From NCBI GenBank assembly GCA_018659585.1, contig JABJMC010000023.1, positions 5,416-69,415 on the forward strand: 64,000 nucleotides of DNA, in the 5' to 3' direction. This DNA comes from Candidatus Peregrinibacteria bacterium (lineage in GTDB: Bacteria > Patescibacteriota > Gracilibacteria > UBA1369 > UBA12473). Positions within the stretch are counted from its first letter, which is position 1; the number at the start of each line of letters is the position of its first letter. Positions 1 through 64,000 of this stretch are shown here, in pieces. The translations under genes were made by a program, and so were the position numbers. Under the pieces are notes generated by a model. That model ran no database searches. It was not told the origin of the DNA and saw only the letters and a program-made list of their open reading frames with translations.

Positions 1-881
1 TCCTTACCGATTCTGGAGGATTTCAAGTTTTTTCGCTAAGTGAACGTCGGAAAATTGATGATAATGGCGTTGAATTTCACTCACACAAAAATGGTGACAA
101 ACACTACTTTACTCCTGAAAAAGCCATCCAAATTCAAGAAAAACTTGGCACTGACATTATTATGGCTTTTGATGAATGTGCGCCTGGCGATTGTGATCAT
201 AAATATGCTAAAAAAGCCATGGAGCGCACACATAATTGGGCTTTACGTTGCAAAAAAGAACATGAAAAACTACAAAAAATACGCGTTAAAAATGGCCAAG
301 CAGAGCAAGCACTTTTCCCTATTATCCAAGGCGTAATTTACGATGATTTAAGAGAAGAATCAGCCAAATTTATGGCTAATTTAGATTTACCTGGAATTGC
401 AATTGGCGGATTAAGCGTTGGGGAAAGTAAAGAAGATATGTACCGAATTTTAGATGTAGTGCGTCCACATTTACCGAAGGATAAAATTCACTATTTAATG
501 GGTGTTGGTAGTCCCGAAGATTTAGTTGAGGGAGTGGCGCGCGGCATAGACCTTTTTGACTGCGTCCTCCCAACCAGGCTCGCGCGCCATGGCGCTTTTT
601 GGACTCCCATTGGTCGTCATAATATTAAGAACAAAAAATTTGAACAACAACTAACTCCACTCCAAAAAAATTGTTCATGCTCCACCTGTAAAACAACCAC
701 CATTTCCTACATTCGCCATCTTCATATGGAAAGCGAAATTACCGCTCTCAGACTCCTCACTATCCACAATCTTCACTTTTTGTTAGACTTAATGCGTACC
801 ATTCGCAAACACATTAAAGAAGGTACTTTTGACGCCTTTCACAAATCCTTTACCTCTCAATTCTTAAACTCTGAATCATGA
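1..881 (+). CDS. tgt: tRNA-guanine transglycosylase (queuine tRNA-ribosyltransferase), 5' end cut by the window edge
   Basis: Frame 3 reads LTDSGGFQVFSL...IIMAFDECAP from nt 3 without stops and runs into track ORF 162..881. It has a Tgt-type zinc site (CSCSTC...H) and LTIHNLHFLL. The TGA stop overlaps the ruvA ATG (ATGA). Confidence 0.9.
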   Translation, partial: LTDSGGFQVFSLSERRKIDDNGVEFHSHKNGDKHYFTPEKAIQIQEKLGTDIIMAFDECAPGDCDHKYAKKAMERTHNWALRCKKEHEKLQKIRVKNGQAEQALFPIIQGVIYDDLREESAKFMANLDLPGIAIGGLSVGESKEDMYRILDVVRPHLPKDKIHYLMGVGSPEDLVEGVARGIDLFDCVLPTRLARHGAFWTPIGRHNIKNKKFEQQLTPLQKNCSCSTCKTTTISYIRHLHMESEITALRLLTIHNLHFLLDLMRTIRKHIKEGTFDAFHKSFTSQFLNSES

Positions 882-1453
882 TCGCTCATCTCTCTGGTAA
901 ATGCCTCTCCAAATCTGAAAAATTCCTAATTATTGACGTTCAAGGCGTTGGTTATCGCGTTTCCGTCCCTACTAATCTTTTAGAAAAAGCCGAAAACCAC
1001 CTCCCCTTAAAACTACATATTCACACCGTAGTCCGCGAAGATGATTTAAGTTTATACGGATTTGCCAAAGAAGAAGAACTCCGCTTATTTGAAACTCTAA
1101 TCTCTGTTAATGGCGTTGGCCCAAAAATTGCACTCGAGCTTTTCACTTCTCCTTTAGAAGAAATTCAGGCCGCCATTCTTTCTGAAAACGTTTATGCCCT
1201 CACTCAAATCCCTGGAATTGGCAAAAAAACTGCTGAACGAATTATTTTGGAACTTAAGGAAAAAATCGCTCCACTTGCCAAAGATTTAGCCGTTGAAAAA
1301 GCTAATTTACCCAAGGAAGTCCCCGAAGAAGCAGTTCACGCTCTACTCGGCCTTGGCTACAAACGCGGCGACATTAACCGTGTTTTCCGAAGTCTCAAAG
1401 AACCAATTACTCATGCCGAAGATTTAATCAAATACTTCCTCAAGAACGTTTAA
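878..1453 (+). CDS. ruvA: Holliday junction DNA helicase subunit RuvA
   Basis: 191 aa. N-terminal MIAHLSGK...VQGVGYRV OB-fold pattern and helix-hairpin-helix motifs (VNGVGPKIALELF, IPGIGKKTAERIILELK). Confidence 0.9.
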   Translation: MIAHLSGKCLSKSEKFLIIDVQGVGYRVSVPTNLLEKAENHLPLKLHIHTVVREDDLSLYGFAKEEELRLFETLISVNGVGPKIALELFTSPLEEIQAAILSENVYALTQIPGIGKKTAERIILELKEKIAPLAKDLAVEKANLPKEVPEEAVHALLGLGYKRGDINRVFRSLKEPITHAEDLIKYFLKNV

Positions 1454-2478
1454 TGGCCAAAGCCTCCCTTATCACCGACTTAACCAATGTTTTTTACCTA
1501 ACCGGTTTAAAAAGTTCTAATGCCGGAGTTTTACAAACTAAAAACAAGACTTACCTTATAACTGACGGTCGATATTTAGAAAAAGCTCAAAAAATTAAAG
1601 GGATTACCGCTCTTGATATTAAAAACAAAGAAGTTTGGCCCCAACTAATAAAAAAGCACCGCTTAGATTTAATTGAATACGAAGGTCATAGCCTAAAAAT
1701 CAACAGCCTTAGTCGCTGGAAAAAGAAATTTCCTAGAATTAAATGGCAAGACAACAAACAAAAAATCGAAAAAAAACGGGCTCAAAAATCCTCCACTGAG
1801 TTGCGCAAAATAAGTGCCTCTCAACGCCTTAATGAACAAATTTTTAGAACAGTAAAAAGGTCTTTGAAAACAGGAGTGACCGAACTAGAAATCGCCAAAA
1901 AAATTCAAATTGAAACCCTTACCCAAAACGCCGAAAAATCCTTTGATCCAATCATTGCTTTTGGGACTCACACATCTGACCCTCATCACGAACCTACTAA
2001 ACGCAAATTAAAAAAAGGAGACTTAATTATGATCGATATGGGCGTTACTTTAAATAATTATGCTTCGGACATGACACGCATGTTATTCACCAACTCCCCC
2101 ACTTCCGAACAAGAAAAAATCTATAATCTCGTCCTTCAAGCCCAGGAAAATGCTATTTTAGCTCTCAAACCAAGAAAAACTGGAGGTCAAATCGATCGCA
2201 TAGCGCGCCAAACCTTTCAAAAAAACGGCCACCAAAAAGCCTTCCTTCATTCTCTAGGGCATGGTCTAGGCCTTCAAGTCCACGAATTTCCTAACCTCGC
2301 CCCTAAATCCAAAATCCTCCTCAAACCCGGTATGGTTGTTACTATTGAACCCGGCCTTTATTTCCCCGGCAAATTCGGTATTCGTATCGAAGATCTTTTA
2401 GTAATCACTCCTAAAGGTTCCCGCAATCTTACCAAGACTCCCAAAGTTATAAAAGATTGCCTTTTACGCAAAATTTAG
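1453..2478 (+). CDS. M24-family Xaa-Pro aminopeptidase/dipeptidase
   Basis: 341 aa. Creatinase-like N-terminal region plus metal-ligand motifs of the M24B fold (DMGVTLNNYASDMTR, HSLGHGLGLQVHEFP, GIRIEDLLVIT). The ATG shares 1 nt with the ruvA TAA stop. Confidence 0.85.
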   Translation: MAKASLITDLTNVFYLTGLKSSNAGVLQTKNKTYLITDGRYLEKAQKIKGITALDIKNKEVWPQLIKKHRLDLIEYEGHSLKINSLSRWKKKFPRIKWQDNKQKIEKKRAQKSSTELRKISASQRLNEQIFRTVKRSLKTGVTELEIAKKIQIETLTQNAEKSFDPIIAFGTHTSDPHHEPTKRKLKKGDLIMIDMGVTLNNYASDMTRMLFTNSPTSEQEKIYNLVLQAQENAILALKPRKTGGQIDRIARQTFQKNGHQKAFLHSLGHGLGLQVHEFPNLAPKSKILLKPGMVVTIEPGLYFPGKFGIRIEDLLVITPKGSRNLTKTPKVIKDCLLRKI

Positions 2479-2511
2479 CTAAAATCACTTCCGTTCTAAC
2501 CTCTCTTTTTT

Positions 2512-4299
2512 ATGTGTGGAATTTTTGGTTATTTAGGGCCCCAAAACAACGCTAGTGAAATGGCCATTGACGGCCTGAAAAATCTTGAATATCGAGGATA
2601 TGATTCCTGGGGAGTCGCTTGTAAAAACGAAAATGGCGATCTGTTACTCGAAAAACACATTGGCAAAATTTCCGAAGCCGACGACTTAAGACCCGAAATC
2701 CTAGACTCCATTAATCACCTTGCAATTGGACATTCTCGCTGGGCTACTCACGGCGGTGTAACAGATCAAAACGCACACCCACACTTAAGCCACAGCGGCA
2801 ATATTGCTCTCGTTCACAACGGGATAGTTGAAAACTACGTTGAACTCCGCGAAGAACTTAAAAAAGACGGTTTTGAGTTTAAATCCGAAACCGACACCGA
2901 AACAATTGTTCATTTAATCGAAAAATACGTTAGTGAGGTTGGTTTTGAAGAAGGCGTAAAAAAAGCCGTTAAAAGACTAGAGGGACGTTATGCTTTCCTA
3001 GCCATTCACAAAGAAGAAGAAAAAATGATCGCCGCCCGAACTGGTTCTCCGTTAATCGTTGGAGTGGGACCGTTGGATAATGAGTATTTCCTTGGTTCAG
3101 ATGTGCCGGCCTTTTACAAACACACCAAACGCGTCATGTATTTAGATGACGAACAAATGGTAATTATCGATAACTCAGGAATTCGTTTTTTCAACACCAA
3201 AACCGATGAAGCCATTGAAAAACGGGTTGTTGAACTTACTCTGGACATTGAAAGCGCTGAAAAAGGAAAGTACGCCCACTTTATGCTCAAGGAAATAATG
3301 GAACAAAAAGACACTTTAAGTCGCGCCATTAACCAAGAACCAGAACTTATTGAAGGAATGGCTCAAGCAATTGAAGATGCACGTGGTACTTTTTTAATTG
3401 GCTGTGGAACTGCCGGAAAAGTCGCCCTCACCGGGTCCTATCTTTTCTCTCGTATTGCCAAGAAACACGTTAATTTTACTTTTGGTTCGGAATTTGCGAG
3501 TTACCAAGACTTTTTAACTGACAAAACTTTATTACTTTCTATTTCTCAAAGTGGCGAAACCGCGGACACTCTCGAAGCGATTGAAGTTGCCCAGAAAAAA
3601 GGCGTTAAAATTGCCTCTATTGTAAATGTCGAAAGCTCCACAATGGCCCGTATATCTGATCTTGTTATTCCTATCAAAGCTGGCCCAGAAAAAGCCGTGG
3701 CTTCTACTAAGGCCACTACTTCCCAAATGGCTATTTTAACCTTATTAGCCTATGCCTGCGCCGGAAAATTAAACGAAGGACAACAACTACTCGCCGCCAC
3801 TGCTGGTAAAATTAATGACATGTTAAATCCCCGTTACGAAGACCACATCAAAGCCCTAGCCGACAAAATTGTTGATGTCGAAAGCATGTACATTATTGGG
3901 AAAGGTCTAAACTATCCCATGGCCCTAGAAGCAGCTATCAAACTACAAGAAGTCTCTTACATCCACGCCGAAGGTTTTGCGGGAGGAGAACTCAAACACG
4001 GACCAATCGCCCTCATTACCGAAGGCGTGCCATGCATCGCCATTGTCGCTAATGACGAAACCCGCTCTGATATCCTTAGCAATGCCATGGAAATAAAAGC
4101 TCGTGGCGGTTATATCATTGGCGTTTCTCCTGAAAATTCCGAAATTTTTGACTACTGGATCAAGGTCCCAGATGCTGGCAATGCCTCCCCTATCGTCAAC
4201 ATCATTCCAATCCAAATTCTTGCCTATCATCTCGCTATTGGTCGCGAAAATAATCCTGACATGCCCCGCAATTTAGCCAAAAGCGTGACTGTTAAGTAA
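2512..4299 (+). CDS. glmS: glutamine--fructose-6-phosphate aminotransferase
   Basis: 595 aa. Starts MCGIFGY (catalytic Cys2), has two SIS domains (SQSGETADT) and the canonical C-terminus NLAKSVTVK. Confidence 0.95.
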   Translation: MCGIFGYLGPQNNASEMAIDGLKNLEYRGYDSWGVACKNENGDLLLEKHIGKISEADDLRPEILDSINHLAIGHSRWATHGGVTDQNAHPHLSHSGNIALVHNGIVENYVELREELKKDGFEFKSETDTETIVHLIEKYVSEVGFEEGVKKAVKRLEGRYAFLAIHKEEEKMIAARTGSPLIVGVGPLDNEYFLGSDVPAFYKHTKRVMYLDDEQMVIIDNSGIRFFNTKTDEAIEKRVVELTLDIESAEKGKYAHFMLKEIMEQKDTLSRAINQEPELIEGMAQAIEDARGTFLIGCGTAGKVALTGSYLFSRIAKKHVNFTFGSEFASYQDFLTDKTLLLSISQSGETADTLEAIEVAQKKGVKIASIVNVESSTMARISDLVIPIKAGPEKAVASTKATTSQMAILTLLAYACAGKLNEGQQLLAATAGKINDMLNPRYEDHIKALADKIVDVESMYIIGKGLNYPMALEAAIKLQEVSYIHAEGFAGGELKHGPIALITEGVPCIAIVANDETRSDILSNAMEIKARGGYIIGVSPENSEIFDYWIKVPDAGNASPIVNIIPIQILAYHLAIGRENNPDMPRNLAKSVTVK

Positions 4300-5214
4300 T
4301 CGATAATTTAGAACTTTTTGATCAATGGCCCATTTTAGCGTGTTCATGTCTGGTGCCTCGAGTATTTGCCAGTTAGGCTCCTGCTCATTAGGAACTAAAC
4401 TGCTATGGACCAAATTATGGCATTTTTTGCAGAGGCCGACTATGAAATCTGGGTCGTGGTTATGTTTGATAGCAAAACGTTTGGTGTGATGAAAGCATTC
4501 GATTGGACTATTGCAGTTTAAACACTTGTTATTCTGACGAGTGCTGACTAATTTTTTAACAGCCACAGGCATGGCTCCAGAAGTCTTTTCGCGGCCTTGC
4601 TTTTTGGTGCACTCGGGACAAACTTGAATGGTTATTTGTTTTTCTGGCTGGGATTGTTCAACAAAGAGCTCTTCGAGAACTTCTCCGAAACTTAAAGTTT
4701 CGCCACGCTCTTTTTCAATTTTTTGTTTAAATTGGCGAAATCTAAGGGCGATTTTTTCGTTAACTTCGAATGAAAAACGTTCACGTTTTTCAGGTTGGGA
4801 TTCACTCTTAAGAGTGAAATCTCCCCTGTTAATTTGAACTAATTTTTCTAGAGATGTTTGTGGAAGATTTGCAACCTTTTGCGCCCACTCCTTTTCGGTT
4901 GCTGGTGTCGCAATATAAGCAACTTTTTCAATTTTACTCCAACCCTGTTCACCGCTTTCGAGTTGTGCACGTAAGGTGGGTTTATCTTTCAATTTCTCTG
5001 AAAGATTCAAAATTTTATCGACACTGGCATAACTCATTCCTCCTAATTTAGCGGCAAATTCATGAATTGAACTACAACCGTGACGACGATATGTCCGACG
5101 CTGCTTTGCCTCGGGCAACAAGGCAGCAAATTGACGTTTTGATAAAAGTGCAACACGACCGCGCTTTTTGCAAAGTTGATAAAATTCGGAATCTGATAAT
5201 TTTTTGTATTTCAT
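4273..5214 (-). CDS. HNH endonuclease-domain protein (DUF222-like N-terminal region)
   Basis: 313 aa. The C-terminal half has a Cys-box and HNH core (CPEC...CLNCNSPIECFHHTKRF...HDPDFIVGLCKKCHNLVH). The last 27 nt overlap the 3' end of convergent glmS. Confidence 0.75.
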   Translation of the reverse strand: MKYKKLSDSEFYQLCKKRGRVALLSKRQFAALLPEAKQRRTYRRHGCSSIHEFAAKLGGMSYASVDKILNLSEKLKDKPTLRAQLESGEQGWSKIEKVAYIATPATEKEWAQKVANLPQTSLEKLVQINRGDFTLKSESQPEKRERFSFEVNEKIALRFRQFKQKIEKERGETLSFGEVLEELFVEQSQPEKQITIQVCPECTKKQGREKTSGAMPVAVKKLVSTRQNNKCLNCNSPIECFHHTKRFAIKHNHDPDFIVGLCKKCHNLVHSSLVPNEQEPNWQILEAPDMNTLKWAIDQKVLNYRLLNSHAFG

Positions 5215-5349
5215 AGGATGGTTTTTAGGGTGAGTATGCTTTTACCTTAACAGGTTAAAAACTTGCGCGCAAGACGGGTTTAGTGATTACAAAATAATTA
5301 TTCAAAAAACGCTACAGAAAAGCTCCACAATCTATCCAATTACACCTTG

Positions 5350-5378
5350 TTGCTTTTTTGATGAAAAAATGTTATAAT
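5350..5378 (+). promoter_or_regulatory. sigma-70-type promoter for the 1264-aa gene
   Basis: TTGCTT (5350-5355), a 17-nt spacer, then TATAAT (5373-5378) with a TGn extended -10 (TGT at 5370-5372). It lies 31 nt upstream of the ATG at 5410. Confidence 0.55.
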
Positions 5379-5409
5379 TCAAAGATAATAAAAATAAAAA
5401 TCACTCATC

Positions 5410-8400
5410 ATGGGAGAAAAATTTAGTCCAAGTGCCGAAGGCGAAGGCCGTTGGGTCGAAATGAAAGACCCAGAACGAGCGGAAGTTTATGGAAATATTC
5501 ATGAACGCGCCGCAGATCAAATTGACGCTGATGGGTATGACTCAATCCCGCAAGACATGGCCGATAAGGTTGGTGAAAGAGAAGACCCCCACGAAAAAAC
5601 TGTAGAAAACTCCCATGACACAGTTAGCAAAGCTATCGAAGACGCTTTTCGCTCCCAATTCCCAGGAGAAGAAGAATTCCAACAACTAATGGATTATGCA
5701 GTTGGTTATTTAAAAAGCGCTCCCGAAAACGTCATTCTTGGAGTTGGAAATATCGATTACGTTGATAAACAAGATAAAATTGTAATTTATAAAGACACCT
5801 CAGATGCTCAACGTTGGAAAGTTCGCGTCGAAAAACCAGGAGGAGATCCAGAAAATAATCGTTTTAATGGCTATCTTTTCCCTTTGGGGGCAAACCAAAA
5901 AGATTTTATCGATAATAAGGCTCAAATTGCATACGATGATGCACTTGGAGAATTCACTGCTAATTCCACTGAAGACATCTTAAAAACATCACTAGAAGCA
6001 AGTTTACTAGAACCAGCCACAAACCTCAAAGTTTGTGATGTTGTTACTGAAAAACTTGGACTAGGTAAAAAAGGTGGCACAATTGGTGAGCAAGATGGAA
6101 TCCCAGACAAACGTTGGGAAGTAACCTGCACTGGGACTGAGGCCACGGCTGAAGTAGTAGATGTTGCTACACATATTACTCAACCAGCGCAAGCTATTGT
6201 CCAAGCTATACTTAATGATACAGCTGGAGCAACCGCTAGAGACCGCAGCACCGGATACCCCACTATTCAAGAAAAAATTGCTCTAATTAATCCCATCATT
6301 GAAGGAATCAACAGTGAAGATTTGAAAACCCTTGTAATTAGTGACTTAAAAACATCTTTACCTACCCTCCCTTACACCCAGCATAACGCTGACTATACCA
6401 CTAACTGGGAAATCACCATTGTAGACAATGCTCTTCGGGTCATTTCCACTCCTATCCCCCCAGAACACACCGAAATATTTAATGCTAAAAAAGAATTAGA
6501 AGAAGGCCCGCATGCAAATGGCGCTAGCGTCCAAGCAGGAGCCACTGCTCTCCAAGAGGCTCTTAATACAAATCCTACACAAATAGACGAATTAATTGTT
6601 GATTTAGGATTAGATGTTCCCATTGATATCTCTACTGAAATTGGCAGTGAATATACGATAGTTATTTCATCTGATGCCGGCTCTATTTCTGTTCAACCGG
6701 TATTAGAAAAAGAATCTCTCGCTCAAACAGCCACTACCGCCAAAGATGCTCTTCTCGTTCAACTCACAGCCAACCCCATAAATGCCACCACCGACTTAAC
6801 CAATCTTATCAACGAATTACCAGAAGAAGAACGCGCTGAATTCGCGGCCTCTCTTGGTATTACACCCGAGGGGCTAGCATTTGATTCTGAAAATAGGCTG
6901 CCATATCTCTTAAAATACGACGCAGACGGATTAACGGTAGAACTTAATCAAGAAGAATTGAATAAAACAATAGAAAATTTAAATAGATCTCTACTAGAAG
7001 CCTTAGCTAGTATTACAGAATATCCCACTACACCAGCTACTGGTGGAACCCTAGTTCCGACTGAGTCCTTCCCTGGAAACATTCAAGCCGCCATTCAAAA
7101 CATCAAGGACTTAATAGAAAAAACTCCCGCAAATAATATGGATCTTTGGGATTTTTACCAGGGCAATCAAATCATTACTTATCCTAATTACGAAAAAACT
7201 CTCATCATTAGAATAGAGCCTACTCAAGCAGACAAAGTCTTAATCTCCACAGAAACAACAGAATTTGGAAACGCCCGAGAAGCTCTAAAAACTCTTGTCA
7301 CAAAACTTGGAGACAGCAGTGCCACTCCTACGGAAGTACAAAGCTTACAAAGTTTACTCCAAGCTGACACCGGAGTAGCCGAATCATTTGTTGCTACTTA
7401 TTTCCCAAATAATGACGAGACTCATTCCATTTTAGAAGTAGCTGGCCCTAATGACACCACACATACAATCAAGGTTGATTCTAACAATGCTGTAACTACG
7501 GATCCTGAATTAGAAGCGCCAAATGGACTTCCCCCTGCGACTCTTGAACAAGGAAAAAGACAACTTACTTCTATTCAAGAGGCCATTAAAGGTGGAACTA
7601 ATCCCAACCAAATTACTTCCATAAATGTTACTGATTTAACTTCCACTATCACCAGCGTCGAAGGCGAACAACGCACAGCACTCCTTACTGAACTAGGTCT
7701 AAATGGTGACAACACTGTATTGGTCAATTCTCCAGGTACCCAAGATAATGACGAACACAAAATCCCTTGGCTACTTTCTTGGAACGAGGGAAATGCGACT
7801 ACCCCCGGAACAATCGAAATTCAGCTTGATCAAGACCTATTAGCAGAAAGGATAAATAGCATTAGTGACAACCTATCAGACGCTTTAAATGGCTCAACAG
7901 ACCACGCCCAAACAGTAATCGAAATGCAAACTTTTCTAGACACTATTCCCAGCAGCTTTGACATCAATAAAGGAGTTTGGCTAGGAAGACTTACTAATAG
8001 TGTCGATCCCAGTAGTTTAGCTTGGTGCAGAATAAATACCACCGCGACAGACCCACCTAGACATGTTGCATCCATTGAATCTGAACCAACTACAGAACAA
8101 AAAACTATCTTAACCAAGTTTAATGAGCTTAAAACCGCAATTAATACAAATCAAAATCGAGAAACTCCATTACAAGCTTTAAATAGTGCTATCGCTTTAA
8201 TAAGTGACCACCCCCAAAAACACGCCCTAATTGATCATATTAATACAGTAAGTGCTATTAATCATGAAGGGACAAAAATAAATATCATTTACAACTGGAT
8301 AGACCCTATTGGCTTTCATTTGACAGAAGATGCCCCCACAGATGATGCAGAGGACGACGAACAACTAGACGATGACGCGGAAATAAGCTCAGAAGAAATC

Positions 8401-9204
8401 ACCCAACTCGCCGCGCCAATTATAAAAGAAATCGCCAAAATAGAGCCTCCAAACATCCGTGATGCAATTCCAACTACAGAAGATCTCCAACCCCTACAAA
8501 CTCTAATTAGTGCCCTTGATCCAGCTAAAAAAGAAGTTGTTTTAGAAAGAGGTACCTTAAACATTGAAAAAGAATTATGGTTTCGAGTTACTAAGGGTCA
8601 AAATATCGCTGTAAAATATACACTTAATGTCACTGACGCTAATGAAGTTTCTTTGCAATTAAATTTCGAAAAATTAATTGAAGATTCTACCAATGATTAC
8701 AATAGAATAATCACTGGTATAGAAACCAGCGGAGGAATTAATGAGGCTTCATTAGACGCTTTTTCTGCTCGTCTAAAAATTATCAAAAATCATGGAACTC
8801 AAGAACAACAACGTGATCTTATAACTAGCATTTGTGGTGAACGAACACCAATTGGCACAGTTCATGAATTCAACAGCAATAATGGAAAACGAATGGTTGT
8901 TTCACTAACAACTGAAGATCCTTACCTAAGGCTCGAAGAACATGGTTTAACTGAAGATCAATATAATGACGCTACAGATATTCCTATAAATAAAGGCGTA
9001 TCTCTTACAAAAGCTATAAATTTAGGAATTGTTACTCTTCAAGACCCTGATGAAGATACTGAACAAGACTGGCTTCCATTTGACCCAAGTCAATTTGCTT
9101 ACTTATATCCCTACGCAGACTTATCTGACCCGGCCGAAAATGTTGAAGATTATGACCCCTATTACCGCCTAGTCCGCATCGCTGACCTCCCAGCCACCCC
9201 ATAG
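5410..9204 (+). CDS. large acidic hypothetical protein (1264 aa), with no signal peptide or TM segment seen
   Basis: Long uninterrupted ORF with a strong upstream promoter. Rich in D/E/T. I recognise no catalytic motif. Loosely periodic strand-then-helix modules recur along the sequence. Confidence 0.8.
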   Translation: MGEKFSPSAEGEGRWVEMKDPERAEVYGNIHERAADQIDADGYDSIPQDMADKVGEREDPHEKTVENSHDTVSKAIEDAFRSQFPGEEEFQQLMDYAVGYLKSAPENVILGVGNIDYVDKQDKIVIYKDTSDAQRWKVRVEKPGGDPENNRFNGYLFPLGANQKDFIDNKAQIAYDDALGEFTANSTEDILKTSLEASLLEPATNLKVCDVVTEKLGLGKKGGTIGEQDGIPDKRWEVTCTGTEATAEVVDVATHITQPAQAIVQAILNDTAGATARDRSTGYPTIQEKIALINPIIEGINSEDLKTLVISDLKTSLPTLPYTQHNADYTTNWEITIVDNALRVISTPIPPEHTEIFNAKKELEEGPHANGASVQAGATALQEALNTNPTQIDELIVDLGLDVPIDISTEIGSEYTIVISSDAGSISVQPVLEKESLAQTATTAKDALLVQLTANPINATTDLTNLINELPEEERAEFAASLGITPEGLAFDSENRLPYLLKYDADGLTVELNQEELNKTIENLNRSLLEALASITEYPTTPATGGTLVPTESFPGNIQAAIQNIKDLIEKTPANNMDLWDFYQGNQIITYPNYEKTLIIRIEPTQADKVLISTETTEFGNAREALKTLVTKLGDSSATPTEVQSLQSLLQADTGVAESFVATYFPNNDETHSILEVAGPNDTTHTIKVDSNNAVTTDPELEAPNGLPPATLEQGKRQLTSIQEAIKGGTNPNQITSINVTDLTSTITSVEGEQRTALLTELGLNGDNTVLVNSPGTQDNDEHKIPWLLSWNEGNATTPGTIEIQLDQDLLAERINSISDNLSDALNGSTDHAQTVIEMQTFLDTIPSSFDINKGVWLGRLTNSVDPSSLAWCRINTTATDPPRHVASIESEPTTEQKTILTKFNELKTAINTNQNRETPLQALNSAIALISDHPQKHALIDHINTVSAINHEGTKINIIYNWIDPIGFHLTEDAPTDDAEDDEQLDDDAEISSEEITQLAAPIIKEIAKIEPPNIRDAIPTTEDLQPLQTLISALDPAKKEVVLERGTLNIEKELWFRVTKGQNIAVKYTLNVTDANEVSLQLNFEKLIEDSTNDYNRIITGIETSGGINEASLDAFSARLKIIKNHGTQEQQRDLITSICGERTPIGTVHEFNSNNGKRMVVSLTTEDPYLRLEEHGLTEDQYNDATDIPINKGVSLTKAINLGIVTLQDPDEDTEQDWLPFDPSQFAYLYPYADLSDPAENVEDYDPYYRLVRIADLPATP

Positions 9205-9206
9205 CA

Positions 9207-9215
9207 TGCTATAAT
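9207..9215 (+). promoter_or_regulatory. candidate extended -10 element (TGCTATAAT) upstream of pyk
   Basis: TGCTATAAT ends 26 nt before the pyk ATG. No good -35 is seen. The same 9-mer recurs at 10653-10661. Confidence 0.35.
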
Positions 9216-9241
9216 AAGAGCCCTTCTTTGACCTCCCTTAA

Positions 9242-10660
9242 ATGACACTCAAAAAAAACACCAAGATTGTTTGTACGCTCGGACCAGCTTCGGATAATCG
9301 GGATATTATTGAAAAAATGTTAAACGCGGGCATGAATGTGGCGCGGCTTAATTTTTCGCATGGTTCGTATGAACATATGGAGAAAATTTGTCGTAATTTG
9401 CGAACCGCTAGTAAACGAACCAAGCACAAAGTAGCGATTATGCAGGATCTTCAAGGACCTAAAATTAGAGTGGGCCAACTTCCCGAAGAAGGAATTATTC
9501 TAAAAAGAGCCCAAAAAATAACACTTGTAACCGGGCGCAAAACTTACAAAAACAACCAAATCCCCGTCCCCTACAAAGACCTTCACAAAGACGTTAAAAA
9601 AGGTGATTGCCTTTTGTTAGATGATGGGTATTTAGAGGTTGAAGTGACACATAAATTAGGGCACGAAATAAATTGTCGCGTCAAAACTGGCGGAGTGCTA
9701 AAAAGCAACAAGGGAATTAATTGTCCCACCGCCACAATTCGGGCCAAAGCTATCACAACCAAAGACTTAAAAGATCTTGAGTTTGGGCTTACACAAGACA
9801 TTGATTATGTTTCACTTTCGTTTGTAAAGTCTGCGCAAGACATCCAGGCCTTACGGGCCGAGTTGGTCAAACGTGGCCATCCCGAGGTGCAAATAATTGC
9901 AAAAATTGAACGACACGAAGCTATCAAAAACCTCGACGGAATTATGAAAGAAGCAGACGGGATTATGGTGGCACGCGGTGACTTAGGTTTGGAGATTCCA
10001 GCCGAAAAAGTCCCCATCGCCCAGAAAGAAATCGTTCGTTTAGGTTTAATTCACGGAAAACCGGTAATCATTGCCACTCAAATCCTGGAATCAATGATAT
10101 CTAATCCGCGCGCCACTCGCGCCGAGGTTAGTGACGCCGCAACTGCTATTTTTGATCACGCCGATGCTTTTATGCTTTCTGGTGAAACCTCGGTTGGGAA
10201 ATATCCAATTCGGGCAGTTAGCACTCTAGCCAAAGTTGCTCACGCCGTAGAAAAAGAACTTCGCAAAAAAGAACACTTAATAAACCTCCCCCACAAAGAC
10301 GAAAATGTTTATGTTAGCGATGCTATCAGTTTAAGTGCCGCCTTACTGGCTGAAGACATAAAAGCCAAAGCCATTGTGGTCATCACCAAAACTGGTTACA
10401 CAGCTCGTCAAATCATGAAACACCGACCCACTATTCCGGTGGTAGCCATCACTTACGATCCCAAAATCGAATGCCAACTCAAACTTGTTTGGGGAATTAA
10501 CAAAGTGCACATCTCTAAAAAGCACATCACCACTGACATTATGGCCGATGAAATGGTCCCCAAAATCCTTTCCAAACTAGAAGTCGCCCAAAAAGGACAT
10601 GAAGTCGTCATTGTAAACGCCGGCCGCAACAACAACTTTATCTCGACGATTGTGCTATAA
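9242..10660 (+). CDS. pyk: pyruvate kinase
   Basis: 472 aa. TKIVCTLGPAS, MNVARLNFSHG, GIMVARGDLGLEIP and MLSGETSVGKYP motifs. Confidence 0.95.
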   Translation: MTLKKNTKIVCTLGPASDNRDIIEKMLNAGMNVARLNFSHGSYEHMEKICRNLRTASKRTKHKVAIMQDLQGPKIRVGQLPEEGIILKRAQKITLVTGRKTYKNNQIPVPYKDLHKDVKKGDCLLLDDGYLEVEVTHKLGHEINCRVKTGGVLKSNKGINCPTATIRAKAITTKDLKDLEFGLTQDIDYVSLSFVKSAQDIQALRAELVKRGHPEVQIIAKIERHEAIKNLDGIMKEADGIMVARGDLGLEIPAEKVPIAQKEIVRLGLIHGKPVIIATQILESMISNPRATRAEVSDAATAIFDHADAFMLSGETSVGKYPIRAVSTLAKVAHAVEKELRKKEHLINLPHKDENVYVSDAISLSAALLAEDIKAKAIVVITKTGYTARQIMKHRPTIPVVAITYDPKIECQLKLVWGINKVHISKKHITTDIMADEMVPKILSKLEVAQKGHEVVIVNAGRNNNFISTIVL

Positions 10661-10661
10661 T
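10653..10661 (+). promoter_or_regulatory. candidate extended -10 element (TGCTATAAT) overlapping the pyk stop, 6 nt before the ruvC ATG
   Basis: TGCTATAAT at 10653-10661. The ruvC ATG at 10668 sits where a transcript from this -10 would be expected to start, which would make the mRNA leaderless. Confidence 0.3.
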
Positions 10662-10667
10662 TCCCAC

Positions 10668-11153
10668 ATGCGAATTTTAGGTATAGATCCCGGATTAGCC
10701 ACCATTGGTTTTGGAATAATTGAATCCGAAGGGCCTAATTGTCGCCCTTTAGATTTTGGCCATATTTCTACAGCCAAAACTCTTTCCAGTGCTTCTCGTT
10801 TAAATCAAATCGCTACCGACCTCGAGGAAATTTGCAAAAAATGGCAACCTGACGTTTGTGCAATTGAAGAACTTTTTTTTAGTAAAAACGTAACTACCGC
10901 TTTAAAAGTTGCCGAAGCCCGTGGGGTTATCTTGCAAACCTTAAACCGAGCAGGGTATTCTGTACACGAATACAATCCCGGACAAATCAAAATCGCAGTT
11001 ACGGGTCACGGCAAAGCCACTAAACCCGAAGTGCAAAAAATGGTCACCCTTATCCTAAAATTAAAAGAAATCCCTCGTCCGGATGACGCGGCTGATGCTC
11101 TAGCCATAGCGCTCTGCCACGCTCACACCATGATTCACGCTCCCTCCTTATGA
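10668..11153 (+). CDS. ruvC: crossover junction endodeoxyribonuclease RuvC
   Basis: MRILGIDPGLATIGFGII start and acidic catalytic residues (AIEELFF, PDDAADALAIALCH). I start at the internal ATG at 10668 rather than the track start at 10650, which would overlap pyk. Confidence 0.9.
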   Translation: MRILGIDPGLATIGFGIIESEGPNCRPLDFGHISTAKTLSSASRLNQIATDLEEICKKWQPDVCAIEELFFSKNVTTALKVAEARGVILQTLNRAGYSVHEYNPGQIKIAVTGHGKATKPEVQKMVTLILKLKEIPRPDDAADALAIALCHAHTMIHAPSL

Positions 11154-12595
11154 AAAACTTCCTTGTTGGCTTTGTTTTTTCCACTCTCCTCATGTTCACC
11201 GTGGTTTACGGCACAGTGGTCAATCCCAGTTTAATGACCAATATTTTTGATGCTTCCGAGCCACAAGAACTATCCGAACCCGTAGACAACATCACAACTA
11301 CTACCGAAGAAGTTTCCAACAACCCTTCTTATTTAGAACGCATTCAAAAAGGCGACACTTTATTTGAAGGCGGTTATTATCCCTTAGCCATTACTGAATA
11401 CGAAGTAGCCACTACCTTGGAACCAACTCTTTCCGAACCTTACTACAAACTTGGCCAAGCTTATTTTTATGATTACAGTTACGAAACCGCCCGCGAAGCC
11501 CTTGATATAGCCATTCAAAACAACGAAAACAATTTAGAAGCTCAACTTTTATTAGGAAAGGTCTACATCACTATTGAACAATTTGAAACCGCCAAAACTC
11601 ACTTTGATTCTCTTGGACGTGGCGTGGCCCGAGTTGAGTATTACCAAGGGTTAATGAATGTCTTTTTTAAAGATTATGATAACGCCGCTATTAACTTTAA
11701 CTTTGTGATTGAAAGCGGCGAGGACGGAACTTTGTCTACTCATTCCCAAACCTATCTCGCCGCCATCGAGGAAGCAGCGCTCGCCGAAGACGGCTCGCCT
11801 CTCTACCTGCAAACCCTCATTGCTCAGGGTTTTGCCGAAACCGCCGAAGTCGAACTCGCAATGGCTAGCTTATACGATGTATTGCGTGAAGAGCCCACTT
11901 ATCGTGATGCCTGGATTATTCTAGGCCACGCCTACTTAACCCAAGAACTTTATCGCGACGCCCAAGACGCCCTTTTAAAAGCCCTTGAACTAGACCCTAC
12001 TAAACCAGAAACTCGTTACTTTTTAGGTCTCTCTTATTTTGGTGAAGATGATTATGCTTCGGCGGTCACTCAACTTAAATTAGCTGTTGAAAGTGGCTAC
12101 GAACCACTGGTCCAAGCCTATCAAAAACTAGCTGATGTTGCGGTTTTAGCTGAACAATTTGACATCGCTGTCGATGCCTATGAAAACGTCCTTATTTTAA
12201 ATTCCGCTGATGTTAACTTATACATCCGTCCCATCTGGCTTTATTTAGACAAATTAGATTACGCAGACCGCGCCCAGGAACTAGCTGAACAAGCTGTCCA
12301 AGAACACACCAACACAGCTATGAGTTACAACTTATTAGGTTGGGTACAAGTCGCCCAAGAAGATTTTTCCAATGCCGAACAAAACTTAAATTACGCTCTT
12401 ATTTTAGATGCCAACTTAGCCGCCGCTTATCTTAACTTAGGTTGGCTAGAACAAAAAAGAGACAACCTTGAACAAGCCAAAGAACATTACAAACGTTGCT
12501 ATACTATTGACCCTTCTGGCTCAGTCGGCAATTTAGCCGCTAATCGTTACAACGAAATTTTAACCCAAGAAGAATCTAACCCTCCTACCTTATGA
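11150..12595 (+). CDS. membrane-anchored tetratricopeptide-repeat (TPR) protein
   Basis: 481 aa. One N-terminal hydrophobic helix, then many 34-aa A/Y/L-patterned repeats (e.g. AYLNLGWLEQKRDNLEQAKEHYKRCYTIDP). ATGA overlap with ruvC. Confidence 0.75.
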   Translation: MKNFLVGFVFSTLLMFTVVYGTVVNPSLMTNIFDASEPQELSEPVDNITTTTEEVSNNPSYLERIQKGDTLFEGGYYPLAITEYEVATTLEPTLSEPYYKLGQAYFYDYSYETAREALDIAIQNNENNLEAQLLLGKVYITIEQFETAKTHFDSLGRGVARVEYYQGLMNVFFKDYDNAAINFNFVIESGEDGTLSTHSQTYLAAIEEAALAEDGSPLYLQTLIAQGFAETAEVELAMASLYDVLREEPTYRDAWIILGHAYLTQELYRDAQDALLKALELDPTKPETRYFLGLSYFGEDDYASAVTQLKLAVESGYEPLVQAYQKLADVAVLAEQFDIAVDAYENVLILNSADVNLYIRPIWLYLDKLDYADRAQELAEQAVQEHTNTAMSYNLLGWVQVAQEDFSNAEQNLNYALILDANLAAAYLNLGWLEQKRDNLEQAKEHYKRCYTIDPSGSVGNLAANRYNEILTQEESNPPTL

Positions 12596-13350
12596 CCATC
12601 TCAATTTATATCCTACTTTTCATTTTAGGAGTTCTCTTAGGCAGCTTCTTAAGCGTGCTAATTCATCGCCTCCACACCGGCGAAAAAGGCATTATTTTGG
12701 GTTCTTCTTTTTGTCCTAAATGTAATAAAAAGTTAAGTCCCCTCGAACTCATTCCCCTCATTAGTTATCTCCTCCAAAAAGGTAAATGTAAAAAATGCAA
12801 AAAACACATTGCTTGGCACTATCCCGTTCTGGAACTTTCCACCGGTTTACTTTTTGTAGTAATAGCCATGACCGGCTTCACACCTTTGCCAATTTATCTT
12901 GGCTTTACCCTAATTTTTGTTTTTATCTTTTTTTACGACCTTCTTTATCAAGAGATCCCAGACGAAATCATGCTCCCAGCCATTATTTTGGCTGCAGTTA
13001 GCACTCTTCATCCCGAAACCATTACTTTCTTAGACGGACTTTATGGAGCCCTTGCTCTCACTCTTTTTTTCCTAGCTCAAATTATTATTTCTCGTGGAAA
13101 ATGGATTGGTGGCGGAGACTTACGCATTGGTGCTTTTATGGGTTTTGTTTTAGGCCTTAAATTGACTATTCTAGCCTCCTTTTTTGGATATCTAGTAGGC
13201 GCTATAATTAGTGTCGGCCTCCTGATAACTGGCAAAGCTGACCGCAAAACCATGATTGCTTTTGGACCTTTCTTGATTATTGGGACTTTAATCGCTCTTT
13301 TTTACGGACAACAACTCGTTGACTGGTACTTAAATCTGATTGTGTTATGA
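12592..13350 (+). CDS. pilD: prepilin peptidase (A24 family)
   Basis: 252 aa. N-terminal Cys-box (CPKCNKKL...CKKCKK), multiple TM helices and the GGGDLRIGAFMG aspartyl motif. Confidence 0.85.
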   Translation: MTISIYILLFILGVLLGSFLSVLIHRLHTGEKGIILGSSFCPKCNKKLSPLELIPLISYLLQKGKCKKCKKHIAWHYPVLELSTGLLFVVIAMTGFTPLPIYLGFTLIFVFIFFYDLLYQEIPDEIMLPAIILAAVSTLHPETITFLDGLYGALALTLFFLAQIIISRGKWIGGGDLRIGAFMGFVLGLKLTILASFFGYLVGAIISVGLLITGKADRKTMIAFGPFLIIGTLIALFYGQQLVDWYLNLIVL

Positions 13351-14888
13351 AAACTAAAAACCCTGTAATGCTCGTAATTCTTGATGGTTTTGGTGAAGGC
13401 AAACCACGCGATCCCGGCAATGCTCCAGCCCGAGCAGACATGAAATTCTACAAATCTCTTTGCAAAAAATATCCCAAAACTCTCCTAAAAACCGACAGCC
13501 AAGCCGTGGGTCTTCCCAAAAAATCACAAGGCGGCTCCGAAGTTGGCCATTTCACCATGGGCTCCGGCCGCATCACCCGACAATCTCTAGAAGAAATCAA
13601 CCGCTCCATTAAAAAAAGCGACTTCTACAAACTCAAGCCTCTAAAGCAAGCTTGTAAACGAGACGTTCTCCATTTAGTTGGCATGATCTCGGACCAAGCT
13701 CTACACGCCAATATTCAACATTTATTTGCCTTACTCGAAACCGCTAAACGCCAAAAAACTAAAAAAATCTACATCCACGCCATTTTAGATGGTCGTGATG
13801 TCCCCGAGAAAAGTGCCTCCAAATATTTAAAAATGATTGATCGCCGTATAAAAAAACTCAAACTTCAAGGTGTTGCCGAGGTAGCCACCATGATCGGCCG
13901 TTATTATGCCATGGACCGCGACCAAAACTGGAAACGCACGGAAAAAGCCTACAACCTACTTGTTCTTGGTAAAGGAGAAAAAGCCAAAACCCCACTTCAA
14001 GGAATCAAAAACGCCTACGCTACCGACGTCCAAAGCGATTATTATGTGGAACCCATTATTTTAAATTCTAAAGCCACTATCAAATCCAAAGACGCCGTGG
14101 TTTTCTTTAACTACCGTACTGACCGCGCCCGCCAATTAACTTGGGCCCTAACAGGAGAAAAACCACCCAAAGACAGTGGCGTTAAAAAACTTGGTTTCAA
14201 ACCAAAAAAGCGAGTTCGTCCCTATTTTGTAGCCATGGGCCCTTACTCCGAAAAAGCACCTGTTTTATTCCCTACTCCACTTATCAAAAAAAATCTGGCT
14301 GAAATTTTGAGCACCAAAGGCTACCGCGAACTACGCATTGCTGAAACCGAAAAATACGCACACGTCACATTCTTTTTTAACTCCCAAATCGAAAAACCAT
14401 TCCCTGGGGAAGACCACATCCTAGTTCCTTCACCCAAATGCCCTTCTTACGCCGAAAAACCCGAAATGAGCGCCCGCAAAATAACCAAGCACCTAGTAAG
14501 CGCTCTCAAAAAAGAGGACCACGATGTAATTATTGTAAACTACGCCAACGGAGATTTAGTGGGACATTCTGGAGATTTAAAAGCAGCCATTGAATGCTGC
14601 CAAGTTCTCGATGAATGTCTAGAAAAAGTCATCCCCACCGCTCTTAAGCATGGCTACACCACCATCCTTACCTCTGATCATGGCAATTGCGATGAAATGC
14701 TTTATAAAAACGGGGAGCCCAAACCATCACACACCTTAAATCCTGTCCCTTGCCTCTTGATTTCCGATCAAAAATACCGCCTCAAGAAAAAGCGCGGTCT
14801 TCAAGATATTGCCCCTACTATTCTTGAACTTCTCAAAATCAAAAAACCCGCTATTATGACGGGTGAATCCTTAATCAAAAAATCTTAA
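13347..14888 (+). CDS. gpmI: 2,3-bisphosphoglycerate-independent phosphoglycerate mutase
   Basis: 513 aa. VMLVILDGFGEG start, ANGDLVGHSG and TSDHGNCDEM metal-site motifs. Confidence 0.9.
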   Translation: MKTKNPVMLVILDGFGEGKPRDPGNAPARADMKFYKSLCKKYPKTLLKTDSQAVGLPKKSQGGSEVGHFTMGSGRITRQSLEEINRSIKKSDFYKLKPLKQACKRDVLHLVGMISDQALHANIQHLFALLETAKRQKTKKIYIHAILDGRDVPEKSASKYLKMIDRRIKKLKLQGVAEVATMIGRYYAMDRDQNWKRTEKAYNLLVLGKGEKAKTPLQGIKNAYATDVQSDYYVEPIILNSKATIKSKDAVVFFNYRTDRARQLTWALTGEKPPKDSGVKKLGFKPKKRVRPYFVAMGPYSEKAPVLFPTPLIKKNLAEILSTKGYRELRIAETEKYAHVTFFFNSQIEKPFPGEDHILVPSPKCPSYAEKPEMSARKITKHLVSALKKEDHDVIIVNYANGDLVGHSGDLKAAIECCQVLDECLEKVIPTALKHGYTTILTSDHGNCDEMLYKNGEPKPSHTLNPVPCLLISDQKYRLKKKRGLQDIAPTILELLKIKKPAIMTGESLIKKS

Positions 14889-15964
14889 TGAAAGCAGTTG
14901 TACTCGCCGGCGGATCCGGCACTCGCCTTTGGCCACTCAGTCGAACTTCTAAACCTAAACAATTTCAAAAACTAACCTCCAACAAGACCATGTTTGAGGA
15001 GGCCATGGAACGAATAAATTTTTTAAATCCTGAAGATATTTACGTAGCTACGAACAAAAAATTTGTTCAGCTTGTTAAGAAACAAGCTCCAACCATTCCA
15101 TCCGAAAACATCATCGAAGAACCAGCCCTTCGCGACACTGCTTCTTGCATTGGATTAGCCGCCGCTGTAATCGCACAAAAACATCCAGAAGAAGTTATGG
15201 CTGTAATTTATGCCGACCATCTAATCCAAGAACGTGACGAGTTTGTAGAAAAATTAAAAACAGCCGAAAAAGTCGCAAACGATCAAAAATCCCTCAACAT
15301 CATCGAGGTTAACGCTAAATTCCCCAACGTAAACTTAGGCTACGTCCAAGTTGGCGACAAAATTGATGAAGTAGATGGCTCCCCCATTCTTTCCTTTAAA
15401 AAATTCACTGAAAAACCTGATCTTGAAACTGCTAAATCCTTCCTTGAATCCGGTGATTACCTCTGGAACACGGGTTATTATGTTTGGCGCGTGGATGTAA
15501 TTTTAGAAGCTTACAAAAACCATCTCCCAGATACTTATGAACGCTTAATGCGCATTCAAGACGCAATCAACACCCCGGAATACGAAATCACCCTAAACAC
15601 CGAATATCCCGAATGCCAAAAAATCTCAATTGACTACGCCATCATGGAAAAAGTTGATCCCAGTACCGTCCGCATCATTCCAGCTGACCTGGGCTGGAGC
15701 GATATTGGAACTTGGCATTCCCTACACGAAGAGCTAACCGATTCTAAAGACGCCAACTTAACCCGCGGCCAAACTCTCGAAATCGAATCCCAAGGCTCTA
15801 TTATCTATAACGACGACCCAAACAAAACCATTGTCACCGTGGGCCTTGAAAACCTCGCCATCATTAATACTCCCGATGCACTCCTGATTGTCGACAAAAA
15901 CAAGTCCCAGGATGTTAAGAAAGCAGTGGAAAAACTAAAAGAAGAACAAGAAAACTTGCTTTAA
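14888..15964 (+). CDS. manC: mannose-1-phosphate guanylyltransferase (nucleotidyltransferase domain only)
   Basis: 358 aa. AVVLAGGSGTRLWPLSR signature. It lacks the C-terminal cupin domain found in bifunctional ManC/CpsB. Confidence 0.8.
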   Translation: MKAVVLAGGSGTRLWPLSRTSKPKQFQKLTSNKTMFEEAMERINFLNPEDIYVATNKKFVQLVKKQAPTIPSENIIEEPALRDTASCIGLAAAVIAQKHPEEVMAVIYADHLIQERDEFVEKLKTAEKVANDQKSLNIIEVNAKFPNVNLGYVQVGDKIDEVDGSPILSFKKFTEKPDLETAKSFLESGDYLWNTGYYVWRVDVILEAYKNHLPDTYERLMRIQDAINTPEYEITLNTEYPECQKISIDYAIMEKVDPSTVRIIPADLGWSDIGTWHSLHEELTDSKDANLTRGQTLEIESQGSIIYNDDPNKTIVTVGLENLAIINTPDALLIVDKNKSQDVKKAVEKLKEEQENLL

Positions 15965-17334
15965 ACCAACAACTCCCCTCCTCGCGCTCCCATAATATGG
16001 TCCACAAAATCGCGTGGATCAGGATATTCCTCTAAAAAGGCCTTAATTCGGTCTATTTTTTGCTCATCACGTCGTGTTTCATGACGCATTAATTTTTCTA
16101 ACTTATACCTTGCCTCCTCGTAAAACAAATCCTCAGCCTCAGCCCATTCAAGCCCTTGAGCATTCATAATAAAAATAATACGCTCTCTAGCATCACCTAT
16201 TATCTCTTGCTCTAACATTTTTAGTTTCATTGCCTTCATGTCACTTACTGATTGAGCTCTTACATCCCTACTCCATCTACTAACCTCCGCATCTCCCATA
16301 ATCGCCAAAGCTTTTTCTCGTAATTCCGGATCACAAATATCCTCATACCCAGTGATTCCAAACTCGGCCAAAGTTGCCAACAACTCAATCATAAAAAATT
16401 CTCGCATTAAAGGCAAAGGATCCTCTCCAACCAAGTGTCTAAATAAAAGGGCGTTAGTCCGCAAAGAAGCAATTTTATCGGCCTGAACTTCACTTTTATG
16501 CACCACTCGAGCATCATAACCATTTCCTCCTCCGTAAAACAAACCTTGAAAATGTTGAATTTCCGCAAATTCCGCTCCCCTAAATCTACTTTTTGCCTGC
16601 CATACTTCCTCCTTCCGCTCAGGATCCACACAATCTTCTGGAGACGGACACATTAACCCCTGACTAATTAAAGGATAACGCAAAGCCAATTCCGCCGGCT
16701 CATACAATGAATCATCTAAATATGATTCTATACGTCTAACCATATCTTCATCCTCCTCACCCATATGCTCCTCTAATAAATCCCTTCTTTCTTCGTTATC
16801 CCACATAACCCAGGCTCGCGCATCTTTAGTCGCAAGTGCCGCCTTTTTTCGTGAAATCAACATATTCACAAACATCAAAACTACCTCTGGTCTAAAAATC
16901 ACCCGATCCCCACACCTCTCAGTTAAAACAAAATCATTATCCGGGACAACCAATCTAGATTCATCCGCCGGATCAATAACTCCTGGAAAAAAATCATTTT
17001 CCTCCAAAAAGCCAATAGCCTCCTCTAAACTCCCAAAAGATAATCGACACAGAATTTTAGCTAATTCTACCGTATCAGTATTTAAATTTAACCGACAATT
17101 TTCACCATTTAACAAAAATTCTCGACGCTGATCTTCACCCATTTGCTCCCAATCTCTAATCATACCCATCGAATTCACTGCATCCCAAACCTCACTGCTA
17201 CTCCATCCCATTTGCTGAGCTAGCTCCTCAACCGGATCTATTTGAACTTCCTCACCAGATAACCGAGCCTCTTTTCGTAAGGCAGCACTCGAGTGTGAAA
17301 CTTCCCCATCCGGGAAATCAAATTTATCAACCAT
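15961..17334 (-). CDS. acidic hypothetical protein (457 aa)
   Basis: Long ORF with no signal peptide, no TM segment and no motif I recognise. Its stop codon interlocks with the manC stop (TTAA at 15961-15964). Confidence 0.7.
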   Translation of the reverse strand: MVDKFDFPDGEVSHSSAALRKEARLSGEEVQIDPVEELAQQMGWSSSEVWDAVNSMGMIRDWEQMGEDQRREFLLNGENCRLNLNTDTVELAKILCRLSFGSLEEAIGFLEENDFFPGVIDPADESRLVVPDNDFVLTERCGDRVIFRPEVVLMFVNMLISRKKAALATKDARAWVMWDNEERRDLLEEHMGEEDEDMVRRIESYLDDSLYEPAELALRYPLISQGLMCPSPEDCVDPERKEEVWQAKSRFRGAEFAEIQHFQGLFYGGGNGYDARVVHKSEVQADKIASLRTNALLFRHLVGEDPLPLMREFFMIELLATLAEFGITGYEDICDPELREKALAIMGDAEVSRWSRDVRAQSVSDMKAMKLKMLEQEIIGDARERIIFIMNAQGLEWAEAEDLFYEEARYKLEKLMRHETRRDEQKIDRIKAFLEEYPDPRDFVDHIMGARGGELLV

Positions 17335-17466
17335 ATTATCTTTTTTTATTTAAGGCCGCATTAATAACACCCCTCACCTCTTCCGTCAAGCCAAACTCTC
17401 CGGTGTCATCCCTTTCTTTTACCCCTGTTTTCCGTTAAAATATCGCCGTTATAAAAACCCTCCTTT

Positions 17467-17865
17467 ATGGAAACCCAAGTTAAGGTTAAACCCTGGGGCA
17501 GAGAAATTTGGTTCGCGCATAATGATAAATATGCGGGGAAAATTTTGGAACTTACCAAAGGCCATCGTTTTTCCCTTCAGTATCACGAAATCAAAGAAGA
17601 AACACAGTATCTCTATTCCGGAAAAGTCCGTTTCTCTTATGGAACCGACGAAAACAACCTAACAGACATTATTCTTTCTCCTGGCGACAAACTAGATATT
17701 ACGCCAGGCATGATTCACCGCGCTGAGGCGCTCGAAGATTCACAGATTTTCGAAGTTTCTACTCCAGAACTAGACGATGTTGTCAAAATTACTGATGACT
17801 ACGGCCGTTCTGGAAAGGGCAACGACGAAGAACTAGATCGCCAAATTGCGGACCAACAAAATTAA
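17467..17865 (+). CDS. cupin-domain protein, type II phosphomannose isomerase-like
   Basis: 132 aa. KPWGREIW...SLQYHEIKEETQYLYSG...GMIHRAE...DDYGR matches the C-terminal cupin module of bifunctional ManC. Confidence 0.75.
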   Translation: METQVKVKPWGREIWFAHNDKYAGKILELTKGHRFSLQYHEIKEETQYLYSGKVRFSYGTDENNLTDIILSPGDKLDITPGMIHRAEALEDSQIFEVSTPELDDVVKITDDYGRSGKGNDEELDRQIADQQN

Positions 17866-17888
17866 TTTCTAATCTTATCTAAACTCCC

Positions 17889-20800
17889 ATGAACAAACGT
17901 ACTATTACGCATCTTACCCTGATTGCGCTCGCTATCATTACCCTTGGGTTCTTTAATCTTCCCTACAACACCCAAACTAATATTCTTTCCTCTACTCCTG
18001 ACAGTTTTGAAACCCAAAAAATTCAACTTGGTCTCGATTTACAAGGAGGAACCCAACTTGATTACAAAGTAGATTTACGAAAAGTGGAAGATCGCGATCA
18101 AGAAGCAATTATCGAAGGAGTTTTAGAAGTCCTAACCCGTCGTGTTAATGGATTAGGAGTTTCCGAACCAAACATTTACCGCTCCGAAATTGCTGATGAA
18201 CAGCATATTATTATTGAATTAGCTGGGATCAAAGATATCGACGAAGCCAAAGCAATTGTTGGAAAAACTATTCAACTCGAATTTAAAGAAGAAGGTGGCA
18301 CCGCCATTACCACTGAAAATCGCGCTCAAGTTGAAGTTTCCGCTCAAAGTGCTCTAGACCGAATTTTAGCTGGCGAAGATTTTATGGCTATTGCCTCCGA
18401 AGAAGAACTAGCTAACCCTGGAGTAGCCTTTTACTTCCCCAGTGACGAAGAAGGTCATGTTTTAGAAAGTTATTTAGCTGATGGTTATGCCGAAGCTTTA
18501 GCCACCATGGAAGTTGGCGAAACTCACTCTGAACTTTTACAAACAAGTGATGGCTATACTTTTGATACTTACGGAAACTTAACAGAACTCGAAGGTTATT
18601 TCATTATTAGATTAATTGATGCTCGTGATGGCGAAAAAATCACTGGAGAAGACAAAGAGGTTGAAGCTCGTCATGTTCTAGTTGCGGCCGAAGACCGAGA
18701 ACTAGCCGAAGAACTCTTAGAACGCGCTCAAAACGGTGAATCTGTCGAAGATTTAGCCAAAGAATATTCAACTGAACCAGGTGCTAATTCCTCTGGTGGT
18801 TACCTTGGATTTTTTGGCCCTGGGGCCATGGTTAAACCATTCGAAGATGCAGCCTTTGCCATGGGAGTTGGTGATGTCTCTGCCAACCTTGTAGAAACCG
18901 AATTTGGGCTTCACATTATCGAAGTTATTGATATTAAAGAAGCTACTTCCGAAACCGTTATTGAAACTGAATACAAACTCGAAAAACTCTTTTACTCCAC
19001 CGCTCCAGACCCTTGGAGAGACACCAACTTAACTGGTGAACATTTCACGCACGCAGACGTTGCTTTTTCTCAAACTTACACTCCTTATGTAACCATTGAA
19101 TTCAATTCCGAAGGATCCAAATTATTTGAAGAAATCACCGAAAAAAATGTCGGCAAACGAGTTGCTATTTTTGTAGGTGGAGAACTTATTTCTGCTCCTA
19201 ATGTGAATGAAAAAATCACTGGTGGCCGAGCTCAAATCTCTGGTGATTTTACCGTAGAAGAAGCCTCTGAATTAGCCCGTGATTTAAACACTGGTGCTAT
19301 ACCCGCTCCAATTATTCTTGTTGGTCAATACACCATTGGGGCCTCACTTGGACAAAGCGCCCTAGATACTAGTTTAAAAGCTGGTTTAATTGGTCTTATC
19401 ATCCTCGTGCTCTACATGATGCTCTACTACCGCCTCCCCGGTCTCTTAGCTAATATTGCGCTTTCTCTTTATGCAATTTTGCTTATTTTCTGCATCAAAG
19501 TCGCTATGCCACTAGTCTTGTCTTTAACTATCTCTCTGATTGTTTTCTCGACACTAGTAGTGTTAATTATGCGCAACAAAGATTCGGGCTGGGAAAAACT
19601 CCTATCTTTTATGCTGGCCTGTTTTGTGCTGTTTTTCTTAACCTACCTTCTATCTAGCGCCGTAGTACTTACGCTTGCTGGTGTGGCTGGTGTGGTTCTA
19701 TCCATTGGAATGGCAGTTGATGCCAACATTCTTATTTTTGAACGAATGCGTGAAGAATTACACAATGGCCGCCCTTTATCTGGCGCTATTGAAGTTGGAT
19801 TTGATCGCGCTTGGAGTTCTATTCGTGATTCAAACTTCTCCTCTCTTATTACTTGTGCGATTTTGATTTATTTTGGAACTTCAATTATTCGAGGATTCGC
19901 GGTTAACTTGGCGCTTGGTATTTTGATCTCTATGTTCACAGCCATTATTATTACGCGAACTTTACTTAGAGCTTTAGTAAAAACTAAACTTGGCAAAAGT
20001 GATTTCTTACTTGGCACTCCCAAGAAATCTCACCCTCGTCTCCCAATTATAAAAGCACGCAAAATTTGGTTTGGTCTTTCTGGAGCTTTAATTATTGCTT
20101 CTTTAATTGCTATCCCATTAAACGGTCTTAATTTTGGTTTAGATTTTACAGGAGGAACACTACTCGAAATTCAATTTAACGAAACCGTCCCAACTTCAGA
20201 TGAAGTTTCAACCAAAATCACTGAAATCGAAGAAAATCTCTTAGTCGTAGAAGACACTGTATCTACTGTTACTGAAGAACTCGAAGAAGAAGTCTCAACC
20301 ATCGAGGATGCTCCACAAGCAATCCTGATGGAAGAAAGTAGCTTAATCGCTCTAGAGGAAGATCAAGAAATCCCCGTAGACTTTGGCGAACCCGTCATAG
20401 TTTCAACCAGTGAAACCAGCTACATGATTCGAATGAAGCACATTTCTAATGAATCGCACGAAGCTATCATTGCCACTTTCACTGATTCCTTTGGAGAAGT
20501 CGAAGAAACTCGCTTTAACACCATCGGTCCCACTATCGGAGCCACTATGAAAACCAAAGCAGTCATGGCTCTTGGTTTAGCCTTAATAATGATTGTTTTC
20601 TACATTGCCTTTGCCTTCCGCAGCATTCCCAAACATACCAGCCCATGGCGCTTTGGTTTAACAGCCATTGCCGCTCTTGTGCATGATGTACTTATTACCC
20701 TTGGAGTGTTTGTTGTCTTAGGAAGCGTTCTCGGCGTAGAAATTGATGCTTTATTTGTGACTGCTCTTCTAACTATTATGGGATTCTCGGTTCATGATAC

Positions 20801-21089
20801 GATTGTTACTTTTGACCGTGTTCGTGAAAACTTAAAGAATCAAAAAGCTGGTGAAGACTTTGAAGACGTTGCCGAACGTGCCGTTAACGAAACCTTGGCT
20901 CGATCTTTCAATACTTCTATTTCTACTCTATTTACTATTGCAGCACTCTTCTTCTTAGGAGCTGCTTCTATTCATTATTTCTTACTTGCTCTTATCGTTG
21001 GTTTGATTGCTGGTACTTACTCCTCAATCTTTACGGCCACACCATTACTGGTGGCCTGGCACAAACGAGCCCATAATAAGAAAAAGTAA
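17889..21089 (+). CDS. secDF: SecD-SecF fusion protein with an embedded parvulin-type PPIase domain
   Basis: 1066 aa. SecD start (LGLDLQGGTQL, VNGLGVSEPNIY), a 6-TM block, and a SecF block (LNFGLDFTGGTLLEIQF plus a second 6-TM block). Residues around 257-351 read as a PpiC/parvulin domain (ARHVLV...GGYLGFFGPGAMVKPFEDAAF...EFGLHIIEV). Confidence 0.85.
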   Translation: MNKRTITHLTLIALAIITLGFFNLPYNTQTNILSSTPDSFETQKIQLGLDLQGGTQLDYKVDLRKVEDRDQEAIIEGVLEVLTRRVNGLGVSEPNIYRSEIADEQHIIIELAGIKDIDEAKAIVGKTIQLEFKEEGGTAITTENRAQVEVSAQSALDRILAGEDFMAIASEEELANPGVAFYFPSDEEGHVLESYLADGYAEALATMEVGETHSELLQTSDGYTFDTYGNLTELEGYFIIRLIDARDGEKITGEDKEVEARHVLVAAEDRELAEELLERAQNGESVEDLAKEYSTEPGANSSGGYLGFFGPGAMVKPFEDAAFAMGVGDVSANLVETEFGLHIIEVIDIKEATSETVIETEYKLEKLFYSTAPDPWRDTNLTGEHFTHADVAFSQTYTPYVTIEFNSEGSKLFEEITEKNVGKRVAIFVGGELISAPNVNEKITGGRAQISGDFTVEEASELARDLNTGAIPAPIILVGQYTIGASLGQSALDTSLKAGLIGLIILVLYMMLYYRLPGLLANIALSLYAILLIFCIKVAMPLVLSLTISLIVFSTLVVLIMRNKDSGWEKLLSFMLACFVLFFLTYLLSSAVVLTLAGVAGVVLSIGMAVDANILIFERMREELHNGRPLSGAIEVGFDRAWSSIRDSNFSSLITCAILIYFGTSIIRGFAVNLALGILISMFTAIIITRTLLRALVKTKLGKSDFLLGTPKKSHPRLPIIKARKIWFGLSGALIIASLIAIPLNGLNFGLDFTGGTLLEIQFNETVPTSDEVSTKITEIEENLLVVEDTVSTVTEELEEEVSTIEDAPQAILMEESSLIALEEDQEIPVDFGEPVIVSTSETSYMIRMKHISNESHEAIIATFTDSFGEVEETRFNTIGPTIGATMKTKAVMALGLALIMIVFYIAFAFRSIPKHTSPWRFGLTAIAALVHDVLITLGVFVVLGSVLGVEIDALFVTALLTIMGFSVHDTIVTFDRVRENLKNQKAGEDFEDVAERAVNETLARSFNTSISTLFTIAALFFLGAASIHYFLLALIVGLIAGTYSSIFTATPLLVAWHKRAHNKKK

Positions 21090-21110
21090 ATATTTTATAA
21101 ACCTTCCCTT

Positions 21111-22172
21111 ATGTTTAAAAAAGTAGTCTCAACTATGGCTGTTTTAGGAATCATGATTAGTCTTATCCCTATTGCTAGCGCCTCATTTAATGATGTTTCT
21201 TCTTCAGCTTGGTATTCTTCGTATGTAGAAACTCTAGCCGATCAAAACATCCTTTCTGGGTACAGTGATGGCACGTTTCGTCCAGAAGAGACCCTAACTC
21301 GCGCTCAAGCCACAAAACTAGTAGTCGCCGCCTTAATGGACGAATCTTTTCAAGAAAACGATTATGACCACAGTTTTTCCGATGTTTATTTAAGTGCCTG
21401 GTATACCATTTATATCCAAACTGCCGAAAAATTCTATTTAATTGACTCTGCCAACAATTTTGAACCAAACGAATCCATTGATCGCGCTGCCTTTACAAAA
21501 TTAATTATTACTGGCCTCGGAATCGAACCAGACGTTGATAAAACCGAAGGAAGTCCCTTTACCGATGTTGGTACTAGTGCTTGGTACTATGATTATGTAA
21601 AAACTGCTTACGATATTGGGTTAATTTCTGGCTATGATGACGGCACTTTTCAAGCTGGAAATTTAGTTAATAGAGCCGAAGCCGCTAAACTAATTGCCGA
21701 GGCCCAAGAATATCAGACTACAAATGGTCAGCACTATGGCTCTTTTGTAGATTGTGACGATGATCTGTCTTGTTACGCTGAACAGGCTGCTACCTGTGCT
21801 TTTAGCGAGTTAGATGTTAGTTTTTCTTTTGAATTTGGCTACACAATAAATGAATCCATTCACACTGAACTACAAGGCCTAGTCGATGAAAAATGCCAGT
21901 ATCTTACAATAGTTTCTGATTTATATTTTACTATATCAGACGAAGTCAAAGAAGAATTATTAGCTAGTGGCTACACTGAAGAAGAAATTGAAGAAGAATT
22001 AGCTCAAAATAACGAAGATGCTCTCCTTTCCATTGGCAATGGATATTTATGTGAGTGGGACATTGAAACAATCCTCGGAGATTTAAACACTTTAGAAGAA
22101 TTTCTAGAAACCGGCTCTGGATCATTTTCCGGATCATCAGACGACACAGAACAATGTGAAATGATTTTGTAG
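21111..22172 (+). CDS. secreted protein with three N-terminal SLH domains
   Basis: 353 aa. Signal peptide (ends PIASA), three S-layer-homology repeats (FNDV..AWY...GYSDGTFRP...TRAQATKL and two more), and an acidic Cys-containing C-terminal half. Confidence 0.8.
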   Translation: MFKKVVSTMAVLGIMISLIPIASASFNDVSSSAWYSSYVETLADQNILSGYSDGTFRPEETLTRAQATKLVVAALMDESFQENDYDHSFSDVYLSAWYTIYIQTAEKFYLIDSANNFEPNESIDRAAFTKLIITGLGIEPDVDKTEGSPFTDVGTSAWYYDYVKTAYDIGLISGYDDGTFQAGNLVNRAEAAKLIAEAQEYQTTNGQHYGSFVDCDDDLSCYAEQAATCAFSELDVSFSFEFGYTINESIHTELQGLVDEKCQYLTIVSDLYFTISDEVKEELLASGYTEEEIEEELAQNNEDALLSIGNGYLCEWDIETILGDLNTLEEFLETGSGSFSGSSDDTEQCEMIL

Positions 22173-22200
22173 ACTTGCCAAAAAGAATCCGTATAATACA

Positions 22201-22230
22201 AGGGAGTCTGAAAATGGCTCCCTTTCAAAT
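22201..22230 (+). terminator. possible weak intrinsic terminator after the SLH gene
   Basis: 8-bp stem (22201-22208 with 22216-22223, one G-U pair), a 7-nt loop, then TTTCAAATT. The T-tract is poor. Confidence 0.3.
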
Positions 22231-22233
22231 TGT

Positions 22234-22309
22234 GCGCCAGTAGCTCAGTGGATAGAGCACTGGTCTTCGGAACCAGGTGTCGGGGGTTCGAATCCCTCCT
22301 GGCGCACCA
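22234..22309 (+). tRNA. tRNA-Arg (anticodon UCG), with CCA encoded
   Basis: Hand-folded cloverleaf. Acceptor GCGCCAG/CTGGCGC, D-arm GCTC-AGTGGATA-GAGC, anticodon arm CTGGT-CTTCGGA-ACCAG (anticodon TCG), 5-nt variable loop, T-arm GGGGG-TTCGAAT-CCCTC, discriminator A, CCA at 22307-22309. Confidence 0.92.
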
Positions 22310-22317
22310 AATAAATT

Positions 22318-24651
22318 TTACAAAAAGTCCTCCCCCCAAATCTCCAAGAAGTAATCATGGACATCTTCGGTAAACACATATTCCCACGTCCAATCTAAGA
22401 CCAGTAAACGATAAATCTCTTCTGAGACCTCCGCTCGAGTTCGGCCATAATTAGGATCAAAACTAGTTCCTGATTCTTCCAGCAAACCCATATCATAAGC
22501 TGTTTTTAAATAAGGGGCATACCAGGCACTAGAATAAACATCTTCATACGGGAGTTCATTCAAATTCGCCCAACTCGGCACTTCCACACCATAAGACTCC
22601 ATAATCATTTTCAAAGCCTCCACTTTACTCACCGTATTTCCTGGATAAAAATTTCCATCACTATAACCTTGAACCCAACCTTGTTCCTTGGCATAACAAA
22701 CATACGATGCAAACCACTCATCCGTCACGTCTGGAAAACAATCTCGATAAGTATCTTCATCTGGAGTTTCGCCTAATGACCCATGAATCATCACTTTTAT
22801 TAACTCCGCCCGATTAATAGTCTTATTTGGCTTAAATGTGCCATCCTCGTATCCTTCTAGCACTCCTATATAAGTCAAAAACTTAACTGCTTCATAATTA
22901 CGATGACTGGAATAAATATCAGAAAAATTCACACCCGCTATATCCACTACAATTTCATTACTATGATAAGCACTTTCCTCATAATTTCCGCTAAATCCAG
23001 TTACCGTAAAATAAAATGTATCATCCCATAAATCAGTAATTGTAGCGTGAGTAATATGTGCTCCATAAATTATTTCAAAATGAGTATAATAACCACTATC
23101 TGTTCCATAATTTACATAATAACCAGCCGCGTCTTCAGCCCCAACTCTAGTCCAGTTCAAAGTTACAGAATTTTCGGTTGAAGAAAGTAATTCTACCTCC
23201 GTAACTGTCAAATCATCAAAAGCCCCTTCTTCGGTCCAACCATCAATATTTTCACCAGCCTCATCCCCCTCTTTATCAGAATCATCTTCAACTTCAACCT
23301 CTGTTTCCTCTATTGTTGTAATTTCAACTTCCTCCCCCTCCAAATAATCACCAACCGTCGCTGAATAAGTATAATCATACGCAACAGAAAAAGCGTCTTC
23401 TTCACTTTCAATACTAGCTGGATCATCCGAAAGCGGAGCCAAAATAACTGTAATCAAAGTGCAATCTTCCATAATTGGAAAAGTAATCGTTCCTTGCCCA
23501 TCACCAGCGTCAATTCTAGTTGAAATCAATTCCTCTGTTAAATACACTAAATCTGTTTCTGGCAAAACCATTACTCCTAAATCAATTTCTGAGCTTTTGG
23601 ATAAAGTTAACTGAAAATCACTACCCCAATGCGTAGAATTAACCCAAAATTGCAAATAATTAACTCCAAACAAAGCTGGATTTTGGTAATACCAAGTTGA
23701 TTCATCTTCAATCGGGTATTCATCTGAATAGTGTAAACCTTGAATATCTACCCAAGGATATTCTGACCCCTCTTCATAATAACTTCGCAAGTAATTCCAA
23801 TAAGCAAAATTCATATAAGTATCCCTAATATCGTCTCCTTGGTCCGAAACAATCTCACGGTAAGCCTCATAGGCATCCCAAACATCTGGGGTCTCCTCAT
23901 TAAAATAAGCATCCACTACATCGGCAATCAAAGTCCAATCTTCATAGTATTCACTAATAAAAATTGGCCAAATAGAAAGAGCGTATTCAAACAAACTACC
24001 ATCTGGAATAACCCCCGTAAAAACTGAATAATCAGGATAATTAAAGTAATGATAAAGATAATTGTAGTAATCATCTACATCGTCATACATATATTCTTCT
24101 ACCCAAGTCGCAGTTTGCTCGGCAAAGTTAATATCTTGATCATAACCCGCAAAATATCCCTGATATCCAAACTGAATAACATGAAAAAGTTCATGCGCAA
24201 TCGTCACTTTCAAAAGCTCAGTATCTAAACCCGGATCAACCGCCATATAAATTTCACCATTAGGCAAAATACCCGTTACACCCAAAGTCCCTTCATCTAA
24301 ATAAAAATCTCGATCATCCAGAATTAAATACACTTTTTCTTGATCATCCAAAGGCGAAGGAAGACCCAAAGTCCCCACTTCCTCATCCCAACTATCCTCA
24401 GCGTATTGTGCAATTTCTTCCAACAAATTAGATTCACCATCATAATCCGTATCTTGACCATTTTTGATCGTTTTACTGAACTCAATCATAAAATGTTCAG
24501 TATCAATGGCGTTTATTTTGTGAGTCCCACCATAAATATTAGACTCAAAACTAAAAGCTAAGGCCGTGTTAGAGATTAAAAATAATCCAATTAACAGACC
24601 AAAGGCCCCCATAACGGAGGCCTTAATTTTTCGGGAGGGTAATTTTTTCAT
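22318..24651 (-). CDS. secreted HExxH (putative zinc metalloprotease) protein with an FN3-like module and three C-terminal SLH domains
   Basis: 777 aa. Signal/anchor helix, HELFH motif (TIAHELFHVIQ), an FN3-like segment (VTLNWTRVGAEDAAGYYVNYG), and SLH repeats at the C-terminus (FSDIY...GYEDGTFKP; FPDVTDEWF...GYSDGNFYP; YEDVYSSAWY). Confidence 0.75.
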   Translation of the reverse strand: MKKLPSRKIKASVMGAFGLLIGLFLISNTALAFSFESNIYGGTHKINAIDTEHFMIEFSKTIKNGQDTDYDGESNLLEEIAQYAEDSWDEEVGTLGLPSPLDDQEKVYLILDDRDFYLDEGTLGVTGILPNGEIYMAVDPGLDTELLKVTIAHELFHVIQFGYQGYFAGYDQDINFAEQTATWVEEYMYDDVDDYYNYLYHYFNYPDYSVFTGVIPDGSLFEYALSIWPIFISEYYEDWTLIADVVDAYFNEETPDVWDAYEAYREIVSDQGDDIRDTYMNFAYWNYLRSYYEEGSEYPWVDIQGLHYSDEYPIEDESTWYYQNPALFGVNYLQFWVNSTHWGSDFQLTLSKSSEIDLGVMVLPETDLVYLTEELISTRIDAGDGQGTITFPIMEDCTLITVILAPLSDDPASIESEEDAFSVAYDYTYSATVGDYLEGEEVEITTIEETEVEVEDDSDKEGDEAGENIDGWTEEGAFDDLTVTEVELLSSTENSVTLNWTRVGAEDAAGYYVNYGTDSGYYTHFEIIYGAHITHATITDLWDDTFYFTVTGFSGNYEESAYHSNEIVVDIAGVNFSDIYSSHRNYEAVKFLTYIGVLEGYEDGTFKPNKTINRAELIKVMIHGSLGETPDEDTYRDCFPDVTDEWFASYVCYAKEQGWVQGYSDGNFYPGNTVSKVEALKMIMESYGVEVPSWANLNELPYEDVYSSAWYAPYLKTAYDMGLLEESGTSFDPNYGRTRAEVSEEIYRLLVLDWTWEYVFTEDVHDYFLEIWGEDFL

Positions 24652-24667
24652 AAACGTTGTTTAAAGA

Positions 24668-27600
24668 TTACATGGTTGACTCTTGAGCATAAAACTCATA
24701 AAGCAATGTAATCATCTTAAACATTTCTGCCCGATTTACCAAGTTAAATGGTCGGAAATAGCCATCAGGATAACCAGACACAATACCGTTATCCACCGCG
24801 GTTTGGATCATATCAGAAGTACTATCATAAAGCCCTGAGCCATCCCCTACATCAGGAAAGGAATAGGTATCATACTCTGTGTAATCAATACCTAAAATTT
24901 CGAAACCTAGTTGAATAACTTCCCATCGATAAGCTGGGCTTGTCCCCTGGCTTAAATCTGTTCCAATTACGTCATCCAATATCGTAAGCTCCAAACCAGA
25001 GTTATAAATGCATTGGACATAACCTTCAGCCCAGTGATCTTCCATCCAATCCACATCACTAGTTAAATCCACTGTATCTGACTCACAACTAGTTTCACCT
25101 AAACCAATATCTAAATGATCAGCCAACTCAGACATAATCTTAATTAGCTGCAAACGAGTTAGATTATCAGCCGGTCCAATATGCCCCGTTAGATTACCGA
25201 AAGCGTCTTTATAACCAGAAAAGAAATAAGCAGTAGCTACATCCATATAATGCGCATACCAAGCATCATAATCCGCATCTAACATGTATCCAGCCGCAGC
25301 CTGCACATCTTCCATTTTTTCTTCTAATTTTTCTTTAGCAATTCCAAAAATATTAAGAATTTTATCATTCAACTCATCACCAGTAAATGTGCCGTCGTTA
25401 TAGTCATCTAACGCACTTTGCACCGTAGAAGTAATAATGGCTAAATCTTTTCGTAAATCAATAATCAAAGGATCTTCATCCTCATCATCACCAGGTAAAA
25501 GATCGAGCAAACTATCAATTATCGCATCTGTAGTTGTCAAAACATCATCATCTAATTCTCCGGTATCTTGAACATCATCAATAACATCTACTAACCGATA
25601 AATTTGCGCGTGAAGTTCAAACAAATCACTAAAAATTTGATCTGCAGCTATTAATAAATCACTACGATTCTTAAACATATCGCTAATCATGATTTGGTTA
25701 CCAGTGCCATCATCTAATTCAAAAATTCCTAACTCATCTTCTAGACCAAATTGCTCATCAAAAACCTCATCACCATTCTCATCTTCCACAACCACCTCTA
25801 TATAACGATCTGATTGCGAATCACTAAAAGAAACTAAAGATAAAAATCCATCCATATGACCAAAAAGTCCGGCATCTAATTCCATCGAAGATTTATCATC
25901 AGAACGAACCAAATAATCATAACCTTCCTCTTCGTGAACCTCGAGCAGCATTGGCATATAACTTCGAATAATAGATCCTTCATTTAGAGAAAGATTAACG
26001 TTATAAAAAACATCCTCCTCATTAGTTGAACCATTTCCATCTAGATTACCAATCCTAACTTGTAAAAGAGCTGTGTCTTTAAAAGTTTGAAACCAACTAG
26101 AAAGTTCAATCAAGTTAAACATAACCTGATAACCATCTGCGTATTCATACTTGTAATAACCATCCTCTACCAAATCATCTAGAAATACTTCTAAACTTGT
26201 ATTGCTATATTCAGAATTAAATTCAATAAACGGACCATCCCATTCACCATCACCATCATCATCCAAATCCGCTTTAATCTTAAACAAAATCCCATCTTTC
26301 CCATTATAAATAGTAGAATCAAAAGATGTCATCGTTGGATTCGTATTTCCAAAATCAATGAAATCCTCATCTTCAAAACCTAATTTATCAATTGGACGAC
26401 CCACAATTGAATTTTCAAAATTTACGCTTCCGTCCCAGCTAGTTGGCTCTATGTCATCATCGTCACCAACATATCCCCACTTAACTGTTAAATAGTAAAG
26501 ATCTGGATAGTCAGAGTCTGTCCAAAGCTCTTCAAAATCACTAAACACATCATCATCAAAATCATCTTTATCCACTTCATCAATACCATCATCAACATCA
26601 TCTACATCAGTATCAGCCACGTAATCGTAAACAATCTCCATTACTAAATTTGTAACCTCCATACAGTTATTATCATCATCTAATTCTTCCAACTCATTAG
26701 CTGGATCAACACAAGCTTTTACATCATAACTTTGGCTATCATCAAGCACCAAAGGTTGAATTGTAGAAACTCCATCAACTACCAAAAATTCTCGATTACT
26801 TTCAGATAAAGTCGAAGAATTATAGGTGTATTCAGGGTTATCAAAATCATCAATATAAATATAAAGACCCACCTCCGTATCAGAATCTACAACTCCTTCA
26901 TTTCCAACTTGAACACTTAAACGATTACTTTCATCAATATAAATATCTTGCAGCACTAAATCAGCTAAATCCTCATCCACTACAACTGTTTGCGCTGTTT
27001 CAAAAGTAAAAGATTCCTCCATGCAATTATTGTCCTCATCTGATTCCTCTACAGAATCTAAATAATCCACACAAACTTCTATTGTTTGATCATCTGTCAC
27101 ATTAAATGGTTGCAAAATAGACGAACCATCAACTTCCACAAAACTCTGGTCAGCTAGAGTTTTCCAGGAATAAGTCTTATCAAGCTCACCATCCACCCAA
27201 ATATAAGTTACTCCACCAGTAGTAATTTCGGCATCAGCTTCTCCTTCGTTTCCGATTTGAATAGAAAGAGTATCACCATCTAAATAAATATCCTGTAGCA
27301 CTAAATCTGGCAATCCAGCGTCAAAAGTAGCTTCTAAACAGTTATTTTCTTCATTTAATTCTTCAACCACGTCTTTTGCGTCCACACAAGCTTCAACAGT
27401 ATGAGCACCAGTCAACATTCCGGGGCTAATAGTGGCACTTCCATCTACTTGTAAAAAGCTCTTATCATTCAAAGAAGTCCACGCATAAGTGTAGGACAGC
27501 TCTTCATCAATATAAATATAGGTATTTCCGGCGGTGGTTGAATCCACGTCCGCATCACCTTCATTCCCAGACACCACATTAAGATAAAAATCATCATCAA

Positions 27601-28384
27601 TAAAAACTTCTTGCAAAACTAAATCCGGCAAATCAGATTCTAAAGCTACTGTTAAACAGTTATCTTCCTCGTCAGACTCTTCTACAATTCCATAATAGTC
27701 CACACAAGCTTTAACTTCGTGACTTCCTTCTAAACTCTGAGGATTAATAATTGATTCGCCCCAGGCATTAAGAAAATCCTTATCTAATAAAGTAGTCCAA
27801 GTATAAGACCAAGCAGTTGTTTCCATATCATCAATAAAAATTGACGTCAGCCCGGCTGTACTAGCATCAATATCAATATCACTCTCATTACCAACTTGAA
27901 TATTTAAACTACCATCGCCATCCAAGTAGATATCTTGCAAAACTAAATTAGGAAATCCATTTTCCAATTCCTCAGTCGCACAATTATTGTCTTCGTTTGA
28001 TTCATCCACGACATCTGTAGCATCCACACAAGCCATTACCGTATGAACACCATCTAGCATTTCAGGACGTAAAACTGTTCCAACACTTCCCGCAACAAGG
28101 AATTCTAGATCCTCATCAGCCATAGTTGACCAAGAATAAGTCCAAGCTGGAGTATCCATGTCATCAACATAAACAGTCGTTTCGCCTTCTGTAGCAGAAG
28201 AGACATCCTCGGTACCAGAATTGCCCATCCAGACACTCAAATAGCCTGAATCATCCACATAAACTCCATACATTTCTAAATCATACGTGGAGTTGCCTGA
28301 AGCTACCGCCAAAGCTAAACTTGGCAATAACGAGATAGATAGCGTTGCTATGGTAAGAACGCTAATAAGTTTTTTGAAAACCAT
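24668..28384 (-). CDS. large secreted acidic protein with five CARDB-like repeats and C-terminal SLH domains
   Basis: 1238 aa. Signal peptide (ends LALAVA), five repeats of about 105 aa, a long D/E-rich middle region, and an SLH-type C-terminus (FPDVGDG...GYPDGYFRPFNLVNRAEMFKMI). Confidence 0.8.
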   Translation of the reverse strand: MVFKKLISVLTIATLSISLLPSLALAVASGNSTYDLEMYGVYVDDSGYLSVWMGNSGTEDVSSATEGETTVYVDDMDTPAWTYSWSTMADEDLEFLVAGSVGTVLRPEMLDGVHTVMACVDATDVVDESNEDNNCATEELENGFPNLVLQDIYLDGDGSLNIQVGNESDIDIDASTAGLTSIFIDDMETTAWSYTWTTLLDKDFLNAWGESIINPQSLEGSHEVKACVDYYGIVEESDEEDNCLTVALESDLPDLVLQEVFIDDDFYLNVVSGNEGDADVDSTTAGNTYIYIDEELSYTYAWTSLNDKSFLQVDGSATISPGMLTGAHTVEACVDAKDVVEELNEENNCLEATFDAGLPDLVLQDIYLDGDTLSIQIGNEGEADAEITTGGVTYIWVDGELDKTYSWKTLADQSFVEVDGSSILQPFNVTDDQTIEVCVDYLDSVEESDEDNNCMEESFTFETAQTVVVDEDLADLVLQDIYIDESNRLSVQVGNEGVVDSDTEVGLYIYIDDFDNPEYTYNSSTLSESNREFLVVDGVSTIQPLVLDDSQSYDVKACVDPANELEELDDDNNCMEVTNLVMEIVYDYVADTDVDDVDDGIDEVDKDDFDDDVFSDFEELWTDSDYPDLYYLTVKWGYVGDDDDIEPTSWDGSVNFENSIVGRPIDKLGFEDEDFIDFGNTNPTMTSFDSTIYNGKDGILFKIKADLDDDGDGEWDGPFIEFNSEYSNTSLEVFLDDLVEDGYYKYEYADGYQVMFNLIELSSWFQTFKDTALLQVRIGNLDGNGSTNEEDVFYNVNLSLNEGSIIRSYMPMLLEVHEEEGYDYLVRSDDKSSMELDAGLFGHMDGFLSLVSFSDSQSDRYIEVVVEDENGDEVFDEQFGLEDELGIFELDDGTGNQIMISDMFKNRSDLLIAADQIFSDLFELHAQIYRLVDVIDDVQDTGELDDDVLTTTDAIIDSLLDLLPGDDEDEDPLIIDLRKDLAIITSTVQSALDDYNDGTFTGDELNDKILNIFGIAKEKLEEKMEDVQAAAGYMLDADYDAWYAHYMDVATAYFFSGYKDAFGNLTGHIGPADNLTRLQLIKIMSELADHLDIGLGETSCESDTVDLTSDVDWMEDHWAEGYVQCIYNSGLELTILDDVIGTDLSQGTSPAYRWEVIQLGFEILGIDYTEYDTYSFPDVGDGSGLYDSTSDMIQTAVDNGIVSGYPDGYFRPFNLVNRAEMFKMITLLYEFYAQESTM
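26617..28285 (-). repeat. five tandem in-frame CARDB-like repeats of about 105 aa
   Basis: Each unit starts (L)PDLVLQDIY(L/I)D and ends ..H(T/E)V(E/K)ACVD...VEE.(N/D)E(E/D)NNC, the classic CARDB pattern. Boundaries are approximate. Confidence 0.7.
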
Positions 28385-28456
28385 GTTAATTGGGTTAAAG
28401 TGTATAAGAACCTCAAAAAAGAGGCTAACATAATTTGCACACCAGAAAAACGAGAC

Positions 28457-28486
28457 TTGCTTTAATTTATTACAAAGATAGATAAT
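28457..28486 (+). promoter_or_regulatory. candidate promoter for priA
   Basis: TTGCTT (28457-28462), an 18-nt spacer, then GATAAT (28481-28486). An alternative reading is TAGATA with a 16-nt spacer. Confidence 0.35.
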
Positions 28487-28518
28487 AAGGTTCCAAAAAC
28501 TCTTTACAAATTTTGCGA

Positions 28519-30666
28519 ATGTATGCCGAGATCTTACTGCCCGTAAAAATTGGACACAACAAAGGTTTAACTTACAAAGTCCCTCAAAATTTGAATATTG
28601 AAATTGGCAGCGCCGTTCGCATTCCTTTACGGAACCAAATCAAAACTGGAATTGTGCGTGAACTTCATCAAAAAGAAATTTCTTTTAATACCAAAGATAT
28701 TATCTCGACAAAAGAAGGAGGGCAAATACTAGCTCCCTGGCAAATTGAATTAGCAGAATGGGTAGCGGACTATTATTTTGCGCCTTTATATAAGGTGCTC
28801 AAAACTATGCTTCCCAAAAAAATATGGACTTCAACTTCCAAAATCCCCTATGAAACTATTTATTTAAGGACTGACAAAGAAGCTCCCTCCTCACTCGGTT
28901 CTAAGCAAAAAGAAATCATAGAATTATTTTCCACCAAAAAAATCTATACCCGCCAAGAACTAAAAGCCTATCCCCTCGCCACTATAAAAAGTCTTATTAA
29001 AAAAGGCCTACTCACCGAATCAACCGGCGATATCAAGGGGCTCCAACACGAGTCACTTCACCAAAGTTCCCCCAAAACTCTAGCGCCAGAACAACAAATA
29101 ATTTTTGATGGAATTTTAAGCACAAAAAAACCTATTTCTCTCCTACACGGAATAACTGGTTCTGGAAAAACCGAAATCTACCTTCAACTTGCTCAAAAAA
29201 TGGTTGCCCAAGGCAAACAAGTTATTCTAATGGCCCCAGAGATTTCTTTAACACCACAATTAATTGATTATTTTGCAGATTATTTTCAAGGCCAATTAGC
29301 TGTTTTGCACAGCAAACTATCACTTGGTGAACGAGAACGAGAATGGTGGCGTATTGAACAAGGACAAGCCAAAATCATTATTGGTTCACGATCAGCTATT
29401 TTTGCGCCTGCTAAAAATGTAGGTTTAATTATTATGGACGAAGAACACGAATGGAGCTACAAACAAGACCAAACTCCTTATTACCATACCCGCGATGTCG
29501 CTTTTAAAATCTCCGAACTAACAGGAGCAAAAATCATTTTAGGCAGCGCTACCCCAGACATTCAAACTAGATATTTAGCAGAGACTGGGAAAATCAATCT
29601 ATTTACGCTTAAAAATCGCATTTTACCCGGCAGCTCACTACCCCAAGTACAATTAATAGACATGCGCGCCGAACTCCATAAAGGGAATCTCAGTATTTTT
29701 AGTGATCAATTAGCTAATTCTTTGGCTCAAACTTTTCAAAACAAAGAACAAGCCATTTTGTTTCTTAATCGCCGTGGACATTCCTCTTCTATGCTTTGTC
29801 GAGATTGTGGACATACTTTGCAATGCAACCAATGCGATGTCAGTCTTACTTGTCATCGATCTAGAGCTGGTAATGAATGGTTAACCTGTCATCATTGTGG
29901 TGGGCACAAAAATATTCCCGAAAAATGTCCTGAATGTCAGGGGGCAGCTATCAAATCTATTGGCATTGGAACCCAACGAGTTGAAGAAGAACTTCAAAAA
30001 CTTTTTCCGACTATGCGAATTGCGCGCGCTGACAAAGACACCACCACCCAAAAAGACAGTTTTCAAAAACTATATAAAGCCCTTAAAAATCACGAAATCG
30101 ATGTTTTGGTTGGAACGCAAATGATTGGAAAAGGACTAGATTTACCAAATGTGACGCTGGTTGGTGTGGTTTTAGCTGACATTGGTTTACATATTCCAGA
30201 CTTTCGCGCGTCAGAAAGAAATTTTCAATTAATGATGCAAGTCGCGGGGCGCGCCGGTCGAGCTGAAAAACCAGGACAAGTAATTATTCAAACCTACAAC
30301 CCGGAACATCCCAGTTTAGAATCAACCAAAGAACATCACTATCTCCCCTTTTATGAAACTGAATTAAGCACTCGAAAAACCTTAAACTATCCCCCATTTA
30401 CCCGCACTATTAAGCTAACTTTCAAGTCTTTTGATCAAAAAAATTGTTCACAAGCAGCACTCGAACTAACTAACCTCTTTAAAAAAGAAATTCCAAACCA
30501 CATTATCGACTGTGCTCCGGCCCTAATCTACAAAAAACACAACAAATACCGCTACCATGTTTATTTACAAGGACCTAATCCTCACCAAGCTCTCAAATCC
30601 TTTCTTCAAAAACATCCTCTAAAAGAAGGTTGGGTTATTGATGTAGATCCAGTGGTAATGAACTAA
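28519..30666 (+). CDS. priA: primosomal protein N' (replication restart helicase PriA)
   Basis: Walker A (HGITGSGKTE), DEEH box, a Cys-rich zinc region (CRDCGHTLQCNQCDVSLTCH...CHHCG...CPEC), and helicase C motifs. I start at the ATG at 28519; the track start at 28513 is TTG. Confidence 0.9.
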   Translation: MYAEILLPVKIGHNKGLTYKVPQNLNIEIGSAVRIPLRNQIKTGIVRELHQKEISFNTKDIISTKEGGQILAPWQIELAEWVADYYFAPLYKVLKTMLPKKIWTSTSKIPYETIYLRTDKEAPSSLGSKQKEIIELFSTKKIYTRQELKAYPLATIKSLIKKGLLTESTGDIKGLQHESLHQSSPKTLAPEQQIIFDGILSTKKPISLLHGITGSGKTEIYLQLAQKMVAQGKQVILMAPEISLTPQLIDYFADYFQGQLAVLHSKLSLGEREREWWRIEQGQAKIIIGSRSAIFAPAKNVGLIIMDEEHEWSYKQDQTPYYHTRDVAFKISELTGAKIILGSATPDIQTRYLAETGKINLFTLKNRILPGSSLPQVQLIDMRAELHKGNLSIFSDQLANSLAQTFQNKEQAILFLNRRGHSSSMLCRDCGHTLQCNQCDVSLTCHRSRAGNEWLTCHHCGGHKNIPEKCPECQGAAIKSIGIGTQRVEEELQKLFPTMRIARADKDTTTQKDSFQKLYKALKNHEIDVLVGTQMIGKGLDLPNVTLVGVVLADIGLHIPDFRASERNFQLMMQVAGRAGRAEKPGQVIIQTYNPEHPSLESTKEHHYLPFYETELSTRKTLNYPPFTRTIKLTFKSFDQKNCSQAALELTNLFKKEIPNHIIDCAPALIYKKHNKYRYHVYLQGPNPHQALKSFLQKHPLKEGWVIDVDPVVMN

Positions 30667-30709
30667 CATTTTTGGTATTGTTCCAACGACGTAATAACCT
30701 CCAAAATCT

Positions 30710-31675
30710 ATGAAACGCGTTCTTTCCGGTGTTCAACCAAGTGGGCACCCACACATTGGCAATTATTTAGGCGCTATGAAGCGTCACGTGGCTCATCAAG
30801 AAGAATTTGAGTCTTTTATTTTTATTGCTAATTATCACGCCCTAACTACTACTCGCGATGGCCAAACTTTACGCGATTTCACAACCGAATTAGCTCTTGA
30901 TTACCTCGCAATCGGCCTAAACCCAGAAAAAACTACTCTTTTCCGCCAAAGCGATGTTCCCGAACACACGGAATTAGCTTGGATCTTATCTTGTATTACA
31001 CCAATGGGCGTACTTGAACGCTGCCATGCCTGGAAAGATGCCGAAACTAAAAAGAAAAAAGAACCTTCCGCTGGGCTTTTCACTTATCCAGTGCTTATGG
31101 CCGCGGATATCCTCATGTACAAACCAGACTTAGTTCCAGTTGGAAAAGATCAAAAACAACACGTTGAGGTTACGCGCGATTTAGCCCTTAAATTCAACAA
31201 TCTTTACGGCGAAACTTTTCCCCTACCAGAGCCAAGTATTAACGAAGAAGTTCAAACTGTGGTTGGCACTGATGGTGAAAAAATGAGTAAAAGCTATGGC
31301 AACACTATTGCCTTATTTGGAGATGATGCGCAGCTTAAAAAAGAGATCATGGGGATTGTTACTAATTCCACACCGCTTGAAGAACCAATGGACTTTGAAA
31401 ATTGTAATGTTTTTAAACTTTATTCTTATTTTGCCACACCAGAAGAAATTCAAACTCTCAAAGATAAATATCAGGCCGGAGGATTTGGTTATGGTAATGC
31501 AAAAAAATCACTTCTCGAAAAACTTCATGAAATCCTAGACCCTTTTCGTCAAAAAAGAGTTGAGCTTAAGGGTAATATGGATTATGTTGAGACAGTGTTA
31601 AAAAATGGTGCGAACAAGGCTCGAGCTGAGGCGCAAAAGACCCTAGCGGAAGTTCGAGAAAAAGTCGGCCTCTAA
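30710..31675 (+). CDS. trpS: tryptophan--tRNA ligase
   Basis: 321 aa. GVQPSGHPHIGNYLGA (HIGH-type) and KMSKS motifs. Confidence 0.92.
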   Translation: MKRVLSGVQPSGHPHIGNYLGAMKRHVAHQEEFESFIFIANYHALTTTRDGQTLRDFTTELALDYLAIGLNPEKTTLFRQSDVPEHTELAWILSCITPMGVLERCHAWKDAETKKKKEPSAGLFTYPVLMAADILMYKPDLVPVGKDQKQHVEVTRDLALKFNNLYGETFPLPEPSINEEVQTVVGTDGEKMSKSYGNTIALFGDDAQLKKEIMGIVTNSTPLEEPMDFENCNVFKLYSYFATPEEIQTLKDKYQAGGFGYGNAKKSLLEKLHEILDPFRQKRVELKGNMDYVETVLKNGANKARAEAQKTLAEVREKVGL

Positions 31676-31688
31676 CCCTCCAACCTAA

Positions 31689-33311
<1,623 letters not shown>

Positions 33312-33338
33312 AGCCTTAATTCTTGGCCCTCCCAAAAA

Positions 33339-34712
33339 ATGCGTTTTAAATACACCGCAACCAACACGGAAGGCAAAAACCTAACCGGTATTATTAATGC
33401 CGAAACCGAAGAGGAAGCTCGCGTTAAACTTAACAATTTAGGGTTTTCTATTTTGGGAATAAACACCGTAAATGAAACTGATGCCAACGCTGGCGCTGAT
33501 TTAGAAAAATTTGAATTTGAGGCTGTTGATAAAAATGGAAAACAAATTAAAGGAAGCATCCCCGCCCAAAATGCTGAACTAGCTTACGAACGTTTAATTG
33601 ATGAATATAGTTTCACTATCCAATATTTAGCACCAACCAACGCCTCCCCAGAAGAAAAATCTCAAATACGTACTCTAGGAATTCAAGCTCTAGCCACTGT
33701 TTACGAAACCTCACACCAAGACAACAAAGGAGACCAAGCCATGCAAGAAATTGTCGAAACTCCCGAATTTGTCCAAGAAAAACAAATCCTTATCGTTCAA
33801 GTTGATGACATTATAGATAAAATTCACAACCTTTTAACCCGTTTTGAAGGCAAAATTTCTCCTGAAAAAAAGGCCTTAATTGAAACGGACATCGACAAAT
33901 TAATGCGTATCAAAAGCTCCAACAATCTCGATTATATTCGCAACACTTGTAAAGAACTTTTAGAAAAAACTCAGGGCGAAGAAATCTTTTTAACCAGTCA
34001 ACATCACGAACAAGAACGCAGCTCCATGGTTTTGGAAAGCCAAAAACTAATGATGGAATTAAACAAAGCTGCCGGCTCCAAAATGAATGTTGGCCTTCAA
34101 ATGAAATCCGGCTTAAGTAAATTAGAAGAAAAATTAGCTGGAGGAAAGTTCGAATTTTTATTAGAACCAATTAAAAATATCCAAGCCTGGTTCACTCCAA
34201 ATCCAGAGGCTTTAATGATTCAAACCCAACTTAAATCTATTCGAACTCAAGAATGGGCGGCGCTAAGAATAGCTATTAAATCTGGAAAAGACACCCGCCA
34301 AGCAGCCATCGACAACTTTAAAACTCTATACGCGCAGGACAAAGCCATTCGTGCTAAATTACGTGCTTTTAAACAATTACGTCACGAAAAAAATCTCATG
34401 ATTCGCAAAGAGCGTGAAATCTATTTCATAGAAGAAATTTCTACCTTTTCGGGATGGCTATTGCTGTTTTACTTAGCTTATTACTTTCTTGGACATTACG
34501 TCATTACTCAAGGACTTCCCTTAAACCCAGTTTTAGGCATTCCTTTTGATCTAAACGATTCTGTTCTATTTAAGTACCTCTTAGCCATTATTTTTATCAT
34601 TCACGCCTCTACCAGCATTAAACTAAACTTTTTTATACGGAGCCAAGTCGCCACCGCGGTGATTGGAACCACCACTGTTCTTTTAAGTCTAATTGTTCTT
34701 TTTAATTTTTAA
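33339..34712 (+). CDS. membrane protein with two GspF/PilC-N-terminus-like modules, a coiled-coil middle and a C-terminal TM bundle
   Basis: 457 aa. MRFKYTATNTEGKNLTGIINAETEEEARVKLNNLGFSILGI and FEFEAVDKNGKQIKGSIPAQNAELAYERLIDEYSFTIQYL follow the F-x-Y-x-A-x-D-x-x-G-K...A...L pattern of type II/IV secretion platform protein N-termini. About three TM helices follow in the last 90 aa. Confidence 0.5.
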   Translation: MRFKYTATNTEGKNLTGIINAETEEEARVKLNNLGFSILGINTVNETDANAGADLEKFEFEAVDKNGKQIKGSIPAQNAELAYERLIDEYSFTIQYLAPTNASPEEKSQIRTLGIQALATVYETSHQDNKGDQAMQEIVETPEFVQEKQILIVQVDDIIDKIHNLLTRFEGKISPEKKALIETDIDKLMRIKSSNNLDYIRNTCKELLEKTQGEEIFLTSQHHEQERSSMVLESQKLMMELNKAAGSKMNVGLQMKSGLSKLEEKLAGGKFEFLLEPIKNIQAWFTPNPEALMIQTQLKSIRTQEWAALRIAIKSGKDTRQAAIDNFKTLYAQDKAIRAKLRAFKQLRHEKNLMIRKEREIYFIEEISTFSGWLLLFYLAYYFLGHYVITQGLPLNPVLGIPFDLNDSVLFKYLLAIIFIIHASTSIKLNFFIRSQVATAVIGTTTVLLSLIVLFNF

Positions 34713-34715
34713 ATT

Positions 34716-35501
34716 ATGTTTCCGACTTTACTCAAACTTGGCCCCTTTACTTTGCATTCACTATGGCTTTGCGTTGTGATTGCAATTCTTGTAAGCACCT
34801 TATTAACCTTAAAAAAAGCCAAATATCAACGTATGGATGTGCATTTTTTACTAGATCACAGCCTGAGTTTATTAATAAGTGCTGCTTTTTTCTCACGATT
34901 AGTATTTGCCTTAACTAATTGGGGTTATTTTGGGCCACCAAGTGTTTTCGGCACTCTAACTCAAATTATTTCTTTTTGGGAAATTGGATATTCATTTTGG
35001 GGCGCGGTGCTAGGATTTCTTTTAGTATTTATTTGGCATTGCCGTCGCAAAGGAGAAAGCCCCATGGATTGGCTAGAAACGACCATCACTCCCCTTTTTA
35101 TTGGCATTATGATTGGTAATTTTGGACAATTTTTGGATGGGCAAGCCTATGGAAAAGAAACCATCCTACCCTGGGGAATTGTTTTTGAAAGCACTAATGT
35201 TAAATACACGGTTCCAATTCATCCCACTCAAATTTATTCAATTATTATTATTGCCGCCATTCTTCTCACTAAAAAGAAGGTTATTAATAAATGGCCTATT
35301 TTATCCGAAAAATACAACTGGACAATTTTTGCTTTAAGCACTTACGCCTTAGCAAGATTTTTATTAGAATTTGTGCGTGGCGATGACACTTTTCAGATTG
35401 GCCCAGTCCGAATTGGGCATATTGTAACTTTTCTTTTATTTGCACATTTAAGCAGAGTCTTATATAAAAGAGTGCGTAAAACTAACCCACACAAAAAATG
35501 A
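34716..35501 (+). CDS. lgt: prolipoprotein diacylglyceryl transferase
   Basis: 261 aa polytopic membrane protein with the HPTQIYS motif and the GDD/R region typical of Lgt. Confidence 0.85.
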   Translation: MFPTLLKLGPFTLHSLWLCVVIAILVSTLLTLKKAKYQRMDVHFLLDHSLSLLISAAFFSRLVFALTNWGYFGPPSVFGTLTQIISFWEIGYSFWGAVLGFLLVFIWHCRRKGESPMDWLETTITPLFIGIMIGNFGQFLDGQAYGKETILPWGIVFESTNVKYTVPIHPTQIYSIIIIAAILLTKKKVINKWPILSEKYNWTIFALSTYALARFLLEFVRGDDTFQIGPVRIGHIVTFLLFAHLSRVLYKRVRKTNPHKK

Positions 35502-35926
35502 ACCCTTTCAAATTATTAAGTCCAAGTTATTTGTTTGAACTTCAGCCCGGATCTGAATTTAAATTTATGGTGATTTTAATTGTTTTCTTTTTGATTTTAG
35601 CTATTGGATCTTTCTATCTAGATGCTTGGATCAAAAAACAACCTCATAGAAACGCTATTAAAAAGCTTTTACCTCATTTCCCAAATCGATTAAGAATCTT
35701 AGGAATTATTGGTTTTGTGCTTCTTTTCTTCCGTTACGAAAATATCCCTTACTTTGCCATGCGCATTTTATTAGTTTTACTTTTATTAGGAATCATTTCG
35801 TACATTGGCTACAGCCTATATAAATTCAAAAAGCACCTTCCCGAACTTTTAGAAACCCGAAAGAAAAAGAAAACTCATCATAAATATTTACCAAAGAGTA
35901 AGAAAAAGAAGAAAAAGAAACGCTAA
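35498..35926 (+). CDS. small membrane protein with a poly-Lys C-terminal tail
   Basis: 142 aa. Three hydrophobic helices. The C-terminus is RKKKKTHHKYLPKSKKKKKKKR. ATGA overlap with lgt. Confidence 0.55.
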   Translation: MNPFKLLSPSYLFELQPGSEFKFMVILIVFFLILAIGSFYLDAWIKKQPHRNAIKKLLPHFPNRLRILGIIGFVLLFFRYENIPYFAMRILLVLLLLGIISYIGYSLYKFKKHLPELLETRKKKKTHHKYLPKSKKKKKKKR

Positions 35927-35927
35927 T

Positions 35928-36707
35928 ATGCTTTTAGACACACTCAAAAAAATTGGGTTTTCCGAAAAAGAAGCTAGTGTTTACCTTCAACTTATTCGGC
36001 TTGGATCACAACCAGTCTCTACTATTGCCAGTAAAGCCGAAATTAATCGTACGACCACCTACGACATCATAGAAAGCCTCACTAAAAGAGGGCTCATTAG
36101 CTCTACCAGAAAAGGTGGAACTACTTATTTTAAAGCCCTGGACCCCAAAGAGCTTATCAACTACCTAGAACGCGAAAAAATTGAACACACCAAACGACTC
36201 GAAAAACACCAAAGAGAAATTAAAGATGTCCTTCCAGCCTTAATTTCCCTAGAAAACCCAGAAAGCACTAAACCAAAAGTTACTTTTTACGAAGGTAAAA
36301 AGGGTATGCGTCAGGCTTACGAAGACACCCTCACCTCTTCTGAGTCCATCCTGGCCTACGCTAATGTCGAGGATATGCACAAAGGCCTTCCGGACTTTTT
36401 TCCCGAATATTACCAACGTCGTGGAGTAGAGAAAAAAATCCACATCAAAGCCATTATGCCAGATAACCCCACCTCTATTCACCGCGCCAAACAAGACAAA
36501 AAAGAAAACCGCGAATCAGTCCTTATCCCCCAAGATAAATACGACTTCTCTCCAGAAATTAACATTTATGACGACAAAGTTTTAATTGCTTCCTGGCGTG
36601 AAAAAATGGCCATTATCATCAAATCCAAAGAAATCGCTGACTTACACAAAAAAATGTATGAACTCTGCTGGAAACAGGCCAAACAAATAGAAGACGAAAC
36701 TACTTAA
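35928..36707 (+). CDS. TrmB-family transcriptional regulator
   Basis: 259 aa. N-terminal winged HTH (LKKIGFSEKEASVYLQLIRLGSQPVSTIASKAEINRTTTYDIIESLTKRGLI) typical of TrmB-like regulators. Confidence 0.75.
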   Translation: MLLDTLKKIGFSEKEASVYLQLIRLGSQPVSTIASKAEINRTTTYDIIESLTKRGLISSTRKGGTTYFKALDPKELINYLEREKIEHTKRLEKHQREIKDVLPALISLENPESTKPKVTFYEGKKGMRQAYEDTLTSSESILAYANVEDMHKGLPDFFPEYYQRRGVEKKIHIKAIMPDNPTSIHRAKQDKKENRESVLIPQDKYDFSPEINIYDDKVLIASWREKMAIIIKSKEIADLHKKMYELCWKQAKQIEDETT

Positions 36708-37188
36708 GCTTAAGAATCTTATAAACAACTTTTCCAGCTGGGACTTGAGCCTCAACCTCATCCCCAACTTTGTGATCAAGCAAAGCTTCACCAATTGGAG
36801 ATTCATTTGAAATACGGTGACTCAATGGATCAGCCTCGGTTGAACCAACAATTGTATAAGTCTCTGTTTCGCTTTCACGAGGTTTAATTCTCTTAATAGT
36901 AACGTCACTTCCCAATTCCACAACTTTACCTTTTTTATGGGTAATAATTTTCGCATATTTCACTTTTTCATCTAATTCAATAATTCGAGCTTCCAAAAAA
37001 GCCTGCTCGTTTTTTGCCTCTTCATACTCTGAATTTTCAGAAAGATCACCGTAAGAAATCGCTTCAGCCAAACGCTTAGCAACCTCTCTACGACGCACAT
37101 TTTTTAAATTAGCTAATTCGTCAATTAACTGTTTCAAGCCATCCTTTGTCACAAAAGTCACTTTTTCATCTTGGGCAGCTGGATTCAT
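36700..37188 (-). CDS. greA: transcription elongation factor GreA
   Basis: 162 aa. Coiled-coil N-terminal domain with GDLSENSEYEEAK and a GreA C-terminal domain (ISNESPIGEALLDHKVGD). Confidence 0.92.
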   Translation of the reverse strand: MNPAAQDEKVTFVTKDGLKQLIDELANLKNVRRREVAKRLAEAISYGDLSENSEYEEAKNEQAFLEARIIELDEKVKYAKIITHKKGKVVELGSDVTIKRIKPRESETETYTIVGSTEADPLSHRISNESPIGEALLDHKVGDEVEAQVPAGKVVYKILKLK

Positions 37189-37207
37189 AATTAAAAAAAA
37201 TTAAAGA

Positions 37208-38368
37208 TTACGAGCGAATGCGAACACTAGTTGGGTGTTCTTTTAGTTTTTGAAGCACTTTAGCTTCGATTTGACGAATACGCTCACGAGTAACGCCAAA
37301 TTCTTGTCCAACTTCTTCTAAAGTATGACCAATTCCGTCTGTGAGACCAAACCGCATCTCAATAATTTTGCGCTCTCGTGGAGATAAATATTGGAGCATT
37401 TCGTGAATATTCTCTTTAACAATATTTCGGTTAGTTAAATCTGATGGAGAAAGTGAATCTTGATCCTCAATAAAATCTCCTAACTTACTGTCCTCCTCAG
37501 CCCCAACTGGAGCCTCAAGAGAAACAATGTCTTGAGAAATTTTCATGATATGACGGACCTTTTTTACTTCCATAGTCATTTCAGCGGCTAGCTCTTCGAT
37601 CAATGGCTCACGACCAAGCTCCTGCACCAGTCGGCGCTGGGTGTGCGTAAGTTTATTGATCGTTTCCACCATGTGGACCGGAATACGAATAGTCCGGGCC
37701 TGATCAGCAATAGCTCTAGTGATCGCCTGACGAATCCACCATGTTGCGTAAGTAGAAAATTTAAAACCACGATCTGGATCGAATTTTTCAACAGCACGGA
37801 ATAAACCAATATTTCCTTCTTGAATTAAATCTAAGAAAGAAAGTCCGCGTCCAATGTATTTCTTGGCAATACTAACCACCAAACGAAGATTAGCCTCGGC
37901 TAATTGTTTTTTGGCAGATTGATCACCTTTGGCAATTCGACGCGCTAAATCTGCCTCTTGCTTAGCTGTTAACAGATCAACTTTTCCAATTTCACACAAA
38001 TACATTCGAATCGAATCATTAGCAATATCACTTAAATCAACTTCCTTCCGTGCTTTCTTATCAGCACTTTCTTTAGTCTCTTTAGTTTCCTTTTTACCTT
38101 TCTTCGTTTCGTCTTTATCTTTTTTCTTCTTATCCCAAATCAATTTATCTTTCACATCAATCACATCTATTCCTAAATCTAAAAACAACGTATAAATTTC
38201 ATCCAATAACAAAACATCATTTTCAATATCCGGAATCGCTTTCATTAATTCCTGTTGCGTCACAAAACCACGTTCGCGACCTTTTTTGATCAGCTTTTTA
38301 ACTGCGGGGGGATAATCATCGAGCTTATCGTCGGTGAAGTGAGAAATGAACTTTTTTGTTCGAGCCAT
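37208..38368 (-). CDS. rpoD: RNA polymerase primary sigma factor
   Basis: Regions 2-4 are conserved ([65 protein letters not shown]). I start at MARTKK (38368) rather than the track start at 38425, which would overlap dnaG. Confidence 0.93.
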
Positions 38369-38372
38369 AAAT

Positions 38373-40145
38373 TTAAAGGGAAATGAGACTGGAATATTCT
38401 TGAAACAGCTTGGCTTCGGCCTCACGATCGTTCGATTCTTGAGCTTGTCGGATCTTATGCATTAGCTCTTGAGCTAACTTTTGCTGGTCCGTTTTTTGGA
38501 GCCTCGCTCCTACGGCCTGCATTTCCCGAGTGATCATCTCCTCGGAAAGATCCGAATTTCTCATTTCTGCGAATAGCATTGCAACTTCCCATTTCTTCTG
38601 TTCTTCCTCGGAAAAATCATTTAAAATTATACGAACGTCGACACAAGCCTCGGCATTATACTGAGAAACAATAGATTTGTAAACCGTTTTTAAGGGTTCT
38701 TCAAACATGTTTCCTGGAATCGTCAATACTTCTTTTCTAACCTGTTCCGGGAATTGCAACAACATGCCGATAAAATATTCTGAATCAGACGGTTTTTGAG
38801 AAAAATTAGTAGGGACCTTTCCCTGGTGAGTTCTAGTCGCAGCGTAAGGATCTTTTTTAAGAGAATTAAACTCATCATAAACAAAAGATGGATCTGTTTT
38901 AAGGAGAAATCCTAACTGCTTAATAAAATGATCACGTTCCAAAGATCCCGCCTGTTTAAGCAAAGGCAAAAACGCCTGCAAAGCCTGTTTTTTCCCTTCC
39001 ATAGTTGAACAATCATAAGCCTCCCCCACTTGATGTAAATAATAATCTAAATAGAATGGCGCGTTTTCAACCGCATCTTCCCAAAGTTTCGGGTCCTGCT
39101 TAATACATTCATCAGGATCTTTACCCTCTGGAACCTGAATCACCTGCATATTAAGACCATAATGCTGACCCAATTCCACAGCTCGCCGTAACGCATCATG
39201 CCCAGCTGAGTCAGTATCAAAAGCAAAAGCCACGTTCGGAGTAAATCGCTTAATTAATTTAATTTGCGCTTCAGTCAAAGCCGTTCCCGAACTAGCCACC
39301 ACATTTGTTGTGCCCGCTTGCCGCGAAGCCATTACATCCATATAACCTTCTACAACGACCACTAAATCCTTTTCTCGAATCGACTTTTTAGCCTTATCAA
39401 ACCCATACAAAACATCACTTTTGTGATAAATTGGAGACTCAGGCGAATTCAAATACTTAGGTTGTTCTCCTTTTTTTAATGCTCTCCCTCCAAAACCAAC
39501 TACTCGCCCTTTTGAATCCCAAATTGGAAACATTAAACGAAGTCGAAATCGATCATAAACTCGTCCTCCTCCCGTATCTTTAGCAATCACTAATCCTAGC
39601 TCCAATAAATCCTCTTTTGAACAATTTTTTTGCACAAGATGTTCGTAAGTTTCTTCAAATGAATCTGGCGACAATCCAACCTGAAATTCTTGAATTGTGC
39701 TGGCTGTAAATCCTCTATTCTCCAAATACTGAAGTGCTTTTTTCCCTTCTTTTGAAGAGCGCAATAAATCCTGATAAAACTTACTACATTCCTCATTAAT
39801 TTCGTACAAAGTTTGCTTATGATCTTTGATTTCTTTCGATACTGGGGCCGCCATTTCATATTGCGCCATATCCAGACCGGCCTTATCCGCTAAAAATTCT
39901 ATTGATCCTTTAAAATCCAATCCTTCAATTTCTTGAATAAAAGTAAACATATCACCGCCTTTATTACACCCAAAACAGTACGCTAATTGACGTTCTGGGC
40001 TAACCACAAAACTTGGTGTTTTCTCCTGATGGAAAGGGCAACAAGCCTTTAAGCTTCGGCCCGCACGTTTAAGTTGTACATACGGCGCCACCACATCCTC
40101 AATAGACAACCGATTTTTAATATCAACAACAATATCTCCTTTCAT
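38373..40145 (-). CDS. dnaG: DNA primase
   Basis: 590 aa. Zinc-binding [11 protein letters not shown]...CFGCNKGGD and a TOPRIM domain ([15 protein letters not shown]). Confidence 0.93.
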
Positions 40146-40178
40146 AAAAACTTTTAAGGGACGCCACTATAACTCATT

Positions 40179-41462
40179 TTACGGCCGAAAACGAGTCAAC
40201 ATTCTTGGGAATGGGATAGTTTCACGAATATGCTCAATTCCACACACAAACCGCACCATTCGTTCGAGTCCAAGACCAAAACCACTGTGCGGCACTGATC
40301 CATATTTGCGCAAATCCAAGTACCATTGATATTCCGGACCCTCCATATCCTCTTCTTCAATCGCTTTTTTAAGAACTTCATAGGAATCCTCACGTTGAGA
40401 ACCACCAATTAACTCACCAGAGCCTTCGGTTCCAATCAAATCATTATTCAGGACTAATTCCGGGTTTTCCGGGTCAACTTTCATATAAAACGGCTTAATC
40501 GCACGGGGCCATTTATGAATAAAAACCGGCACATCGCTATCTTGGGTAAGAGTTACTTCATCGTCGTTTCCAAGATCCTCGCCAAACTTAATATCAGATC
40601 CTTTTGAACGAAGATCCTCAATCGCTTCGGTATAAGTTAAGCGCTTAAATGGAGCCTTAATTTTGGTTAATGACTCTGTGTCGCGCTCTAAGATTTCAAG
40701 CTCTTTTTTACATCGCTCCAAACACCGCTCCACAATAAACACCACCATATTTTCTTGAATTTCCATGTTCTCCTCGTGCTCCACAAAAGCCGCCTCCGCA
40801 TCCATCATCCAAAACTCAGTTAAATGACGTTTAGTTTTGCTTTTTTCCGCGCGAAAAGTAGGACCAAAATCAAATCCCCTACCAACCGACATAATCGCAG
40901 CCTCCAGATACAATTGCCCAGACTGACTCAAGAAAACTTTATCATCTTCAAAATATTCAAGTTCAAACAAAGTAGTAGACCCTTCACACGCATTTGGCGT
41001 CAAAATTGGAGTATCAATCTTTATAAATCCGTTCTCGTGAAAGTAGTCATAAACCGCAGTAATTACACAATCCCGTACGCGCTGAATCGCCCACTGCTTC
41101 TTAGATCGCAACCACAAATGACGATTATCGAGCAGAAAATCTGGACCATGCTCTTTTTTGGAAATTGGATACTCTTCTTCGGGGACGTGAACAATTTCTA
41201 CACCTGTTACTTGAAGTTCAAACACGTCATCTTTTTTTGGATGCTGCGAAACTGTTCCAGTAATCTTACAAGAAGTTTCCATGGTCATTTTTTCTACAAT
41301 TTCAAGCAATTCTGGTTCAGTCACAACACCCTGTGTCATTCCACTACCATCACGTAACTGAAGGAAAGCAATCTTTCCACTACCACGTTTGTTAAACATC
41401 CAACCACGAATAGTGACTTCTGCGTCAACGTGGTTTCCAAGATCTTTTATAAGAACATTCAT
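40179..41462 (-). CDS. asnS: asparagine--tRNA ligase (short class IIb form)
   Basis: 427 aa. OB-fold N-terminus (VTIRGWMFNKRGSGKIAFLQLRDGSG) and class II motifs (FRAEKSKTKRHLTEFWMMDAE, GSQRE, GFGLGLERMV). The FRAEKS..T.RHL pattern is AsnRS-like rather than AspRS-like. Confidence 0.8.
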   Translation of the reverse strand: MNVLIKDLGNHVDAEVTIRGWMFNKRGSGKIAFLQLRDGSGMTQGVVTEPELLEIVEKMTMETSCKITGTVSQHPKKDDVFELQVTGVEIVHVPEEEYPISKKEHGPDFLLDNRHLWLRSKKQWAIQRVRDCVITAVYDYFHENGFIKIDTPILTPNACEGSTTLFELEYFEDDKVFLSQSGQLYLEAAIMSVGRGFDFGPTFRAEKSKTKRHLTEFWMMDAEAAFVEHEENMEIQENMVVFIVERCLERCKKELEILERDTESLTKIKAPFKRLTYTEAIEDLRSKGSDIKFGEDLGNDDEVTLTQDSDVPVFIHKWPRAIKPFYMKVDPENPELVLNNDLIGTEGSGELIGGSQREDSYEVLKKAIEEEDMEGPEYQWYLDLRKYGSVPHSGFGLGLERMVRFVCGIEHIRETIPFPRMLTRFRP

Positions 41463-41472
41463 AAAGAAAAAA

Positions 41473-42549
41473 TTAAGTTTTATTTGTACGGCCTTTCATG
41501 ACCACTAATCCACCCAAAATTACCATAAGCACCAGCATCACCGAAAGAGCAACCATTTTTTGAGCAGAACCAAGAAAAAGAGCTGTCCCTCCAAAAATCA
41601 CCGACACGGTATAGATAAAAAACACTGCTTGTCGCTCTGAAAAACCAGCCTTCATAAGCCGATGATGAATATGACGCAAATCCCCTCTAAAAGGCGACTT
41701 CCTTTGATAAAGACGACGTCCAATCACCCATAGCGCATCAAGAATTGGGAAACCAATAATAAGAAGCGCTGTCGCAATCTTTCCTCCTGAAAAAATCGCC
41801 AAAGTCGCCAACATAAATCCCAAAAACATACTCCCCGTATCCCCCATCAAAATCTTAGCCGGTGTAAAATCAAATAGCCAAAAAGCCAAAGCACATCCCG
41901 CCAAAATAACCGCCAATAACGCCACGTCCGCTTGGTCAATATAGTGAAAATTTGGACGAATCGCGAGAATAAACATCACTACTGAACCAATCGCGGTCAA
42001 ACCACTAACAATCCCCGGAACGCCATCCATCCAATTCAAAGTATTCATCAGCAAAATAATCCACAAAATCGTAAACAAATCTGCCAAAATCGTAAAATTA
42101 TAAACCATATCCCCAATCGCTATCGGAATCTCGTAAGTATCAAGATAAATTAACCCACCAAACGGATTCGTAACAGAAGCAATCCCCACTCCAGCCAAAA
42201 CTACCGTAATAGCTGCTAGGAGCTGCACACCAAGGCGTAAAATCGGACTAAGACCAATGCGATCATCCAAAAAACTCACCGTCACAATCATAGTCGCCGC
42301 AATCACCACCCCCCACAAATGTTTATCAAAATCCATAAAAATTCCCAAACAAATTAGGAAAACTGCAAAAATTATCAGACCACCACTATAAGGAATAGGC
42401 GCACGCTTAAGACCGTACTTTTTAGGCTTATCTAAAAGCCCAAGGCGCGGAAACACGTAAAGCGAAAAAGCAGTCAACACAAACGTGAGGGCAAAGGCCA
42501 CAAATCCGGGCAAAAGATACGGCTGGAGAGCTTGTAAATAAGGAATCAT
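41473..42549 (-). CDS. MraY/WecA-family (GT4) polyprenyl-phosphate N-acetylhexosamine-1-phosphate transferase, WecA/TagO-like
   Basis: 358 aa with about 10-11 TM helices. NWMDGVPGI, GDTGSMFLGF and GDLRHIHHRL motifs resemble WecA/TagO more than MraY. Confidence 0.75.
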   Translation of the reverse strand: MIPYLQALQPYLLPGFVAFALTFVLTAFSLYVFPRLGLLDKPKKYGLKRAPIPYSGGLIIFAVFLICLGIFMDFDKHLWGVVIAATMIVTVSFLDDRIGLSPILRLGVQLLAAITVVLAGVGIASVTNPFGGLIYLDTYEIPIAIGDMVYNFTILADLFTILWIILLMNTLNWMDGVPGIVSGLTAIGSVVMFILAIRPNFHYIDQADVALLAVILAGCALAFWLFDFTPAKILMGDTGSMFLGFMLATLAIFSGGKIATALLIIGFPILDALWVIGRRLYQRKSPFRGDLRHIHHRLMKAGFSERQAVFFIYTVSVIFGGTALFLGSAQKMVALSVMLVLMVILGGLVVMKGRTNKT

Positions 42550-42556
42550 ACGGGCG

Positions 42557-43420
42557 CTATTTTACCATAAAATTTTTCACGGGAGTCAAAAAACCACTAT
42601 TAAGTTCAGCAAGGCTAACAAGCGTGTCGTTGTAAAAAACCGCGAAGATGGTGTCGGTGTGAGGCGGTTGCAAGGGAGCTCCAGATGACGACGTTCCAAT
42701 ATGGACTTTTTGGCCTTGTTGAAGCGCAATCATTTCATCTTTGTTTACTTTTACTGGGGGCCAACTAGATACAATTTCTTCAAGAGAAATTAGGTTTTCG
42801 GGGGAAGTTTTTGTGATATCGATTGCTTTGTTAAGCATGAATTGCCCGACATGCGTACGACGAAGAGCGGTCATAATCGCGCCACAACCGAGCGTTTGGC
42901 CAAGATCGTGGATAATTGAACGGATATAAGTACCGCTGGAACAATGAATATGGAGCTGGTCAGGCGCTACAAGAGTAAGATCATGGATATAGACAGTTCG
43001 CGGTTTGAGTTCAACTTTTTCTCCACGACGAGCAAGATCGTAAGCGCGTTGACCGTTTATCTTTAATGCAGAAAAAGCGGGTGGTATTTGTTGAATTTCG
43101 CCTCGGAATTGTGGGAGAGCAGCTTCGATTTCATCTGAGGTTGGGACTGGGGCGTCAGTTTTAGTTATTTTGCCTTCACTGTCATAAGTATCGCTGATTT
43201 TACCAAATTCAAGGGTTGCTTCGTATTCTTTATCAGCCCCCATGAGGTATTCGATTAATTTAGTCCCCTCTCCTATAGCAAGCACTAAAACTCCAGTTGC
43301 GAGTGGATCAAGAGTACCAAGATGACCAATTTTGCGTACATTAAGCGCTCGACGAGCTTGCGCCACCACATCAAAAGAAGTGATACCTTGGGGTTTGTCG
43401 ACAATAAGGAAGCCTTTCAT
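42557..43420 (-). CDS. truB: tRNA pseudouridine(55) synthase
   Basis: 287 aa. GFLIVDKPQGITSFDVV and GHLGTLDPLATGVLVLAIG (catalytic Asp). Confidence 0.92.
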   Translation of the reverse strand: MKGFLIVDKPQGITSFDVVAQARRALNVRKIGHLGTLDPLATGVLVLAIGEGTKLIEYLMGADKEYEATLEFGKISDTYDSEGKITKTDAPVPTSDEIEAALPQFRGEIQQIPPAFSALKINGQRAYDLARRGEKVELKPRTVYIHDLTLVAPDQLHIHCSSGTYIRSIIHDLGQTLGCGAIMTALRRTHVGQFMLNKAIDITKTSPENLISLEEIVSSWPPVKVNKDEMIALQQGQKVHIGTSSSGAPLQPPHTDTIFAVFYNDTLVSLAELNSGFLTPVKNFMVK

Positions 43421-43430
43421 AATTTTAGGG

Positions 43431-44774
43431 CTAACTTTCCATATAACGATTTCCGCGTTCTACTTGCCCGGGGAAAATTTCAATCTCTACTTCGCGACCC
43501 AAAAAATTACGAACAATTTGACGATCATCAGAAGGGATATGCTTTTTGCCAACTACTTGAAATGGTTCGCAACCTTTACCAGCAACTATCACTGTGTCCC
43601 CCTCACGAGCCATGGCCAGACCAAGACGGATCGCCTGGCGACGGTTGGGAATTTTCCAGAAACGAGACCCTTCCAGGCGATTAATACCGGCTGATACTTC
43701 CTCGATAATTTGAAGGTTATCTTCGGTGTAAGGATCATCATCAGTAAGGATAATTTCGTCTGCATATTTATCAACGATTTGACCCATTTTAGGGCGTTTA
43801 GTGCGATCACGATCTCCTGTTGCTCCAAACACCATAATAAGGCGATTTTTAGTTAATTTTCGAAACATAGCCAGCAACTTTTCCAAAGAATCTGGTGCGT
43901 GAGCATAATCCACAATAACAGAATATTTTTGCCCCTCATCAATGCGTTCAATTCGACCAGGAACAGGTCGAGCTTGCGAAAGCGCGTGTTGAATTGTTTG
44001 TAAATTTATCTGAAGAGCAACACCCACTGTAGCGGCCGCCAAAGCATTTTCAATATTAAAATTACCGGGTAATGGGAATTCTATTTCCGCTTGATCGTTT
44101 GGAACTTTCAAAACAAATCGACTCCCAGACGCTGTACAAGAAGGCGCTAAAGCTTGATAGGAACCCTTTCGCATTCCATATAAATAAACTCTATCCGCCA
44201 CAAATTGTTCAAAATAATGAGCTTGCGGATCATCCGCATTAATTACCGAAATTTTGGGCACATTAGACTTACGCTTAGTAAAGTTAAGAAGCCCAAAAAG
44301 TTTACCTTTGGCTTTGACGTATTCCTCTTCGTTCGCGTGATAATCAAGGTGATCATGAGTAAGATTTGTAAAAACCGCCATATCAACACTCACTCCCCAC
44401 ATTCTAGACTGATCCATAGCGTGAGAAGTCACTTCTACTACGGCATATTTACAACCTCGATCCGCCATCCAACGCAATAATTTTTGAAATTTAAAAGGCG
44501 GCAGCGTTGTCATTTTAAAATTATTCATAAACACTTGATCTTCAATATGAAAATCAGCGGTTGTCAGCATCCCTGCTTTGTAGCCAGCTTCTCTAAGAAT
44601 GTCGAAAATCAGATGACAAGTAGTTGTTTTTCCGTTTGTTCCAGTCACTCCAATTACTGTCATTTGATCGGCTGGAAATCGATAATAAACCGCCGCCAAA
44701 ATCGCCATTATTTTATGATACAAAAGGCGTATGGGATGATGTTGTGGAATTCTGGCTTTTAGTTTTTCAAGCAT
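43431..44774 (-). CDS. murE: Mur ligase family protein, MurE-like, lacking the canonical N-terminal domain
   Basis: 447 aa. GVTGTNGKTTT lies at about residue 43. VEVTSHAMDQSR, FTNLTHDHLDYH, PGRIE, VDYAHAPDSLEKLL and GDRDRTKRP are MurE-like. DDR stands where DAP-type MurE has DNPR. Confidence 0.7.
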   Translation of the reverse strand: MLEKLKARIPQHHPIRLLYHKIMAILAAVYYRFPADQMTVIGVTGTNGKTTTCHLIFDILREAGYKAGMLTTADFHIEDQVFMNNFKMTTLPPFKFQKLLRWMADRGCKYAVVEVTSHAMDQSRMWGVSVDMAVFTNLTHDHLDYHANEEEYVKAKGKLFGLLNFTKRKSNVPKISVINADDPQAHYFEQFVADRVYLYGMRKGSYQALAPSCTASGSRFVLKVPNDQAEIEFPLPGNFNIENALAAATVGVALQINLQTIQHALSQARPVPGRIERIDEGQKYSVIVDYAHAPDSLEKLLAMFRKLTKNRLIMVFGATGDRDRTKRPKMGQIVDKYADEIILTDDDPYTEDNLQIIEEVSAGINRLEGSRFWKIPNRRQAIRLGLAMAREGDTVIVAGKGCEPFQVVGKKHIPSDDRQIVRNFLGREVEIEIFPGQVERGNRYMES

Positions 44775-44782
44775 GGGAGGGC

Positions 44783-45136
44783 TTAGGCAAAATATTTTCT
44801 TGCGGCCATGATATCCTGCTCTATCTGTTTTTTCAATGTTTCCGGAGAATCAAAGCGCGTGGTATCGCGAAGACGATTCCGAACTTGCACAGTGACGGGT
44901 TCAGAAACTTGGGGATCTGTTGTATTTAGGACGTGAACTTCGATCGAAAATTCAGACTTTGGAAAAGTGGGCCGCGGCCCAACATGCATGACCGCTTCTT
45001 GCGCCTCTAAAAGGACAACATAAACACCAGGGTCAGGAGCCTCTCCAGATTCAATTTGAAGGTTAAGGGTGGGGAACCCAAGTTCCCGTCCGCGGCCCTC
45101 TCCTTTAATGATTTTGGCCGTAAAACTTTGCATCAT
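44783..45136 (-). CDS. stand-alone riboflavin kinase (RibF C-terminal-domain type)
   Basis: About 117 aa. GEGRGRELGFPTLNL...GVYVV...HVGPRPTF matches the bacterial riboflavin kinase domain, and no FMN adenylyltransferase domain is attached. The ATG at 45136 overlaps the upstream gene's TGA (ATGA); the track GTG start at 45163 is less likely. Confidence 0.8.
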   Translation of the reverse strand: MMQSFTAKIIKGEGRGRELGFPTLNLQIESGEAPDPGVYVVLLEAQEAVMHVGPRPTFPKSEFSIEVHVLNTTDPQVSEPVTVQVRNRLRDTTRFDSPETLKKQIEQDIMAARKYFA

Positions 45137-46425
45137 ACCAACATTGCTAAGACCCACCACCACAAATAAGCTAAATCATTTTTGAAAAACGGCGTATCAA
45201 ACAAACCGTGTGCCAAAATCACCACTAACATAGACAATCCAATTAACTGCAATTGCGTTGATGGTCCATGTCTAAATCGATTCCAAAACCGCTGCAAAAA
45301 TGGTGGTAAATGCGGCGCTTCGCGATGAAGAATTTTAATAAATGCCAAAGTCACCAACCAACTCATTGCAAACAATCCTAAAAGACCTGTATTAAGCCAA
45401 AAAGCCAACACCTCATTATGCGGATGCAGCATCACCCATTCCAATGGTGCCCTCTCCAAAACTTCTGGAGCAGCTAACATATATTGCACCTCGAATTGGC
45501 CAAGTCCAACCCCGAGTATCGGCGCCTCTTTTATTAAATTCAAAGAAACTTCATAAACTTCCATTCTTACACTCGAAGAGGTGCGTCCTTCAAAATCCAA
45601 AAACTGTTCAAACTTTTGTGTTCCCTGTTGCGTGACTAGCAAAACCGCAACCAACGTGGCGGCAAAACCCAGTCCCCACAACTTATGCTGACGTGAAATC
45701 GCTGGATGTAGTAATAAGTATGTGGCCGCGCCCAAACCGAGCGCAATAAACGAGGCGTAGGACTGCGTCCCCCATAAAGCAATGGCCATCACAATGGTCA
45801 TCCCTAAGAAAACCCCGGCCAAATTCCTATTTTTCTCACGAAAAAATTTCACAGTCAAAGCTCCACCAGCCAGCAAAACTGGGGCTAAATAAAGTGCTAA
45901 ATAATTAGCTGATTCAAACGGTCCAGAAGCCCGAGCATCCACGGTAATAAAATCTCCACTCACCATCTGATAAACAGCCCACAAGGCCAGCCCAAATCCA
46001 GACACTACCAAAGCCTTAAAAGACCGTGTCCACCACCTATCTTTTCCACGTACAGCATTAGCCATAAAAAAGAACAGGGATGGCACCACAATCCATCCTT
46101 TCCAAATCCCCTGTGCAAGTCGTTCACTCTGAATTTCTAGACCATCAATATTAGCTGTAATTTCCGGCACAATATTCATAGAAATCGTAGCGGCCACCAA
46201 AAACAAAACCATAGGCCATAATGGACTTTTCTGACCCTGCTTAACATGACATTTAAACCATTTAAATAAGTTCTTTTCCCTTACAAACTTAACCATCCCC
46301 CACACCATCAAAACAAGCACCACCACTTCCAATAAAGTCGTTGGGACACCAAGTAAATCAAACCGCACAAGATAGAGCGGAAACAAAAGTGGTAGTAAGG
46401 AGACCCAAAAACGATATTTCGTCAT
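45133..46425 (-). CDS. O-antigen ligase/polymerase-like (Wzy_C family) membrane protein
   Basis: 430 aa with about 10-12 TM helices and a periplasmic loop carrying HPHNEVLAFWLNTGLLGL, which is typical of the family. Confidence 0.7.
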   Translation of the reverse strand: MTKYRFWVSLLPLLFPLYLVRFDLLGVPTTLLEVVVLVLMVWGMVKFVREKNLFKWFKCHVKQGQKSPLWPMVLFLVAATISMNIVPEITANIDGLEIQSERLAQGIWKGWIVVPSLFFFMANAVRGKDRWWTRSFKALVVSGFGLALWAVYQMVSGDFITVDARASGPFESANYLALYLAPVLLAGGALTVKFFREKNRNLAGVFLGMTIVMAIALWGTQSYASFIALGLGAATYLLLHPAISRQHKLWGLGFAATLVAVLLVTQQGTQKFEQFLDFEGRTSSSVRMEVYEVSLNLIKEAPILGVGLGQFEVQYMLAAPEVLERAPLEWVMLHPHNEVLAFWLNTGLLGLFAMSWLVTLAFIKILHREAPHLPPFLQRFWNRFRHGPSTQLQLIGLSMLVVILAHGLFDTPFFKNDLAYLWWWVLAMLV

Positions 46426-46440
46426 ATTAGATATATTAAT

Positions 46441-47112
46441 CTAGGCTGCCCCAGATGCCAAATCTCTCAAAACACTTTCTGGATCATCAGCCTTAGTTAC
46501 TCCTGATGCCAGCAAAACTCCCGACGCACCAAGCTTAATAGAAATCCGAACATCTTCTGCATTTTTCACGCCCGCGCCGACCAGAGTTTTTTCACTCCCG
46601 ATCAGCTCCACGGCGCCGCGGACCACCTCGGGCTGCGCTGTTGACACCGAAATATCACCCCCAATTAATTCGGGCGGCTCCACCGCCACTAAATCCGGCC
46701 CCAATTTCGCAATTTCGCCACCTTCCTCAGGTGTTTCGGCACAAACCACCACGTATAAACCAACCTCTTTTGCCCGCTTAATCGACGCTTTTAACAGATC
46801 AAAATCACCATCTTTCACAATCCGTCGTTCAGAATGATTCAACAACGTTCCGTAAGCCCCCGCTGCCTTCACAGCCTCAGGCAAAACATGCCCGGTATAC
46901 GATCCAAAACCAACCGGATCAATATGCTGCGCAAAAACTGGAATATTCACAGCCGCAGCAATCCGCCCAATATCTGTCGTCTGAACCGCCACTCCCATCG
47001 AAACCCCAGTCTCCTGCATCACTTTGGCATGCAAAATCGCCAAATCAAGCGCCTCTGAACCTATCGCCGACTCATAAGTTTTAAAGTTCGTAATAATCAC
47101 TGATAGTTGCAT
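46441..47112 (-). CDS. tpiA: triosephosphate isomerase, short archaeal type
   Basis: 223 aa. IPVFAQHIDP, GHVLPEAVKAAGAYGTLLNHSERR, VAVEPPELIG and GVLLASGVTKADDPE closely follow archaeal TIM sequences as I recall them (e.g. Pyrococcus). The protein is shorter than bacterial TIM (about 250 aa). Confidence 0.88.
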   Translation of the reverse strand: MQLSVIITNFKTYESAIGSEALDLAILHAKVMQETGVSMGVAVQTTDIGRIAAAVNIPVFAQHIDPVGFGSYTGHVLPEAVKAAGAYGTLLNHSERRIVKDGDFDLLKASIKRAKEVGLYVVVCAETPEEGGEIAKLGPDLVAVEPPELIGGDISVSTAQPEVVRGAVELIGSEKTLVGAGVKNAEDVRISIKLGASGVLLASGVTKADDPESVLRDLASGAA

Positions 47113-47157
47113 GGCCCAAATTTACCGTTCTTACCTCAAAAAAGCACGCCTTACCCA

Positions 47158-47186
47158 TTGATTTCTTCCCCTTTTTGTGTTAAAAT
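47158..47186 (+). promoter_or_regulatory. sigma-70-type promoter for the giant-gene pair
   Basis: TTGATT (47158-47163), a 17-nt spacer, then TAAAAT (47181-47186) with a TGn extended -10 (TGT at 47178-47180). It lies 32 nt upstream of the ATG at 47219. Confidence 0.55.
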
Positions 47187-47218
47187 TAAATGATTTATAA
47201 AACTAAAATCAAAAAACC

Positions 47219-50200
47219 ATGGATTCTCTCCAAAAACTAAAACAAAAGGCCTACTGGTTGGCCTACGACCATCTTGCGTCCACAAAACCAGCCCGACTAC
47301 TTTTCTTTACCGGTGGTGGCGAAAGCTATAATCCCGAAAACGAATTAGCTGAAAGGCAAAAAGAAATGGCTGAAAAAGGATTAGAAGATGAATTAGCTGC
47401 TGAATTCAAAGCAATGTCAAACATTGTTGAATCAGCCATCAGGGAAGGCCTCACATCAGCCGAAGAAACAATGATTCGAACACAAATGGACACATTATTA
47501 GATTCAAAAATCACTAATTTAGAACGCGTCCAACAAGAAAAAGGCGCCACCCTCGAAAGATTAAACTACATAAAAACCCACGAAAACTTAAGAAAAGCTT
47601 TTTCCAAACTTAATGACAAACAATTTCAAGCTTTAACAAATTTAATCGAGACTGCTGAATCTTCAATTCAAGCCGGCAATCTAGACCCTAAGAATCCTCC
47701 AGATTTAAATGCCGCCAACGCTCTTGAAAGCGCTTGGATGAATAGCGATCACAAAGCCCTAGGCATCACCCGCCCCGGACTCAAAAAAGTTCGCAGTGCC
47801 GCCCAAAACCTCGTCGCCAAACTCGAAGCAAGCGCTCTAGATAACGTTACCGATGAAGAAGTTGATGAATTTGAATTTGAAGGATTTGATCCTGATACCG
47901 GCGCCGAGCTACCTCCAGAAGACGATGCCCCATCTCCAATTGACGAAGAACCAACCCCTGAACAAGACCAAGTACTCGCTGCCCTCGAAGAAGAAGAGTC
48001 AACTGTCGAAAAAACTCCCGAACAACTCCGCGCAGAACTTCTTGAACAAGGACTTATTCGTCAATTAGAGCTAAACGAAATGCAGTTCTTATTACATAAC
48101 ATGGCGGCTAATCACGGCATGACCGAAAATCAACTTCGCCAACTTAATAATAAATTAAGTCCACGCCTAAATATTAAAAACGCAACCGACGGCAGCGGAG
48201 CCTATGTTTACGCCGAAGACATTGTCTACGTCTACACATCCACCGAAAACGCAATCCAAGCCGAAATTGCGCTTGGCTTCCGTGAACCTCCACCACAACC
48301 TGAAGAAATAGTGACCGGCGAAGACGTAGCCCGGGCCGAACGTGAAGGCCAAATATTTGAAGCTGAACTAGCCGAAGAAATGTATGGCCAGGAAGGTGCT
48401 CGCATAGAATCAACTCGTCAATCTTTACTAGAACAAAATGGTCTGGCTAGCCGACGCGCTTCCTTAACTGGAACACTCTTAAATCGTGACTCAAATCTTA
48501 CTTTAGACTCCAGCATGCACAACCCGTTTACAGCTACCCGAACCCTAGGCCTTATGAATGGCCTTATGAATGAAGGAGGAACTTGGGAAAGCTTCAAACC
48601 CCTTTGGAACCATGTTGATGGTCGCAACGCTGTTGAAAACTGGTTAGAAGAACAATCTACTTTCGAACTTGCTGATTATGATTTAGAAAATTACTTAATC
48701 ACACTGGCCAAAAAAGAAGGCTTTGCTATCCAAAAAGATTTACAAGACATCTCTTTTGAAAAACTAATTGATAGTGTTTACGGCAGTGGTATGAGTGGTG
48801 AATCACTTATTATCGCTCTTGCTGCTCAAGCTGGTGTAGGAATTGATAATTCTTTTCGTGGAAAAAAACGTAAAGAGCTAACCGAAGAAGACAAACGAAT
48901 AAAAGGCATTCTCCGCAACATCCAAGGTGATTTCCGCAATGATTATGACCGCATGCTCGATACTCTTACACTCGAAATATCTGAAAAAACTTATGTGGGT
49001 AATGGTGAAGTTGACATCACCCTTCAAAAAGCAGATGGGACCGAAGCTATTACCGCTCGAGTCCCCCTTCACCACGTTGTTCAGCTCCAAGAAGGAGACC
49101 TTGATGTCCCCTTAGCCGACAAAACAGAACAAGACATTCAAGATCTAATTGATAACCGACCAGAATCTCCTATTTTTGTCGGACCAACTGGCAATTTGCT
49201 AGCTCTAGATGGCACTAATTTAACTAATAACGTCACTGATGGTGATTTCACTAAACTCTCCGAAGAATTCAAAACTGAACGTGCCATTGTAGCGGCCATG
49301 GAAACTATCTACCAAGACGTAGCTGAACTTTACGACCGCACGGCTGATCTTAGCTTCGTCGACTCTGGTGCTGATGAAAGTTATCAACAACGAGTCACTC
49401 GTGCTCGAGTTGAAGCCTTTAGAGCTTTAGAAGGCCATGGCGTGGCTGTTGCCAATTTTGGAGACACCCTAGACAGTGCCTTAATTACCGGCGAATACGC
49501 TGGTCGCAATGCCGAAGCCTTAGGATTTATTCGCCGTGGTGGAGAACTAACTTACGAAGACACTGAAACTGGCGGTAAATTCATCGTCACTAACGAAGAA
49601 ATTTTTGATTACTATGATGGTGCTGCCGTCGTAGACGACATTTTAGATGAATTTTTAACAGAAGAAGTCTCTCATGGCGGAAAAAAAGAAACTTTCAATG
49701 TCCAAAAAGGAATGAAGTTTTTAAATAATAAATTAATCACCATCGCTCTTCGCACCAACCAAGAATTAATAGATAAATATGGAGGCTCTAGTGATGATCC
49801 AGAAATTAGATTCCAAACCGCTTTTAGAGCTCTAAAAGTTAAAAAAGAAAGCATTATTCCCACCGAAGGCACTCCTCTTGTCCCTTTAACCGCTGATCAA
49901 ATCACCTTAATTCAAGAGGGTTACATGATCCATTCTACCGTACGAGAAGCCAAACAAATTACCGAAGGTAAAGAAGCGGTCGAAGCCTTAGCAACATCTG
50001 TTACTGAACTTAGATTTAAACTGAATGAGGAACAAATTGCTGGCCTTGTAGAAAGCATCGTGAGTACAAATCCCGAGTGGGACAACCCTCATAACCGAGC
50101 CATCATTGCTGGACAACTACGAATCGGGGCTGGACTTGGAACTCTCACTACTGTAGATCGCGGCCACCAACACACCACCACTACTATTACTAAAGTTGAT

Positions 50201-53149
50201 GGTGAAGTCGTAGACATTTCTAGTAAAAGTGAAAACCTACGTGAAAGTTCCATTGATACTTTATTCACCGTTGGCCTAGGTATAAGCCCCATTAACATTT
50301 CCGGACTCGATCCTGACGGCCGAGGGAAATTTAATGTTGGATTTTCTGGCGGCGTTAATCTTCGTACCGGAAGTCCATCAGCGGCCATGGGAGTTCGTTA
50401 CAGCGTAGAATTCAAAAATGGTATCGAAGTTTACGTTGATGGTGGAGTTGGAACCAATATCGCTACCCTTGGTGGTGGAGTTATTATACCAGCTGGAGAA
50501 GCTAGAATTGACCTACATGGACATATCTATCCAGGAGGAGTTGAATTAGGTGGAGCTGTCACTTTTGGCAACCTCCAACACAGCTTTACTCGTGATCTTA
50601 CCGAAGCCTTTACAGATAACGGGTTTAAAGACATTGACACTGCTTTAGAAGAAAACGGTGGTGCTCCTAGTCGTGAAATGGTTGATATGATTTTAGCCAC
50701 CGATGATTTTAAAGCCGTAGCCGGCCCTTATGAACAAATTTTTGGAGACCTTGGTATTAAAAACGCTCGCGATAATGAATTTTTCCAAGAATTTATTCTA
50801 ATACGTTACCGTGAACAACGCAGTCAACGCGCTAGCGAGGTCTTACATGGCACTGCTGCTAATCCTTTAGATCCCGCCAATATTACTGTGGGTCTTTCTG
50901 CTAACTTCGGAGCCAAAGGTTGTGGTATAAGCGGTGGAATCGGAACCTCTGCTTACAGTCAAAGCCTAACTTTCCGCTTCCCAACCGGTATTAATTATCC
51001 AGAAATCACTGACCAAAAAATGGTAGCCGACTTACTTGGCAAGGAAATCGATGCTAGTGGTGACATCTTAAGCGGACGCGTTCCTCAACTAGTCCCCGAC
51101 CCCGACAATCCCAAGAAAATGATTCTCGCTTTTGAAGGAGATGCCCACGAAGGACTTCTTCTAAATCCTGGCAACATGGATGGATACAACGAGGATCTAA
51201 TGGACGATGGACTTTACCTTCGCCCGACACAACTCGCCTACAGCGAAGACGAAGGCCAAGAAATCCACGAAGGTCGGACCGTTTTAGAATTAGACATTGC
51301 TGATGCTAACGGTAGCCTAGACATTATTATTGACCCCGCTATTGAAAGTAATATTCGTACTCTTTATGGACTTGGAAGCGGCACTGTTTCTGACCATTAC
51401 TTCCTTGCCTGTGCGCCAGGAACCGATGTAGTCATGCGTCGCACTAATCTTCACTACCCACAAAAGAAAAGCGGTGCCTACGAACGTACTATTATAGTTA
51501 TCACTCAACCAGGCTCAGCTAAAACTTATCAACAATTACTCCGCGAAGGAGCTCCTATGCTCCACCGCGCCGCAGGTGAACGTACTGTTCCTGACATGGC
51601 CGGTAGCGATTACTTACTTAATGAAGACAGAAGTCCAATTATGACTGCTGATAAGTACTTAGGCCTTTCTGAGGAACAACAAGCTGATTGGACTGATGTC
51701 GCAAGAGGCGACCTAATGTCCCAAGAATACGCAGAAATGCTTGGTTCTTATCCAGGAGCAGGAATAGAAATTGATTCAGAAAGATTTGAAGCTGTGGTTC
51801 GCGAACTTATGGATCCTAGTAACGATAGTTCTCACAAAGACTTCCGCATTAAATTCAAAGATCTCTCCACGCTTGGGGCTCACCCAGATTTAGAACAACT
51901 CACCGAGCACTGCCGACAAAAATCCGCCGAAATGTTTGGTACAGCCCTACAAGGCGCTGAATTAGCTCACTTTATTCAATCTCTTACGATCTTTAGTTTT
52001 GTTGACATTCATAAAGAAGCTAGCGACCCAGAAACTACCTCCGAACGTCGCGAAGAATTACTCAAACATCAACAATATGTATATAGTGAAATGCTCGAAG
52101 GTAATCCTCCTCCTCCATGGAAAGGTTATATGAAGAGACGTCTAAATACTGAATTCAAACAACTATCTATCGATCAAAAACAAGTAAATAAAATGGTAGA
52201 ACTTATTATTAGCCACCTAAGAATATCTCCTGAGCAATATGAACTGTTTGGAAAAGCCGGAGATAAACTCCCCGAAGGTGGTATATTCGGATCAATTGTT
52301 GGAACAGATAGTATTAATGGTATCCGCATTACCGAAAACTACCGTGATCAAGAATTCTACGAAACTCTTGGACTTACGGATTTTAGTCTCCACAGCGAAA
52401 ATCCAGTAGAACAAGACGTGGCCAGAGCCATTATCATGATCATGAATCCACTCCCCGAAGCCACGAAAATGACCATGGAAAATCTTGATAAAATTCATAA
52501 TTTCGTCACCGACGACTTCACTCAAAAAATTATGATGCTATGGGGTTATCGTAATCCAGAAGAACATGGACAATTAAAAGCCTTAACAGAAAAAGTATTT
52601 GGAGAAGGAGAATCCAAAGAAAACCTACGCGCTGCCCTAACAGCTGCTCAAACAGATGAGGGTAACGAACTTCTAACTTTACTTAGTAACGTTCAAGTCT
52701 ACGCCACCAAAGCCCGCCGCGCCGAGTTAGCCGGGACCGAAAGAATTCCACTTGGAGAAAATACTTTCCTTTCCTTCAAAGAAGTCCAAGCTAGTTTCTT
52801 TGTTTTCCAACGTTGTGGAAATGTTTCTCCTTATTTAAAAGAAAACCTAGCAGTTGAAACCGAAATGGGTAATACCATCGCTGTTGCGGAAGATGCCCAC
52901 GTTCGCGTCCAAGCTCAAGGAGCTGAACGAAAACTTACTGTCGGTCTTGGAGTTTCTTCTCAATTAGAATGTGTCGAAGATCGTACTTACGAAGTTATTG
53001 TGGAAAATGAGACTACTCCAGGAGATAACCCTCCAGAATTTGCACCTGGAGCATTCCAAGCTGGAGATATTGAAGTCGGCTTAGGCGAAGACCCCGGCGG
53101 AGGCGAAGACAGCGCTACTGGCACCACTGGTCCTAATCAACAAGAATAA
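47219..53149 (+). CDS. giant hypothetical protein (1976 aa), with no signal peptide or TM helix seen
   Basis: 5.9 kb uninterrupted ORF. The N-terminal third is acidic and helical. A Gly-rich beta-like core sits around residues 965-1255. I recognise no enzymatic motif. Confidence 0.85.
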   Translation: MDSLQKLKQKAYWLAYDHLASTKPARLLFFTGGGESYNPENELAERQKEMAEKGLEDELAAEFKAMSNIVESAIREGLTSAEETMIRTQMDTLLDSKITNLERVQQEKGATLERLNYIKTHENLRKAFSKLNDKQFQALTNLIETAESSIQAGNLDPKNPPDLNAANALESAWMNSDHKALGITRPGLKKVRSAAQNLVAKLEASALDNVTDEEVDEFEFEGFDPDTGAELPPEDDAPSPIDEEPTPEQDQVLAALEEEESTVEKTPEQLRAELLEQGLIRQLELNEMQFLLHNMAANHGMTENQLRQLNNKLSPRLNIKNATDGSGAYVYAEDIVYVYTSTENAIQAEIALGFREPPPQPEEIVTGEDVARAEREGQIFEAELAEEMYGQEGARIESTRQSLLEQNGLASRRASLTGTLLNRDSNLTLDSSMHNPFTATRTLGLMNGLMNEGGTWESFKPLWNHVDGRNAVENWLEEQSTFELADYDLENYLITLAKKEGFAIQKDLQDISFEKLIDSVYGSGMSGESLIIALAAQAGVGIDNSFRGKKRKELTEEDKRIKGILRNIQGDFRNDYDRMLDTLTLEISEKTYVGNGEVDITLQKADGTEAITARVPLHHVVQLQEGDLDVPLADKTEQDIQDLIDNRPESPIFVGPTGNLLALDGTNLTNNVTDGDFTKLSEEFKTERAIVAAMETIYQDVAELYDRTADLSFVDSGADESYQQRVTRARVEAFRALEGHGVAVANFGDTLDSALITGEYAGRNAEALGFIRRGGELTYEDTETGGKFIVTNEEIFDYYDGAAVVDDILDEFLTEEVSHGGKKETFNVQKGMKFLNNKLITIALRTNQELIDKYGGSSDDPEIRFQTAFRALKVKKESIIPTEGTPLVPLTADQITLIQEGYMIHSTVREAKQITEGKEAVEALATSVTELRFKLNEEQIAGLVESIVSTNPEWDNPHNRAIIAGQLRIGAGLGTLTTVDRGHQHTTTTITKVDGEVVDISSKSENLRESSIDTLFTVGLGISPINISGLDPDGRGKFNVGFSGGVNLRTGSPSAAMGVRYSVEFKNGIEVYVDGGVGTNIATLGGGVIIPAGEARIDLHGHIYPGGVELGGAVTFGNLQHSFTRDLTEAFTDNGFKDIDTALEENGGAPSREMVDMILATDDFKAVAGPYEQIFGDLGIKNARDNEFFQEFILIRYREQRSQRASEVLHGTAANPLDPANITVGLSANFGAKGCGISGGIGTSAYSQSLTFRFPTGINYPEITDQKMVADLLGKEIDASGDILSGRVPQLVPDPDNPKKMILAFEGDAHEGLLLNPGNMDGYNEDLMDDGLYLRPTQLAYSEDEGQEIHEGRTVLELDIADANGSLDIIIDPAIESNIRTLYGLGSGTVSDHYFLACAPGTDVVMRRTNLHYPQKKSGAYERTIIVITQPGSAKTYQQLLREGAPMLHRAAGERTVPDMAGSDYLLNEDRSPIMTADKYLGLSEEQQADWTDVARGDLMSQEYAEMLGSYPGAGIEIDSERFEAVVRELMDPSNDSSHKDFRIKFKDLSTLGAHPDLEQLTEHCRQKSAEMFGTALQGAELAHFIQSLTIFSFVDIHKEASDPETTSERREELLKHQQYVYSEMLEGNPPPPWKGYMKRRLNTEFKQLSIDQKQVNKMVELIISHLRISPEQYELFGKAGDKLPEGGIFGSIVGTDSINGIRITENYRDQEFYETLGLTDFSLHSENPVEQDVARAIIMIMNPLPEATKMTMENLDKIHNFVTDDFTQKIMMLWGYRNPEEHGQLKALTEKVFGEGESKENLRAALTAAQTDEGNELLTLLSNVQVYATKARRAELAGTERIPLGENTFLSFKEVQASFFVFQRCGNVSPYLKENLAVETEMGNTIAVAEDAHVRVQAQGAERKLTVGLGVSSQLECVEDRTYEVIVENETTPGDNPPEFAPGAFQAGDIEVGLGEDPGGGEDSATGTTGPNQQE

Positions 53150-53176
53150 TCTAATAAAATCTAATAAAAACTAAAC

Positions 53177-56100
53177 ATGGTACTGCTCAAACCAAAAATC
53201 AAATTAAAGTCCATTGTGGCTATCGTCACCTTATTAACTCTCGCTGCTTCTTCTCTATCTTTTGCAGTTGGACGCGGTGGTGGCGGTGATAGCGTTAGTC
53301 AATATTCCAGCATTAACTCTGGAGAAACATCAACTGAAATCGACCCCATTGATTCTTCACCGAATTACGAAGAAATCACAGATACAAGTTGTGCCACAAC
53401 CTATCACACTCATGAGCACTATTTTTACGCTAATAACAGTGCAGATTATGATTATTGGCTAGCAATTCACGGATTTGCCATTGTTTTAGATTATGATTAC
53501 GACACCAACGACAATCCAGCGGAAAACGACTTTTTGAGCAATGTCGATACTTCCAGCTTGCGTTGTACAGTTGGTTCAGATTACACCGATTGTCCTTTTG
53601 ATGTGGAAACTGATTTAGGAACAGAAATTGCCTCTGGCAGTGATTTTTATGGCACCACTGTCACCTATCAAGAACTAGACTTTTTACCTGGAAACCCACG
53701 TGGTTTACTCTGGGAATATGGAACTGACGACTATACAAATCTAAGTGACGGACCAGCCTGGTTACACGGACGAGACTACATGTGGGAAGACGTCCCTATG
53801 ATTAATGAAAGTATTTCTTTTGGCCTTACTGAATACACCGAAGACTTTACGGCTACTACTACTTCTTACACCTTAGTAGAACCAATTTATATTGACCCTG
53901 CTGACGATTATTCAGACTGGAGCAATTACCACCACTTCTACACCGACGAATCCGACCCAGATGGCGATGGTGTGGTCGAAGCTGACCCAGATGGTGACTA
54001 CATTTACTGGTGGGGAATGAATGGTATTGGACGCTCCATTTTCACTGATTGTGTAGATGCTTGTTCCGACCTAGAAATCACCTCCCCTACCGAAATAACC
54101 GCTGATGATACTGAGGGTGTCACTGCCCTAGAAATCTACGCTACTGACGATAACGACACTCCTGGTGAATGGGATGGAACCTATAACTATAGTAGTGATG
54201 GAACTTGTGAGTTTACTACTAATAGTATCTATGCTGCCCTTGGCTTTGGTTCAACAGAACTCGAAACTGATGACACCAGCGTTTATGTCCACAGTTGTAC
54301 TCCTGGTGACACTATTTCTATTACAGAAATTGATTACCCGGTAGATTGTGCAGCCTCACTCGAAATTGGAGATGCTTGTTCGGAATTAGAAATTACTGAA
54401 CCTCCAACTACTATTACAGCCTCGGCCATGGATGATGGACATGTGGTTTTGGGTATCGAATCTGGCGCTGTTAGTGGTGATGCTTGGGCTGGTGAATATG
54501 AATTTTCTGCCCTAGCTGAAGATGGCAGCCTATCTACTGGGCGCTTTCATTCAAATTATACAACTGGTTTAGCTGGTGCTGGGACTAACCCTTACACTAC
54601 TACTAATCAAACTGTTCACTATTTTGATGGGGCCCCAGGCGACAGCATTCAAGTAACAGAAACTGAATACCCAGTTGCTTGTTACGATGAAATTGATTCC
54701 GAAGGACTTTATTGTTCACGCCTACGTATCTCCCCCATGGCTTTTACTTATGAAGAAGCCAGCACTCTAGTAACTATGGATGTTCGAGCTTGGGACCAGT
54801 TAGATGACGCCTGGCCCACTACTTATACCATCGAAGGTGATGCTACTTGTAAATTCACCGAAGACATTACCGATGTCGCAACTGATAACGGCTCATCTTC
54901 ACTCATTTCTTCTGCTAACACCATTTACATTTACGGTTGTAGTTCCGAAGAAACAATTACTGTTATAGATTCTGAATATCCTGTTGCTTGTAATGCCGAA
55001 GCCCAAATTTTAGCCGAAGACCTACTTTGTCGCGAAATGACTGGAACCCCAGAAACCATTACTTACGAAGAAAGTCTTAGTGTTATGGAACTTCATTATG
55101 ATGCTTTTGATCAAAATAGTGATGACTGGGAAAACGGAGACTATACCCTTTCTAGTGATGGCACTTGTCTCTTTACTGAAACAGCTGATGACGCTGCTAA
55201 TGGCAGTGGCGTTGCTACCCTTTCTACAACTGAAACTACCGCCTTTGTTTACGGCTGTACTGGTGGAGAAACTATTCATATTGAAGAAGATTCCTACCCG
55301 GATGATTGTTTCTTTGAAATCCCTGTAGATGCACAAGTTTTAGCTTGTACTTCTATGGAGTCAGTGCCTACCTCTCTAACTTACGAAGAAGTTCAAGCTA
55401 TCGCCGAAGTTCACTACGACACCTATGACCAAAATGGTGGTGATTGGGAAAGTCTTTACGAAGTTTACAGCGACCTTGGCACTTGTTTATATACCGAAAC
55501 TTTAGAAGAAGCCGAAGCTGGCAATGGACAAGATTCTCTTGATTCTATTTCGGCTACTACGGTTTATGTTTACGGCTGTGAGGCCGGCGACATTATGCGC
55601 GTCGAAGAAATCTACTCCGCCTATGATTGTTACGTTGAAATCCCAATTAGTGATGAAATTCTTTATTGTGCGGCTCTTTCTACTACACCAACTTCTTTCA
55701 CTTACGAAGAAAGTCTCGAAATTCAAGAAGTTGTAATCACATCTAGCAACCAAAACAGCGGCATTTGGGATGGTAATTATGAAATCACTTCTACTAATGG
55801 AACTTGTCTTTTTGCGGGCACGCTCGAAGATGCTGAATCTGGAGCCGTGGCTACTGCTGACTTAAGCATTATCGAAGAAATTTTCTATGTTGTTAGCTGT
55901 GACGCTGGCGACACAATTATTATCGAGGAAGTTGATTATTATGATGTTTGTAACGCCGAAATTCCAATTGGAGTTGAAGGTCTTTATTGTGCCGATCTCT
56001 CCACTACACCAACTGCTTTCACCTATGCCGAAACTGCCGAAATTCAAGAAGTTGTAATCACAGCTGGCGATCAAAACAACGCTGTTTGGGATGGTAGTTA

Positions 56101-59020
56101 TAGTATTTGGAGTAGCGGTGAAGCTTGTTTATTAACCGAAACTCTCGAAGAAGCCGAAGCTGGTGGTGGTACAATTTCACTCGAAACAGAATCTGAAATT
56201 TTTTATGTTTATAACTGTAACCAAGACGGCGGAGGCGATAACATTTATGTTTTTGAACAAGCTTATCCCGATGTTTGTCTAGCAACAATTACCACCGAAG
56301 CCCTAGGCCCTTACTGTGGCGATGGCACTCAAGACTCTGGTGAAGAATGTGATGATGGTAATAATATTGATGGCGATGGCTGTTCCGCTACTTGTACACT
56401 TGAAGTAGCGCCATACTGTGGTGATGGCACTTTGGATTCTAATGAAGAATGTGATGATGGCAATAACATTGATGGTGATGGCTGTTCCTCTACTTGTACA
56501 CTTGAAGTAGCCCCTTACTGTGGCGATGGCACCATGGATTCCGATGAAGAATGTGATGATGGCAATAATCTTGATGGTGATGGTTGTGACGCGGATTGTA
56601 CAATCCCGGCTTGTATTAGCTTATTAATCTCCCCTACTACTACTGCTAATACGACTGAAACTTTTACTATCACTCCTGACCCAACTGATTGGGCCGGACC
56701 TTGGACTTGGACTACTACCAACCCCGAAGGTCTATTCTTTAGCGATGCTACTCCAGACGCTAGTTACAATGAAATTATAGTTGAAGTAACCGAAGTAACT
56801 TACGAAGGTGGCGAAAACGACACTATCTCGGTTTACGAAGCCGGCAGTTACGCTGATGTTTGTAGTGCCTCGGCTAAAATTGATGCCACAACTCCATATT
56901 GTGGTGACGGCATAAAACAAACAGAACTTGGCGAAGAATGTGATGAAGGAGCTAATAACGGGGTTTTCGGCAGTGGATGTTCCATTAGTTGTCAAGAAGT
57001 CCCTGGTGGAGGAAGCACTCCTGATCCTACCCCCACTCCTGGAGGAGGCAGCTCTGGTGCTTGTACTTACCTTAAAATTTTCTCTCCTGAAGATTTTTGG
57101 GAAGGTGAGAATGAATATTTCTATTCCACTGGCGAAACCTTTACTTTCACTGATTTAGAGGTTGGCGATACTATTATCATTAACTTAGAAGCCCTAGACG
57201 GGATCCTTTATGACACTGATTGGAAGGGAGTCTCTGGATCTTATAGTTATGACTATAACTGGGATTACACTGGTGTTACCGAAGTTGAAATCATTAACGG
57301 CCCCGAACAAGAAGATGAAGACAACACTGCCTACGCTGAATTTACCGTTACTGATCCTGAAGCTGTTTCTATTGAAGTTATGGTCGATACAAACACTGAC
57401 TGTTCTGTTACTTTCATCCAAGAAGAAGTGGTCGAAGAACCAACTCCCGCTGAACATGATGATGGTTTAACTAAGAGTGCTTTTACTTATAATTTTGGGT
57501 GGTTTTATGCTGATGGAGGTCAAGTTGATGAATCAGAAAAAACTACCTCTAGCAGCGGTTATGGTTTTACTGGCACCGAAACTTTCGCACATGACTTTGA
57601 TTATGTTTTCTACACTCTTACTTATGACCTTTCCAGCAATCTTAATGCTTACGAAGAAGGTGACATTTTGACTATTACTGACACTATTTCTGATGATGAC
57701 GGAACCGTGGGAATTGGAGGTGTAATTGCTGACCCACATGTTAATGACACTTATGGTTGGGATAACGGAGAAATTAATTTCTATACCCCCGGCAGCGAAC
57801 CAGATGATCCAGCCGTAGTAACTAATTGGACTAATGGACAACCATTCCGGGTTTACTATTCCTCTGATGAAAGCGACATTGATGCATGTGATGGTTTTAT
57901 TACTGATACTTGTTATAGCGGCAGTGTCACTTCTGGATTAATTTTTGAAAATCTTGACGAAGCTCCAGCTGCTTACGGTGACATCGTCATTCAATATGTT
58001 GGTCGTGTTTCTAACGGAGGCTTCGATTGTGCAGCAATGGCCGCTGATCCCGAAGTTTCTTGTCCTGTTCAATATTTAGAAAACACCGCTACCGCTGATA
58101 ACGGCACCGAAACCCACACCGCCAGCGCCGACATTACTATTACTTGTCCATATTTACTCACTCAAAACGCTGGAGATATTTATTACGAAGATGATATCGA
58201 AACCTTTGATATCTCCTGCTACCAAAATTACAAGAGTAGTGACTCTGTGGCATTAACTGCTGATGATTCTTTATTAGCTCGACTTTCTAGTTACATTCTT
58301 TATCAAACTAAAGAACTTGTAAATGAACTAACTGATGTTTGGAACCGTATTAAAACTACGGACAATGATCAAATCGCTAACTTTGAGGCTGTTAGTCAAA
58401 ACACTACCAGCATCACTACTAGTCTGAATAAAACCCTCTACACAAACACTGAATATACTTACGAAGATACTTCCGAATATTACATTACTATTGATGATTT
58501 TGAATCTAACTTGAGTACTTTATATCAAACAAATCCTAAACAAAACGTTTATCGCGTTAGTGACGCTGATCTGATTTTTGATCTTGGCGCACACGCTATC
58601 CCAGGAGAAGCCTATACTTTTATTGTAGAAGGAGGCCATGACTTAATATTCAAGAGCAATCTTAATTACACAGACACTTTTGACACTAGTGATTTGGATA
58701 GCGTGCCATCCATTGCCTTTATCGTAACTGGTGGCGGCGATGTCTACATTCACGATGAAGTAACCGAAATTGTTGGTGTTTACTACATTGACGGTGGTGG
58801 TGTGATGACTGGTGAATGGACTGATCCATTTACTACCCTTACTATTTACGGTTCTGTTTACGGAAATATTAATAGTTTGCTTGGCCAACGTACTTTTGCT
58901 GGTCCAGCTAACTACAGTCACGGTAATGTCGTGCTTCGCTATGACGAACGAATTTTCCTAAACACTCCTCCGGGATTAGAGGAATATATAGATGTCACCT
59001 CAGAAAGAACTGTTCACTAA
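53177..59020 (+). CDS. giant secreted repeat protein (1947 aa) with a novel 4-Cys repeat array and myxo-type Cys-rich repeats
   Basis: N-terminal signal/anchor ([20 protein letters not shown]). Seven repeats of about 107 aa, each with four conserved Cys. Three tandem plus one isolated [22 protein letters not shown] repeats. The gene starts 27 nt after the previous giant gene. Confidence 0.85.
54050..56308 (+). repeat. seven tandem in-frame repeats of about 107 aa (321 nt period) with four conserved cysteines
   Basis: Consensus: L-x-C-x-x-L-x-x-x-P-x-x-(I/F)-T-Y-E-E...W-x-G-x-Y...(D/N)-G-T-C-x-F-T-E...(I/V)-Y-V-Y-G-C...E-x-x-Y-P-x-x-C. Units 6 and 7 start at 55661 and 55982 (exactly 321 nt apart) and share identical runs such as gaaattcaagaagttgtaatcaca. 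Confidence 0.75.
56309..56611 (+). repeat. three tandem 102-nt (34-aa) Cys-rich repeats (Myxococcus-type cysteine-rich repeat / DUF4215-like)
   Basis: The units start at 56309, 56411 and 56513. Each encodes [17 protein letters not shown](I/L)DGDGC...C and they are highly similar at the DNA level. Confidence 0.8.
56894..56992 (+). repeat. fourth, diverged copy of the Cys-rich repeat
   Basis: [33 protein letters not shown]. Confidence 0.65.
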
Positions 59021-59035
59021 CAGGTGGGAGGGAAG

Positions 59036-59190
59036 ACTTAAGGTTAACAAAAAAGAGTTGTTTTTCGCAACGAATCAATTATCGGAGCGGAGCGGGCTTG
59101 GTGTTGCGAAGCAACCCGCGACGCGAGATCATAGGTCGCGTTCGCCGCTGGAGCGAACGACGACCGATGGTGAGTGCGAAAAGCCGACTC
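59036..59190 (+). ncRNA. candidate structured RNA of unknown class (or an unusually elaborate terminator region)
   Basis: A 13-bp Watson-Crick helix pairs 59036-59048 with 59177-59189 and stacks on an 8-bp helix (59052-59059 with 59165-59172). Next comes a 5-bp helix (59071-59075 with 59154-59158). These enclose hairpins GTTGC-GAA-GCAAC (59093-59105) and GTTCGC-CGCTGGA-GCGAAC (59130-59148), plus CGCGAC/GTCGCG (59107-59112 with 59125-59130). The core 59071-59176 is 68/106 G+C by my count, against AT-rich flanks. The strand is assigned from the 3' T-tract and G-U pairs and is uncertain. Confidence 0.45.
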
Positions 59191-59247
59191 TTTTTTGTTG
59201 AATACTCGGAATCTTTCCTTCCATCTGTTTTGTGGTACACTTCGGGC

Positions 59248-60222
59248 ATGAGCAACATAGTCCTCTTATTCGGCGAAGACCAATTTGGCATCCACGAAAA
59301 ATTAGACTTCTGGAAAGCCAAATTTATCGAAAAATATGAAGGAGATATCAACTTAGACGAGTTCGAAGGAAATACGCCCCCCAACCAGATTATCGAAGCC
59401 GCGGAATCAGTCCCCTTTTTAGGAGAAAAACGTTTAATTGTTGTTAAAGACTTTTTAAAAACTCAAGACGCTGATAGTCAAAAAAAGATGGTGGATTTAT
59501 TAAATAAAGTTCCAGAATTCACGACTTTAGTTTTCTTAGAATTAACTCCCCCAGATCGTCGAAAATCTCTATTCAAAAAACTACAAAAACAAGCTCGTTT
59601 AGAAGAATGCAAATCTTTAATTGGCAATGACTTAACCGAATGGATTATCAGTCGAGTCAAAGCTTTAAACAGTGAAATCGAATGGGGTCCAGCCACTTAT
59701 TTAGGCAGCCTTATTGGAAATGACTCCTGGCGCCTAAAAAACGAAATCGAAAAACTAGCCACTCATACGCAAGGAAAAGCCATTACCCGCGAAACAATTG
59801 ATAAAATGGTTAGTGGGAGCGCCAACACCACGGTTTTCAAACTTACAGATTCCCTTGGCCAACGGCGCGCCGAAGAAGCCATTAATTTATTCCACACTCT
59901 CGTCGAAAAAGGCGAAGCCATTCCCATGATTTTCTCCATGCTAGTACGTCAATTTAGAATGATTATTCAGATTAAAGAACTACAATCCCAAGGCATGGCC
60001 CACGCTCAAATTGCCTCTAAAATCAAACAACATCCTTACGCCGTTACCTCCATGGCTAGCCAAACTGCAAATTTCTCCGAAAAAGAATTAGAAATCATTT
60101 ACCACAAACTCCTCCAAATCGATCGCGGCCTAAAAACCGGCGAATTTCGTTACCAGGTCTCGGACCAACGTGAATTCATGCTCCAGATAGAAAAGTTTAT
60201 CTTGGAGTGTTGTGCTAAATAA
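59248..60222 (+). CDS. holA: DNA polymerase III delta subunit
   Basis: About 324 aa from MSNIVLLFGEDQFG. Delta-like pattern (FLGEKRLIVVKD, helical C-terminal domain). The first 50 codons of track ORF 59098..60222 translate the GC-rich structured element and are rejected. Confidence 0.7.
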   Translation: MSNIVLLFGEDQFGIHEKLDFWKAKFIEKYEGDINLDEFEGNTPPNQIIEAAESVPFLGEKRLIVVKDFLKTQDADSQKKMVDLLNKVPEFTTLVFLELTPPDRRKSLFKKLQKQARLEECKSLIGNDLTEWIISRVKALNSEIEWGPATYLGSLIGNDSWRLKNEIEKLATHTQGKAITRETIDKMVSGSANTTVFKLTDSLGQRRAEEAINLFHTLVEKGEAIPMIFSMLVRQFRMIIQIKELQSQGMAHAQIASKIKQHPYAVTSMASQTANFSEKELEIIYHKLLQIDRGLKTGEFRYQVSDQREFMLQIEKFILECCAK

Positions 60223-60234
60223 AACCCTAAAACA

Positions 60235-60263
60235 TTGACAAAACAACAACTCTATTTTAAGGT
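60235..60263 (+). promoter_or_regulatory. candidate promoter for the GNAT-like gene
   Basis: TTGACA (60235-60240), a 17-nt spacer, then TAAGGT (60258-60263). Confidence 0.35.
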
Positions 60264-60289
60264 ACTTCCCAAAAACTAATTAATTCACT

Positions 60290-60961
60290 GTGCCGAGTCT
60301 AAGCACTCATCCTGCTGGATCCACCCCCATACCAGAAATTCATCCTCTAAATGGGATGATGTATCAACGTTTTGGTTTGATTTTTGATGTTAAACGAGCG
60401 AATAAAAATGGTCTAGAATATATTACAAATGTCCACACTCCCGACGGACAAAAAGTCGGTTTTTTTTGTTTCCGAATCTCTAACCCCACTTCTGATCAAC
60501 CCCAAACTGTATTCATGGGAATACTAGTAACTCCTGAATTTCGAGGACGAGGAATTTCTAATATTTTTATGAACGAAATTTCTCAACTAAGCCAACTTAT
60601 GGGCATTCCCTTTAATCAAACATCTAAGCAATTTAAACCCTTAATGTGTGCCCTCCTTACTAAGCATGGTTTTACACCAGCAAATAAACCAAACAGCTGT
60701 CACGCCGCTATAGTCGGAAAATCAGATGGACCCACCGCCCCTGTATTTTTTGGGCATAAAAAAGGAGAAGCCCATTTTAGAAGATCAAAACTATATACTC
60801 GCGCTACAAATTATGAAATCGTAGATTCTATCGAAGATATTCGAGATGGGATAGATGTTATATTAGGATCCCGCTATCTTCTAACAGATCGCGCCAAAAT
60901 GCGCGCCAAACTAAAACAAACCTCTGCTTGGGATCCCACTCTTAAACCGACTACAGCGTAG
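60290..60961 (+). CDS. hypothetical protein with a GNAT-like acetyltransferase motif
   Basis: The segment ILVTPEFRGRGISNIFMNEI resembles GNAT motif A (V.P..RG.GI). The start is uncertain (GTG at 60290, or ATG at 60353/60356). The 3' end overlaps convergent gatA by 11 nt. Confidence 0.45.
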   Translation: MPSLSTHPAGSTPIPEIHPLNGMMYQRFGLIFDVKRANKNGLEYITNVHTPDGQKVGFFCFRISNPTSDQPQTVFMGILVTPEFRGRGISNIFMNEISQLSQLMGIPFNQTSKQFKPLMCALLTKHGFTPANKPNSCHAAIVGKSDGPTAPVFFGHKKGEAHFRRSKLYTRATNYEIVDSIEDIRDGIDVILGSRYLLTDRAKMRAKLKQTSAWDPTLKPTTA

Positions 60962-62411
60962 GCCTCTTTGTATGCCAATCTGTGACTTGCTGGAACGCAT
61001 GCCCAACATTTAAAATACGTCCTTCTTCGAACTGCGGCCCAATAATCTGCAAACCAATTGGTAAGCCTTTTTTGGAAAAACCACACGGCACAGACAAACC
61101 TGGCACACCAGCCGCCGAAGCTGGGATAGTCAAAGCATCCGCCATATACATAGCCAACGGATCATCTTTTGCCCCCGCCTTAAAAGCCGGAAAAGGCGAT
61201 ACTGGCGCACAAATCACATCCACATTTTTAAACGCATTATTAAAATCTTCAATAATTTTAGTACGGACTTTTTGCGCTTTTTTATAATAGGCATCGTAAT
61301 AACCCGCTGATAACACATAAGTCCCCATCATAATCCGACGTTTAATTTCTGGGCCAAATCCCACGGATCTTTGCTTAAAATAATAATCAATCAAATCTTC
61401 ACCTTCATCATCTGGTTTAGACCCAAACCGAACACCATCAAAACGCGCTAAATTAGCCGAAAGTTCAGCTGGAGTCGCAATGTAATACATGGCCACCGCG
61501 TATTTAGTCATTGGCAAACTAATATCATGGACTTCTGCCCCTTGAGCTTCGAGTTGCTTAATAGCTGCTAACACCGATTCTTTCACATCATCTTCGACCC
61601 CTTCTATAAAATACTCTTTAGGAATTCCAATTTTCAAACCTTTCACGTCTCCAGATAATAAACTAGCGTAATCTGGCACCTCTTGAGGTGGTGTAGTCAT
61701 ATCATTTGGGTCCTGACCAGCCATAGCCTGCAAAACATACGCCAAATCCTCAGCTGTTTTTGCAATCGGGCCAATTGTATCCCAAGAAGAAGCAAAGGCT
61801 GTTACGCCCGAACGCGAAACTCGACCATAAGTCACTTTTAAACCAGAAACAGAACAAAAAGAAGCTGGCTGCCTGATTGAACCACCCGTATCTGTTCCAA
61901 TCGCAAATAAACATGTATCTGCCGCAACTGCAGCCACAGATCCCCCCGATGATCCTCCGGCTACTCGCTCTAAATCCCAAGGATTCTTGGTATATCCAAA
62001 ACACGAATGTTCGGTCGAAGCACCACACGCAAATTCATCTAAATTCGTTTTACCAAGCATCACCATTCCGGCTTCCTTTAATTTCTTAACAGCCGTGGCG
62101 TCATAAGGTGGCACAAAATCTTTTAACCCCGGCGAACAAACTGTAGTTTTCACCCCTTCGGTGTTCAAAATATCTTTTATTCCCGCCGGGATCCCCTCCA
62201 AAATTCCAATTCCCTTTCCTTTTGCAATTTTCGCATCCACTTCTTTTGCCGCCTTTATAGCCACATCCTCAGTCACTGTCACATAAGCATTCAAATCTCC
62301 ATTCACTTCCTTTGTCCTCTCTAAACACGCTTGCGCCAATTCCTCGGCTGAAAACTTTTTTGTTTTCAATCCCTCATGAGCTTGCTTAATTGTTTGCGTA
62401 AAAAGCGTCAT
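60951..62411 (-). CDS. gatA: Asp-tRNA(Asn)/Glu-tRNA(Gln) amidotransferase subunit A
   Basis: 486 aa. Amidase signature (GGSSGGSVAAVAA, GTDTGGSIRQPASFC). Confidence 0.93.
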   Translation of the reverse strand: MTLFTQTIKQAHEGLKTKKFSAEELAQACLERTKEVNGDLNAYVTVTEDVAIKAAKEVDAKIAKGKGIGILEGIPAGIKDILNTEGVKTTVCSPGLKDFVPPYDATAVKKLKEAGMVMLGKTNLDEFACGASTEHSCFGYTKNPWDLERVAGGSSGGSVAAVAADTCLFAIGTDTGGSIRQPASFCSVSGLKVTYGRVSRSGVTAFASSWDTIGPIAKTAEDLAYVLQAMAGQDPNDMTTPPQEVPDYASLLSGDVKGLKIGIPKEYFIEGVEDDVKESVLAAIKQLEAQGAEVHDISLPMTKYAVAMYYIATPAELSANLARFDGVRFGSKPDDEGEDLIDYYFKQRSVGFGPEIKRRIMMGTYVLSAGYYDAYYKKAQKVRTKIIEDFNNAFKNVDVICAPVSPFPAFKAGAKDDPLAMYMADALTIPASAAGVPGLSVPCGFSKKGLPIGLQIIGPQFEEGRILNVGHAFQQVTDWHTKRPTL

Positions 62412-62419
62412 ATAAAAAA

Positions 62420-62707
62420 CTACATTACTGATTTAACTTTGATTTGGTCATTCTCAATTGGTAATTCTGTGCATGCCAAAAGTGCGGCTGGATCCACGCT
62501 CGTTTTAACTTCATCTTCACGATAAACATTCTTAAGACCCGTCACCTGCGAAGTTGGCTCCACATTATCGGTATCAACCTCATTTAAACAATCCATATAC
62601 TCAAAAACAGCGGAAAGCTGCTTGGAAAACACCTCAACTTCATTTTCGTCAAGAGAAAGACGCGCCAATTTTGCCACATGCCGAACCTGATCTTTGGAAA
62701 TTTTCAT
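62420..62707 (-). CDS. gatC: Asp-tRNA(Asn)/Glu-tRNA(Gln) amidotransferase subunit C
   Basis: 95 aa. MKISKDQVRHVAKLARLSLDENE start, located immediately upstream of gatA. Confidence 0.88.
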   Translation of the reverse strand: MKISKDQVRHVAKLARLSLDENEVEVFSKQLSAVFEYMDCLNEVDTDNVEPTSQVTGLKNVYREDEVKTSVDPAALLACTELPIENDQIKVKSVM

Positions 62708-62745
62708 GATTTGAGTCTAACCTAAAAACGTGTAAAATAAAACCC

Positions 62746-63039
62746 ATGAATACTGTTGCTAATGTAAAAAAAGTTGCGCTCCTTTTCTTCATCTTATTTA
62801 CCGGTGGACATATCCTGTCAACGCTCATGTTGGCGAACGATTATTTTAGTGATACTATGCGCATCCTCAACGGGACTCTAGATATCCCCGCGATTCTTTC
62901 TGGCTTACTCTACGGTTTTACCAGTCTTAAACTCTATTTAGAAGACATGGGAAAACACACTAAACCATTTGATTTAGTAGCCGGAATCCTAGGAGGAATT
63001 ATCCTCTTAGCACTCCTTTACGTTAATTTTCTCCTTTAA
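62746..63039 (+). CDS. small integral membrane protein
   Basis: 97 aa with three hydrophobic helices and no recognisable motif. Confidence 0.5.
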   Translation: MNTVANVKKVALLFFILFTGGHILSTLMLANDYFSDTMRILNGTLDIPAILSGLLYGFTSLKLYLEDMGKHTKPFDLVAGILGGIILLALLYVNFLL

Positions 63040-63486
63040 ATGAAAAAGAAAGTAATAGCCTTTGGAACCTTTGATTATCTGCACGCTGGGCACGAGAACT
63101 ATTTAAAAAAAGCCGCTGAACTTGGAGACCAATTAATTGTGGTGATTGCTCGCGACCGCACTGCTAACAGTATCCGCGGCAAATATCCAGATCACAAAGA
63201 AAAAAAACGTCTCGCTACTGTTAAGGCTTTACCTTTTGTCACCAAAGCAGTCTTGGGTGATCTCGAAGACAAATACAAAGTTCTCAAAAAACATAAACCC
63301 GATATAATTGCTTTAGGCTACGACCAATTTGTTTTCACCCAACAACTTTCCAAAATACTAATTGGACTTAAATTAAATTCAAAAATCACCCGTTTAAAAC
63401 CATACAAACCAGAAATGTATAAGAGTTCTCTTATCCGCAAAACCTCCCTCAAATGTCCTTCACCGTCCCTTTCCAGCGCAGCCTAA
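63040..63486 (+). CDS. ribL: cytidylyltransferase-fold FMN adenylyltransferase, archaeal RibL type
   Basis: 148 aa. KVIAFGTFDYLHAGHENYLKKAAELGDQLIVVIARD...KPDIIALGYDQ parallels archaeal RibL as I recall it (GTFD.LH.GH nucleotidyltransferase motif). Confidence 0.7.
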   Translation: MKKKVIAFGTFDYLHAGHENYLKKAAELGDQLIVVIARDRTANSIRGKYPDHKEKKRLATVKALPFVTKAVLGDLEDKYKVLKKHKPDIIALGYDQFVFTQQLSKILIGLKLNSKITRLKPYKPEMYKSSLIRKTSLKCPSPSLSSAA

Positions 63487-64000
63487 AAATGGCCATTGGT
63501 AACCTGTGGCGTAATAAATTATTAACCACAGCCACTATTTTGGTAATGGGACTTATTTTGTTTATTTTCAATGTGATTTTTATGGTGAATGTTTTGGCTA
63601 ACCAAGCCATCGACAGTTTAGAATCCAAAGTAGATATGATTTTTTATTTAGAAGACACGGCTGACATCTTGGTTGTAAATCAATTAGTCCAAGATTTAGA
63701 AGCTCTCCCCGAAACCGACATAGTCACTTACCTTACCAAAGAAGAAGCCCTCCAAACCTTACTCGAAAAATACAAAGAATCCGGTGAAGCTGATCCTTTT
63801 GAAACTTATGGACTCGATAACCCTTTACCAGCCAGTATTCACTTAACAACTCACGAGGCAGCAGACCAAGAAACAATCTTAAGTTATCTGCTGCAAACCC
63901 ATTACGACACGGTTTTAATGGATATTGAAAGTAACGAAGAAAACCGCCAAATTGTTCAAAATTTAATTCAAATCACTGTTTTTACGCGCAAATTACTCCT
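63453..64000 (+). CDS. ftsX: cell-division permease FtsX-like, 3' end cut by the window edge
   Basis: The open frame runs to the window end: MSFTVPFQRSLKMAIGNLWRNKLLTTATILVMGLILFIFN (first TM), then a periplasmic alpha/beta domain. The ATG at 63453 is preceded by CCTCCCTC; an alternative ATG is at 63489. The gene is absent from the ORF track because no stop lies within the window. Confidence 0.65.
   Translation, partial: MSFTVPFQRSLKMAIGNLWRNKLLTTATILVMGLILFIFNVIFMVNVLANQAIDSLESKVDMIFYLEDTADILVVNQLVQDLEALPETDIVTYLTKEEALQTLLEKYKESGEADPFETYGLDNPLPASIHLTTHEAADQETILSYLLQTHYDTVLMDIESNEENRQIVQNLIQITVFTRKLL

Follow-up and report, generated by a model that had tools for sequence, protein, structure and literature searches.

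Two adjacent giant genes of Peregrinibacteria encode a fibre-like secreted protein and a rapidly diverging partner without a signal peptide

Why are two giant genes kept side by side in a bacterial chromosome if only one of the two products carries an export signal? The question is of interest in CPR bacteria (Patescibacteria), whose presumed way of life is attachment to other cells and whose contact molecules are largely unknown outside Saccharibacteria. An earlier note on the 64,000 nt of DNA analysed here (the window) had pointed to such a pair, 27 nt apart, and had suggested a surface attachment or host-interaction apparatus, or a cargo/effector with its presenting fibre. Both open reading frames were found as described (genes A and B, Table 1), and with 11.8 kb they occupy 18.4% of the window, in agreement with the earlier estimate of about 18 percent. 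Assembly error as the cause of the long reading frames is ruled out, since six independent assemblies agree in every base over 13.8 kb, from tpiA to holA. Together with intact A and B reading frames in about 50 genomes, a chromosomal position that is fixed among housekeeping genes and the lack of a GC shift across the pair, this effectively refutes the idea that the locus is an artefact or mobile DNA, be it through mis-assembly, as a pseudogene or as a cassette of phage, defence or toxin type. The sole hint in that direction is a holin family of PHROGs, matched once at E 0.059; PADLOC gave no match, PHROGs gave no meaningful one, no relatives of the pair were found on viral contigs, and we consider this origin extremely improbable. 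The proposed CPR affiliation agrees with an identical partial protein named Candidatus Peregrinibacteria, and the related genomes all belong to Peribacteria or Peregrinibacteria.

Table 1. Features of the A-B locus (positions in the window; residues refer to the encoded protein)
Feature	Position	Strand	Description or basis
Promoter-like site	47158..47186	+	TTGATT-17-(TG)TTAAAAT, 33 nt 5' of the A start codon
Gene A	47219..53149	+	ATG start, intact, 1976 aa; without signal peptide or TM helix, very little Cys, fast-evolving
A 1-35, conserved N-terminal motif	47219..47323	+	...KPxRL[VL][FY]; precedes the hypervariable region
A ~100-395, acidic hypervariable region	47516..48403	+	Composition and BLASTP
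A 968-1116, Gly-rich amphipathic beta meander	50120..50566	+	Nine long strands in the AF2 model, porin-like there, pLDDT 50-80
A 1220-1246, Gly-rich hairpin	50876..50956	+	AF2 model and homologue comparison
A 1842-1931, long C-terminal beta hairpins with RCGN motif	52742..53011	+	Model and alignment
A-B spacer	53150..53176	+	27 nt; no promoter-like or terminator-like site found
Gene B	53177..59020	+	ATG start, intact, 1947 aa; secreted, very acidic (K+R 1.9%), 56 Cys
B 1-30, Sec signal peptide	53177..53266	+	Read from sequence: n-region with 4 Lys, 16-residue h-region, SFA|VG
B 55-292, conserved N-terminal beta-rich domain	53339..54052	+	Conservation and P0010 model
B 293-1027, seven tandem ~107-aa repeats	54053..56257	+	4 Cys each; jackhmmer and DNA repeats
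B 1043-1145, three tandem 34-aa DUF4215 / myxo_disulf_rpt repeats	56304..56609	+	PYCGDG...; HMM
B ~1240-1273, fourth DUF4215-type repeat	56894..56995	+	HMM
B 1410-1947, conserved ~540-aa C-terminal module	57404..59017	+	Conservation; beta-rich in the P0010 model
GC-rich structured element	59083..59197	+	115 nt, between B and the holA start; ends in T-tract CUCUUUUUUG

The linkage of the two genes is a property of a whole group of genomes. The order tpiA, A, B, holA is kept in all related loci with enough flanking sequence (9 metagenome contigs and 49 GTDB species-genome loci), which are labelled Peribacteria or Peregrinibacteria throughout, and the adjacent pair occupies the same chromosomal site in about 48 related species. 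Both genes are single-copy and confined to the same clade, all A proteins defined by position form one BLAST component, and no genome with one gene but not the other was found among the related loci wherever the flank was present. Co-occurrence and adjacency, on which the earlier suggestion depended, were thus seen in every relative examined. The module is not universal in the clade, as Ca. Peribacter riflensis lacks it both at tpiA and at holA, two genes that are unlinked in this genome and have no giant genes at their flanks.

Gene order is conserved on both sides of the pair, and the clade shares the series Mur ligase, Wzy_C, tpiA, A, B, holA, gatCA. Because tpiA and holA keep their places beside the pair just as strictly, the adjacency of A and B might reflect no more than a frozen gene order, and it does not by itself establish functional coupling. 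The two giants could be functionally independent and neighbours only through this frozen order: B would then act as an adhesin by itself, and A would be a structural or cytoplasmic protein under weak constraint, unrelated to B. This would fit with a neighbourhood that is syntenic from Mur ligase to gatCA though its genes are functionally unrelated, with the sharp difference in composition between A and B, and with the loose coupling of their identities (26% for A and 47% for B between the window and the relative L001, 43% and 49% between the window and L011). On the other hand, the two genes lie on the same strand with short gaps, behind a single conserved promoter and with no terminator between them, both are restricted to one clade in single copy, and no genome with A or B alone was found where the flank was present. 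In addition, the rates of A and B covary positively after controlling for housekeeping identity (residual Spearman 0.33, calculated from non-independent pairs). We regard independence of the two proteins as rather unlikely.

The transcription signals deserve a closer description. The near-consensus promoter reported in front of A is present, and its elements (-35 TTG, 17 nt, extended -10 TGnTAAAAT) are invariant in seven relatives, including ones with a diverged spacer; promoter-like sites as such are not more numerous in the region than in shuffled sequence. This is the one conserved promoter of the pair: none was found before B, and holA, whose true start was set to the ATG at 59248 by alignment with relatives, has a -10 element of its own. 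Among 44 related loci, 42 have an A-B gap of between -8 and 192 nt, and A and B are probably co-transcribed. The T-tract-terminated structure that had been placed after the pair was recovered in part. The GC-rich element of 115 nt upstream of holA is significantly structured (MFE -51.3 kcal/mol, z -2.54, matched by 1 of 200 shuffles), has no Rfam match and is a candidate terminator, but the hairpin directly 3' of B (59018-59100) folds no better than its shuffles (z -0.47) and was rejected as a simple terminator.

Protein B has the attributes of an exported protein. Its signal peptide reaches a KD19 hydropathy of 2.26 at residues 13-31, and a comparable signal is found in 13 of 14 aligned homologues, the exception being P0017, in which the N-terminal ~300 residues are missing. 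The very low lysine and arginine content of B lies at the lower end of the range of the other signal-peptide proteins of the organism (1.9-5.6%), and its cysteines are patterned. The signal sequence, the seven 4-Cys repeats, the myxo-type repeats and a C-terminal region without a family match, all described before, were each confirmed. The N-terminal domain is all-beta with a pLDDT of 70-86 in the model of a B homologue, P0010. The seven 4-Cys repeats were detected by jackhmmer with i-Evalues of 4e-25 to 1e-49; they are putative Ig-like beta sandwiches, and their number differs among the B homologues. The four DUF4215-type copies have PYCGDG at residues 1045, 1079, 1113 and 1240, and their scores exceed the curated cut-offs (DUF4215, PF13948, 83.1 bits against a cut-off of 27; TIGR02232, 120.2 bits against 20.8). 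The DUF4215 repeat occurs in only 6 of 15 B-family members and is therefore an accessory part rather than a defining feature of the family. Most invariant columns of the family are located in the C-terminal module, whose last 47 residues are 91-95% identical to L011 and L001 and which has no match among Pfam families or PDB sequences.

No surface anchor is recognisable in the sequence of B: no LPXTG motif, SLH domain, TM segment or hydrophobic tail was found in it, and neither A and B nor any homologue of the two has the SLH domain (PF00395). Three other proteins encoded in the window have an SLH domain. A possible thioester (TQxA) in the B motif TQNAGD was rejected, as the glutamine is not conserved and P0010 reads TRGAGD at this position.

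What B resembles becomes visible at the level of structure. A search of PDB sequences with a 15-sequence B profile gave nothing significant, and a Pfam scan of all B-family members returned DUF4215 and one CARDB match only. The P0010 model, on the other hand, had 42 Foldseek matches in the PDB at E<=1e-3, namely integrin legs, the MG domains of C3/alpha-2-macroglobulin, MSCRAMMs (SdrD, SdrG, ClfB, Cnm, ACE), the C-terminal domains of AgI/II proteins and Gram-positive pilins. The similarity to Ig-like (DEv-IgG / CnaB-type) folds has E-values of 1e-4 to 1e-3 and probabilities up to 1.0, and refers to a model with a mean pLDDT of 57, made for a homologue and not for the B protein of the window. 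From its signal peptide and the matches of P0010, B has the appearance of a secreted adhesin or surface fibre. The suggestion of a surface attachment or host-interaction apparatus is supported on the side of B, while the functional coupling of B to A is not established.

Protein A is a different case. It has no match in Pfam or NCBIfam, no member of its family gave a Pfam match above threshold, and nothing significant was found among PDB sequences with profiles of the A family based on 8 sequences, on 25 sequences or on 35 segments of the beta region. Apart from the DUF4215 repeats of B, the Pfam, NCBIfam and PDB sequence searches matched neither protein of the pair to a characterised family. 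Word-indexed searches, whether started from A alone or from a profile of 8 sequences, recovered no protein other than A itself, but the resulting picture of an orphan protein was a false negative: synteny-guided comparison and an exhaustive HMMER search revealed relatives, the latter detecting 12 among 1.84 billion representatives. The family alignment has no conserved 7-10-mer. A is only 25-30% identical between genomes whose TpiA is 89% identical, and at that level of TpiA identity the values of A and B are 26% and 47%, respectively, i.e. A evolves faster than the surface protein.

Variability is unevenly distributed along A. Identity to L011 and L001 is 35-40% over residues 1-100 and 12-23% over residues 101-300, and the acidic hypervariable region (D+E 24.5% at residues 201-400) is not aligned by BLASTP to L001, L012 and L003, for which the alignments begin at residue 374-397; with L011, the nearest relative, the alignment reaches back to residue 258. 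The conserved motif in front of this region might be a non-Sec targeting or docking peptide. A Tat signal, suggested by 'TRRVYL' in some homologues, was rejected because most members have one Arg and the hydrophobic h-region is absent.

As stated in the earlier note, A has no signal peptide, TM helix or known motif; its KD19 does not exceed 1.27, and its N-terminal hydrophobicity is 0.51 as compared to more than 2.1 in the exported proteins of the window. Lysine and arginine amount to 9.2% (A-family median 12.4%), whereas the B family has 4.8%, TpiA 8.3% and HolA 14.3%. The content of A is thus cytoplasm-like, 2-3 times above that of exported proteins of the same organism, which argues against a classically secreted effector; the role of cargo or effector that had been considered for A is not established. 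Cysteine is very scarce (A-family median 0.17%).

The AF2 model of A is of moderate confidence (mean pLDDT 60, pTM 0.39). The layout described from the sequence holds for the acidic N-terminal part and the Gly-rich beta core (glycine 15% at residues 1001-1200), but not for a purely alpha-helical C-terminal half, in which the model has two further beta modules. The long C-terminal beta hairpins carry the RCGN motif at residues 1865-1868, with C1866 and N1868 invariant in the family. The hairpin at residues 1220-1246 is weakly hydrophobic in the window, and in homologues the same position is taken by a hydrophobic Gly/Pro-rich 20-25-mer with KD19 up to 2.08. The beta meander at residues 968-1116 shows dyad amphipathicity, and barrel-like signals were obtained there by three independent methods, none of them significant. 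The best local Foldseek matches of the model are TM beta-barrels, all at E > 1e-3 (no match at E<=1e-3 in PDB or BFVD); KdgM and a designed TM barrel are matched with probability 1.0 and TMt 0.52-0.58, yet with E 0.1-0.5. OMP_b-brl gave E 0.33 for the window A segment and 0.032 for the best family member, and Porin_4 gave E 1e-4 in one family member, all below the curated cut-offs; matches to PagL and MspA are sub-threshold as well. An outer-membrane beta-barrel or porin in the usual sense would require an export signal peptide, which A lacks, as well as an outer membrane; the related CPR bacterium Vampirococcus has a single membrane, with giant membrane and surface proteins (PMC8080830).

These signals lend themselves to another explanation, in which B is an adhesin and A an exported pore or translocon: released by a non-Sec route, for which its conserved N-terminal motif might be the recognition signal, A would insert its porin-like barrel and hydrophobic hairpin into the membrane of the cell, partner or host, to which B is bound, as a conduit for nutrients or lipids that the organism cannot make. 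A porin-like beta module next to a hydrophobic Gly/Pro segment, without a TM helix, is known from soluble-to-membrane proteins, an extreme divergence rate is expected at a host interface, and the strong Cys depletion, the conserved N-terminal peptide preceding a hypervariable region and the lack of fatty-acid synthesis in Peribacteria (PMC4736985) point the same way. However, the lysine and arginine content of A is unlike that of the exported proteins, no export system was identified in this analysis, the barrel matches are all sub-threshold, and the hydrophobic segment of the window A is weak (maximum KD 1.27). We consider an exported pore unlikely. A broader version, which we find equally doubtful, is an undescribed envelope or host-contact machine of this CPR sub-clade, in which the signal-less A would put a monomeric porin-like barrel and a glycine-zipper-like hairpin either into its own membrane, from the inside, or into that of a partner, with B as the matching extracellular fibre.

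The explanation that we favour, tentatively and at somewhat less than even chance, is that A and B form a lineage-restricted, single-copy and probably co-transcribed cell-surface module of a Peregrinibacteria/Peribacteria sub-clade, with B as the fibre and A as its membrane-associated partner on the cell side. B would be exported by Sec, its signal peptide probably cleaved, and would form an acidic, disulfide-stabilised extracellular fibre consisting of the N-terminal beta domain, an Ig-like 4-Cys stalk of species-variable length, the DUF4215 repeats and the conserved C-terminal module; it would most probably mediate contact with surfaces or other cells, or adhesion to them. A would be made without a Sec signal and, judging from its composition, most likely kept on the cell side, where the amphipathic Gly-rich beta module and the adjoining hydrophobic Gly/Pro segment might attach to or insert into the cytoplasmic membrane, and the large helical regions might form a scaffold for the positioning or anchoring of B, or assist in its deployment. 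As regards linkage, this reading draws on the fixed gene order, the single BLAST component of A, the short gaps and the one conserved promoter; for B it draws on signal peptides, patterned cysteines, low K+R and the Foldseek matches of P0010, and for A on the missing signal and TM helix, K+R, the amphipathic beta module, the hydrophobic segment, the barrel-like signals and the rate covariation.

There are a few points against the cell-side module. B has no recognisable anchor, once the signal is cleaved, that would connect it to a cell-side A. A evolves faster than the surface protein, which is unusual for an intracellular scaffold, and its extreme Cys depletion is also typical of proteins exported unfolded. 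Furthermore, the barrel-like matches are below significance, the A model is of moderate confidence, and the covariation derives from non-independent pairs.

The pair is in any case an easily recognised, clade-wide target: 11.8 kb, single-copy and at a fixed position, with a conserved promoter, one clearly extracellular fibre and a partner of no known family that evolves far faster than housekeeping proteins. If A is membrane-inserting, it bears on how beta-barrels are built in a monoderm cell and on the uptake of lipids and metabolites by symbionts; if the barrel reading is true, a monoderm would produce a beta-barrel membrane protein independently of Sec/BAM, and A might be a conduit for metabolites or lipids drawn from other cells. 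If A is cytoplasmic, it would stand for a novel class of cytoskeletal or scaffold proteins, comparable with the terminal organelle of Mycoplasma. For antibodies, cryo-ET labelling and metaproteomics, suitable handles exist in the conserved ends of B and in the N-terminal motif of A.

It is instructive to compare the pair with known systems. One precedent comes from the same phylum: large (~1,650 aa), Cys-rich Peribacteria proteins with signal peptides and a weak similarity to Myxococcus Cys-rich repeats have been described and an attachment function proposed, and Ca. Peribacter riflensis has a 14-gene cluster and scattered genes for large Cys-rich proteins (Anantharaman et al. 2016, PMC4736985). 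B fits this description and on its own is not new; what that description does not include is a fixed tpiA/A/B/holA module or a signal-less partner like A. Two-partner secretion (TpsB/TpsA) and the inverse autotransporters (intimin/invasin) have a barrel component beside or fused to a large repetitive adhesin, and the order shlB-shlA resembles A-B. However, such systems depend on an outer membrane, on a barrel protein with a signal peptide and on POTRA or LysM domains together with a TPS domain, and none of them is present here; Pfam gave no match to TPS (haemagg_act), POTRA or the ShlB-type barrel in A, B or homologues. Giant adhesins of the RTX/T1SS type are also different, as HemolysinCabind gave no match, B starts with a Sec signal and repeats are absent from A. 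The giants of Vampirococcus lugosii (PMC8080830) and Giant1-5 of Apilactobacillus kunkeei (PMC12863079) share with the pair a small genome that spends much coding capacity on consecutive or multiple giant surface proteins with a presumed role in cell-cell contact. They belong to different families, and the former are inferred to be membrane-localised and the latter described as extracellular, whereas A has neither signal peptide nor TM helix.

In structural terms, the best matches to the P0010 model are the MSCRAMM and antigen I/II adhesins and the sortase pilins (SdrD, SdrG, ClfB, Cnm, BspA, BcpA), which like B are Sec-exported and have a variable number of repeats, in a stalk of tandem Ig-like domains such as is predicted for the B family. 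B differs from them in that it lacks LPXTG and the hydrophobic tail, has almost no Lys and is stabilised by Cys pairs, and there is no homology at the sequence level. With respect to the pairing, the attachment organelle of Mycoplasma, a wall-less symbiont with a reduced genome, offers a parallel: it combines the surface adhesin P1 with HMW1/HMW2, a large, signal-less and fast-evolving cytoplasmic scaffold. The analogy is functional only, as no Pfam or PDB sequence match and no fold similarity connects A or B to P1 or HMW1-3; A is not a long coiled coil and has beta modules, and P1 has TM anchors while B has none. The likeness lies in the arrangement, in which a surface adhesin of ~1,600-1,900 aa is paired with an equally large signal-less partner, as B is with A, and in the favoured reading A would have a function comparable to that of the cytoplasmic HMW scaffold in relation to P1.

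The tandem of two giant genes, 27 nt apart and filling about 18% of the window, was read by the earlier note from the sequence alone and is upheld by ORF calling: the first gene (A) and the second (B) are co-oriented and jointly account for 18.4% of the window. The pair is bordered by housekeeping genes on both sides, with tpiA, a Wzy_C protein, a Mur ligase, truB, a MraY-like GT4, asnS/aspS, dnaG and rpoD upstream of A on the minus strand and holA, GNAT and gatA 3' of B, and no GC discontinuity was found across it. An exact-sequence look-up of B recovered the locus from at least 24 contigs, and six loci fetched from independent assemblies show 0 differences from the window over the 13.8 kb between tpiA and holA; assembly error, which the earlier note had named as a possible source of the long ORFs, and pseudogenisation are therefore excluded. 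We regard an artefact or a mobile element as a vanishingly improbable account of the pair.

Features of the A-B locus and of the two proteins (nucleotide positions refer to the window)
Feature	Position	Strand	Description
Promoter-like TTGATT-17-TG-TTAAAAT	47158-47186	+	near-consensus, conserved in relatives
A	47219-53149	+	1976-aa ORF
B	53177-59020	+	1947-aa ORF
Structured element, GC-rich, 115 nt	59083-59197	+	U-tract at end; MFE -51.3 kcal/mol, z -2.54
A, beta module 1	residues 968-1116		nine long antiparallel strands, Gly-rich core (AF2 model)
A, beta module 2	residues ~1220-1430		mixed (AF2 model)
A, beta module 3	residues 1842-1931		long hairpins with RCGN motif (AF2 model)
B, N-terminal domain	residues 55-292		conserved
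B, seven ~107-aa 4-Cys repeats	residues 293-1027		i-Evalues 4e-25 to 1e-49
B, DUF4215/TIGR02232 repeats			three in tandem and one isolated, C-terminal to the 4-Cys repeats
B, less conserved beta regions			between the DUF4215 repeats and the C-terminal module
B, C-terminal module	residues 1410-1947		conserved; holds most invariant columns of the B family

The arrangement is also conserved, as the earlier note had asked of relatives. B relatives form 17 clusters (25-47% identity), and the order tpiA(-), giant ORF, B homologue, holA is found in 9 of 9 places examined on their contigs. A scan of GTDB with one genome per species, queried with two conserved C-terminal peptides of B, gave 49 loci, all labelled Peribacteria, Peregrinibacteria or 'Gracilibacteria' except for three: two bear no finer label than 'Patescibacteria group bacterium', and a 'Nitrospirota' contig probably owes its name to mis-binning. 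Every locus with sufficient flank, compared by our own ORF calling, phmmer and jackhmmer, has a 1,490-2,090-aa ORF directly 5' of a 900-2,330-aa B homologue, with tpiA upstream and holA downstream; in 42 of 44 loci A and B are separated by -8 to 192 nt, and the upstream giants (44/44) fall into one BLAST single-linkage component. There is one copy per genome, the sole apparent duplicate being one gene split over two contigs. Not every member of the phylum carries the module: in the published genome of Ca. Peribacter riflensis, ~350 kb separates tpiA from holA, and no giant gene lies next to either (PMC4736985). As to the spacer itself, in the window a perfect 10-nt tandem duplication (tctaataaaa x2, 53150-53170) lies immediately 3' of the A stop codon, and a distant sub-group carries a 52-53-aa ORF between A and B that overlaps the B start (locus L008, 9850-10011; locus L009, 6977-7135); neither the window nor the closer relatives examined (L001-L007, with gaps of 17-52 nt) have this ORF.

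The adjacency of A and B is by itself weak evidence for functional coupling, because tpiA, holA, gatCA and further neighbours are just as syntenic. A and B could be independent genes linked by frozen synteny alone, a reading that we consider unlikely. When housekeeping divergence is controlled, the residual divergences of A and B correlate positively but weakly (Spearman 0.33, over non-independent pairs), which mildly favours coupling.

The near-consensus promoter proposed ahead of A stands as a site, its -35 TTG and extended -10 TGnTAAAAT being invariant in 7 relatives by phylogenetic footprinting, 3 of them with an otherwise diverged spacer; the count of such sites in the region does not exceed that in shuffles. 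As to the structured T-tract element said to follow the pair, the 115-nt structure between B and holA is significant (1 of 200 shuffles), has no Rfam family match and is alignable only in part among close relatives; a hairpin immediately 3' of B is like the shuffles (z -0.47). No promoter-like or terminator-like site was found in the A-B spacer; given the conserved promoter upstream of A, co-transcription of A and B from a single promoter is plausible. Mechanical calling starts holA at TTG 59098 and so overextends it by ~50 codons (59098-59247); comparison with relatives, together with an extended -10 element that is conserved, sets the true start at ATG 59248, and holA has its own conserved TGTGGTACACT element.

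B begins with a textbook Sec signal, predicted to be cleaved before VG, and an equivalent signal, often with an AXA site, is found at the start of 13 of 14 aligned homologues, the exception (P0017) lacking the N-terminal ~300 residues. The signal, the seven 4-Cys repeats and the myxo-type repeats described earlier were all confirmed. Mature B contains 56 Cys, 19% Asp+Glu and 1.9% Lys+Arg; repeat number differs among homologues, DUF4215 occurs in only 6 of 15 family members, and over the final 47 aa B shares 91-95% identity with relatives. Neither an LPXTG motif nor an SLH domain nor a C-terminal TM segment was found. For modelling we used P0010 (residues 42-1241, 15-sequence alignment), the shortest homologue that keeps both conserved ends. 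The model is all-beta (mean pLDDT 57, terminal domains 70-90) and has 42 Foldseek matches in the PDB at E<=1e-3, among them integrin alpha legs, MG domains of C3/alpha-2-macroglobulin, MSCRAMM adhesins, AgI/II C-terminal domains, Gram-positive pilins and TTHA1873. Judged on this homologue, these matches place B in the generic class of predicted stalks built from Ig-like beta sandwiches. K1433 is invariant although the protein is almost Lys-free, as are T1437, N1439, F1440, H1472, D1475 and N1636 (residues 1431-1440 correspond to window 57467-57496); we speculate that this set might mark an intramolecular isopeptide bond or a metal site within the C-terminal module.

A, as claimed earlier, lacks both a signal peptide and a TM helix (maximum hydropathy over 19 residues, KD19, 1.27), and it has no match in Pfam, NCBIfam or PADLOC and no meaningful one in PHROGs. 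When residues 777-1976 were compared exhaustively with 1.84 billion representatives by HMMER, only 12 proteins reached E<=1e-3, so far as sequence searches reach a very narrow family. Its evolution is also extraordinarily fast: between the window and locus L001 identity is 89% for TpiA and HolA, 26% for A and 47% for B, and for L011 it is 88%, 78%, 43% and 49% (TpiA, HolA, A, B). Over 190 genome pairs, A identity drops to 23-30% once housekeeping identity is below ~80%. The divergence is distributed over the full length, with the first ~100 residues somewhat conserved and 100-300 hypervariable, and a short N-terminal motif is kept throughout (...KPxRL[VL][FY] in the window's group, M[AV][IL]xC..G[FQ]..P[FW]...R[VL]..[FY] in distant groups). 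Another large acidic ORF of the window (5410-9204, +, 1264 aa) has no signal peptide or Pfam match and an intermediate Lys+Arg content of 7.3%; jackhmmer detected no relation to A or B.

An AF2 model of A residues 777-1976, from 11 sequences (mean pLDDT 60, pTM 0.39), shows three beta modules breaking up helical regions. In the six C-terminal strands of the first there is a two-residue periodicity, one face being 67-83% hydrophobic and the other 0-20%; in the RCGN motif, C1866 and N1868 are invariant. Foldseek gave nothing at E<=1e-3, and the best local PDB matches, all sub-threshold, are all transmembrane beta barrels, among them designed TMB10 (probability 1.0, TMt 0.58, rmsd 2.4 Å), KdgM (TMt 0.52), VDAC, NanC, TamA and PapC. 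In BFVD the best matches, likewise sub-threshold, are proteins encoded by phages and named 'outer membrane protein' or 'porin domain'. When the corresponding segment of 35 homologues was scanned against Pfam, the matches were again sub-threshold: OMP_b-brl in 4, Porin_4 in 1 (1e-4), and PagL, DUF481, DUF3575, MspA and YadA_anchor. Profiles of A found nothing in the PDB; de novo TM barrels rank first for the segment, at E 0.11 and 0.31. These barrel-like hints agree across three methods, yet they are non-significant. Just C-terminal of the first module, many homologues carry a hydrophobic Gly/Pro-rich 20-25-mer, e.g. AIVAGALVGGPVGAIVGAIAG (KD19 up to 2.08), at the position of residues 1220-1246 of the window's A, where its own segment is weakly hydrophobic.

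Depletion of Lys+Arg is a convenient compositional indicator of where a protein of this organism resides: Lys+Arg content is 1.9-5.6% in the window's five signal-peptide proteins (three SLH proteins, a TPR protein and B), 8.5-18.5% in soluble cytoplasmic proteins and 9.2% in A. Family medians of Lys+Arg and Cys are 12.4% and 0.17% for A, 4.8% and 2.14% for B, 8.3% and 1.28% for TpiA, and 14.3% and 0.92% for HolA. By charge, A looks cytoplasmic, which argues against a conventional secreted effector. A different possibility, which we judge improbable, is that A is exported independently of Sec and that its barrel enters the membrane of a partner cell. A is far more Cys-depleted than TpiA or HolA, a trait also of proteins exported unfolded, and it diverges faster than the surface protein B. 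As regards the envelope, three SLH-domain proteins (353, 777 and 1238 aa, of which the longest carries three CARDB domains and has its SLH at the C-terminus) cluster on both strands at 21111-28384, with a tRNA-Arg(TCG) at 22234-22309; the organism therefore anchors some surface proteins via SLH, B not among them. SecD and SecF are fused into a single protein (17889-21089, +, 1066 aa), into which a PpiC-type peptidyl-prolyl isomerase domain is inserted (residues ~254-349); a foldase built into a translocon accessory protein in this way is an unusual fusion. A prepilin peptidase (PilD, Peptidase_A24; 12592-13350, +) is also encoded, which shows that type IV pilin-like machinery is present in the organism.

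The best-supported reading, which we hold tentatively, is that A and B form a lineage-specific surface apparatus. B would be a Sec-exported, disulfide-braced fibre or adhesin, and A a cell-side partner, held at the membrane by its amphipathic beta module and hydrophobic segment, that may scaffold or deploy B. That the pair represents a genuinely new membrane or host-contact machine seems doubtful to us.

None of the outcomes that the earlier note had listed as refuting its view came about: the pair is syntenic and co-conserved, corresponds to no characterised family and does not stem from misassembly. It is useful to compare the pair with known systems. B has the features of DUF4215-repeat proteins and of Sec substrates, and lacks the defining anchors of LPXTG adhesins and SLH proteins. 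Two-partner secretion, inverse autotransporters and RTX adhesins share no defining feature with the pair: TPS, POTRA, LysM and RTX domains are all absent, the putative barrel-bearing protein has no signal, and cells of related CPR bacteria have a single membrane (PMC8080830). In Mycoplasma, an HMW scaffold partners the P1 adhesin; this resembles the proposed roles of A and B in function, and a search for homology found none. Giant surface proteins recur among related episymbionts, Vampirococcus being one (PMC8080830), as well as in other reduced-genome symbionts (A. kunkeei Giant1-5; PMC12863079). For Peribacteria, large exported Cys-rich proteins with weak myxo-repeat similarity and a proposed attachment role have been reported (PMC4736985). 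B belongs to this kind as a new member, while our literature search found no description of the fixed A-B module or of the A family; the A family and its conserved pairing with B are new.

What the first reader, a model, noticed from the sequence alone, without database searches (positions are those of the whole stretch)
59036..59190. GC-rich multi-helix element between the giant gene and holA: candidate novel structured RNA
Sixteen nt after the giant gene's stop, the sequence becomes strongly GC-rich: 68/106 G+C across 59071-59176 in an AT-leaning genome. A nearly continuous long-range helix of about 24 bp can close it: 59036-59048 with 59177-59189, then G59050-C59174 and T59051-G59173, then 59052-59059 with 59165-59172. 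A further 5-bp helix (59071-59075 with 59154-59158) follows, along with two or three internal hairpins. These include a GCGAAGC-type triloop hairpin (59093-59105) and GTTCGC-N7-GCGAAC (59130-59148). The 3' strand ends in T6, so part of the element may also work as an intrinsic terminator (GAGTGC-GAAAA-GC..ACTC-TTTTTT). The only ORFs here are a spurious 5' extension of holA and short overlapping frames. I could not match it to tRNA, tmRNA, RNase P, SRP or 6S RNA, or to the common riboswitch or ribozyme cores I know. About 155 nt with a multiway junction and a long closing stem is more than a simple terminator needs.
Basis: seen in the sequence. Interest (0 to 1): 0.65.

Follow-up and report, generated by a model that had tools for sequence, protein, structure and literature searches.

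The report
Species-specific branched hairpin before holA
The GC-rich folded element between the giant gene and holA is real, but it occurs in only one species of marine Peribacteria, so it is most likely a fast-evolving hairpin insert at the end of the giant gene's transcript rather than a conserved new RNA gene.

Summary
It is also larger than described: the whole spacer 59021-59227 folds into one branched rod. That rod scores -102 kcal/mol on the + strand and -79.5 on the - strand, and the 171-nt core has z = -6.1. It is the strongest folding outlier in the 64-kb window.

No Rfam family or tRNA matches it. No second copy turned up in the window, in 1.2 Mb of related loci, or in plasmid, phage and viral collections.

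The organism is a marine Peribacteria (CPR). Giant gene to holA synteny is conserved, but the spacer is only 9-62 nt in most relatives. The sister species carries an unrelated-sequence 170-nt rod at the same site. That rod has a homologue at a different locus in another relative, with 39 pairs and 11 compensatory changes. A third species keeps only half of it.

The window's element fits neither that rod's covariance model nor a model of attC-like sites found in a relative. All three rods favour the + strand (25 G·U pairs against 3 A·C mismatches).

Best reading: a lineage-specific hairpin insert acting in cis at the giant gene's 3' end, as terminator or insulator ahead of the leaderless holA promoter. 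Its mobility and function are untested. Interest is modest.

The parts
53177..59020 (+). Giant gene (1947 aa). Its stop codon TAA is at 59018-59020 and the element begins at the next base.
   Evidence: ORF list. The C-terminal tail is conserved in L001, L004 and L002.
59021..59036 (+). Outer 5' arm CAGGTGGGAGGGAAGA (purine-rich). It pairs with 59212-59227.
   Evidence: MFE of the whole spacer. Homologous purine-rich arms occur in L001, L002 and L031.
59044..59069 (+). 5' strand of the long closing helix (TTAACAAAAAAGAGTTGTTTTTCGCA).
   Evidence: The 13-bp perfect core is read directly.
59071..59084 (+). Weak 3-bp hairpin (CGA...TCG) in the junction.
   Evidence: sequence.
59087..59124 (+). Hairpin H2: GCG-GA-GCGGG...CCCGC-GA-CGC, with a tandem GA/GA internal loop. 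The apical GTTGC-GAA-GCAAC hairpin (59103-59115) is an alternative tip.
   Evidence: A weak, non-significant local match to the apex of the L001-type model (4.6 bits).
59128..59171 (+). Hairpin H3: ATCAT-A-GGTCGCGTTCGC...GCGAACGACGACC-G-ATGGT. This is the most GC-rich part.
59175..59201 (+). 3' strand of the closing helix (TGCGAAAAG-C-CGACTCTTTTTTGTTGA), with one bulged C (59184). It contains the T6 run at 59191-59196.
59212..59227 (+). Outer 3' arm TCTTTCCTTCCATCTG (pyrimidine-rich). It overlaps the -35 region of the holA promoter and is conserved in relatives.
59233..59241 (+). Extended -10 box TGGTACACT, 6 nt before the holA ATG. This implies a leaderless holA mRNA that starts downstream of the element.
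   Evidence: Sequence. The same TGnTAnAnT box sits 6-8 nt before the ATG in L001, L004, L002, L028 and L031. Inference, not a mapped start site.
59248..60222 (+). holA (DNA polymerase III delta, 324 aa).
   Evidence: Pfam PF06144 and PF21694.
59098..59247 (+). Spurious in-frame TTG extension of holA through the element. Some public annotations call it as a 373-aa product.
   Evidence: Homologues start at MSNIVLLFGEDQF.

Best explanation
The element is a species-specific, non-coding, GC-rich branched hairpin that fills the whole spacer between the giant gene's stop codon and the holA promoter.

Shown: in this small clade of marine Peribacteria, this site carries long rod-like hairpins that turn over quickly. 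The outer arms are shared by descent. The interior differs between sister species, and it has been half-deleted or reduced to a short hairpin in others.

Inferred: the + strand is the one that folds. It would be transcribed as the 3' tail of the giant-gene mRNA. The holA -10 box lies downstream of the element, 6 nt before the ATG, so the element is not part of the holA message. There it most likely acts in cis as a transcript-end structure. A 26-bp closing helix runs straight into U6, which would stop or pause RNA polymerase, protect the 3' end, or offer a long double-stranded target for RNase III. That would shield the closely abutting leaderless holA promoter from read-through.

It is not a conserved trans-acting RNA gene.
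For: - Real, exceptional fold: z -6.1, top outlier of the window.
- The whole spacer pairs into one rod.
- Strand asymmetry: -102.1 (+) against -79.5 (-) kcal/mol here, -89.0 against -65.7 in L001, -100.7 against -69.2 in L031. Together the three rods have 25 G·U pairs against 3 A·C mismatches.
- A stem directly followed by T6, at the 3' end of a gene on the same strand.
- An extended -10 box 6 nt before the holA ATG is kept in relatives with or without an element. The same leaderless layout occurs at many first genes of operons in the window.
- Synteny is conserved but spacer length varies: 9, 29, 60-62, 110, 200 and 227 nt.
- The outer arms align with L001 but the interior does not.
- L002 keeps only the outer-arm hairpin, and L004/L119 keep only a 3' half.
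- No transposase, integrase or reverse transcriptase is encoded in the window.
Against: - No transcript data, so transcription, 3' ends and termination are all inferred.
- The terminator scan did not call it, because the 'loop' is a 106-nt branched domain.
- Most relatives manage without any such structure, so it is dispensable.
- The related L031 rod lies between divergent genes. It cannot be a 3' tail of an upstream gene there, so a terminator role cannot be general for such rods.
- Four-fold degenerate sites between the window and L001 are near saturation (identity 0.49). Lack of interior similarity therefore does not distinguish replacement from plain divergence.
- G·U excess could also come from strand-biased C-to-T mutation, or from folding as single-stranded DNA.
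Confidence: 0.45

Rival explanations
1. It is a selfish, non-autonomous palindromic mobile element. It could be MITE/REP/ERIC-like, or a hairpin element moved as single-stranded DNA. It landed in this spacer and has no host function.
For: - The neighbouring L001-type rod has a homologue at a different locus in L031: 70% identity over 90 nt, E 8e-5, with 39 conserved pairs.
- The site shows presence/absence, a truncated copy (L004 = L119) and a contig that breaks inside the element (L037).
- The ends look like terminal inverted repeats.
- GC content (64% in the core) is foreign to a 41% GC genome.
Against: - No second copy of the window's sequence was found in the window, in 1.2 Mb of related loci, or in plasmids, phages and viral contigs.
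- No target-site duplication at either possible boundary.
- No transposase or integrase in 64 kb.
- The outer arms are shared with relatives by descent, not newly inserted.
- The rest of the genome could not be searched.
Confidence: 0.2
2. It is an independent small RNA gene, a new trans-acting structured RNA.
For: - Strong strand-specific fold and GC-rich island in an AT-leaning genome.
- No Rfam match, so it would be new.
- A tandem GA/GA internal loop flanked by G-C pairs is shared with the L001-type rods, which do show covariation.
Against: - Found in one species only; absent or replaced in all relatives.
- No recognisable promoter upstream; it starts at the base after a stop codon.
- It does not match the L001-type model (best 6 bits).
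- L004 lost half of its rod without replacement.
Confidence: 0.12
3. It is an integron attC-like recombination site, a single attC without an integrase.
For: - The closing helix is bounded by GGTTAAC (59042-59048) and GTTGAAT (59197-59203), which resemble the attC boxes RYYYAAC and GTTRRRY. On the - strand they read ATTCAAC and GTTAACC.
- Branched tips occur in long attC sites.
- A relative (L031) carries an integron-like island with attC-like sites next to holA.
Against: - One box always has a mismatch.
- There is no unpaired central spacer between the R and L boxes.
- A covariance model of the four L031 sites gives no hit spanning the element, even with filters off.
- No integrase and no cassette array in the window.
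- A 5.8-kb giant gene is not a cassette.
Confidence: 0.05
4. It is a cis-regulatory leader (riboswitch-like) that controls holA.
For: - It sits immediately upstream of holA.
- A local hairpin GAGTGCGAAAAGCCGACTC followed by T6 could compete with the long closing helix.
Against: - The conserved extended -10 box lies downstream of the element, 6 nt from the ATG.
- Relatives express holA with a 9-62 nt spacer.
- A 26-bp closing helix is too stable to switch.
- No riboswitch family matches.
Confidence: 0.05

Closest known systems
Intrinsic (Rho-independent) terminators, including bidirectional ones with an A-tract and a U-tract
   Same: It lies at the 3' end of a gene on the same strand. A stem is followed at once by U6, and an upstream A6 pairs with it. 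Both strands end in CTCTTTTTTGTT.
   Different: The stem encloses a 106-nt branched, GC-rich domain instead of a 3-8 nt loop. The whole structure is about 210 nt. It is not called by a simple terminator scan.
Transcribed intergenic palindromic repeats of bacteria (REP/BIME, ERIC/IRU, Correia, BOX, RUP; MITE-like elements). Comparison from general knowledge.
   Same: It is a 100-200 nt imperfect palindrome between genes, co-oriented with them. It is variably present among close relatives and expected to fold in mRNA and affect its ends or stability.
   Different: No second copy, target duplication or partner transposase was found here. Only the neighbouring L001-type rod is known at two loci, and those are in two different genomes.
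Integron attC sites
   Same: It is an imperfect palindrome with AAC...GTT-type ends. One strand folds better, and it has a branched variable tip.
   Different: It lacks the unpaired central spacer. It fails a model of attC-like sites from a relative. There is no integrase or cassette array nearby.
L001-type rod of sister Peribacteria
   Same: It occupies the same spacer and has homologous outer arms. The same strand is preferred. It has a tandem GA/GA loop below an apical hairpin with a CGAAG-type loop, and it abuts a leaderless promoter.
   Different: There is no significant sequence or model match in the interior. The window's element is branched, with two side-by-side hairpins, whereas L001 and L031 are single rods.
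RNase III processing hairpins between cistrons (general knowledge, e.g. phage T7 and lambda)
   Same: It has more than 20 bp of near-continuous double-stranded RNA between two genes.
   Different: No cleavage data exist, and whether this organism has RNase III was not checked.

Membership tests
Any Rfam 15 family (tRNA, tmRNA, 6S, SRP, RNase P, riboswitches, ribozymes) | Match to the family covariance model at or above the gathering score | tested here: not met
   Gathering scan of the window found only tRNA-Arg at 22234. A permissive scan of 58900-59350 gave only a 19.6-bit chance hit against a 52.5-bit threshold. ARAGORN found nothing here.
Intrinsic terminator | G+C-containing stem immediately followed by a U-run, at the 3' end of a gene on the same strand | tested here: inconclusive
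   Stem ...GAG/CUC followed by T6 at 59191-59196, 171 nt after the stop codon. The consensus scan calls nothing because the loop is over 8 nt.
Intrinsic terminator | Transcripts end at the U-run | not testable with these tools
   No transcriptome data are available.
MITE / REP-like repeat | Terminal inverted repeats | tested here: met
   A 26-bp closing helix with a 13-bp perfect core, plus 16-bp outer arms.
MITE / REP-like repeat | Several copies in one genome | tested here: not met
   No other copy in the 64-kb window, in about 6 kb of extra flank (L023), or in 1.2 Mb of related loci. The rest of the genome could not be reached.
MITE / REP-like repeat | Target-site duplication flanking the repeats | tested here: not met
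   No direct repeat at either boundary, 59044/59201 or 59021/59227.
L001-type rod (model R1, built here) | Significant match to the 111-position, 39-pair covariance model | tested here: not met
   With filters off, the best hits in 58500-59800 score 6 bits or less. The local 4.6-bit match of 59085-59126 has E 2.2 in 1.3 kb.
Integron attC site | R'' RYYYAAC and R' GTTRRRY boxes at the ends | tested here: inconclusive
   GGTTAAC and GTTGAAT on the + strand; ATTCAAC and GTTAACC on the - strand. There is one mismatch in either orientation.
Integron attC site | Unpaired central spacer between the R and L boxes, and a match to an attC model | tested here: not met
   The helix is continuous from the AAC/GTT ends. 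Model R2 of the L031 attC-like sites gives no hit spanning the element. IntegronFinder's own model was not available.
Integron attC site | Integron integrase or cassette array nearby | tested here: not met
   Pfam scan of 35 window proteins shows only housekeeping genes.
6S RNA | Rod of about 180 nt with a large central bubble | tested here: not met
   No Rfam 6S hit. The fold is a multi-branch junction with no central bubble.
5' leader / riboswitch of holA | Lies within the 5' untranslated region of the regulated gene | tested here: not met
   The conserved extended -10 box 59233-59241 lies downstream of the element, 6 nt before the ATG. This is inferred from sequence, not from a mapped start.

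The most novel reading that the evidence does not exclude
The window's element and the L001-type rods could belong to one new class of strand-specific, rod-shaped RNA elements of marine Peribacteria. On this reading they relocate between intergenic sites just upstream of leaderless promoters. Their purine-rich 5' arm (GGGAGGGAAG) would pair with the CCUCC-type pyrimidine motif that this lineage places in front of start codons instead of a Shine-Dalgarno sequence. They would then act as regulators or decoys of gene expression rather than passive hairpins.
Probability: 0.1. Interest if true: 0.65.

Novelty: new member of a known kind. Interest (0 to 1): 0.33.

Why it matters
The element alone matters little. 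It is a dispensable, single-species structure at a gene's 3' end.

The comparison gave three things of wider use:
1. Gene callers extend holA by 49 codons through the element in public data, and this should be corrected.
2. This clade of CPR bacteria, usually thought to have streamlined genomes with few repeats, carries long strand-specific hairpin elements. These turn over at fixed intergenic sites, and one type shows clear compensatory evolution across two loci.
3. The same genomes appear to lack Shine-Dalgarno sequences. They use leaderless starts plus a CCTCC-type upstream motif. One relative carries an integron-like island.

Each of these can be tested with existing marine metagenomes and metatranscriptomes.

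Tried and rejected
- Rfam at gathering and permissive thresholds, for the window, L001 and L031: nothing.
- tRNA/tmRNA scan: nothing at the element.
- Repeat search in the window: the element is unique.
- Sensitive BLASTN of the element against all held loci (0.37 Mb, then 1.2 Mb): only self hits.
- Plasmid and phage collections, distant mode: no match.
- Viral contigs: two exact window patterns gave 0 hits. A 19-mer of the L001 type gave 4 chance hits in phage coding sequence. The degenerate L001-type pattern gave 0 hits.
- Metagenome scan with a 43-nt degenerate L001-type pattern: 0 hits.
- Second metagenome scan with a holA profile: 80 loci, but the closest is only 57% identical, so the close clade is not in that collection. 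Model R1 found nothing in those 870 kb.
- Searching translated frames of the element for ORFs called over other copies:
  - The six-frame concatenate hit the candidate cap.
  - The single + frame found 2 candidates and none scored. Even the known 373-aa extended holA calls were not returned, so this test is unreliable.
  - The - frame against 1.84 billion representatives gave one hit with 28% identity over five matched stretches in a 3107-aa protein; I judged it spurious without inspecting the protein.
- Walking the genome from the first window ORF failed because there is no exact product on record.
- Considered and dropped:
  - DGR target hairpin: no template repeat or reverse transcriptase, and the C-terminus of the giant protein is conserved.
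  - Retron: no reverse transcriptase downstream.
  - 6S and SRP RNA: no model hit and the wrong architecture.
  - Small ORF: the open frames are not conserved in L001.
- Literature searches on Peregrinibacteria noncoding RNA and CPR MITEs found nothing relevant.

Full report
**1. The observation**

The region was read directly.
- The perfect 13-bp helix is 59046-59058 with 59187-59199.
- TTTTCGCA/TGCGAAAA is 59062-59069 with 59175-59182.
- ATCGG/CCGAT is 59081-59085 with 59164-59168.
- GTTGCGAAGCAAC is 59103-59115.
- GTTCGC-N7-GCGAAC is 59140-59158.
- T6 is 59191-59196.

Folding 59030-59200 as RNA gives -75.1 kcal/mol, against -50.6 +/- 4.0 for dinucleotide shuffles (z -6.1). The reverse strand gives -64.4. 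A 160-nt sliding fold of the whole window, corrected for GC, puts this segment first by a wide margin (z -5.3, next -3.5).

Folding the entire spacer shows that the outer arms 59021-59036 (CAGGTGGGAGGGAAGA) and 59212-59227 (TCTTTCCTTCCATCTG) also pair. The element is therefore a 207-nt rod. It has a 26-bp closing helix, a weak 3-bp hairpin and two GC-rich hairpins (59087-59124 and 59128-59171). Its energy is -102.1 kcal/mol on the + strand and -79.5 on the - strand.

**2. What it is not**

- Rfam 15 finds only a tRNA-Arg elsewhere in the window. A permissive scan of the region returns one chance hit far below threshold.
- ARAGORN finds nothing here.
- The element is unique in the window.
- The window encodes ordinary housekeeping genes, including tgt, ruvA, ruvC, pyk, glmS, priA, pyrG, rpoD, dnaG, truB and tpiA. 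There is no transposase, integrase or reverse transcriptase.
- holA (PF06144, PF21694) starts at ATG 59248. The TTG-59098 extension, called as a 373-aa product in some public records, is not shared by homologues.

**3. Relatives at the same locus**

holA places the window in marine Peribacteria/Peregrinibacteria. The giant gene to holA arrangement is conserved, but the spacer is not:

| Lineage | holA identity | Spacer |
|---|---|---|
| L123/L124 | 57% | 9 nt |
| L028 | 67% | 29 nt |
| L002, L027, P0005 contig | 74% | 60-62 nt |
| L031 | 66% | extra 93-aa ORF present |
| L004 = L119 | 79% | 110 nt |
| L001 = L038 = L120 = L121 | 89% | 200 nt |
| window | 100% | 227 nt |

The window's spacer DNA is identical in the four contigs fetched. 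holA sits on 20 contigs, and all cluster members that extend into the element show the same peptide.

L001's spacer is also a long hairpin (-86.5 kcal/mol, z -10). Its interior shows no significant similarity to the window's (local alignment score at the shuffle mean). Only the outer arms and the promoter-proximal flank align.

Four-fold degenerate sites between the two species are close to saturation (identity 0.49). This alone cannot separate replacement from divergence. However, L001 and L004 are even more diverged (0.41) and still share 78% identity over 54 nt of the rod's 3' half. The window's interior therefore stands apart.

Other states of the site:
- L004 keeps only that 3' half and does not fold. 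An independent assembly confirms this.
- L002 keeps only an 11-bp hairpin made of the outer arms.
- L037 is a contig that begins inside a further variant of the L001-type rod.

**4. A rod family at two loci**

BLASTN of the L001 rod against all held loci found a homologue in L031 at a different place, between gatC and a 97-aa ORF (70% over 90 nt, E 8e-5). That spacer is 38 nt in the window and 290 nt in L031. It folds as a 220-nt rod: -100.7 kcal/mol and z -10.3 on the + strand, -69.2 on the - strand.

The L001 and L031 cores align with 39 pairs. All 78 cells are paired, and 11 pairs changed on both sides. Controls with the partner slid by 1-3 columns give 0-1 such pairs and about 40% pairing.

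A covariance model of this core (R1) recovers only its own training sequences among the close relatives, and nothing in 870 kb of distant relatives. With filters off it scores the window's element at 6 bits or less.

The only hint of kinship is local. The window's hairpin 59087-59124 and the L001-type apex both have G-C stems around a tandem GA/GA loop, with a CGAAG-type tip. That match is 4.6 bits and is not significant.

**5. Strand preference**

All three rods fold 22-31 kcal/mol better on the strand of the downstream gene. Together they have 25 G·U pairs against 3 A·C single mismatches (binomial p about 1e-5). The count comes from + strand MFE structures, so it leans that way.

This fits selection on a single-stranded + strand, as RNA or as DNA. 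Strand-biased C-to-T mutation is an alternative I cannot exclude.

**6. Context of the 3' end**

An extended -10 box (TGGTACACT, 59233-59241) lies 6 nt before the holA ATG. The same TGnTAnAnT box sits at the same distance in relatives with or without a rod.

About a third of the genes in the window show a TAnnnT box 5-10 nt before the start. None of the 40 genes has a GGAGG-type Shine-Dalgarno sequence. holA is therefore probably leaderless, and the element is upstream of its transcript.

In the window and in L001 the rod would be transcribed only as the tail of the giant-gene message, unless it has its own promoter, which I could not find. The closing helix runs straight into U6, which is the geometry of an intrinsic terminator, although the enclosed domain is far larger than usual and the simple scan does not call it. 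In L031 the rod lies between divergent genes, so a 3'-tail role cannot be general.

**7. The attC idea**

A folding scan of the relatives' loci turned up, in L031, an island between holA and gatA. It holds a tyrosine recombinase whose best NCBIfam hit is integron integrase (TIGR02249, 222 bits, below the 265 cutoff). Five small ORFs follow. Four sites of imperfect palindromes of about 130-150 nt lie after or between them; one is split around the third ORF. These have RYYYAAC/GTTRRRY-type ends and fold better on the bottom strand.

The window's closing helix is bounded by GGTTAAC and GTTGAAT, so I built a model of those four sites (R2). It gives no hit spanning the element, with or without filters. 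The element also lacks the unpaired central spacer. This reading is unlikely.

**8. Searches for other copies**

No match was found in plasmids, phages or viral contigs. The metagenome collection does not contain the close clade: the best holA match is 57%, and the L001-type pattern gave 0 hits. It could not test copy number.

Attempts to detect copies through ORFs called over them were uninformative, and one failed its own positive control. Whether the window's sequence recurs elsewhere in its own genome remains open.

**9. Verdict**

The structure is real and strand-specific. It is confined to one species and sits at a site where related species carry other rods, half a rod, a stub or nothing.

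The best-supported reading (about 0.45) is a lineage-specific hairpin insert acting in cis at the end of the giant-gene transcript, as a terminator or insulator in front of the leaderless holA promoter.

| Rival reading | Confidence |
|---|---|
| Selfish palindromic mobile element | 0.20 |
| Independent small RNA gene | 0.12 |
| attC-like site | 0.05 |
| holA leader | 0.05 |

It is a new member of a known kind of element. Interest is modest. The L001-type rod, the integron-like island and the unusual start-codon contexts are the more promising leads.

Noticed in passing
L001 3804-3978 (= L038, L120, L121); L031 17870-18088; partial copies at L004 3899-3965 (= L119) and L037 1-45: This is a family of about 170-220 nt rod-shaped hairpins in marine Peribacteria. 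It occurs at two different loci: giant gene to holA, and gatC to a 97-aa ORF. The core has 39 conserved pairs with 11 compensatory changes, tandem GA/GA loops and a strong + strand preference. It matches no Rfam family, and model R1 finds it only in the close clade.
   Followed up: partly
L031 10973-16060: This is an integron-like island between holA and gatA in a CPR genome. The tyrosine recombinase's best hit is integron integrase TIGR02249 (222 bits, below cutoff). Five small ORFs follow (Pribosyltran, DUF2000, AdoMet_dc, DUF4037, unknown), with four attC-like palindromes ending in RYYYAAC/GTTRRRY boxes. One ORF (13255-13611) lies between the two halves of one such site.
   Followed up: partly
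window, upstream of 40 start codons (e.g. 9242, 11150, 12592, 21111, 31692, 33339, 43431): No gene has a GGAGG-type Shine-Dalgarno sequence within 20 nt of its start. Nine of 40 have the opposite pyrimidine motif (CCTCC, CCCTCC or CCTTCC) 5-15 nt upstream, against a 2.8% background (p about 1e-6). About a third have a TAnnnT box 5-10 nt upstream, which suggests leaderless mRNAs. The outer 3' arm of the element (CTTTCCTTCC, 59213-59222) is the same kind of motif.
   Followed up: partly
window 60290-60961; L123 10982-11929; L031 10973-16058: The holA to gatA junction is variable among relatives. The window has an extra 223-aa weakly GNAT-like ORF, L123 has an EamA transporter, and L031 has the integron-like island. 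L001, L004, L027 and L028 have nothing there.
   Followed up: no
window 59098-59247: Public gene calls (P0001 and P0047 at 373 aa, P0046 at 351 aa) extend holA upstream through the hairpin. All three reading frames on the + strand and two on the - strand are largely open across the GC-rich core.
   Followed up: yes
L037 1-130: This contig starts inside a rod. Its promoter and first holA codons are identical to L002, but the rest of holA is L001-like. It is either a natural recombinant or a chimeric assembly at the hairpin.
   Followed up: no
L042 11560-11920 (also L043 about 19000-19320 and L082 about 10360-10600): This is a tandem array of a 21-nt GT-rich unit (GGTTCAGGTTGTARGCTT...) in more distant relatives. 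It gives extreme one-strand folding energy and is probably the antisense of a repetitive coding region.
   Followed up: no
window 60236-60264: A sigma-70-like TTGACA-17-TAAGGT promoter lies in the 67-nt spacer after holA, ahead of the GTG-start 223-aa ORF.
   Followed up: no
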